Assembly: GCA_021498095.1 (NCBI GenBank)
Contig: JAIZWK010000001.1
Span: 990,001 to 1,022,000, forward strand
DNA length: 32,000 bases
Direction of reading: 5' to 3'
DNA from: Candidatus Harpocratesius repetitus
GTDB taxonomy: Archaea; Asgardarchaeota; Lokiarchaeia; Sigyniarchaeales; Promethearchaeaceae
In this document: in pieces, positions 1 to 32,000 of the stretch
Position numbering within the stretch: position 1 is the first letter of the stretch
How the letters are laid out: the number at the start of each line of letters is the position of its first letter
Notes under the pieces: generated by a model
Told to the model about the DNA's origin: nothing
What the model saw: the letters and a program-made list of their open reading frames with translations, nothing else
Database searches by the model: none
Position numbers and translations under genes: made by a program

Positions 1-1
1 T

Positions 2-304
2 AAATTTTGTGAAAGTGAGATAAAAAGATTAATATTCTGGCCAATTTCAGGACTCCCTTTTGTTAATGATCGACCTAAAATAACAGCTTTATTTATTTAT
101 AATGCTTATCTTTCAAGATCGAATCAATTTGAAGTTAGTAAATCGATGCTGTATGACATTGTACTATTCGGATGGTATCAGGCAATTTTTAATCGGTTTT
201 TGGAAGAAGATTGGGATATTTTTTTAAAACTCTTAGATGTTATTGATATTGAAAATCATATCCGAATTGCTGGAAAAGTGAAAGCCATACCAATAATAGA
301 ATAA
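2..304 (+). CDS. 3' end of a hypothetical protein entering from the left edge (partial)
   Basis: Frame 2 is stop-free from base 2 to TAA at 302-304 (KFCESEIKRLIFWPISGLPFVNDRPK...GKVKAIPIIE*). It is missing from the ORF track because it has no start in the window. Confidence 0.55.
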   Translation, partial: KFCESEIKRLIFWPISGLPFVNDRPKITALFIYNAYLSRSNQFEVSKSMLYDIVLFGWYQAIFNRFLEEDWDIFLKLLDVIDIENHIRIAGKVKAIPIIE

Positions 305-310
305 AAAATA

Positions 311-736
311 ATGAGAAGTGAACATCTAATGGATATAATACCGAAAATTTTTGCTTTATCTGCTTTAATAATTGCAATGCCGTTATTTTGGCCGGTGCTT
401 TTGTTTCTATATAAATATGGAGATGAAATAATTATAGCAACATTATTGGGTCCAAATCCTGAAAAGCCATAAAAGCATAAAGAGACAATATCAATGAGCA
501 GTATATATATAGAAAATATAGGGTGTCTTTTCACAACTGTAAGTATAGTGTTAAGTGCAATGACAACTGTATTTTTTTCATCTGTTTATTTAATTTTTAA
601 ATTTGATTTTCTGTCGCTTCAAAATGAAATTCAAGGTTTTTTTGCATTCACTATTTGTATTATTTTATTCTTTGTGATAGATGTGGTTGTTATCAATTTT
701 TTATGGTATAACACAGGTAATCATAATTTAGTCTAA
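311..736 (+). pseudogene. Small multi-TM membrane protein, apparently split by one in-frame TAA (470-472)
   Basis: ATG 311..472 (53 aa, one hydrophobic segment) and ORF 494..736 (80 aa, two hydrophobic segments) are in the same frame. Only one stop separates them (GPNPEKP*KHKETISM). Confidence 0.45.
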
Positions 737-976
737 TCTTTTTTTTTATATTTTTCCAAACTTTTTTAATCGATGTAAATTTCTCGCATAAGGACAAGAA
801 GAATTAAGGTTTAAAAAATCTCAAAAAAATTTCATGTATATTATGTTCTCCTCTTGAAAAGTAAAATGAATAAAATCCAATTTAATCGCTTGTTTACTGG
901 AAATCTTGATTGATTTTGCTGAAAGAATACCATTTTTTATAGAACAATAAATTATCTACTTCTTTCTAAAAAAATT

Positions 977-1921
977 TTAAACATATGGATCAGGAAGTAT
1001 TACATATTTAATAAAACCGTAAGAAGTATCTTCTATCTGTTGATTGAATCGGAGATACAATTTAGTTTTGGTCTGATCGAATCCATATGCGATTCCTATA
1101 TTAAATCCTTTTATTCTCATATCATTCACTAATTGTCCAATAAGTTCATCCATTGCGGTATTATTTTCGATTTTTTTAATTTCTATTGCTAATTTATCAT
1201 CTATAGTGATATCTATATGAGATCTTCCACATAATCTTGGATGTAATTTAACATTTTGAAAATGTTTCGTTAATTCTTTGACAATTGTAGGATTTATTCC
1301 AGTATCTTCATTAGGTAATTCATTTGGAAATAGATCTTTTATTGGGAGATCATTCAAAATTTTAGCCACTTTATTTAATAATGGATCTATAAAGTTAGGT
1401 ATTTCTAATCCTTTCTTTCTCCTATCCGAAATTAACATCTGAATTCCCTTTTGAGAACCAATGTCTTGAAATCTCTCTTGACTGCTTTTAGCAATTCTTT
1501 CAAAAATACTTCTTAACACAGGAGATTCTGATTTTTTTATGTCTTCAAGGATTTCATGAAGAATGTGAAGCGATTTTTGATAAGTTCGATAACATTCATT
1601 ATAAGAATTTGTATTTACTAAATCATTTTGCAATTCAGGAATATCTTGCCATTTTTTAAGCAAGATCAAAATTCCTGATGGAAGATCTGACTCATATTCT
1701 TTTATATCATTTTTCAGCTGTCTGCAGTGTTTATTTATAGTTTCAACAGTATCAGAAATTAAATATATAAGATCTTCAATAATTTTCCAAGTAGGTTCAC
1801 ATGAATGTTTTTTAGCATATTTTTTCTCATAATTGCCAAATAAATTAAATAATTCATTAAATAGCAATTTGACTTTTCTAAACACTTTTTTTTCTATTTC
1901 GATTCGAATTTTATGCTGCAA
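977..1921 (-). CDS. PD-(D/E)XK (restriction-endonuclease-like) nuclease with helical N-terminal region; probably the C-terminal part of a fusion with 2008..3138
   Basis: The C-terminus GRSHIDITIDDKLAIEIKK...DELIGQLVNDMR...AYGFD has the D...E-x-K motif and resembles DpnII/MboI-type REase domains. The start is only TTG, and the frame stays open upstream to 2017. Confidence 0.7.
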   Translation of the reverse strand: MQHKIRIEIEKKVFRKVKLLFNELFNLFGNYEKKYAKKHSCEPTWKIIEDLIYLISDTVETINKHCRQLKNDIKEYESDLPSGILILLKKWQDIPELQNDLVNTNSYNECYRTYQKSLHILHEILEDIKKSESPVLRSIFERIAKSSQERFQDIGSQKGIQMLISDRRKKGLEIPNFIDPLLNKVAKILNDLPIKDLFPNELPNEDTGINPTIVKELTKHFQNVKLHPRLCGRSHIDITIDDKLAIEIKKIENNTAMDELIGQLVNDMRIKGFNIGIAYGFDQTKTKLYLRFNQQIEDTSYGFIKYVILPDPYV

Positions 1922-2007
1922 AATATTGATTTTTAATTCTTCTTTTTCTTCTTCCGAAGTACTAACCGTAATCGCTTTTTCGTTGTAAATAATTACTTTT
2001 CTGGAAT

Positions 2008-3138
2008 CTATTTTTTTTTATAATATTTAATTAAATTAACATAAACGGAATGAATCCATTGGGTTAATAATGAAAAGAAAAATGTTGATGAATTTTTTTT
2101 TTTTATTATTTTGTATACTTTTTCAAATAAATCAAGTAATTTTTCAGATATTACAGGGCAATAAAATGAAATTTGCTCGATATTTTTTAAAACATCTTGG
2201 ATTAAATTTGGTTTATAAATTATCGAATCTGGAGGTAATTCCAAACTCTCATATGTGATAAATCTTTCAAGAATTGGAGAATAAAACTCAATATAACGAT
2301 CCATAGATTTTTGCGTAAGTTTTGCTTTACATGTAATATAAGTAAGGCATCTTAGAATACTCGATTTTAATCCAATATCATTAATTATATTAAATTCAGA
2401 AATTAAATCTACAATCCAATTATCACTATATTTCTCATATTCATATAACAACCAAGATAATCCTTCAAGATAATGGGTTTTTGCAGAGATATTTTTTAAT
2501 TTTTTATAATTTAGCACCAAATTATTTATTAAATTATGATTCCATTCTAATTTTTGATTATTTCTTGAAAAACGTAAATAACATTCACCTAATAATTTTA
2601 TTGAATAACATTTAATACATTCATCATCTTTTTCAAAGCATAATTTTAAGATTTGATTAATGTAAGGTTTAAACAGCTTAAACCATTGGGTACTATATCT
2701 ATCTAATACTGCTAAAGAAAAACAAATTAAATAATTCTCTTTTGACGCTAAATTGTCAAAAAGAGCATTACAAAATTCAGAATCTTCAAGAGAGAATAAT
2801 AAAGGATTATATCGAATTATATGTAAAGCCATTAGATTATTTCTTAAGTTTTTACTATAAAGGTTTATTTTTATAAAATCATATAAAATTTTTTTTAAAT
2901 TTGATTTATTATTAGCGCCAAAAATCATAAAAAGATGTCCTATAAAAATCGGAACTGAATTTTCAGGAAAAGGATCATTGCTATATAAATCTTGAATTTC
3001 CTCCAAGATATTATTTCTAAATTCAGAATTTTTGGAAATTTCTTTTCGGATTTTATCTAATTTTTCTTGAGTTTCGAGAATAATAACATTTTTAGATTTT
3101 TCTAAATATTCATTATAGATTTTTTGAAAAATTTGCAT
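2008..3138 (-). CDS. Alpha-helical (HEAT/ARM-like solenoid) hypothetical protein
   Basis: 376-aa ORF with ATG preceded by GGATGA. It has repeated amphipathic Leu/Ile-rich helices (FSLAVLDRY, YSIKLLGECY, YLEGLSWLL, ILRCLTYI) and no enzyme motif. Confidence 0.65.
   Translation of the reverse strand: MQIFQKIYNEYLEKSKNVIILETQEKLDKIRKEISKNSEFRNNILEEIQDLYSNDPFPENSVPIFIGHLFMIFGANNKSNLKKILYDFIKINLYSKNLRNNLMALHIIRYNPLLFSLEDSEFCNALFDNLASKENYLICFSLAVLDRYSTQWFKLFKPYINQILKLCFEKDDECIKCYSIKLLGECYLRFSRNNQKLEWNHNLINNLVLNYKKLKNISAKTHYLEGLSWLLYEYEKYSDNWIVDLISEFNIINDIGLKSSILRCLTYITCKAKLTQKSMDRYIEFYSPILERFITYESLELPPDSIIYKPNLIQDVLKNIEQISFYCPVISEKLLDLFEKVYKIIKKKNSSTFFFSLLTQWIHSVYVNLIKYYKKK
2011..2019 (-). other. 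A9 homopolymer (possible -1 slippery site, phase-variable tract or indel) at the ORF junction
   Basis: The minus strand reads TAT TAT AAA AAA AAA TAG. One extra A (or a -1 shift) reads K-I-D-S-R-K-V-I-I-Y-N-E-K... without stops into the nuclease ORF. Confidence 0.6.
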
Positions 3139-3194
3139 TTTTATTCATCCTTTTTTTTCCATATTTGTTAGTCATCTATATTTTATTTTTTTTT

Positions 3195-3202
3195 TTGGAT
3201 AT
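3195..3202. repeat. Target-site duplication TTGGATAT (left copy)
   Basis: Identical to 4759-4766 and directly abuts the TIR. Confidence 0.9.
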
Positions 3203-4758
3203 CATTTACTATGTAATTGATCCCTTTTCTTCTAATTAATTGTTGTGGATATAATCACCTCGTAATCTTTCCTCATTCTTCATGAATTTGTAGATAAATA
3301 TAATGGATACCTATGATTTGAGCACATTCCAAGAAATTCACATAATTCCAACTCATTTTCATGTGAATTGTTTTTCTTTATTACATAACGTTGTACTTGC
3401 CAAATATTGTACAAAAAGCACCGTGTACCCATTATATTGAGCCGACTATTCCGATCTTGAATCTTTTGAACAAGTCCTAATCGATTCATTTCACGAAATG
3501 CAATTTCAATATACCAACGTTGACGATAGAGATCTCGGATGTAAATTTCATTACCGTGTAAGGTAGAAACTCCAGATCTGGCTCCGAACATTACGATTAA
3601 GGGAAAGATACGATTAGTAGCGGTGTGAACATCAATCAATTTCTTCCGAAAATCAGAAATAATTTCGTTGAGTTTATATGTTCGTTTTGCAATTAATAGA
3701 AGATCGAAATTAATGAATGAAAACCCCTGATTCTTCACGTATTTTTCCTTCATTGTTCCTTTACAATACCTTTTTCCCTTTCCATTCAAGTAATTTAAAA
3801 TTTTTTGCTTAGTTTGAGCGCATTTTCTTCCCGGCATTATTAATGTTACTTGTTTTGCTTGAAAATATCTTAAAATTCGTTTACGATAAAATCCTCGGTC
3901 TAGAAGCAAATACTTAACTGTGAATCCATTTGAAATCAGAATATGATAAATTTCTTGAAATATGATAAGTTTATCTTGTCTTTTTTTGATCTTAAAATTT
4001 GCAAGCATTTGGTGAAGTTCTCCAGAAATAATAGAAAAACTAAGAGTCCGATGAACTGTTTTACCTATCTTTTTTCCAAAACAATATGGATCATCTATGT
4101 TTTTCTTACAAGGAACATCAGTATAATCCGCGATTAGTTTTAGGTCGGTACCAACAATGTTCAGAGATTTCAGAAGCAAAAGGTGGGCTAAAAGAACAGA
4201 ATTCCAAAATTCTTCAACTAAATCCAACTTTGATAGTGTTTGAAGACAACGGGAAAAAGCGGGTTGATCAGGGAAATATCTTCGTTGTTTTCCATTTGAA
4301 AAATTTGTAATTGAGTATGATTGAAATGAAATTTGGGCATGAAAACACTTTTCTTGTAAAATTTCAGCTGTATGATGTGGTGAAAGTCTTAAAATTTGCA
4401 TACAACATGCAAATAAAACGAAGATGGTGTAGGAAAATCCACTTCGTTTCTGAGGCAATTTTTGGGAAATCACAGGATCTATCACTTTCACAATATCTAA
4501 AAGTAACTGCGGATTAATTAGATCGGGAGTAATTTTTCCAATATCGGTGGCAGCCGATGGATTTCCCCTAAGATTTGTAGACATATCCAAGGGTAAGAAA
4601 GCTTAGCTTTTAAATTATTCCCTTTATCTCTTGAAATAATTATGTGTTTCTCCAATGAAATGAGATTGAAAGTGTATCAAAGAAGTTGAACAAGAAATCG
4701 GGTTTTATCATGATTTCAAGCTCAGAAAAGGCATAAAAAACCAATTACATTGTTAATG
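3203..4758 (-). mobile_element. Intact insertion sequence, IS4 superfamily (IS4/ISH3-like), 1556 bp
   Basis: 17-bp imperfect TIRs CATTTACTATGTAATTG (3203-3219) and CATTAACAATGTAATTG (revcomp of 4742-4758), matching at 15/17. 8-bp direct repeat TTGGATAT at 3195-3202 and 4759-4766. A DDE transposase lies inside. Confidence 0.92.
3280..4584 (-). CDS. DDE transposase, IS4 superfamily
   Basis: LIADYTD (D1), LLLDRGFY (D2), YRQRWYIEIAFR (Y-R-E motif). The ATG at 4584 is preferred over the TTG at 4590 because it aligns with the ATG of the second copy at 14835. Confidence 0.9.
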   Translation of the reverse strand: MSTNLRGNPSAATDIGKITPDLINPQLLLDIVKVIDPVISQKLPQKRSGFSYTIFVLFACCMQILRLSPHHTAEILQEKCFHAQISFQSYSITNFSNGKQRRYFPDQPAFSRCLQTLSKLDLVEEFWNSVLLAHLLLLKSLNIVGTDLKLIADYTDVPCKKNIDDPYCFGKKIGKTVHRTLSFSIISGELHQMLANFKIKKRQDKLIIFQEIYHILISNGFTVKYLLLDRGFYRKRILRYFQAKQVTLIMPGRKCAQTKQKILNYLNGKGKRYCKGTMKEKYVKNQGFSFINFDLLLIAKRTYKLNEIISDFRKKLIDVHTATNRIFPLIVMFGARSGVSTLHGNEIYIRDLYRQRWYIEIAFREMNRLGLVQKIQDRNSRLNIMGTRCFLYNIWQVQRYVIKKNNSHENELELCEFLGMCSNHRYPLYLSTNS

Positions 4759-4766
4759 TTGGATAT
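4759..4766. repeat. Target-site duplication TTGGATAT (right copy)
   Basis: Identical to 3195-3202 and directly abuts the TIR. Confidence 0.9.
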
Positions 4767-5038
4767 ACCCAAATAATCAATTTTTATCTTGTATCTTTGA
4801 TACAAATTATATAAATAATCTTTTTTAATACTAATTTTGCGATTTTTTAAACAATGCCTTAGCTGGAGTAGGTCCACCGTGACCTTGAAAATCGAATAAA
4901 TTAGAATCAAATTTAAAAATCAGTGGTATTTAGGTTGAAAAAAAGATTAAAAAATAAATATCCTCAATATAATGTAAGATTTTTAATAAATAGAAAAAAA
5001 TAATTTATATTATTAATTATCTTGATTATTAGAAATAT

Positions 5039-5605
5039 TCAATTATTATTCTCTAATATAATTCCAAATGTCTGTGCCATCTTTTTTAAAATCCTTTTTG
5101 CAGTAATATCTAGTTTTTCTGCTTCTTTTTCGCTTATTCTCTCTAATTCTTTATTAGTAAAATTCAAAATGTCATACTTGATATATTCCTCTAAATCCAT
5201 CTGATCTGCCTGATCTAAAATAAATTTTGAATGGATATTCAGTTTGGCCTCGTTTTTTATGGATTTTTCTTTTTTCTTTTCATAGTTGGTAGATTGATTT
5301 AAAGAATAGAGTAAAAATAGCGGGTTAAATGCTTGAAAGAAGGCATCTTTACCAGAAAAATGAACTTTCAGAGTTTTTTTTGGAGGTAGAGAATGAGCGG
5401 ATATAGTTTCAATCCAGTCTTTCTTAACCAGACATTCAATATGATAATAGAAAGTTTTCTTATTTCGAAAATAAGCAGGGAATAAAGAGGAAAGTCGTGT
5501 GAAGAATTTTTGATATTGGATGCCTTTAGAATAAGGTACTAAACTTCCTAATATTAAATATTGATGAATCTTTAAATAGGGAGATTTTTCTTGATTTTGA
5601 TCCAT
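5039..5605 (-). CDS. Winged helix-turn-helix (PadR-like) putative transcriptional regulator
   Basis: TFYYHIECLVKKDWIETI...KKTLKVHFSGKDAF resembles the PadR recognition helix and wing (YxxLxxLxxxGxI...KxYxLTxxG). It has an additional acidic helical C-terminus. Confidence 0.55.
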   Translation of the reverse strand: MDQNQEKSPYLKIHQYLILGSLVPYSKGIQYQKFFTRLSSLFPAYFRNKKTFYYHIECLVKKDWIETISAHSLPPKKTLKVHFSGKDAFFQAFNPLFLLYSLNQSTNYEKKKEKSIKNEAKLNIHSKFILDQADQMDLEEYIKYDILNFTNKELERISEKEAEKLDITAKRILKKMAQTFGIILENNN

Positions 5606-5912
5606 TTTCTTATATCACCCGAAATTATTTTCTCATATTACAAGAATTTAATTTCTCATAATATCAGAAATTATTTTCTTATAAAACAAGAAATCGGTAT
5701 TATAAAAATCAATAATTATAAAAAACAATAGAAAAAAAAAGAAGTAGATATAATATCAATATTCAAATTATTATTCTAATTTTTGAGTAATTACTAAATA
5801 GTCTAAGAAAAAAAAATCAAAAAAAGAATTTTCTCATTTTTATTCTATATATTTTTTTTTAAACTTTGATGTATTTTTTGTTCATTAAAATACTTTTATC
5901 ATTCTCTCGATT

Positions 5913-6354
5913 ATGGTATCTCAAATTAAAACAAATATAATATCACATTTTACCAACCCTGCTGAAATTCCCAAACAAAAATTTGAATATCCTTCAGTGA
6001 AGGATATAGATGAGATCGTTGAAAAACACGACCCTCAAGGCAACTATATAGGATTAAAGTCGAAAAAGCGAATTGTTCAAACCAATTTTTACCGCTTTTC
6101 GACTTATGAAGAAGCAGAAGCGATTGCCAAAATTTTTAATACAGTTAATTAAGGAACCTTACCATATCCAGAAATGTAGGATCTGGCTTTTGTTTACGCG
6201 AGTTTCAGAGACTCACCTTATTCTGGTGTTTGTAATCATTAAGATTTCGATTGCTGATGAAGCATATCAGGCTGATGGTAAACAAATCCATGATTTGAAA
6301 GTAAGTATATTACTGCTGATGAATATAAATACACCTATTTCACTATATATTTGA
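5913..6354 (+). pseudogene. Short hypothetical ORF or degraded gene remnant
   Basis: The 79-aa ORF 5913..6152 is followed in frame by protein-like text broken by stops (GTLPYPEM*DLAFVYASFRDSPYSGVCNH*). No family was recognised. Confidence 0.3.
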
Positions 6355-6397
6355 AATAATAAGGGATGCAATTCAATGGTTAATTTTTGAAAAAATA

Positions 6398-7375
6398 TTA
6401 ACTTTTCCTTAATTCTTTTTCTTTAAACATATGTAATGGAATACCTTTAACTTTCACGATTTTTTTTTGTCTATTTGAGAGTTTTTGATATAGCTTTTTG
6501 TTTATACAAATATGTGTTCTTTTTGGAATAAAATGATCTTTGTGAATTATTCCAATTGCTTTTAATGGATTATTTGTCCAATTTTTTAATTTTTCGATAA
6601 AGTCAAAAGTGCATTTTATTTTTTCTTTTAGAGATTTAAATTTTGAATTACTTTTTGCTTCAATAAAAATCACTTCCTTATTTGAATGAATTGTAACTAA
6701 ATCTACTCGATGCTTATCTACTATTTTATTTTTTTCCATCTCTTTTTTGATGTGTTCATCACAGAAAGCTTCAATATTCGTAAGATATTTGTATTGAATG
6801 AGATTTTCATCTAAAAAATATTTTAAAATTCTACAATAAAATTCAATTTTTTCTGTTTTTCCTTTTTTTGATCGTGGAAACTGATTCATTTCTTTTTTTA
6901 CTATTTTTTTCCAGAAATTAATCAATAACTTCTGTAACGATTTAATTTCACTAATAATTTCCAAATTTGCACACTGATTTTTCAGTGAACATGAATTAGT
7001 ACAAATCAATTTGGTCGGACTACTTTGTGAATAAGTTAAAAGGATAGTAAAAGGTTCATTAATAAATTCAAGCAAAAACCCATGTAGAAAAATTAGGAAT
7101 TTATCATCATCTTCAGGAAGGTTTATTGAGCATGGTTTTAATTCTGTTGAATATTTTTTTTTTTTAATAAATCTTATTAAATTAAAATTTATTCTTGAAT
7201 AAAAAGCAGAATAATGATCTGGGTTATCTTCATATATTTTTGAAAGAATCAAATCATAATATTCATCAGATACATATATGTAAATACAATATTCACTAAT
7301 ATAATTTATCCATTCTTCAAGTGAAGAATTTTTATTGACATCAAAAAAACCAGGTATAACAGTTGCATTAATCAT
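6398..7375 (-). CDS. Putative effector: degenerate PIN-like N-terminal domain plus C-terminal PD-(D/E)XK nuclease
   Basis: The C-terminal HRVDLVTIHSNKEVIFIEAKS has the D...E-x-K motif. The N-terminal IYVSDEYYDLI and PEDDDKFLIF...ILLT recall PIN-fold elements. The start overlaps the ATPase stop by 8 nt. Confidence 0.65.
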   Translation of the reverse strand: MINATVIPGFFDVNKNSSLEEWINYISEYCIYIYVSDEYYDLILSKIYEDNPDHYSAFYSRINFNLIRFIKKKKYSTELKPCSINLPEDDDKFLIFLHGFLLEFINEPFTILLTYSQSSPTKLICTNSCSLKNQCANLEIISEIKSLQKLLINFWKKIVKKEMNQFPRSKKGKTEKIEFYCRILKYFLDENLIQYKYLTNIEAFCDEHIKKEMEKNKIVDKHRVDLVTIHSNKEVIFIEAKSNSKFKSLKEKIKCTFDFIEKLKNWTNNPLKAIGIIHKDHFIPKRTHICINKKLYQKLSNRQKKIVKVKGIPLHMFKEKELRKS

Positions 7376-9050
7376 TATTATTCCCTTTTTCTCTATTTTG
7401 TCTAATTAATTTTATAATTTCAGATTGTTCTTTCATTGCTTCATCAAAAAATCCTTTCGGCCAATTTACTATTCCATTTTCATCAATCTTGATTTGCTCA
7501 AATTCCATTCCTTTATTTCCCATTTTTATAAAATATACTGCAATTGAATTTTTAAGTATATGATCATTATCTTCAACAATACGGCGCACTATTCGATTTA
7601 TAATATGCTCACTATGTGTCTCAATTATTGTATATCTTTTTGATAAGCTCATAGCAATAAAAAAATCCGCTAACCGCATTTGTAAATCTGGATGAAGATG
7701 AATTTCAGGTTGTTCTAATATTAAAGTGCTTTTTTCTTTCATCCTGATGCCCTCAATAAGAATTGGAATTACTTGACTTATTCCGAATCCAACATGTTTT
7801 AAATTATATTCATTTATACGAAATCGAAACATTGAATCTGAATTTTGAGGATATTCTGATTGTATATTTCCAAATTTAAAATAATTTGCCCAGAGATTCA
7901 AAATCTCTGAGAGAGTTTTTTTTTTAATTTTTTCAAAATTGTTTTTATTTTGGTGGAAAAATTCATTTATTTCTACTTCTTTTTCACTTTCAAAAATTAA
8001 AGGTGCATTTTCTCCCCTAATTCCAATTTCTAATTTTTGATCTTCACATATATATCTTAAGGAAGGCTCTTCTCTAAGAGGACCAATAAATGACAGATTT
8101 TCTATTTCTACAGTCAATTCGTTTAAGTAATAAGACAATCGGGCGAATATAGAATAAATATCATCTTGAATTTGAGAAGTAAAATCATGAACAAGTAATT
8201 TAAATTCATTTACAGTATTCTTTTTTTTATTTTTTTCATTTTGGTACTTTTCTATTATCTCTTGAATTTTATTTAGTATTTCATTTATTAGTTCATAATC
8301 TTTTTGATTTTTTTCAATTTTTATTAAAGTGCTAATTTCTTCTAGATAGTTATCAAAATCACCTTCGCTAATTTTTTCAGAATTATATAATTTTTGAATT
8401 ATTGAAACCAGACCATTAAATTTTTCATCAATTATTGAATTAATTGTATTTAAACTAAGGTGGAATTTATTAAAAGATAAAAATAAAAAGTTATTAGCTA
8501 TATTAAAAAAACTTTTATAAGGAAAACGTAATTGTCTTTTTTTTAATATTGCTAAATCACCTTTTTTTTTAAGAAATTTGAATTTTCTATCTTCTTCAAT
8601 ATTCCATTTCAAAATATATTTTTTTGGATCAGGAATAAATATATATTTATTTTTTTTATTCATAAAATTCTCAATAAAGTTCAATTCAATTAGATCTATT
8701 TTATCAAAAAGTGTATGGCTTTCTTTTTTTTTATAAACCATTTCAATAATTATGTCTTTATCTTTAGAAAATTTCAAATGCGTCAATTTAAACATCATTT
8801 TTATTGGTTCATCTGGTTTATTTTGCCATGAAATATCTATAAATGAACCTAAACGAACAAATTTCCCATTTAAAATTAAATTTTCGAGCGATTGGTTTTT
8901 TTCTTCTGATTGCTTAAGTAATAATAAAGACTCTAAAATTGATGTTTTTCCTGAACTATTTCTTCCGCAAAAAATTGTAATAGGTTTAATTTTTAATCCT
9001 TCAAGATGCTTAATTCCTTTAAAATTTTGAATTCCTATTTCATCTATCAT
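7368..9050 (-). CDS. ABC-type ATPase (AAA_15/AAA_21-like) with DUF3696-like C-terminus
   Basis: IQNFKGI, Walker A GRNSSGKT, signature-region HVGFGISQ, Walker B LILEQPEIHLHP, H-loop IETHSE, and the C-terminal IDENGIVNWPKGFFDE typical of DUF3696. Confidence 0.88.
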   Translation of the reverse strand: MIDEIGIQNFKGIKHLEGLKIKPITIFCGRNSSGKTSILESLLLLKQSEEKNQSLENLILNGKFVRLGSFIDISWQNKPDEPIKMMFKLTHLKFSKDKDIIIEMVYKKKESHTLFDKIDLIELNFIENFMNKKNKYIFIPDPKKYILKWNIEEDRKFKFLKKKGDLAILKKRQLRFPYKSFFNIANNFLFLSFNKFHLSLNTINSIIDEKFNGLVSIIQKLYNSEKISEGDFDNYLEEISTLIKIEKNQKDYELINEILNKIQEIIEKYQNEKNKKKNTVNEFKLLVHDFTSQIQDDIYSIFARLSYYLNELTVEIENLSFIGPLREEPSLRYICEDQKLEIGIRGENAPLIFESEKEVEINEFFHQNKNNFEKIKKKTLSEILNLWANYFKFGNIQSEYPQNSDSMFRFRINEYNLKHVGFGISQVIPILIEGIRMKEKSTLILEQPEIHLHPDLQMRLADFFIAMSLSKRYTIIETHSEHIINRIVRRIVEDNDHILKNSIAVYFIKMGNKGMEFEQIKIDENGIVNWPKGFFDEAMKEQSEIIKLIRQNREKGNNND

Positions 9051-9446
9051 AGTATTAAATTAAATAAAAAACCCTATAAAATCATTGGAAAATATATCCT
9101 TCATTTTTTTAAATCGGACTTTAGCTAATGCTAAAAGTGAAATTTTTTGATTTTAATATAATAAAGTATACTATAGATATGTTTCTTTAAAAAAATTCTT
9201 CAAAATCTTTCATTTCGCTTCTTTTTTATCCATTATTGCTTATTCATAATGGAAGGTGTTTTTGTTCGATTAAAATTGTTAGAATTGGATCAATGTCTTA
9301 AAAAAATTAGTGAAATTTGAATAATAAGTCATAAATAAATGAAAGTTCAAGATAAAATGAATAATTCGCACCAAAATTTATAGTGGGAGGTATTAATGCT
9401 CAAATTTTTAAAGCCTTGATAATCTTTCATATCTTGGTGATAAAAA

Positions 9447-9785
9447 ATGGCACCAAAAATCGCTTATTGTGGTCTTGATTGCTTAAAATGTCCAGCATAT
9501 ATTGCCACTGTGGAAAATAATACTGATCAATTGACTGAACTTAGTAAAAAATGGAGTTCTCCTGAAATGCAATTTTCTCCTGAAGATATTAAGTGTAAAG
9601 GATGTACTCAGTCAGTTCAACTGTTTTCCTGGTGTTCTAACTGTGATATAAGAAATTGTGCAATGAGTAGAAATATTGAAAATTGTGGTTATTGTGGAGA
9701 ATATCCATGTGATAAGTTAACCCCCTCTCATGAAAATAACCCAGAAGCGAGAACAACCTTAGATCGAATTCATGAAAAATTGTAA
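9447..9785 (+). CDS. DUF3795 family Cys-rich (metal-binding) protein
   Basis: CGLDCLKCPAY, CKGC, CDIRNCA, CGYCGEYPC pattern; GGTGA upstream of the ATG. Confidence 0.85.
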   Translation: MAPKIAYCGLDCLKCPAYIATVENNTDQLTELSKKWSSPEMQFSPEDIKCKGCTQSVQLFSWCSNCDIRNCAMSRNIENCGYCGEYPCDKLTPSHENNPEARTTLDRIHEKL

Positions 9786-9889
9786 TCTTTTTTCATTTTA
9801 ATTCATCATTTCATCAATCAGCATTTTATCGATCTTTATTTTTTTATCCCTTAATGAAAAATACCTTGATTTAATTCACCTTATATAAA

Positions 9890-9937
9890 TTCACTTCATT
9901 TCACTTCACTTTATTTCACTTTATTTCACTTCATTTC
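9890..9937. repeat. Imperfect 5-bp tandem repeat (TTCAC/TTCAT/TTTAT) x9
   Basis: TTCAC TTCAT TTCAC TTCAC TTTAT TTCAC TTTAT TTCAC TTCAT TTC read directly; it overlaps the stop of 9931..10989. Confidence 0.85.
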
Positions 9938-10989
9938 GGCTGAATTTTTCGGCGATTTTTAAAAAATTTCCATTTCTGCACACTATATCGTATTCCAAAA
10001 CCAACGGCCAGCAATCCTATAATTCCACCTCCCAACATCACCCCTGCTTTCCAATCAAATATTACTTTATGAGCGGAAGGAGTAAAAGGAGGGGGAGAAA
10101 AAGTGTCATTTGCATTAGTATTTGAAGAGTTATTATCATCAGGTGTAATTGGAGCATATGGGTTGAAAGGATTTTCATTTACAGAATTTGGTGTCGAATA
10201 TTTTGGGAGAATCTGAACGCTCATATTACCTTGTTCACTGCTCGTTGGATTACGCATCCATACTCTATACAAAAGTAAAATTCGGTTAGTTGAATAATAG
10301 GCTTCCAAGCTCATTACCAAAAAGTAGATAAGAATTCGGTAGTAAAAATCAATTCTTAAGCTTAAACCGTTAGAGTTTACAGTCAAATTCGCTTTAAACT
10401 TATCATCTTGATTTACTTCGTCTAAAAGCGGATCGAATTCGGCTTTTTGAGCAGAAAAATTTGTTTCTAAGGGCAGTAATAAAGATACAAGGGTGAAATT
10501 GGAGAAGAAGTCTTCAGCAAGATTTCCAGATAAAATTGCTTCCGAGTGGTTGCAAAAAGTTGAATTTAGTTGAGTAACATCAGTTACATTAAAATAATCG
10601 TAAGAAAGAAATAAGTGAGTAGAATTCTGATTTACAGCGGTGAGATTATAGCGAAAAAGTTCGAATTTTTGGCCAAAAGTAACATTATAAGTTAATATAT
10701 CTCCGACTTTGGCTCCTAAACTAAGATTAAGTGATGAACTTGATCTGGGGTCTTTATCTATATCTTTTCTTTTAAAGGAATTAAATGTATCTTGTGTTTC
10801 CCGTGTGTGAATATTGTGAATCGTATGAATTTTATGAGTCGTGTGAATCGTATGAATAGTTTCAATCGAGGTGGGAGCGATTATAATAGATAAAAATGGG
10901 GAAGTAAGTATTAATGCAAAAATTATTCCGCTATAAAATAATGGTCGATTTTTATTCACTAATTTCACATATCCTATTATTTTTTTCAT
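9931..10989 (-). CDS. Membrane-anchored extracellular protein (N-terminal signal/TM, C-terminal TM plus basic tail)
   Basis: Hydrophobic residues ~17-38, many N-x-S/T sequons, a Pro/Asn/Ser-rich linker, then GVMLGGGIIGLLAVGFGI followed by KWKFFKNRRK. Confidence 0.8.
   Translation of the reverse strand: MKKIIGYVKLVNKNRPLFYSGIIFALILTSPFLSIIIAPTSIETIHTIHTTHKIHTIHNIHTRETQDTFNSFKRKDIDKDPRSSSSLNLSLGAKVGDILTYNVTFGQKFELFRYNLTAVNQNSTHLFLSYDYFNVTDVTQLNSTFCNHSEAILSGNLAEDFFSNFTLVSLLLPLETNFSAQKAEFDPLLDEVNQDDKFKANLTVNSNGLSLRIDFYYRILIYFLVMSLEAYYSTNRILLLYRVWMRNPTSSEQGNMSVQILPKYSTPNSVNENPFNPYAPITPDDNNSSNTNANDTFSPPPFTPSAHKVIFDWKAGVMLGGGIIGLLAVGFGIRYSVQKWKFFKNRRKIQPK
10807..10860 (-). repeat. In-frame 9-bp tandem repeat encoding (x-I-H)6
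   Basis: ACT ATT CAT ACG ATT CAC ACG ACT CAT AAA ATT CAT ACG ATT CAC AAT ATT CAC = TIH TIH TTH KIH TIH NIH. Confidence 0.85.
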
Positions 10990-11019
10990 CTTTAATTATT
11001 TTACTCACTATTCACTCGA

Positions 11020-11406
11020 TCAAGGTGATTTTTCTTCAACGATGGCTAAAATATGGCCGTCTAAATCCATGCCGTAACCCACACGATCGCCCCAATCACG
11101 GAGTTTTATGGGTGATATGATTTTGCCACCAAATTTTTCAATACGTTGCAAGATTGTCGTTGGATGTTTATCAAAAATGTAAAGTTCACAGTGTGGTATT
11201 CCTACTGCTTGATCTGGATGGGGAATTTGATTTTTTAGAAGTTTCATGATTCCATTATTGGGCATTAATCCAAAACGAAATCTCGAAGGAAGCATGAATT
11301 CAGTCATTCCAGGCACATTGAGAATCGGTTTAACTCCAAATACATGGATATAAAAGTTAGTACTCGATATTTGATCTTTTACATATAAAATAGCAAATGA
11401 TTGCAT
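11020..11406 (-). CDS. VOC/glyoxalase superfamily protein
   Basis: ILYVKDQISSTNFYIHVFG at the N-terminus and WGDRVGYGMDLDGHILAI at the C-terminus. Confidence 0.85.
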   Translation of the reverse strand: MQSFAILYVKDQISSTNFYIHVFGVKPILNVPGMTEFMLPSRFRFGLMPNNGIMKLLKNQIPHPDQAVGIPHCELYIFDKHPTTILQRIEKFGGKIISPIKLRDWGDRVGYGMDLDGHILAIVEEKSP

Positions 11407-11637
11407 GAGAATTAAGAAGAGAAGCTTGCTTAAGAGTTATTACAATTAATTGAGTGATCAAATTTTCCAAAGATTCTGATGAGGATTTTAAAAAATCACT
11501 GGAATATTTATAAAAAATAATTTAAATAGAGTGGTTTGGTTATAAATTCTTGAGCAAAACTTTTTCAGAAACCATTAGTTTTGATCTTATGTGCAGAATC
11601 GAGTTTTAAAAAAAAAAAATAATGAGGGTGTTGATTT

Positions 11638-12753
11638 ATGTCCGAATCTGAATTAAAAAAAATCCGAGAACAATTAGCCCGCGCTTTGCGTGAGCGTGAT
11701 AGATATCGGAATGAACTGGATCGACTTCAGCGCCGAATTAATAAAATGGCAGTTCCACCATTACTGCTAGCCACCGTATCTCGGATTGTAGATGATGCTT
11801 TTGCGGTCATTCACACCCCATCAGGAAATGATTTTCTGGTTGCCAGCCCGTTTGAATCCTTAAAAGCGGGGGATGTGGTAGGAGTGGATCAACAAACACT
11901 TAAAATCGTGAAAATTTTGCCCCCAAATGTTGATGCATTTGTTGCAGGTATGGAATTAGATGAAAAACCACGAGAAACCTACGAAGATATTGGTGGACTT
12001 GATGATATTATTGTAACTCTGCGTGAAGTTGTTGAATTACCCCTTACTAATCCTGAATTGTTTGAGATAATTGGAATTGAACCGCCAAATGGTGTTCTTT
12101 TAGAAGGGCCTCCTGGAACAGGGAAGACATTGATTGCTCGAGCCGTAGCAAATGCGACCAATGCAACATTCATTAGATTGGTTGGTTCTGAATTAATTCA
12201 AAAGTATATTGGTGAAGGTGCTCGTTTAGTGCGTGAACTGTTTGCTTTGGCACGAGAAAAAGCACCTGCTGTATTGTTTATCGATGAAATTGATGCAGTA
12301 GCATCTAAACGAACGCAAGATTCTCAAGTTTCAGATCGTGAAGTTCAACGAACCTTGATGCAGTTATTGGCTGAAATGGATGGATTTAACGCTTTAGATC
12401 AAGTAAAAATAATAGCCGCAACCAATCGTCCAGATATTTTGGACCCTGCCATTCTCCGTCCTGGTCGTTTCGATCGGATTATTAAGGTCGGATTACCCGA
12501 TGCCAAAGGTAGGGCAGAAATATTCAAAATTCATACCAGAAATATGCCGTTAGAAAATGTTAATCTTGAAAAAATGGCAATGCAATTGGAAAATCTCTCC
12601 GGTGCTGATATAAAATCCATTTGTACCGAAGCAGGAATGAATGCAATTCGATCAAATCGTAAAACGGTAAAAATGGAAGATTTCAAGTTTGCCTATGATA
12701 AATATATCAGAAAAGTACGGGAAAGTCGACCGGCTGCGCCCGTATATTCCTAA
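11638..12753 (+). CDS. pan: Proteasome-activating nucleotidase (AAA+ ATPase)
   Basis: N-terminal coiled coil and OB region, [53 protein letters not shown], and a C-terminal HbYX-type tail (VYS). Confidence 0.95.
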
Positions 12754-12759
12754 AACCTA

Positions 12760-12767
12760 TTTTTTTT
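12760..12767 (+). terminator. Oligo-T tract, possible archaeal terminator of pan
   Basis: T8 run just after the pan stop codon. Weak evidence in such an AT-rich genome. Confidence 0.35.
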
Positions 12768-13053
12768 ACTGATTACTGATTTAGCAGGTAATAATACATT
12801 GTAACTGAAGAAATTAGAGCAAGGTTACGAAATCCAAGAAATTTTGGATGAAATTCGGCAATTTCTATAGTGGAAAATATTCACATTAGTTCTTATGAAG
12901 AATATTTTCTTTTATTTGATAATTACCTCCACGCAAAAATAAAATATGATAGTCTAAATGAGGTGTTAAAGCAGCTGCTTTCCACTCCTTGTTCACGAGG
13001 GGCAAATATCTCCATAAAATATGAAGAATATGCACCTAAAATTGATTTGGTTT

Positions 13054-14403
13054 TCAACCAGTTATTAAATAAAAAACGAATAAATAGAGGATGCATAAGA
13101 AAATATGGAACAAAGCAAAAACCCCGCCAGTTTTTAAGAGTGAGCTATAAGTGAAACCTTCTACCCGATTCTTCTTAGCTAAGTTTAAGGTCATTAAATC
13201 ACAGGTTGCTCCTTGGGGAAGGAGATTGCCACCCAAATTTATACCAAGAAGAAATGCGATTAGGACCACATCTGGAATATTCCCAGGATATAAATGTCGT
13301 AAAATGATAATTAAAAGAACAGCAGTGGGATTACTGGCTAAAAATCCTGAAAATAAACTGGATACTAATAACACGCCGATAGCAGCTATGAAAGTATTAC
13401 TTAAATCAAAGAAAGAAAGCCCGGTTGCTATAAAAGTGAATGTTTCATTGAATTCCATAGCACCAATCAAGATAAAAAGGGCGATAAAAAAGAAAATAAC
13501 CTTAAGATCAACCTTTTTGATGGTTTGCACCAGAGGGATTTGGTTAAGAAGGGTCATTATTATCCCTCCAAAAAAAGCGATTAAATAAGAATATTCTGCA
13601 AAAAAGACAAATCCCGCAATAATTACACCAAAATAAATAGAATTTAGGGTAAAACGCTTGCGATCTCTGATAACTAAGTCAGGGTTCATAATTTCCAAGA
13701 ATAATATACGCTGTTGTTCTGTAGGGGGATTATATTTTCGTAGAACAAGCAGATCAAGCAATACCAAAGTCAAAACTAAAGTAATGATAATGAATGGACC
13801 CATTTTTGCCATAAACCAAATAAGATCAAGCCCGAATTCGGAGGAGATCAAGATATTCTTCGAAGAAGAAAAAGGAGTTAATACCGAACCAATATTAATA
13901 GTGATTGTGATTCCGTAAAGGAATGGTGATGGGTTGATTTTGAGAATACGACAGGCACGAATAACCAAGGGCACGAATAGAACTGCTACAGTGACATCAG
14001 CTATTATTGTTGCCACCAGAGTACTGATGGTGCATATCATGTAGAAAAAGAAACGGTGATTACCTTTAGTGATTTGCAGGGTTTTTACTGCCACCCACTG
14101 GAATATTTTATATTCTTCAGCAACAGCTACGATGATCTGCATTCCTAAAATAAATATTAACGGTTGGAATTCAATCATGTTAAAGAAAATCTGCATCCAA
14201 CTAAGTTCTTGAACCTTTACTGGATCAATCCAACTCAAGAAACTGGCGGCATCTGCTTTTGGAATATAAATACTCGTCAGAACTGCCGCAATAATGGCAC
14301 AGATGAGCGAAACAGCAACATAATCCATATTTTCGCGGCTAAAGACAATAAGGATAGCTACAAACAAGGTGATTTCAATTGCCAGCAAGATGTAATTTAC
14401 CAA
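13054..14403 (-). CDS. ArsB/NhaD/SLC13-type (P-protein/CitMHS-like) ion or anion permease
   Basis: About 11-12 hydrophobic segments, with NIGSVLTPFSSSKNILI and NLGGNLLPQGATCD re-entrant motifs in the two halves. Confidence 0.8.
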   Translation of the reverse strand: MVNYILLAIEITLFVAILIVFSRENMDYVAVSLICAIIAAVLTSIYIPKADAASFLSWIDPVKVQELSWMQIFFNMIEFQPLIFILGMQIIVAVAEEYKIFQWVAVKTLQITKGNHRFFFYMICTISTLVATIIADVTVAVLFVPLVIRACRILKINPSPFLYGITITINIGSVLTPFSSSKNILISSEFGLDLIWFMAKMGPFIIITLVLTLVLLDLLVLRKYNPPTEQQRILFLEIMNPDLVIRDRKRFTLNSIYFGVIIAGFVFFAEYSYLIAFFGGIIMTLLNQIPLVQTIKKVDLKVIFFFIALFILIGAMEFNETFTFIATGLSFFDLSNTFIAAIGVLLVSSLFSGFLASNPTAVLLIIILRHLYPGNIPDVVLIAFLLGINLGGNLLPQGATCDLMTLNLAKKNRVEGFTYSSLLKTGGVFALFHIFLCILYLFVFYLITG

Positions 14404-14421
14404 GTTCTTTCACTTTACTCA

Positions 14422-14660
14422 TTATGGAAAAAAAAAAATTTCTTCAATGATTTTGTTTTGAATATAGAGTGATAATTCTTCAATGAAATGAATATCATAT
14501 ATTTTTATATTTTTTTCTAAATTTTTGTAAATATATTTATGAATAGGATATAAATCTTGGTTGAGAATTACAATACAATTGTCCATATCGGTTTACTCTG
14601 TTTCTTCCCATGATAAATATGAACCATACATAATAACTCCCAAAATCGAATTTTTGTCTA
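14422..14660 (-). pseudogene. Minimal nucleotidyltransferase (MNT, Pol-beta superfamily) remnant
   Basis: The minus strand reads DKNSILGVIMYGSYLSWEETE*TDMDNCIVI...KIYDIHFIEELSLYIQNKIIEE. This is GS...DxD plus a third Asp, with a TAA at 14595-14593. The 5' end is cut by the IS TIR at 14661. Confidence 0.75.
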
Positions 14661-16076
14661 CATTATCAATGTAATTGGTTTTTTATAGATTTTCTGAGCT
14701 TGAAATCATGCTGAAGCTCAATTTTTTGTTTAAATCATATAGTACTTTCCAAATTTCTTTGCATTGAAGAAGTGCATAATTATCTCGAAAGATAAAGGGA
14801 ATAATTTAAAAGATAAGCTTTTTTACCCGTAAATATGTCGACAAATCTTCAGGAAAATCCATCGGTTGGGGCCGATATCGGACAAATTACTCCTAATCAG
14901 ATTAATCCGCAGTTACTTTTAGATATTGCGGAGGTCATAGATCCTGTGATTTCCCAAAAATTGCCTTTAAAACAAAGTGGGTTTTCCTATACGATCTTCG
15001 TTCTGTTTGCATGTTGTATGCAAATATTAAGACTTTCGCCCCGACACACATCAGAAGTTATTCAAAAAAAGTGTTCTCGTGCTCAAATTTCATTTCAATC
15101 CTACTCAGTTACCAAATTTTCAAATGGTAAACAACGGAGATTCTTCCCTGATGAACCTGCTTTTTCTCGATGTTTTCAAACCTTGTCTAAGTTAGATTTA
15201 GTTGAAGCATTTTGGAATTCTGTACTTTTGGCACATTTATTAATTCTCAAATCTCTAAAAATTGTAAGTTCAGATCTAAAGTTAATAGCAGATTACACCG
15301 ATACACCCTGTAAAAAAAATATGCAAGATCCATATTGTTTTGGAAAGAAAGAAGGTAAAACCGTTCATCGTACGCTTAGTTTTTCCGTTATTTCAGGTGA
15401 TTTTCATCATATGATTGCCAATTTTAAAATTAAAAAGCGTCAAGATAAACTTCCTTTGTTTCACAATGTCCATGAGATGCTAGTTTCTAACTGCTTTTCC
15501 ATAAAATATGTTATGCTTGACCGAGGGTTTTATCGTATATGAATACTAAAGTTCTTTTAGCAGAAACATGTGACCGTGATTATGCCTGGAAGAAAATGTG
15601 CGCAGACAAAACAAGAATTCATTCAAGATTTTAATCAAAATAAAATCCGTGAACAAATTACCAGCAGTCGAATATTTCCCCTAATTGATATGATCTGCTC
15701 AAAATCTGGCATAAGAACCCTACACGGCAATGAGAATTATATTCGAGATCTCTATCGCCGAAAATAGTTGATAGAAATTGCATTTCATGAAATGAATCGG
15801 TTAGGCATTGCACAAAAGGTGCAAGATCTCAATATTTGGCTGAATGTTATGTGAATTCGGTGCTTTTTGTACAATATATGGCAGACACAACGATTTCTAA
15901 TAAAAGAAACGATCCTACCGCAGCAGATTTAGAATTGAATTAATTTCTTGGAATGTGCTCAAATCATCGGTATCCATTATATATATCATCCATGAATTGG
16001 AAGGAGTAACATTATCATGGAGAAATGAATAGATTAATCCTATATAGAAGAAAAAGGATCAATTACATAGTGAATG
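14661..16076 (+). mobile_element. Decayed second IS copy of the same family, 1416 bp
   Basis: TIRs CATTATCAATGTAATTG (14661-14677) and CATTCACTATGTAATTG (revcomp of 16060-16076), matching at 14/17. The 5' leader and 3' trailer are homologous to 3203..4758. The flanks (TTTGTCTA / TATTATAT) are not a direct repeat. Confidence 0.88.
14835..16009 (+). pseudogene. IS4-superfamily transposase pseudogene
   Basis: Collinear with 3280..4584. It has stops at 15540-42, shortly after that, and at 15765-67, a further stop and a frameshift near the 3' end, and an in-frame loss of ~46 codons (QTKQ joined to EFIQDF). Confidence 0.9.
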
Positions 16077-16413
16077 TATTATATATACCTAAAATTTCTG
16101 CGTTTCTCGCACTGGATTCTTTAGGTTTCTTCAATTTAGAATATCATAGCTCTTAATAAGCTAGCTAGTTTTAATGATTTATGCATTCTCTATTTTTCCA
16201 ATAAAAATTAATGCATTTCAGCAAAATAGAACATTATTACTTCTTAATAATGATTATGGAGTATATTTTATACTGATATTTACTTATATATTTAAAGAAA
16301 GAATTATATTGAAGAAGATCAATAAATACATGATCAGTGGGAAGAAACACATAAAAATATAAATTTCCACTTTTTCCAAAAAATGATGTTTCATACCATT
16401 AGAGTGATTTACA

Positions 16414-16818
16414 ATGAGTTATAAAATTGAAGAACTTGAAGGAATCGGACCAAAATATGCCGAAGCTTTGAAAAAAATCGGGATTACAAAAACCGATGAG
16501 CTGCTTAAAATAAAGCAAAAAGATGTCGCAGATGTTGCCAAGAAAATCAATGTTCCAAAGAAAAATTTAGATAAATGGATAGAAATTGCGGATCTTATGC
16601 GCATTAAAGGTGTTGCGGAAGAATATAGCGAAGCACTTAATCGTATTGGAATTGATTCAGTGAAGGAATTTAAACATCGAAATGCAGCAAATACATTAAC
16701 CAAGTTAGAAGAATTAAATAGAAAATTCCCTGATATATTACGGAAACTTCCTAACATAGATATGATTAAGGAATGGATTTCTGAAGCGAAAAAACTTCCA
16801 GATCTTGATATTAACTAA
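16414..16818 (+). CDS. DUF4332 family helix-hairpin-helix protein
   Basis: IEELEGIGPKYAEAL and ADLMRIKGVAEEYSEAL HhH repeats; ends LPNIDMIKEWISEAKKLP. Confidence 0.85.
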   Translation: MSYKIEELEGIGPKYAEALKKIGITKTDELLKIKQKDVADVAKKINVPKKNLDKWIEIADLMRIKGVAEEYSEALNRIGIDSVKEFKHRNAANTLTKLEELNRKFPDILRKLPNIDMIKEWISEAKKLPDLDIN

Positions 16819-16845
16819 AGTTCTGGATTTTTTAGATATTTTAGA

Positions 16846-16865
16846 TTTTTTCTTCTTTATTTTTT
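16846..16865 (+). terminator. T-rich tract after the DUF4332 gene, immediately before the intron 5' end
   Basis: TTTTTTCTTCTTTATTTTTT directly precedes GTGCG at 16866. Confidence 0.35.
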
Positions 16866-17680
16866 GTGCGACAGAGTTAAGCTTAGTGGCAAAATTTCAT
16901 ATAATTGGACCGTCTTTTCAGGGGACGCGTGGGACTCATGGCGACTTCAGTTCCAATGATTGGGGCTCGAAAGCATCCATGAGAATGTACCGAAACCATC
17001 AACTCTCGATTGGTGTAGGGCTACCCAGTAAAATTCCATGGCGAATTAGCATGAACTCATGATTGAAGCTTCGTGAATTATACGCTACGAAAGGAGAGTT
17101 GATGTCTATTAGACGACGCAGCCGGACCAAACAGGCAAAAGCGTTAGGAACACATGGTGGAAAATCGTGTGTAACACCTGAACAAATAACGCTCGGAGTA
17201 AAGCGAGCGCCTACCGAATTTGTTATACGTTTACCATTAAGAACTCTGGAAACCTTCATCCCTGCTTGTGGCGAGATGAAGGGTGAGATTGGGAAAAAGC
17301 GAATGCCCCGAGTAATGTTGGGGATAGACCTATTGGTCAATCCGAAAGGATGCCCACTTCTCATGGCTCTACTTGAATTGGACGTATAGGAGACTTCTCC
17401 ATGACCGACATTTGCGAGACGAATCAACCCGTGCAAGGTAGTCAACACCACCAGCATGCCGATATTACATGGATTTTCATGAATCGTGAAGCTGCAAAAC
17501 GTGGTGTGAAGAAGCTCTAACAACAGATATTTCAAGCAACTCGTGATAAAAACTTCCATACGGCTCGCCGACTTAAGAAGCTCTTATTTAAATCATTAAA
17601 TGCAAGATTTCTTGCCGTCCTTACAGTTACGTCCAACCAAGGTCGGTATACTCCAGGTGTTGATGGAATTATTCTTAGCA
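16866..17680 (+). mobile_element. 5'-portion of a group II intron (ribozyme domains I-III and start of domain IV), 3'-truncated
   Basis: Starts with the canonical GTGCG exactly where the DNA becomes GC-richer. Hairpins: CGCTCG/CGAGCG 17190-17209, CCTTCATC/GATGAAGG 17253-17282, GACC-TATT-GGTC 17327-17338, TCC-GAAA-GGA 17341-17350. An RT N-terminus follows. No domain V was seen. The 3' boundary is approximate. Confidence 0.85.
17401..17680 (+). pseudogene. Group II intron-encoded RT/maturase, N-terminal (RVT_N/RT0) fragment
   Basis: AGGAG then ATG at 17401: ...ITWIFMNREAAKRGVKKL*QQIFQATRDKNFHTARRLKKLLFKSLNARFLAVLTVTSNQGRYTPGVDG. This matches the RVT_N pattern (KLQxRIF...ARRLQxLL...AVxxVT...TPGVDG). 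TAA at 17518-17520 stands where Gln is expected. Confidence 0.9.
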
Positions 17681-17870
17681 ATTACATCTTTTTCTTTTTT
17701 TTTAATAATTATTAAAAAATTCTATAAATGGATTCAAAATATTATATTTATTTATCGGTCTTAATTTTTTTAACTATTTTTTTTTTCAAATAAGATGGAT
17801 TTCTTTTATAATTGACTTTATTGGATATATAATTATATCTTTTGCTGGATTTCATATTTTTGGTATATTT

Positions 17871-18386
17871 ATGAATGAAAAATTAGAACAAAAAAAAAGA
17901 ATGAAAATATTAAACTTAAAATATATGATGACTTTTTTAATATTTGCAATTATATCTGATATTTTCATTCCATCTGTAAGATTTGGCATAAATATTTCAT
18001 ACGTTCTTTTATCATTGTCTACAAATATCTTCTTTTTAACAATGCTTTTTTCTTTTTATGAATTAGGTTATGAAAATAGGTTTGTTGAAGAGATTGGAAA
18101 AAATACATTGATTTTATTTATTTTTTCTATATTATTTGATAAATATATAACCATAATTTGGAAAGACTTAAATTTCCTTCAAATGAACAAAGATCCAAAA
18201 TTGTATTACAAAAATTTATTACCCGCTTTTCAAATCTTAATCGTATTAGTGCTAAAAATTGTATTGCTATTGATTATTTTTTATTTATCACAAAAATTTC
18301 CAGTCTTAACTAAAAAGATCAAGAAAAGAATCCAAAATGAAAATCAGAATATTACTACGCTTTCGCAATCAAAAGTATCCTTATAA
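17871..18386 (+). CDS. Hypothetical integral membrane protein (~4 TM)
   Basis: 171-aa ORF with four hydrophobic segments; it overlaps the permease start by 50 nt. Confidence 0.6.
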   Translation: MNEKLEQKKRMKILNLKYMMTFLIFAIISDIFIPSVRFGINISYVLLSLSTNIFFLTMLFSFYELGYENRFVEEIGKNTLILFIFSILFDKYITIIWKDLNFLQMNKDPKLYYKNLLPAFQILIVLVLKIVLLLIIFYLSQKFPVLTKKIKKRIQNENQNITTLSQSKVSL

Positions 18387-21063
18387 AAAGTCAATTATTG
18401 TGTTATCAATTTTAGTCAGCATTATTATTGGTGCGTATTCGGGATTTTCTTCATTAATGGAAAATGAAATGGGAGAAATTTCAGCTGATTTTGGTCCACA
18501 CTATTCTATTTTTGATATGGATTTACAAGAAGTCAATTCCATTCAATCTGGAAGAATAATTCAAGAATATGATTATCTTCTTGACTCATTTTCTCCCATC
18601 ATTCATACTTCGGTGAACACCTCTCATGATGGATTAAGTTTTAATAGAACTTATATAAAAGGACTCGACTTTAATTATTTTCAAACAATCAATTATTGGT
18701 ACAATATTGAATATGCCGAGAGTATTACAAAAAATAATCTACCATCAAATTGGGTAATTTTAAGTGAATATACCGCAGATATAAACAATGTATCGAATGG
18801 GGAAGATTTTAATTTAGAAATATTAGGAAGTAATACAAACATTACACAAATAGAATCGTTTCATGTGATTGGTATTATTAAAAATTTTACAAATAATCTT
18901 GAAAGAGTGCTTAAATTTCCTGGAATGTTCGGAACATACGAGTTCATTCAGAAAGGATCAATTTCTTTAACTTTTCGGCCATCCGCGCAGATAAATTTCA
19001 TGATTGGTAATTTTTCTAAATTCACAGATTTATTTGGTTCCCTTTCATCTACATCTTATTCTTTCCATTTTAATTTCAAATTTGATGCAAATTTAAATAC
19101 TTTAGACATGCAAAAAAGCAATATTGATCGTTTCCAACAGGTTCTTGAGATGAACTTAAATCCCCTTAAAAATCATTATATTAAAGCTGATTTTTACGAT
19201 TTTCTGGAAAAGACTATTATAAATAGAAATGTATTGATTAACAATATGCTTGAAGTGAGCATTCCCTTGATTTTAATTGCTGCAATTATTGTTGGAATCG
19301 ATTTTCTTAATCAGAGAAAAAATTCTATTGCTATTGAAGAATTGAAGCAATATTTGGGGTTTTCAAGGTTAAATAATACTGCAGAAATTCTAATTAATGC
19401 ATTTATTTCCCTTATAATCATTTTTATCTTAAGTATAATTTTTTCATTTATTACAACGGGAATATCGGGTTTTTTCTTAGTTCAAATTTTGATTTTACCT
19501 CGAATCTTACCTGTTAACGATATATTATGGATCGCTTTACTGATTTTTTGCTATCTCGTTTCTTTGGAATTCTTTGTTCTTTTTATCCGAAATTCTTCTT
19601 TAAAAAAGAATAGGAAATTATCCTTGTTTATCAATTTACTCTTATTTTTATTTATCATTTTATCAATTATTTTACCCTTAACAAGGAATTTTCAGCAAAA
19701 TTCAGAAATTATTTTTATTAATTCTTTTAAAACAACGATTTTATTTAGTTCTATTTTTTTATCTGCTTTTATTATTCCAGTGGGCTATAATATATTTGGG
19801 CTTTTATTTCAAGAAAGCCGAAATTTTCAATTTTCTAATAAACTTGGAAAATGGATTTCAGAAAAATTAAATCTGAGATACTTGAAATATAAAATAAGTT
19901 ATTTTCGAGAAAACTATAATAATTTTTATATTTCTATTATAACAATTGCCTTTATCAGCAGTTTCTTTTATAATAGTATCTTAATCTCCACTAATCTTCA
20001 ATACTTTTTAAATTTTGCCCAAACCTTCGATTTTGCTGGTGAATATCGAATTGAAAATGATATTGATTTAACGTTAGAGAATTCTATCCCTCTTGAAATT
20101 TCGGATAATTTTCAGCAAAATTTACGAAATATTACAGAAATTGAGTTATTTTCCCCGAATTTTCATAATTATGAATCTGTTTTTATTTATGTCATAGATC
20201 CTAGTGAATGGGAAGATTTGAGAGAAAATAGTGATACATCATATTATTGGAATATTATTCAAAGTCTTCAGAATTCAGATAGTGATGTAATTGCATCTGA
20301 AAAATTATTTCATGATATTGAATTACAAGAGAAGGATACTTTGGATCTTACTGTCACTGATAATAAGACTGTTACTTTCAATATGGGTGAACATTTAAAT
20401 TTATTTCCTGGAATAAATATTGTCAATTCCTATTCAATTATCATGAGTTATTCACAATTTTCTGAAATTAAAACGGACATTATGCGATTCACCCAGGTTT
20501 TAATTTTCCACGATTGTTCTCCCCAATTAGAAGAATATTTAGAAAAAATTGCACGTGAAAATATCCAAAATTACTCGTTTACTTTTATATCATTCCAAGA
20601 TATTGTGAATAATTCATTCAATCCTCTTCTATCTATTTCAAACTTCTTTATTAGATTAAAAATTCAATATTTAATTGGAATTTATTCTGTTACATTTCTG
20701 TTTGTATTATTTTTTATTGATTTGAGGATTGTTATTGAAAAAAATAAACGTGTCTATAGAAAATTTGTTCAAAAAGGTTTTTCTCTTAAAATAATTCAAA
20801 AATTCGATCTTTTTGCCTTTAGTTCATCGATACTTTTGGGTTTAATATTAGGCTTATTAGGTATCTTAGTATTTTATTCTCAATATGTAATTCAACAAAA
20901 ATCAAGTTTTTATTACTTAAATTCTTTAAATCTTACTTTTTTCAATTTTCCATGGCAAATTTTTGGAATATGTTTTGTTTCACTTGCATTCCTTATTTTT
21001 TTGGTAATTTACTTGATGATAAAATTCAACATATCAAAGAAAATATTCAAGAATGGCGATTGA
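18337..21063 (+). CDS. FtsX/MacB-like ABC transporter permease (two-repeat architecture)
   Basis: TM, large extracellular domain, then a TM cluster, repeated twice; lies directly upstream of a LolD-like ATPase. Confidence 0.75.
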   Translation: MKIRILLRFRNQKYPYKKSIIVLSILVSIIIGAYSGFSSLMENEMGEISADFGPHYSIFDMDLQEVNSIQSGRIIQEYDYLLDSFSPIIHTSVNTSHDGLSFNRTYIKGLDFNYFQTINYWYNIEYAESITKNNLPSNWVILSEYTADINNVSNGEDFNLEILGSNTNITQIESFHVIGIIKNFTNNLERVLKFPGMFGTYEFIQKGSISLTFRPSAQINFMIGNFSKFTDLFGSLSSTSYSFHFNFKFDANLNTLDMQKSNIDRFQQVLEMNLNPLKNHYIKADFYDFLEKTIINRNVLINNMLEVSIPLILIAAIIVGIDFLNQRKNSIAIEELKQYLGFSRLNNTAEILINAFISLIIIFILSIIFSFITTGISGFFLVQILILPRILPVNDILWIALLIFCYLVSLEFFVLFIRNSSLKKNRKLSLFINLLLFLFIILSIILPLTRNFQQNSEIIFINSFKTTILFSSIFLSAFIIPVGYNIFGLLFQESRNFQFSNKLGKWISEKLNLRYLKYKISYFRENYNNFYISIITIAFISSFFYNSILISTNLQYFLNFAQTFDFAGEYRIENDIDLTLENSIPLEISDNFQQNLRNITEIELFSPNFHNYESVFIYVIDPSEWEDLRENSDTSYYWNIIQSLQNSDSDVIASEKLFHDIELQEKDTLDLTVTDNKTVTFNMGEHLNLFPGINIVNSYSIIMSYSQFSEIKTDIMRFTQVLIFHDCSPQLEEYLEKIARENIQNYSFTFISFQDIVNNSFNPLLSISNFFIRLKIQYLIGIYSVTFLFVLFFIDLRIVIEKNKRVYRKFVQKGFSLKIIQKFDLFAFSSSILLGLILGLLGILVFYSQYVIQQKSSFYYLNSLNLTFFNFPWQIFGICFVSLAFLIFLVIYLMIKFNISKKIFKNGD

Positions 21064-21065
21064 TA

Positions 21066-21926
21066 ATGAATGGCCTGCAAATAAAAAATGTCTTTTTCAT
21101 TTATAAAACCAAATATATTGACGTTGTTGCCTTAAAAGGTGTAAATATGACACTTTCCCCTGGAGAAATTACAGTCATCATGGGACCTTCGGGTAGTGGA
21201 AAAACCACCTTATTAAATTTACTAAATGGAGAAATAAGACCTTCTTCTGGGCAGATAATATATAATGATCAAATTTATGAAAATTTTTCCTTTAGGGATA
21301 TTCAGAATTTTCGAAAAACTAAAATTGGATACATGAGACAGAAAGAAAATTTATTTAATTTCTTGACAATTAATGATAATTTCCAATTAATCGCTGATTT
21401 AATTCATCGAAAGATTTCGAAGGAAGAAATAATTGAGCATTTACAAAAATTTGATCTGGGAGAAAAAATCAATGTATTTCCTGATCAATTAAGCCAAGGA
21501 CAACAGCAAAAAATTGCATTCCTTTCAATCTTAATAAAAAAACCTGAAATTATATTATTTGATGAACCCACAGGGAATTTAGATGCAGAATCAAGAGATG
21601 ATTTTATTAGAATGATTGAAAATTATAAAGAACAGGATAATGATACAATATTTGTAATAGTGACTCATGATCCTGCATTTATTGCGATCGCAGATCGAGT
21701 TTATTTTCTGAAAAATGGAAAAGTTGATACACATCTTGATAAAGCTGAAATTATTATGAATAAAACTATAAATCTTGAAAAAAATATTCCTAATTTTGGT
21801 GTAAATGCCTTTAATTTAACGATATCAAAAGAAGATTTATCTAGAATCGAAACTTCAATAGAAGTTATCCAAAATTTCCTTAGAAAACTTGAAAAAAAAC
21901 ATATGAAAAACCCAGAATCTACTTAA
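21066..21926 (+). CDS. ABC transporter ATP-binding protein (LolD/MacB-like)
   Basis: VVALKGVNM, GPSGSGKT, LSQGQQQK, ILFDEPTGNLD, VTHD. The ATG at 21066 (2 nt after the permease stop) is preferred over the track start at 20952. Confidence 0.92.
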   Translation: MNGLQIKNVFFIYKTKYIDVVALKGVNMTLSPGEITVIMGPSGSGKTTLLNLLNGEIRPSSGQIIYNDQIYENFSFRDIQNFRKTKIGYMRQKENLFNFLTINDNFQLIADLIHRKISKEEIIEHLQKFDLGEKINVFPDQLSQGQQQKIAFLSILIKKPEIILFDEPTGNLDAESRDDFIRMIENYKEQDNDTIFVIVTHDPAFIAIADRVYFLKNGKVDTHLDKAEIIMNKTINLEKNIPNFGVNAFNLTISKEDLSRIETSIEVIQNFLRKLEKKHMKNPEST

Positions 21927-21957
21927 AATCACAAACATATTCACTTACATAAGAATA

Positions 21958-22980
21958 ATGACTACTATTATCACTCATTTAGATGCAGATGGAGTGTGTT
22001 CTGCTTCCTTAGTTCGAATGGTTAAAGAATTTCACAATAGTTACGTTTATTTCAGCCATCCTGCTGGTTTACTTCATGATTTACGCGTTATTCCAAAAGA
22101 TGATTTAATTATATGTGATATTGCCTTAGATCAGCGTAGTTATCTTGAAATTTTTCAGATTTTTGAAGAATTCACAAAAGAATATTCGATAATTTATATT
22201 GATCATCATGCCCAACCAGAAGGTATGCCAAATAAAGTGATAAATGTGCATGATCCCAATGTTTCGGCCACTGAGTTAACATATCGTTATTTTTATCATC
22301 AATTACCAAAGAGAGCAGATTTCATTGCCTTGCTTGGTTCAATTTGTGATTACTTAGATGATAGTCCTTTAATGCAACGTTTGATGCATCATTATGAGCG
22401 GCGTACACTCTTTTTAGATGCAGGTTTACTTGCCCAAGGCTTAAAGAAATACGGGAAGAAAGCCCATTATGAAAAATTGCGTGATTTAATTAAAGCGTTT
22501 AGTCATGGAAAATCTCCATGCGATATTCCAGAATTAACTCAAGCAGCAATTAATGCAACAAAGTCGGATAATTCTAAGCGTTCTTTAATTCTTTCACTCT
22601 ATCACACCGAAAAAAACATTGCTTGGATTCAAGATCCTCCTTCCATGTCGTATTCTAAGATCGCTCACTGGATCATGGGTGATTCTGGAAAGCATCTTGG
22701 ATTAGCCATTCGGACATTGAATTCAAAACGATTATTGGTGGATATCACCATAAGGGGTTGGCGGAAAATAGATCTGCGAAAGTTTATTCCTGAAATAGCA
22801 ATGAAATTGGGAGGAAGTGCCGGTGGGCATGCAAATGCCGTAGGTGTGCGACTTCCTCAGAAGAAATGTCAACTTTTCTTGAGAATGTTGGATAATCATC
22901 CCATTTTTTCAACATTGGAACCAATTGCCCAAATAGATGATTTAATACCCCTTTCTTTCTCTAATAATTTAATCATGTGA
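21958..22980 (+). CDS. DHH/DHHA1 family phosphoesterase (RecJ/NrnA-like)
   Basis: HLDADG, CDIA, IDHH, SATEL and the C-terminal GGHANAVG. Confidence 0.9.
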   Translation: MTTIITHLDADGVCSASLVRMVKEFHNSYVYFSHPAGLLHDLRVIPKDDLIICDIALDQRSYLEIFQIFEEFTKEYSIIYIDHHAQPEGMPNKVINVHDPNVSATELTYRYFYHQLPKRADFIALLGSICDYLDDSPLMQRLMHHYERRTLFLDAGLLAQGLKKYGKKAHYEKLRDLIKAFSHGKSPCDIPELTQAAINATKSDNSKRSLILSLYHTEKNIAWIQDPPSMSYSKIAHWIMGDSGKHLGLAIRTLNSKRLLVDITIRGWRKIDLRKFIPEIAMKLGGSAGGHANAVGVRLPQKKCQLFLRMLDNHPIFSTLEPIAQIDDLIPLSFSNNLIM

Positions 22981-23207
22981 TTAATATCAACTTAAGATTA
23001 CTGCAGCGAGAATTTTGTTATAGATAAAGATGAAAAAAAATTACCAGAGCTCGATATACGGAAAATTAGAAAATTAGGTAATTAAGTGAAGATCTAATAT
23101 TGCGTGAACTACTTTTTTTGAATTCATATCTTCTATTTGAAAAGAATTTATTAAGTATTAGATTAAATGATAACAAGTAATCGGGAAATTAATCTTCGTG
23201 ATGCTTT

Positions 23208-24332
23208 ATGAGTAACACATCTATCAGTAAAGTATTCTTCATCGGTCTTCAAACTAAAGAAAATGAAGATCAAATGCGTTTAAAGATTCAACGCCTCTTT
23301 GATCATGCAGAATTTGCCTCCTTTTTAGAAAAAGGTGATTTAACTGCTGTAAAAGTACATTTCGGTGAACGCGGAAATTCCACTTTTATTCCCCCGTGGT
23401 TTATACGCGCTATCGTGAAAAAAATTCGTGAAACAGGTGCAAATCCCTTTATAACAGACACAAATACTCTCTACCGTGGAAAGCGCCGTAATGCGGTTGA
23501 TCATATTCAAACCGCTATTCTTCATGGATTCACTTTTGCCACAGCTGATGCACCTGTAATCATTGCTGATGGTTTGACAGGTAAAAATTATGTAGATATA
23601 CCTATTAATCAAAAACATTTCAAAACAGTGAAAATCGGTGCAGATTTAGTTCATGCAGATGCAGTAATCGTTTCATCTCATTTTAAAGGACACATGATGG
23701 CAGGATTTGGTGGTGCTATTAAGAATATTGGGATGGGTTGTGCCAGCGTTCAAGGAAAGAAGGAACAGCATAATGTTCGACCCCATTTACCTGAACCAGA
23801 AAAGTGTCAAGGGTGTGGCATCTGTAAAACTCACTGCCCAGCTGATGCAATTGAAATTATTGATGGAAAATACACCGTGAATGAGGAATTATGTGTTGGA
23901 TGTGGGGATTGCATTCGATACTGCCCAGAAAAAGCATTAGAATTCAATTGGGAAAGTGATCTTTCTGATTTCACTGAAAAAATGACTGAATATGCATATG
24001 GATTTTGGAAAATTCATCAAAATAAGATTGGTTTTATTAATTTTGTTTTAAATGTAACTCCAGAATGTGATTGTTATAATCTTTCAGAAATTCCTATCGT
24101 ACAAGATATTGGAATTTTAGCTTCTAACGATCCAGTTGCATTGGACAAAGCATGTTATGATTTAGTCAATCAACAGCCTGGAAATCGCGCTTCACGAATG
24201 GAAAATAATTTTAATCCAGGAGAAGATAAATTTCTCGGAGTTCATAAGGAGACTAAAGGAAATATTCAATTTTTATATGGTGAGCAGCTTGGTATGGGGA
24301 CAACCCACTACGAGTTAATAGAAATTAAGTAA
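23208..24332 (+). CDS. DUF362 domain protein with a 2x[4Fe-4S] ferredoxin insert
   Basis: VKVHFGE, TDTNTLYRG, HFKGH...GFGGAIKNIGMG, plus CQGCGICKTHCP and CVGCGDCIRYCP. Confidence 0.9.
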   Translation: MSNTSISKVFFIGLQTKENEDQMRLKIQRLFDHAEFASFLEKGDLTAVKVHFGERGNSTFIPPWFIRAIVKKIRETGANPFITDTNTLYRGKRRNAVDHIQTAILHGFTFATADAPVIIADGLTGKNYVDIPINQKHFKTVKIGADLVHADAVIVSSHFKGHMMAGFGGAIKNIGMGCASVQGKKEQHNVRPHLPEPEKCQGCGICKTHCPADAIEIIDGKYTVNEELCVGCGDCIRYCPEKALEFNWESDLSDFTEKMTEYAYGFWKIHQNKIGFINFVLNVTPECDCYNLSEIPIVQDIGILASNDPVALDKACYDLVNQQPGNRASRMENNFNPGEDKFLGVHKETKGNIQFLYGEQLGMGTTHYELIEIK

Positions 24333-24750
24333 TTTTTATAGTTTGAAAAAAATATTGAATTTCCATACAGTATTGATAAGATGATAATTCTTAAAATCAC
24401 TTTAATCTTTATCAAATATCTCATCTAATTATAATTATTCCAAATTTTTTCCCATTCAAAGTCATCAAATCCCTAACAAATCAGTAAAATTATAAATCAA
24501 ATGAGAGAACAACAGTTAGCACTTATATTTTCTTAATTACAAATCTCCCCCAACTTACTATCACTTTTATCAATTAAATATCTTTACTAGAATGGCTGTG
24601 TGAAGTGCGTAGTTCTTTTTAAATATATGTCGCGCATTTAGTTGATTGAATATTGCTAATTAATCTGAAATTTTATCTGAAATAAAAAATTTTACAGTAA
24701 AAAAAAGTTCAATAGATCAAGTTCTTTTGAAAGATAATCGAAATGATTTA

Positions 24751-26685
24751 TTATTGATCAAGTGTACTCTTTTTTTTTCTTTTTAATGTATCAAATTGAG
24801 CAAAAAATTCAACACTCTCTCCTTGACCTTGAAATACAACATTATAAGGTAGATTTTTTAAAAGATGGATCATTGCATGGTTCTTCATTAAAACATCACC
24901 AGTTAATCCCAAAAAGCCCTTTTCTTGAGCAATTTCACATAATTTTAAGAGTATAAATTTCCCAATACCTAAATTGCGATATTCTTGGTCAACTGTTAAA
25001 CCAATTTCAACGAAACCCGTATCTTTCTGTAAATAATATTCACCCATGGCAATAATATTCTTTTCTTCAATATTTCCCACGATTCCGACTATTACATACG
25101 AATTTTGGTAGTCACAGATTATCCGTGATTGTGTTAATGGATGATCGAATTTGCGAATAAATGTGAAAAATCTGGAAATTCTATCTTCTGGACTTAATCT
25201 ATAATAAAGATCTTGTATCTCCCGTTCATCTGTAGGCTGGACTGCTCGAAAATGAATAGTTGGTCCATTTTTAGGCGTATAATTCCAGATTTTATCTGGA
25301 TAAATAACTACCACACCATCTTTTGTGGTGGGAATTTGTTGATCTTTATAAATTTTATTCATAGCTTTAGCTTGATCTAATAAATCTTGCCGATATTTAG
25401 GATGGGCAATCCCTATCATCTGTAATATTCGTTCTCGAATTGTTTTTCCTCGTAAATATGCAATACCATATTCAGTTATAACATAATGAACATCGATTGC
25501 TCGTAAACTGACAGGTTCAAAATTTAGAAGTGGCAATATGCGCGATTTGCCTGATTTGGTGGTACTTGGCAAAGCAATGATACATTTTCCTCTTTCTGCT
25601 AAATTAGTACCTATCATGAAATCTGATTCGCCTCCAGTACCTTCAAATACTGTTGATTTTAAATCATTAGTTGCTTGTCCTAAGAGATCAACCTTTAGGG
25701 CACTGTAAATTGAACACATCTTGGTATTTCGAGCGATTCTTGTAATATTTACAATAAATTCTGTGGGATGAAATTGAATAAAGGGATTATTCGCAAGAAA
25801 ACGGTAAAATCGATTTGATCCTATAGCTAAAGTGGTCATAATCGTTGGATAGTAATTTTTTCTGCAGGTAATTACATCATTTTCAATAAGAGTCATTAAA
25901 GATTCGGGAAGCATTTCGCTGTAAACGGCTAAATTCTTTTTATTTAGAAGATATTTGGGTAAATGATTACAAATTTTCCCGATTCCAATGTTTAATGTGG
26001 TTCCATTCTCTATTAATTGTGCCACGTATTGAGCAATTTTATCGTTCGTTTCTGATTGTTCTTTTGTTTCTCCTTGGTTTGTCATCTGATTTGAGTCATA
26101 TTCTAATAAGGGGGCATCATGATAGCAAAAATAATCAATTTGATCAAATCGAATAAAGGAATTTCCCATGGTTCTAGGCATTTGGGGATTTATTTGACAA
26201 ATCACAATTCGGGCGATTTCAACCATAGTCTTATTAATATCTACATTAATACCCAAAGAACAATATCCATTTTCATCTGGAGGTGATATCTGTAAAAGAG
26301 CCACATCAATATAGATTCTTTGTCTTTTTCCCCGCAGCATTTTTGGAATCTCGGAAGAACTTATCGGTGTAAAATCACTATGGCCGCGATTTATCGCATC
26401 TCGAAGTTTTTTTGAACCTACAATTGATAATGTATTGTGACGGAATGAAGTTGGTTTCAATTCATTGAAAAATTCACGATTTGATACAGAAAAAAAATGC
26501 AGTATTTCACAATCCGACCAACGATATGTATCTTTAGCTAATTCATCAGTAAGATAAACAGGTTCTGAACATCCAGATCCGAAAAAGATACGAGATCCCG
26601 GTTGAATTATCTGTTCCAAATCACTAGGTGAAATTTCTTTGTCTTTATAATTCGTTCTCCAATTTTCCAGATCAAAATGCACCAT
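24751..26685 (-). CDS. Acetyl-CoA hydrolase/CoA-transferase fused to a C-terminal GNAT domain
   Basis: DVALLQISPPDENGYCSLG, TLNIGIG, YSEM (putative catalytic Glu), GTGGESDF, VITEYGIAYLRGKT; then GNAT motif A VDQEYRNLGIG. Confidence 0.9.
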   Translation of the reverse strand: MVHFDLENWRTNYKDKEISPSDLEQIIQPGSRIFFGSGCSEPVYLTDELAKDTYRWSDCEILHFFSVSNREFFNELKPTSFRHNTLSIVGSKKLRDAINRGHSDFTPISSSEIPKMLRGKRQRIYIDVALLQISPPDENGYCSLGINVDINKTMVEIARIVICQINPQMPRTMGNSFIRFDQIDYFCYHDAPLLEYDSNQMTNQGETKEQSETNDKIAQYVAQLIENGTTLNIGIGKICNHLPKYLLNKKNLAVYSEMLPESLMTLIENDVITCRKNYYPTIMTTLAIGSNRFYRFLANNPFIQFHPTEFIVNITRIARNTKMCSIYSALKVDLLGQATNDLKSTVFEGTGGESDFMIGTNLAERGKCIIALPSTTKSGKSRILPLLNFEPVSLRAIDVHYVITEYGIAYLRGKTIRERILQMIGIAHPKYRQDLLDQAKAMNKIYKDQQIPTTKDGVVVIYPDKIWNYTPKNGPTIHFRAVQPTDEREIQDLYYRLSPEDRISRFFTFIRKFDHPLTQSRIICDYQNSYVIVGIVGNIEEKNIIAMGEYYLQKDTGFVEIGLTVDQEYRNLGIGKFILLKLCEIAQEKGFLGLTGDVLMKNHAMIHLLKNLPYNVVFQGQGESVEFFAQFDTLKRKKKSTLDQ

Positions 26686-26786
26686 AAGAAGATCACTTTA
26701 TTATAATACAGTGTAATCTGTAATCAATTACTATAAAAAATTTAGTAAAGAGAATTTTATACTGTTGAAGGAAAAATGATAAATTA

Positions 26787-27605
26787 TCAAAAAAAATCGG
26801 TTAAATTCTTTTGTAGCTCAAAGGTTTTCCACGATAAATTCATTTGTGCTTTAAAATAATTAACATCTGCAGGACTGAATCCCCGAAAATGATTATTAAA
26901 AATAACAAAGATATCGGTTATTGAAGGTAGGGAAGCCATTTCTTTAACTTTCAAAATGAGGTTATTAAAAACTTCAGTTTTTTTTCTTTGAATTCGGTTG
27001 AATTTTGTTATTTGACGATCTCCGATCAATCGAATATAATACTTAGTTTGATTTGGAGGGTAAATCATATCAATTCCTTCACGAAGGCTGCTTGCAATTA
27101 TCCAATTTGGTAGATTATCAAAAATTTCATAAATTTCAGAGTTGAACCATGAAATATGGCGAAATTCAACTGCAAATTCGAAATGAGGAAAATTTTTCTG
27201 TAAATACATCAACTTTTTCCTGTGTGGTGGATTATTTTGAAAGGAAGGAGGAAATTGAAGGAGAAAAATTGAAATTTTTTGTCTTATCGGGAAAAATGCA
27301 TTAAAAAACAAGGAAATGTCGCGATCTATAGTGTTGTAGTTAAAAGAATGTGTGAATTTTTGATTCATTTTTACAGTAAACTGAAAATTAGAAGGAGTAT
27401 CTTGATTCCAGCGATTAACTAACTCTTTAGTAGGAATATAATAAAAACTTGTATTTATTTCTACTGTATCAAAATATTTTGCATAGTAATTGAGAAAATT
27501 TGCTGAATCGAGTTTTTTAGGATAAAAATTTCCTTTCCAGTCTGAATAACTCCATCCTGCGCATCCCACATGAAATTTTGATTTATGAATTTCAAACCTT
27601 TCCAT
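26787..27605 (-). CDS. DUF72 (YecE-like) family protein
   Basis: GCAGWSYSDWKGNFYP, YAKYFDTVEINTSFY, LLQFPPSF, AVEFRH, FNNH. Confidence 0.92.
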   Translation of the reverse strand: MERFEIHKSKFHVGCAGWSYSDWKGNFYPKKLDSANFLNYYAKYFDTVEINTSFYYIPTKELVNRWNQDTPSNFQFTVKMNQKFTHSFNYNTIDRDISLFFNAFFPIRQKISIFLLQFPPSFQNNPPHRKKLMYLQKNFPHFEFAVEFRHISWFNSEIYEIFDNLPNWIIASSLREGIDMIYPPNQTKYYIRLIGDRQITKFNRIQRKKTEVFNNLILKVKEMASLPSITDIFVIFNNHFRGFSPADVNYFKAQMNLSWKTFELQKNLTDFF

Positions 27606-27620
27606 TTTAAATACTTATAA

Positions 27621-27950
27621 TTATTTTTTTTTCCTTATTATCTTGATATAAAGTTGTTTCTGAATTGGTTGATCAAAATCCCAATAAATTTTTATTTCAC
27701 ACTTTTCTGGATATGAAAAAAGCGGATTCTTATTTTGAAATGTTGGAATAGAGATTTCTGAAGGAATTTTTTCAATGTATTGATCTATACTGCTTAATGT
27801 TGCCCGTTCTATCATTTCGATATTAATAATTTCATGATATCCAAAACAATCATGTTGAATAATTGGGTAAACATACAGCATTGGATCTTTAAAGGATGCA
27901 GATAGTTTTTGAAAATCGGGATAAATTTCTGGATTCATAAATATTTTCAT
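27621..27950 (-). CDS. Hypothetical protein
   Basis: 109-aa ORF ending 15 nt upstream of the DUF72 gene on the same strand. Confidence 0.55.
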   Translation of the reverse strand: MKIFMNPEIYPDFQKLSASFKDPMLYVYPIIQHDCFGYHEIINIEMIERATLSSIDQYIEKIPSEISIPTFQNKNPLFSYPEKCEIKIYWDFDQPIQKQLYIKIIRKKK

Positions 27951-28044
27951 ATGTAATAATCATAATTCTTGAGAGTAAAAGAATCGCTATTACAATTTGA
28001 AAGAATGTACTTTTTATTATAAAATTAGTATACAAGCGAATTAA

Positions 28045-28359
28045 TTACAAATTTTTTATATATTCCGTTAATTGTTCCCATGGCTCTTCAATTCGTGGAG
28101 TAGGGGCATTTGGAATTGAGTGGGTCTGATCTAATTTTCGACCTGTTTGGTAGTAATGATAATCTACAATAAGAAGAAAGTACTGGTTGGATTGTTCAGA
28201 AAAATCAATTGCAAATCTTATTAATTCTAAAGCAATCTGCTTATTGCCTTTTTTAAATGCAAACCTCGCTGCATATCGAAGGGTTGAAATTAATGAATTT
28301 TTTGATTTTAGTTTTATTGCTTGTTCCAAGCTTTTTTTAATTTGTGGGTCAAATTGCAT
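28045..28359 (-). CDS. Hypothetical helical protein
   Basis: 104-aa ATG ORF with a helical-hairpin-like pattern (YAARFAFKKGNKQIALELI). Confidence 0.55.
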   Translation of the reverse strand: MQFDPQIKKSLEQAIKLKSKNSLISTLRYAARFAFKKGNKQIALELIRFAIDFSEQSNQYFLLIVDYHYYQTGRKLDQTHSIPNAPTPRIEEPWEQLTEYIKNL

Positions 28360-28469
28360 TGATGAAATGTAAAATCAAAGATCTAAAAAGTCTTTTGAAC
28401 CTAAAAAAAATGAAAAGAAAAAACAATAATTCGAATAATTTAAAGTAGAAGAGGAAATTGTAAATAAAT

Positions 28470-29600
28470 ATGAAAAAATGGATTAAAGTCATGCTTATAA
28501 TCTTACCTATTTTGATTAGTTCTGGGCTTTCTGTTTATTATTATTATGAAATCTCGAAACCTTGGTATGTTTTGGATAATATAAATAAAATCGAGGGTGT
28601 ATTTGAAGAATCTAAATTACTAAAACAGGAAGACCATTTATTTGTTGCAACAAATCAAAATGAATTAAGTATATATTCAATGTCTCAAAATAATACTGTT
28701 ATTTTTAAATCAATTGTAAAATTTAATGTTACTTTAAATCAGAAAATTGCAATTATTGACAATTTCATATTTACTGTTGAAAACAATAATTTCTATATCT
28801 ATAATTTTACAAATTACACGAACTATGGACAAGTTGGCAAAAAAAATGCAAGTACTTATATTTATGATTTTGAAATTAATGAAAACATTGCTTATCTTGC
28901 CACTTCTTTTGAATTAATTATCTTAAACATCTCAAATCCCCGTAATATGAGTATTATTTCAACATACACCGAAAATAATCATTTTGCATATGGAAAACAT
29001 AAAATTTCATATTATGATGAATTTTTATATCTCACTGATACATACAGGGGTTTACGAATAATTAATGTATCTAATCCATTTAAACCTCATCAAGTGGCTC
29101 AATATTTTGTTAACTTTTTTTCAAATCCTGAATCCTCAATTTCTGAAATCGCAGTTTCAGAAAAATATGTAATTTTGCTCGATCGTTATAATGGCTTATT
29201 AATATATTCTCGGATTTCACCAGATGTTTTAGAATTTTTAGGATTTACGTACGCATCTTCATCAACAGTCAAAATGGAAATAAAAGGAAATTTTATTTAC
29301 ATTGCTGAAGAAAATAGAGGATTTAGGTTGGTTTCAATTGCAGATCCAAATAATCCTTATACAGAGACGGTAATTAGCAATAACTCATCTTGTTATGGTT
29401 TTGTTTTAGTAGATCAAGATGTTTTTGTATTACAAGAGAATGAAATTGGATTTTATCAATTAGTTCTAGGAGTTGGCCCAAATCCAACCAGAAAAGCTAT
29501 AGCAATTCAAGTTATTACAGGATTCTTACAAGTATTGGCGTACTTAGTTTTAGCGGTTGTGTTATTTATCCTTGTAAAAAGAAGTCGAATTTTACAATAA
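28470..29600 (+). CDS. LVIVD-repeat (beta-propeller) cell-surface protein
   Basis: Repeats YLATSFELIILNISNP, LYLTDTYRGLRIINVSNP and IYIAEENRGFRLVSIADP; TM segments at both termini. Confidence 0.85.
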   Translation: MKKWIKVMLIILPILISSGLSVYYYYEISKPWYVLDNINKIEGVFEESKLLKQEDHLFVATNQNELSIYSMSQNNTVIFKSIVKFNVTLNQKIAIIDNFIFTVENNNFYIYNFTNYTNYGQVGKKNASTYIYDFEINENIAYLATSFELIILNISNPRNMSIISTYTENNHFAYGKHKISYYDEFLYLTDTYRGLRIINVSNPFKPHQVAQYFVNFFSNPESSISEIAVSEKYVILLDRYNGLLIYSRISPDVLEFLGFTYASSSTVKMEIKGNFIYIAEENRGFRLVSIADPNNPYTETVISNNSSCYGFVLVDQDVFVLQENEIGFYQLVLGVGPNPTRKAIAIQVITGFLQVLAYLVLAVVLFILVKRSRILQ

Positions 29601-29852
29601 TTTTTTTAATGTGATCTCGAGATCATTTTATTTTCAACTTTTTTATTAATTCTATTGAAGAAAAATCTATTTAATCCAATCTCACTAATATTTAAATAGA
29701 TAGATATGTATTGATTGGAGAAATAATTTATTAATCGATCAACACCCATCTTTATTTTATTTTCTCTCCATTAATGAAATATATTCAACAGAAATTCCAG
29801 AAATTTCTGAGTTTTACTAGATCTTACTAATTAATAACGAAAGTTGAGCTTT

Positions 29853-32000
29853 ATGATCGCTTCAAAACCCGTTAAAGAAGAAAACTTAAGTGCCGACGAA
29901 CTATTTAAATCGGGAAAAATGCCCGAAATGATGCAACATTGGTATTCTATTCGTAAACAGTATCCCGAACATTTTTTACTAGCATACAGGATGGGTGATT
30001 TCTATGAATTTTTCTATGATGATGCTGTAAAAGTTTCAAAACTGCTTGGGTTAACCCTTACTAAACGGGGAAGCGGACCAAGTCGACATCCACTTGCTGG
30101 CATTCCACATAAAGCTACTCAACATTTTAAAAATTTAGTAAAACAAGGTCAAACGGTTATTATTGTTGAACAATTAGAAGATCCCAAAAAAGCCACAGGA
30201 AAAATCGTGAAAAGGGGTGTTGTACGAATTTTAAGTCCTGGAACCATCGTAGATAATCTTCTTTTAGATAGCGACACTCCCAATTTTATCTGTGCGATTC
30301 ATCGAAGAAAACGAAATTATGGAGTGGCTTTACTCGATCTTTCCAGTGGTGACTTTTACACATCTGAATTTTATGGTAAACTGGCTTCTCGGGTAATGTG
30401 GGCATGGATTAATCGATTTTCACCGGTAGAATGTGTTGTTTCTGATGAACTAGCAGGAGATTTTTCCTTTATGGAAGAATTTAATAAGAATTCTACCATG
30501 ATTCTTAAGCAACATCCTTCTTATCATTTTCTTGAAGAAAATGCTTATGAATTGCTTCGAAAACAATTTCATGTGGAGAATTTAGCTGCGTATGATCTTG
30601 AAGATAAACCACTTTCAATGACCGTTTGCGGCGCCTTACTCTCGTTTGTTCAAGAAACACAAAAAGAAGAAACATTAGCAAATATCTGCCGTGTGAAATA
30701 TTATATCGACACAGATTTTATGTTTATCGATCAAACCAGCCAAAAAAATCTGGAATTAATCAAGAATCAAACAGATGGAGGTACTTATGGAACTATTTTT
30801 GATATTTTGAATCGTACAAAGACTCCTATGGGCACACGTTTATTAAGACAGTGGATTGTTCAACCGTTATTATCGAAAAATGAAATTGATAAAAGACTAG
30901 AAACGGTAGCGTTCTTTCTTTCAAATTATGATCTTTTTCAAGAATTTCGAAGTTATCTTAAGGAGATTGGTGATATCAGTCGGCTCATCTCACGAATTAA
31001 TTATTCAAGCACAGTTAATGCTCGAAATTTGCTAAGTCTTGCTCAAGGTCTTAAGACTATTCAAGAAATCCAAAATCTTCTGTCTTCAGTTGAAAATCCC
31101 GAAATAAAGCGATTAGTATCCAAACTTTCTGATTTTTCTTCGATTATTTCATTGGTTGAATCTTCAATCCATCCGAATCCACCAACAACTATTACTGAAG
31201 GTCAGATAATTCGGGATGGATACAACTCACAAGTTGATGAATACAGAGATATCCTACATAACGGTAAACAATGGGTTATCTCATTTGAAGAAGCTGAAAA
31301 ACGCAAGTTAAATCTTAGTACAGGATTGAAAATTGGATATAATCGCGTATTAGGATATTTTGTTCAAATCACAAATAATGCTCTAAAAGGTATTTCGCTT
31401 CCTCAAGAATATGTTCAACGTCAATCACTTAAATCATGCGTAAGATATGAAACTCCTCGATTAAAGGAAATGGAGATGAAAATTCTCTCTGCAGAAGAAA
31501 ATCTTATGGATTTGGAGTATGAAATATTTCAGCAAACACGTGAACATGTTATTCAATTTACTAAACAGATTCAAGAGAATGCCGAGGTTATCGCAATTTT
31601 AGATGTATTAAGTACTTTTGCAGATGTAGCTTTGACTTACAATTATAATCGCCCCATTCTAACCAACTCAGATAAGATCTTGATTAAACAAGGACGTCAT
31701 CCTGTAATTGAATATGTTAATAAGAAAGAACGCTTTGTTCCCAATGATCTTCTTCTTAATTCCGATTCGGAGCAAATACTAATTATTACGGGCCCAAATT
31801 GGAGTGGAAAATCTACATATCTACGACAAACGGCTTTGATTATAATTCTTGCTCAAATTGGTTGTTATATTCCAGCAGAGGCCGCTGAAATTGGCATTGT
31901 TGACCGTATTTTTACCCGTATTGGTGCATCTGATGATCTCACAAGGGGACAAAGCACCTTTATGTTAGAAATGAATGAAATGGCTCAAATTCTCAATTAT
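29853..32000 (+). CDS. mutS: DNA mismatch repair protein MutS (MutS1), truncated by the window end
   Basis: From ATG 29853: YRMGDFYEFF, LAGIPH, IDQTSQKNLEL, GRHPVIE, ITGPNWSGKSTYLRQ, FTRIGASDDLTRGQSTFM. All the segments checked are in the same frame, through to base 32000. Confidence 0.95.
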   Translation, partial: MIASKPVKEENLSADELFKSGKMPEMMQHWYSIRKQYPEHFLLAYRMGDFYEFFYDDAVKVSKLLGLTLTKRGSGPSRHPLAGIPHKATQHFKNLVKQGQTVIIVEQLEDPKKATGKIVKRGVVRILSPGTIVDNLLLDSDTPNFICAIHRRKRNYGVALLDLSSGDFYTSEFYGKLASRVMWAWINRFSPVECVVSDELAGDFSFMEEFNKNSTMILKQHPSYHFLEENAYELLRKQFHVENLAAYDLEDKPLSMTVCGALLSFVQETQKEETLANICRVKYYIDTDFMFIDQTSQKNLELIKNQTDGGTYGTIFDILNRTKTPMGTRLLRQWIVQPLLSKNEIDKRLETVAFFLSNYDLFQEFRSYLKEIGDISRLISRINYSSTVNARNLLSLAQGLKTIQEIQNLLSSVENPEIKRLVSKLSDFSSIISLVESSIHPNPPTTITEGQIIRDGYNSQVDEYRDILHNGKQWVISFEEAEKRKLNLSTGLKIGYNRVLGYFVQITNNALKGISLPQEYVQRQSLKSCVRYETPRLKEMEMKILSAEENLMDLEYEIFQQTREHVIQFTKQIQENAEVIAILDVLSTFADVALTYNYNRPILTNSDKILIKQGRHPVIEYVNKKERFVPNDLLLNSDSEQILIITGPNWSGKSTYLRQTALIIILAQIGCYIPAEAAEIGIVDRIFTRIGASDDLTRGQSTFMLEMNEMAQILNY

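Follow-up and report, generated by a model that had tools for sequence, protein, structure and literature searches.

A Candidate Menshen-Like Two-Gene Cassette Lacking NsnA in the Asgard Archaeon Candidatus Harpocratesius repetitus

Introduction

Menshen is comprised of three genes, NsnA-NsnB-NsnC (Millman 2022; Li et al., NAR 2025, PMC12065111). In the NsnB-NsnC pair, DUF3696 helices clamp a two-domain effector that consists of an inactive PIN domain and a nuclease domain, and AF3 models position the N-domain of NsnC between two DUF3696 helices (PMC12065111). Fifteen families of NsnC C-terminal domains have been described, including BECR, Toprim, PLD, DUF4160, PB-UF1, and DUF2103-like domains, and the survey of Menshen distribution reported the system from bacteria only, in 27 phyla (PMC12065111). 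Two-gene systems that pair an ATPase with an effector and have no DUF262 gene are also known. HEC-03 couples an ATPase with a PIN protein and HEC-02 couples an ATPase with NERD, a PD-(D/E)XK protein; both systems are anti-phage, and in each of them both genes are required (Payne et al., bioRxiv 10.1101/2024.01.29.577857).

Here we describe a gene pair from Candidatus Harpocratesius repetitus, located within a 32,000-nucleotide stretch of contig JAIZWK010000001.1 (positions 990,001 to 1,022,000), which is referred to as the window and in which all coordinates are given. A preliminary description of the pair, made from the window alone, considered it a combination that could not be recognized. 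That view did not hold, because the best model for the ATPase is Menshen NsnB, and both the NsnB-NsnC pair and the DUF262-free HEC-03 and HEC-02 systems have already been published. The pair is most likely a Menshen-like module that lacks NsnA and carries an orphan effector, a new variant rather than a new kind of system. What is new is the four-member partner family, which matches no model, its PD-(D/E)XK-type motif, the absence of NsnA, and the Asgard host.

Results and Discussion

Organization of the locus

The list of open reading frames places both genes on the minus strand, on which all parts of the cassette described below also lie. The ATPase gene, P0001, spans 7368-9050 and encodes 560 amino acids; the orphan partner gene, P0002, a putative effector, spans 6398-7375 and encodes 325 amino acids. 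The stop codon of the ATPase gene and the start codon of the partner gene lie within an 8-nt overlap at 7368-7375 with the sequence ATGATTAA. Thus, the layout initially reported, two frames of these lengths overlapping by 8 nt, can be read directly from the DNA. The overlap suggests translational coupling. The junction at one homologous locus (L003) is identical to ATGATTAA; at another (L002) it is TAATG, provided that translation starts at the methionine aligned with those of the other three partners; and at the third (L001) a gap of 4 nt separates the ATPase gene from the partner gene.

A TATA-like element, TTTTATA, at 9075-9081 is centered approximately 28 nt upstream of the ATPase ATG and may be the promoter of a leaderless transcript. 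When the upstream sequences of the four loci are aligned, the block that is conserved is a T-rich, TATA-like element in this position. The region is AT-rich, and chance matches to elements of this type are common. Two bases past the partner stop codon, a run of six T residues (6390-6395) may function as an archaeal terminator. The next gene upstream of the ATPase gene is a divergent DUF3795 gene, and the interval 9051-9446 contains no open reading frame of at least 60 amino acids. A search of the whole 4.36-Mb single-contig genome for DUF262 (PF03235) returned no matches, while control genomes did match. The lack of a DUF262 gene upstream, which had been noted for 9051-9446, therefore extends to the entire genome.

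An NsnB-type ATPase with noncanonical motifs

P0001 is, by family membership, an NsnB-type (Menshen) ABC ATPase with a C-terminal DUF3696 helix. Pfam matches were to AAA_15 (1.2e-24), AAA_21 (8.7e-13), and DUF3696 (3.3e-9, above its cut-off). The best PADLOC match was to NsnB (8.6e-64), followed by HEC-03B (6.2e-48) and PDC-M55A (6.9e-39); the matches to AriA (1.9e-26) and PtuA were far weaker than that to NsnB. The genome contains only one copy of an ATPase of this type.

The Walker A motif, GRNSSGKTS (residues 29-37; 8940-8966), has G29, N31, S32, G34, K35, and S37 invariant in an alignment of 12 relatives, and the H-loop is canonical. ABC ATPases usually have Asp-Glu in the Walker B motif. 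In P0001 the corresponding sequence is LILEQPE (residues 443-449; 7704-7724), in which E446-Q447 replaces the D-E pair, and this substitution is invariant among the 12 relatives. There is also an arginine at the Q-loop position (IGPLREEPS), and the signature is GFGISQ; these features and the H-loop are likewise invariant in the 12 relatives. The initial impression that all of the ATPase motifs are intact was therefore only partly right: Walker A and the H-loop are canonical, but Walker B is E-Q rather than D-E throughout the family, and the Q-loop and signature also depart from the norm. The published NsnB has departures of the same kind, with E-N at the Walker B site (PMC12065111).

The DUF3696 segment (Pfam PF12476) covers residues 498-542 (7425-7559), and W530, P531, F534, F535, D536, E541, and Q542 within it are invariant in the alignment of 12 relatives. 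Published AF3 models place the equivalent part of NsnB against the effector N-domain (PMC12065111). By analogy with those models, the segment in P0001 may be the contact for the N-domain of the partner. P0001 also carries a lineage-specific variable insert that makes it 50 to 70 residues longer than its bacterial relatives.

Conservation of the pair and its genomic setting

Homologues of P0002 are rare. A phmmer search of 1.8 billion representatives found only three, one in Promethearchaeum syntrophicum and two on metagenome contigs, and word-indexed searches with the P0002 protein and with a four-sequence profile (E up to 1) found none beyond these. All three are encoded directly downstream of the three closest relatives of the ATPase. 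The homology shared by the four loci is confined to both genes and approximately 40 nt of promoter, and tblastx comparison of the four loci revealed no third conserved gene outside the pair. Conservation of the pair in other genomes, proposed as a check when the locus was first noted, is thus apparent in four loci that keep ATPase and partner together.

The cassette is accessory, as shown by its patchy presence and by its location in a strain-specific region of low GC content (22-31%) that includes a DDE transposase gene (IS). The partner gene was found in neither of two genomes of the same genus and in 1 of 13 other genomes of the same family; among 400 genomes of the Asgard phylum, it was present only in the Harpocratesius genome and in Promethearchaeum. 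The same 400 genomes yielded two partner fragments (E of about 1e-4) that contain stop codons. The suggestion that the locus lies in a defense island fared less well. A low-GC, strain-specific region with a transposase gene is present, but none of the ten neighboring open reading frames in the window matches a PADLOC model. At related loci, the neighbors include genes for an integrase and for a restriction-modification pair of HpaII type at L002, DNA methyltransferase genes and an integrase gene at L001, and a gene for an Eco57I-type enzyme at L005.

We consider it probable that the two genes form a self-contained conflict cassette, most likely antiviral, of the Menshen/HEC-03 kind, located in a variable part of the genome of this Asgard archaeon. 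The same setting could also harbor a selfish module for addiction or stabilization, similar to a toxin-antitoxin system, or for competition between elements, with the ATPase restraining a toxic nuclease so that a cell that loses the cassette dies. The transposase gene in a strain-specific region of low GC content, the integrase genes near L001 and L002, and the very patchy distribution are all consistent with such a module, as is the noted toxicity of HEC-03 expression in E. coli (bioRxiv 10.1101/2024.01.29.577857). However, the nearest characterized relatives, Menshen and HEC-03, protect against phage, the ATPase is much bigger than a typical antitoxin, and neither repeats nor the borders of an element were identified at the locus. 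In addition, the mechanism of an addiction module overlaps with that of abortive-infection defense. An addiction module is thus an unlikely explanation, albeit the strongest of the rivals to an antiviral cassette.

The orphan partner and its putative nuclease domain

Searches with P0002 against Pfam (E up to 10), PADLOC, NCBIfam, PHROGs, and PDB sequence profiles gave nothing usable, and its three homologues likewise had no PADLOC match. The best stray family match was of one member of the partner family to HSDR_N_2, at 0.057. The partner had been described as neither TOPRIM nor HNH, which agrees with the lack of PADLOC or Pfam matches of either kind. The four partner sequences are 40-46% identical, and 27% of all columns in their alignment are invariant; therefore, invariance of a motif is by itself weak evidence.

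The N-terminal domain (residues 1-170; 6866-7375) has C82, H98, C129, and C135 invariant and has no invariant Asp. In an hhalign comparison with a bacterial partner family of 12 members, it was colinear with the N-domain of that family from residue 1 (score 26.4, P 0.004), a score that none of 200 column shuffles matched. The two N-domains thus appear weakly similar. Comparison with the HEC-03A PIN profile by hhalign detected no similarity (P 0.1), and a language-model search with the N-domain gave no usable match.

The C-terminal domain (residues 195-325; 6401-6793) has a PD-(D/E)XK-type motif, based on its invariant residues and on alignment with Mrr_cat. Conservation in the alignment of the four sequences is highest in VDLVTIHSNKEVIFIEAK (6653-6703), which extends from D225 to K241 and is a putative catalytic core. 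None of the four family members deviates at E212, H222-R-V-D225, or E239-A-K241, so that the D...EAK motif first noted in the 325-amino-acid partner is present there and kept throughout the family. In an hhalign comparison with Mrr_cat the catalytic register was kept, with E212, D225, E239, and K241 as the set that pairs with the Mrr_cat D and (Q/E)xK positions; the score of 18.1 (P 0.02) is weak, and none of 60 shuffles reached it. The nearest named language-model clusters (0.83-0.86) all belong to the PD-(D/E)XK clan, which serves as a lead only. Too few members of the Hjc family were matched in related genomes to build a comparison alignment.

Structure prediction was less informative. AlphaFold2 gave low-confidence models both for full-length P0002 with a four-row alignment (pLDDT 48.7) and for residues 188-325 (pLDDT 49.7). 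Searches with the low-confidence full-length model, by Foldseek against the PDB and by VIA-align, returned chance-level acetyltransferases and helical bundles (Z of 5.6 or less). The models thus speak neither for nor against the alpha-beta-beta-beta-alpha-beta core of a PD-(D/E)XK domain, whose absence was named at the outset as a refutation, and they lend no support to the PIN-like label first given to the partner. The score of 0.01 for a predicted complex of P0001 and P0002 counts neither way.

The restriction-nuclease-like motif suggests that the partner is probably a DNA-cutting effector of the PD-(D/E)XK type. Alternatively, D...EAK could be a structural or binding patch in a nonenzymatic 325-amino-acid adaptor or sensor, with the true effector elsewhere or absent. 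The lack of a significant match to any nuclease model and the low confidence of both AlphaFold2 models would fit such a protein, invariance comes cheaply among only four sequences, and Menshen NsnA uses inactive REase domains as DNA binders. Yet the inactive REase domains of NsnA lack the motif, whereas the partner family keeps the full E...D...ExK set, in register with the Mrr_cat catalytic residues and above all shuffles. Furthermore, the gene occupies the position of the effector in related systems, and there is no third conserved gene. A nonenzymatic partner therefore seems improbable, marginally more so than an addiction module.

Comparison with described systems and bacterial relatives

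The resemblance to Menshen includes the best PADLOC match of the ATPase to NsnB, its DUF3696 tail, R at the Q-loop, GFGxSQ, and LEQPE. It further includes a two-domain protein of approximately 300 amino acids encoded directly downstream by an overlapping or abutting gene; as in NsnC, its N-domain is variable and its C-domain nuclease-like. In contrast to Menshen, in which NsnA (ParB-DUF262 plus ParBDB) is encoded immediately upstream of the ATPase, NsnA is absent from both the locus and the genome. P0002 and its three homologues match no PADLOC model of NsnC, the PD-(D/E)XK-type motif falls outside the 15 published NsnC families, and the host is an Asgard archaeon, whereas the Menshen survey reports bacteria only.

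HEC-03 resembles the Harpocratesius pair in having two genes, no DUF262, and a homologous ATPase, whose HEC-03B model matched P0001 at 6.2e-48, below NsnB. However, the HEC-03 partner is a single VapC-like PIN domain of approximately 160 amino acids with conserved acidic residues (VVDTNV...), whereas P0002 has 325 amino acids in two domains, no HEC-03A match, and no invariant Asp in the N-domain. When 20 large open reading frames upstream of HEC-03-type loci were scanned, five had DUF1156 and several had helicase domains, which we interpret as the published embedding of HEC-03 in Hma; the Harpocratesius locus lacks DUF1156 and helicase genes. A DGxQR motif was seen among the upstream frames of related loci only at L035, a HEC-03-type locus.

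HEC-02 is similar in that an ABC ATPase is paired with a separate protein of the PD-(D/E)XK superfamily and both genes are required, but HEC-02A is not among the best 25 PADLOC models for P0001, and P0002 has no Pfam NERD match, its sole sign of NERD being a language-model lead of 0.85. PARIS (AriA/AriB) and Septu (PtuA/PtuB) share with the proposed mechanism an ABC ATPase oligomer that holds a nuclease, which is released or activated on infection. They differ in that their effectors are TOPRIM (AriB) and HNH (PtuB) proteins and their ATPases lack DUF3696.

Among the bacterial relatives, two classes of two-gene loci can be distinguished, HEC-03 (class B), with 160-amino-acid PIN partners that all match PADLOC HEC-03A (20/20), and an uncatalogued class A, with partners of approximately 300 amino acids. 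Class A pairs combine a DUF3696 ATPase of 483-645 amino acids with a partner of 270-390 amino acids, and the Harpocratesius pair belongs to this class. Gene order and coupling are shared, P0001 has its closest bacterial relatives among the class A ATPases, and the N-domain of the main class A partner family is colinear with that of P0002. However, the main family ends in a RelE-like RIHY...H motif (identified by eye) rather than in D...ExK, and HMMER searches at database scale detect no relationship between the class A partners and P0002.

In a sample of 80 loci, 21 had an ATPase and a partner of approximately 300 amino acids, and 8 of these 21 had no same-strand open reading frame of at least 60 amino acids just upstream. 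None of the six large upstream frames that were scanned at such loci contained DUF262, and in the five genomes checked DUF262 genes were not adjacent to the ATPase-partner pair. These frequencies argue against the pair being the decayed, no longer functional remnant of a three-gene Menshen system that has lost NsnA, an explanation suggested by the best model of the ATPase being NsnB and by the requirement of canonical Menshen for NsnA. Moreover, both open reading frames are intact, and four loci that are 40-50% identical have retained the layout of two genes, the promoter element, and the coupling, making decay very unlikely. A housekeeping role in DNA repair or chromosome maintenance, with an SMC/Rad50/RecF-like ATPase and a nuclease, is hardly credible: weak N-terminal matches to RecF, Rad50, and SMC_N models would agree with it, but these span only the Walker A region, far under the curated cut-offs, the gene pair was not found in genomes of the same genus, and the top-scoring models are defense ATPases.

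A broader reading, which we put forward tentatively, is that NsnA-less DUF3696 ATPases with two-domain partners of approximately 300 amino acids might be a widespread, uncatalogued type of defense that is unlike Menshen and HEC-03. The ATPase insert could then be the sensor, the Asgard branch might have swapped an RNase-like tail for a DNA-cutting PD-(D/E)XK domain, and the N-domain may bind zinc through C82, H98, C129, and C135.

Proposed mechanism

In the antiviral cassette that we favor, the NsnB-type ABC ATPase would oligomerize, and its C-terminal DUF3696 helices would grip the partner N-domain and thereby silence the C-terminal PD-(D/E)XK-type nuclease. Because no NsnA/DUF262 sensor is present, the ATPase itself would have to sense the trigger, and the lineage-specific variable insert is the likely site. 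The replacement of the Walker B Asp-Glu by Glu-Gln makes it probable that the ATPase is an ATP-binding switch with slow turnover. Switching would free or activate the nuclease, leading to cutting of nucleic acid, with DNA as the likely substrate on account of the restriction-like motif. The preliminary description had likewise proposed an ATPase that gates a nuclease effector. A coupled pair conserved in four loci underpins that proposal, but we infer that the ATPase binds the partner, what triggers release, that the partner is an active nuclease and on which substrate, and that the pair acts in defense.

Implications

The logic of such systems is already known, and the gain from this locus is incremental. 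If confirmed, the pair would demonstrate that an NsnB-effector pair can work in the absence of a DUF262 sensor, and a system regarded as acting chiefly on RNA would gain an effector of the DNA type. Because PADLOC v2 models recognize only the ATPase, pairs of this type escape annotation in archaeal genomes and in many bacterial ones. With only four members among 15 billion proteins, the orphan partner family shows how fast effectors diversify. Confirmation would also mean that ATPase-gated nucleases of the Menshen/HEC-03 kind reach the Asgard archaea, to which eukaryotes are more closely related than to any other prokaryotes.

Organization and distribution of the gene pair

Reading the ORFs from the sequence confirmed the two genes that the preliminary description had listed as 560 and 325 aa long with an 8-nt stop/start overlap. 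The ATPase gene (P0001) lies at 7368-9050 and the partner gene (P0002) at 6398-7375, both on the minus strand, and the overlap reads ATGATTAA. A T6 run is located 3' of the P0002 stop codon. It had also been stated that no long ORF precedes the ATPase, and in the 396 nt upstream of P0001 there was indeed none of at least 60 aa. Alignment of the upstream regions of the four homologous loci revealed a single conserved block, a TATA-like, T-rich element. Here it is TTTTATA at 9075-9081, centered ca. 28 nt before the P0001 ATG. It is a candidate promoter in an AT-rich region, and its position would be compatible with a leaderless archaeal transcript.

Only three homologues of P0002 were recovered in an exhaustive phmmer search of 1.8 billion representatives, and neither the protein nor a four-sequence profile recovered any more when used as the query of a word-indexed search. 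They are P0003 from Promethearchaeum syntrophicum (44% identity to P0002; 2544111-2545088 in record CP042905.2), P0123 from a Loki's-Castle-type marine sediment contig, and P0124 from a Logan contig. All three are encoded directly downstream of the closest ATPase relatives (P0005, P0004, and P0006; 45 to 50% identity). Homology between the four loci is restricted to both genes and the short promoter block, with no third conserved gene beside the pair.

Genomic setting

The pair is accessory. The P0002 gene was found in 1 of 13 other genomes of the same family, to which the P. syntrophicum genome (G142) belongs, and it was not found in two genomes of the same genus (87% and 92% complete). In the same-genus genome G136, the AAA gene (11476-12753 in the window) directly abuts the DHH gene (21937-22953), and leftward of 11476 the window and G136 have nothing in common. 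The GC content is 22 to 31% in the leftmost 10 kb and 32 to 37% in the adjacent 10 to 18 kb. Because 12754-21936 is missing from G136, it represents a second variable segment, of 9.2 kb; it encodes a CitMHS transporter, a DUF4332 protein, a 908-aa ORF without an assigned family, and an ABC_tran ATPase.

The description of this region as a defense island was not borne out for the window because none of the 10 neighboring ORFs matched a PADLOC model. Two of the homologous loci, however, adjoin an integrase, one together with an HpaII restriction-modification pair (L002) and the other together with DNA methyltransferases (L001). Adjacent minus-strand ORFs of 314 and 376 aa (977-1921 and 2008-3138) had no Pfam or PADLOC match. 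A 188-aa ORF (5039-5605, minus strand) matched nothing but a winged-helix model, and that weakly (UBR1-like_wing, 0.0027), and is not kept beside the pair at the other three loci. A 436-aa DDE_Tnp_1 transposase ORF (3280-4590, minus strand; domain match, 1.9e-7) marks an IS element ca. 1.8 kb downstream of the pair, within the low-GC segment. Beyond this IS, PADLOC and Pfam scans revealed no sign of a second nuclease module in 977-9050.

It is possible, but unlikely, that the pair is an addiction module of a mobile element.

A predicted nuclease domain in the partner

P0002 and its homologues matched nothing in Pfam, PADLOC, NCBIfam, PHROGs, or PDB sequence profiles. The D...EAK nuclease motif previously noted in the partner was upheld: D225 and E239-A-K241 lie within a block, HRVDLxTxHSxxExxFIEAKSxSxFxSL, that is invariant in 4/4 partners, as is E212 upstream of it. 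At the sequence level this is the classical E...D...ExK arrangement. When the C-domain was compared by hhalign with an alignment of Mrr_cat sequences from related genomes, the catalytic Asp was matched by D225, the (Q/E)xK by E239-A-K241, and the next strand by GIIH. The score (18.1; P 0.02) was above those of 60/60 column-shuffled controls. By protein-language-model features, the 10 named clusters nearest to the C-domain are without exception members of the PD-(D/E)XK clan (HinfI, PDDEXK_3/11/18, Hjc, ApaLI, MunI, and Mrr_cat), with scores of 0.83 to 0.86 that serve as leads only. The AlphaFold2 pLDDT was 49.7 for the C-domain and 48.7 for the whole of P0002, and fold searches with the full-length model returned noise. 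The C-domain is likely a PD-(D/E)XK nuclease. A non-catalytic partner is unlikely, slightly less probable than an addiction module.

An ATPase of the NsnB type

P0001 scored above the Pfam cut-offs for AAA_15, AAA_21, and DUF3696. Its top PADLOC model was NsnB of Menshen (8.6e-64), followed by HEC-03B (6.2e-48), PDC-M55A (6.9e-39), and AriA (1.9e-26); NCBIfam matches were at the Walker-A level only, far under the cut-off. The preliminary description held all ABC motifs to be intact. In an alignment of P0001 with 11 relatives, this was true of Walker A (GxNSxGK[ST]S) and the H-loop (ETHSxH), which are canonical, but not of the Q-loop position (IGPLREEPS, with Arg), the signature (GFGxSQ), or Walker B (LEQPEIHLHP, with Glu-Gln replacing Asp-Glu). 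Each of these motifs, and the C-terminal tail NWPxxFFD...EQ, is invariant in the 12 sequences. An ABC ATPase with Gln in place of the catalytic Glu can usually still bind ATP but hydrolyzes it more slowly, and the Glu-Gln Walker B of P0001 would suit a switch role. Motif departures of the same kind have been published for NsnB, in which EN replaces DE, R replaces Q, and GxG replaces SGG (PMC12065111). The archaeal ATPases (P0001 and P0004 to P0006) exceed their bacterial relatives by 50 to 70 residues. The additional residues lie between both nucleotide-binding lobes, in a stretch where the alignment is variable and which is K-, I-, and N-rich in P0001.

Comparison with Menshen and HEC systems

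Menshen is defined by three genes: NsnA, which combines ParB-DUF262 with ParBDB; NsnB, an ABC ATPase that ends in a DUF3696 tail; and NsnC, whose N-terminal domain is an inactive PIN, clamped by two DUF3696 helices in AF3 models, and whose C-terminal effector varies (PMC12065111). DUF262 was the starting point of that survey, the distribution it reports covers bacteria only, and PD-(D/E)XK is absent from its list of 15 effector families (PMC12065111). In contrast to Menshen with its NsnA, no DUF262 gene was found near the pair or elsewhere in the complete 4.36-Mb genome, in searches that gave matches in control genomes. A decayed Menshen remnant, which the NsnB-like ATPase might suggest, is quite improbable for a pair conserved at four loci. 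Two-gene ABC ATPase systems without DUF262 include HEC-03, in which the partner is a PIN protein, and HEC-02, in which it is a NERD PD-(D/E)XK protein; each protects against phage, and both genes are required in each (Payne et al., bioRxiv 10.1101/2024.01.29.577857).

Inspection of the neighbors at 80 genome loci encoding P0001 relatives revealed two classes. Class B (42 loci) has ATPases mostly of 450 to 480 aa and partners of 156 to 180 aa, and 20/20 scanned partners matched PADLOC HEC-03A. Large ORFs upstream contained DUF1156 in 5 of the 20 scanned; several had ResIII, SNF2, or DEAD helicase domains. We read class B (L035-L090; ATPase of ca. 455 aa, PIN partner of ca. 165 aa) as HEC-03 proper, embedded in Hma as has been described for that system. 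Class A (21 loci, plus L005-L007 found earlier) has ATPases of 483 to 645 aa, with a single short outlier (L049), and partners of 270 to 390 aa that matched no Pfam or PADLOC model. We regard class A as uncatalogued; PADLOC v2 partner models miss its partners. These loci (L012-L034 and L005-L007) are widespread bacterial pairs of a DUF3696 ATPase and an unannotated partner of ca. 300 aa with no adjoining DUF262 gene. None of six upstream ORFs scanned contained DUF262, and five checked class A genomes do have DUF262 genes, but far away or on other contigs. Another Promethearchaeota MAG (L005) carries an ordinary bacterial-type class A pair adjoining an Eco57I-type enzyme.

Twelve class A partners form one family, with the N-terminal pattern fDPxxlfIS...C..P...F.kl.h...C.C and a RelE-like C terminus (RIHY...H; in full, yRxRV...RIHY...F..YYg.GEHD). 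Judged by ATPase similarity and partner size, the P0001-P0002 pair belongs to class A; the P0002 family, with four members, is separate from the other class A partners. The P0002 N-domain (residues 1-170; 6866-7375, minus strand) was colinear from residue 1 with that of the bacterial family in hhalign (score, 26.4; P 0.004), a score reached by 0/200 shuffles. This was the sole signal obtained for the domain; comparison with the HEC-03A PIN profile gave no similarity. Within the N-domain, C82, H98, C129, and C135 are invariant in the four sequences, no Asp is, and the Cys/His positions align with the partly conserved c...h...C.C of the bacterial family. These four residues may form a structural zinc site.

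Proposed mechanism

A repair function for this accessory pair is scarcely credible. The best-supported reading, which we favor with some reserve, is an autonomous cassette in which the ATPase gates the nuclease. An oligomer of the DUF3696 ATPase would hold the N-domain of the partner. Because no NsnA exists, the ATPase itself would sense the trigger, and an ATP-dependent switch would then free or activate the putative PD-(D/E)XK-type nuclease. The cassette, presented earlier as undescribed, is of a kind of system already known, and in this archaeon its role would be one of defense.

Follow-up and report, generated by a model that had tools for sequence, protein, structure and literature searches.

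Several IEP types occur in Asgard archaea, among them 'a separate CL type' (Vosseberg et al., 2023, PMC9887622), and group II introns have been described in Asgard genomes including those of Lokiarchaeia (bioRxiv 10.1101/2024.12.10.627823). Both studies are surveys of maturase proteins, and the locus described here, truncated copies, and target sites do not appear in them. The best solved relative of the reverse transcriptase (RT) considered here is that of T.el4h, a CL-type IIB1 intron of Thermosynechococcus (PDB 6ME0, 6MEC, 8FLI), which agrees with the CL-like protein that a first-pass annotation made from the letters of this DNA had suggested. The two share the RVT_N/RT0 extension; they differ in sequence (~40% identity), in the archaeal host of our element, and in the loss of everything past RT0 from the copy under study, and the IIB class is here assigned from the protein rather than from IIB RNA hallmarks.

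Group II introns commonly end up as truncated, non-functional copies that lie between genes next to other mobile elements. Dai and Zimmerly reportedly described fragmented group II introns in bacterial genomes in 2002, and the copy described here has met the same fate, except that its host is an archaeon and its 5' junction is fixed by an empty site in sister genomes. In the same year Ichiyanagi et al. are said to have found ectopic retrotransposition of Ll.LtrB into sites that match IBS1 and only poorly IBS2; the site studied here resembles these in its IBS1 match and poor IBS2, a likeness judged from duplex energies only. The introns of Methanosarcina acetivorans, according to what Dai and Zimmerly are said to have reported in 2003, are endonuclease-less, home into repeated or mobile DNA, and have ORF-less derivatives. 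Our family is likewise archaeal and endonuclease-less, targets repeats or mobile DNA and not housekeeping genes, and has an ORF-less relative (~740 nt, in genome G020), but it belongs to a different RT lineage and the copy under study is not nested in another intron.

The window, by which we mean the whole analysed stretch of 32,000 nucleotides (G000:C1:990001-1022000), comes from a single-contig genome of 4.36 Mb and 31% GC, here called G000. The Asgard host proposed as a possibility in the first-pass annotation is borne out by four bona fide actin matches in the genome, the best scoring 435.7 bits over the full Pfam model. The element at window positions 16866-17677 (plus strand) is a fragment of a group II intron and not a complete member, as the annotation had held in calling it a dead remnant: it equals intron nucleotides 1-812 of ~2163, and a BLAST search of its own genome gives 98.3% identity to G000:700165-700976 and 92% to G000:1130072-1130881. 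With domains V and VI, the 3' splice site, and the catalytic part of the RT all missing, the fragment is capable of neither splicing nor mobility. Very probably it is an inert copy of a CL/IIB-type, endonuclease-less intron family in a Loki-type Asgard genome, brought to its present form by a later deletion of its 3' part. Its GC content is 38-47% across the ~810-nt intron piece and 45-47% over 16900-17500, against 16-33% in the flanks. The features of the fragment are as follows.

16866-17677, plus strand: 3'-truncated group II intron copy, identified by identity to sister copies.
16866-17248, plus strand: GTGCG 5' end and domain I, with a closing stem of 16871-16889 paired to 17234-17248 and showing compensatory changes.
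17253-17282, plus strand: domain II hairpin, from the fold and the consensus fold.
17285-17362, plus strand: domain III, from the fold and the consensus fold.
17363-17677, plus strand: 5' part of domain IV, containing a GGAG/CUCC hairpin.
17389-17400, plus strand: the GGAG/CUCC hairpin, covering an SD-like AGGAG just ahead of an ATG.
17401-17677, plus strand: RT remnant of 92 codons, RT0/RVT_N only (RVT_N E 7e-18), which ends two codons past TPGVDG.
17518-17520, plus strand: nonsense codon TAA, from CAA, which is retained in both sister copies.
17677-17678, no strand: truncation junction, where intron homology stops and unique, very AT-rich DNA begins.

Four loci of the family, the window copy included, are found by BLAST against the G000 genome. 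The full-length relatives that had been predicted to exist elsewhere in the genome are two of them, each with domain V/VI, and the three loci besides the window copy are these.

G000:700165-702327: full-length copy of ~2163 nt, 98.3% identical to the window copy over nucleotides 1-812.
G000:1130071-1132207: full-length but decayed copy, 92% identical.
G000:343873-344017 (L004/L007): internal scrap of domain I, 145 nt, truncated on both sides, 85% identical.

The Rfam Intron_gpII model (domain V/VI) scores 54.8 bits in the 700165 copy and 51.2 bits in the decayed copy. Read through its lone in-frame stop, which follows codon 405, the ORF of the 700165 copy encodes RVT_N, RVT_1, and GIIM with a YADD motif, and Pfam finds no HNH endonuclease domain in the protein. 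In the decayed copy the reading frame is broken at several places, and none of the loci found in G000 by tblastn with the family RT holds an intact RT gene. At G000:786237-787412 lies what is left of an RT from another group II family (34-53% identity); it is frameshifted and has a domain V/VI match of its own at 787336-787412 (42.7 bits). The 3' flank of the 700165 copy (G000:702650-703540) contains two abundant MITE-like repeat families, the first ~550 nt long and present more than 25 times (82-92% identity), the second ~300 nt long and present at least 15 times (91-97% identity), and the G000 genome is densely seeded with short repeats.

With the 92% copy as outgroup, substitutions polarised over the 812 nt number 7 specific to the window copy, 7 specific to the full-length copy, and 65 specific to the decayed copy; the private changes include CAA to TAA at 17518 in the window copy and PGVDG to PDVDG in the 700165 copy. 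The 7 private substitutions mark the window copy as a distinct locus and so argue against an assembly artefact, in which an assembler would have left a 2.1-kb repeat in mid-intron. The intron is multi-copy at 92-98% identity in a single-contig assembly, a setting in which such an error could arise, but a repeat misjoin normally exits at the end of the repeat into the flank of another copy, not at nucleotide 812 into unique DNA, and the sole N run in the genome lies at 4.23 Mb, 3.2 Mb away. We consider misassembly highly improbable.

At its 5' end the window copy has the GTGCG noted in the first-pass annotation (16866-16870), which agrees with the group II 5' boundary consensus GUGYG. The GC-richer, hairpin-dense part that was estimated there at ~530 nt measures 535 nt, and its predicted fold is more stable than all 100 of 100 dinucleotide shuffles (z = -3.55). 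In a consensus fold of domains I-III, 59 of 125 consensus pairs show compensatory changes in one or more members of an alignment of five (the three G000 copies, a relative from G020 (L009), and a full-length relative from G002 (L011)), although the effective sample is small since three of the five are near-identical copies; the helices of domains I-III covary with the diverged G020 and G002 relatives. The AGGAG and ATG that had been pointed out lie at 17388-17392 and 17401. The hairpin at 17389-17400 that covers the AGGAG may have a role there, one suggested by the modelled fold. Two other open frames in the RNA part, of 108 aa (17063-17389, plus strand) and 186 aa (16999-17559, minus strand), were rejected as chance frames in GC-richer DNA, with no Pfam match or broken in the decayed copy.

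Rfam searches add little on the RNA of the fragment itself. At the gathering threshold no Rfam family matches anywhere in the window, domain V included, and at E values up to 10 over 16700-17900 only chance miRNA and snoRNA matches appear, with no group II model among them. Even the full-length copy gives no match to the group-II-D1D4 models when E values up to 1 are allowed; since they miss a copy whose domain V/VI Rfam recognises, their silence on the window says little, and these models evidently do not cover this intron lineage. Of the two observations named in the first-pass annotation as speaking against a group II intron, the lack of a covariance-model match is therefore uninformative, and the failure of the peptide to match RVT_N is not what we find.

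The RT remnant is indeed a recognisable RT N-terminus with a single nonsense codon. As CAA is present in both sister copies, the TAA substitution is private to the window copy. Reading through it reaches the TPGVDG codons at 17650-17667, and the last base homologous to the full-length sister is 17677, 10 bases beyond; the homology is thus lost just after TPGVDG, as had been observed, although the element's end was given as 17680. The stub is 95.7% identical to the full copy in amino acids and aligns to residues 19-89 of the T.el4h RT (PDB 6ME0) at E 1.6e-6. It holds RVT_N (RT0) alone, and the set of RT0-7 and maturase (X) is not present.

For the class of the protein the full-length family RT is more informative. 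It aligns to the T.el4h RT over residues 20-460 (E 1.8e-80, 274 bits, ~40% identity), whereas LtrA (ML) and IIC RTs reach E 3e-34 or weaker and at most 122 bits; on these scores against solved relatives, which stand in place of a class-labelled reference tree, the IEP appears to sort with the CL class rather than with ML or C. Cyanobacteria supply its nearest genomic relatives (39-41% identity), and relatives from the same order are 41-57% identical to the G000 RT. A quick tree places the G000 RT in one clade (SH-aLRT 99) with those of four genomes of its order, G002, G019, G022, and G013. The clade itself is nested within bacterial relatives, cyanobacterial and planctomycete ones included, none of them above 41% identity. 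One of its members, in the same-genus genome G002 (L011, G002:C18, 999-2531, minus strand), has an open RT-maturase frame of 510 aa that is 57% identical to the G000 protein, and judging from this frame it is possibly still active. The ORF-less derivative in G020 (L009, G020:C252, 1272-2010, minus strand; ~740 nt) is of the same intron lineage and has domains I-III (69% identity) joined to domains V-VI, almost without domain IV. Given the published IEP types, the family is neither rare nor new for Asgard archaea, and the window fragment is an ordinary relic of it.

The site into which this copy went is intergenic, behind a T-rich tract, as the first-pass annotation had it: the intron lies after a T-run, 47 nt past the stop codon of a gene on the same strand.

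16414-16818, plus strand: DUF4332/helix-hairpin-helix protein of 134 aa (Pfam DUF4332, E 1.6e-29).

An intron-less version of this region is found in a contig of G007 (L021; G007:C288), which is 90% identical over window 16278-16865 and past base 16865 runs into unrelated T-rich DNA. Since this homology ends at 16865, the 5' junction of the intron is fixed to the base. A second intron-less contig, from G012 (L022; G012:C39), matches window 16278-16842, and G007 and G012 have in common a downstream segment that is absent from G000.

The islet of ~590 nt at 16278-16865, made up of the DUF4332 gene and short flanks, is the only part of the window common to G007:C288 and G012:C39. Both contigs are binned to a different genus and both flanks of the islet are unrelated, while genomes of the same genus as G000 lack it at the DNA level; at 90% identity, this suggests that a small cassette was transferred recently or that the contigs are mis-binned. 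Other mobile DNA lies nearby. An IS element of ~1.45 kb occupies window 14650-16095 (plus strand) and has roughly ten genomic copies at 86-88% identity; this copy, which adjoins the intron fragment, has a broken transposase (a 235-aa ORF and pieces, with no Pfam match), and in a 79%-identical copy at window ~3200-4760 (minus strand) an ORF of 436 aa encodes a DDE_Tnp_1 (IS4-like) domain.

The position of the stump also bears on whether it could have been co-opted, as a structured 3' UTR, a small RNA, or the source of a short RVT_N peptide. Its sense orientation behind DUF4332 makes read-through transcription plausible, and the fold of domains I-III is stable. Yet the stump is absent from the G007 and G012 contigs that carry the same gene, its peptide frame is interrupted by a stop, and its private changes are as many as those of the decaying full-length copy. 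Co-option is in our estimation extremely improbable, and the 7 private substitutions, the same number as in the full-length copy, would fit a stump that has drifted neutrally since it was formed.

How the copy lost its 3' part can be approached from the DNA that now follows it. Window 17678-21100 is unique in the genome and gives only chance-level matches at the DNA level in five related genomes. The downstream region differs among all genomes compared, the ~590-nt islet being all that G000 shares with G007 and G012. Neither blastn nor tblastx nor a search with a degenerate pattern finds the G007-type downstream flank in G000, and BLAST finds no separate piece of intron nucleotides 813-2163 in the genome beyond the two full-length copies. 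GC content falls to 16-24% over window 17700-18400 and 18337-21063, and this AT-rich DNA encodes multi-pass membrane proteins of 171 aa and 908 aa for which Pfam gives nothing significant, and an ABC ATPase comes next at 20952-21926; from its sequence, and with no DNA homologue in five relatives, the AT-rich block past the intron looks like a lineage-specific transporter block.

We propose that the history of the fragment had two steps. First, the intron RNA would have reverse-spliced into an off-target T-run behind the DUF4332 gene. Second, a later deletion or rearrangement would have taken intron nucleotides 813-2163, 1.35 kb at the 3' end, and with them the flank that originally lay downstream. 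The order in this proposal, with whole insertion preceding deletion, is inferred. Alternatively, the truncation could have happened during insertion, through aberrant retrotransposition that fixed nucleotides 1-812 only, for example because the cDNA was primed within domain IV or the intron RNA was degraded. The family IEP has no endonuclease domain, endonuclease-less introns depend for priming on DNA ends from the host, which can be irregular, and the site is off-target, ahead of a downstream region that differs among the genomes compared, all of which would suit such an event. However, the downstream segment of the G007/G012 type is missing too, which points to a loss of DNA that reaches beyond the intron. 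Abortive target-primed reverse transcription, moreover, begins at the 3' end of the intron and leaves copies that lack 5' rather than 3' sequence, which makes truncation at insertion less likely, and we give this alternative a distinctly low probability.

A break within domain IV with domains I-III structurally intact also recalls the known organellar split introns, which break in domain IV, and the stump could in principle be the 5' half of a trans-splicing intron whose 3' half lies elsewhere. The genome, though, has no separate 3' half: none of its six domain V matches is an orphan domain V of this family, and all six lie in other complete or decayed introns. The 5' exon is moreover non-coding, lying 47 nt past a stop codon, and the RT stub carries a nonsense codon. 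A split intron is largely refuted by these observations and is very improbable. Insertion of a whole intron followed by deletion remains the history that we favour.

The choice of site can be considered through the pairing between the intron RNA and its 5' exon, which involves the following elements.

17070-17091, plus strand: EBS2 hairpin, with loop core AAUUAUAC at 17076-17083, complementary to GUAUAAUU.
17151-17171, plus strand: EBS1 hairpin, with loop GUGGAAAAU at 17157-17165; its stem covaries in G020 and G002.
16859-16865, plus strand: IBS1-like 5' exon end, A and six T, which pairs with the EBS1 loop and lies inside the T-rich terminator-like tract.

The homing site of both full-length copies is the beginning of a repeat of ~250 nt, which matches EBS1 and EBS2 alike, offering a T9 run as IBS1 with GTATAA ahead of it as IBS2; GUAUAAUU occupies positions -15 to -8 of this target repeat, that is, of the full copy's 5' exon, and pairs with EBS2. 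Intron-less copies of the repeat are found at G000:88490, 1799035, and 3383908, and an occupied example is G000:702323-702575 (L005). The pairing assignments agree with changes in related introns, as the EBS1 loop of the G002 intron (CUUUUU) matches its own 5' exon end (AAAAAG) and the EBS2 loops of the G020 and G008 introns change along with their own exons.

At the full copy, and likewise at one empty repeat, the EBS2-IBS2 duplex has an energy of -7.1 kcal/mol, in the first percentile among 6001 T6 sites of the genome. For the window copy's own exon it is -0.7 kcal/mol, weaker than the background median of -2.0. EBS1 pairing at the window site equals that at the repeat but is weak, being built entirely of A-U and G-U pairs, and with 20,634 runs of at least six T in the genome IBS1 alone does not explain the choice of site. 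Since EBS1 is paired and EBS2 is unpaired at the window exon, the site is an off-target, IBS1-only one, and the insertion was most likely off-target, as far as these duplex energies tell.

Each of the three G000 copies is in sense orientation behind a gene (DUF4332, uL23, or an ABC-2 permease), 35-47 nt from its stop codon. The EBS1 loop of the family (GGAAAA) is complementary to oligo-T tracts, and oligo-T tracts are archaeal transcription terminators. An EBS1 that reads oligo-T might therefore give the family a terminator-proximal habit, and the stump would then be a product of terminator-proximal, IBS1-only spread instead of a random off-target event. We regard this as unlikely. If true, archaea would have in this habit a sequence-based parallel to the way in which class C introns of bacteria target terminators.

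In itself the fragment matters little, being one more decayed retroelement, and since Asgard CL-type introns have already been published, the question of eukaryogenesis gains little from a dead fragment. The combination of an empty site, an off-target 5' exon, and a clean truncation nonetheless makes it a dated record of a CL-type family that moved recently and is now dying in this genome. While it opens no new question, this record bears on how archaeal relatives of eukaryotes keep their intron load low.
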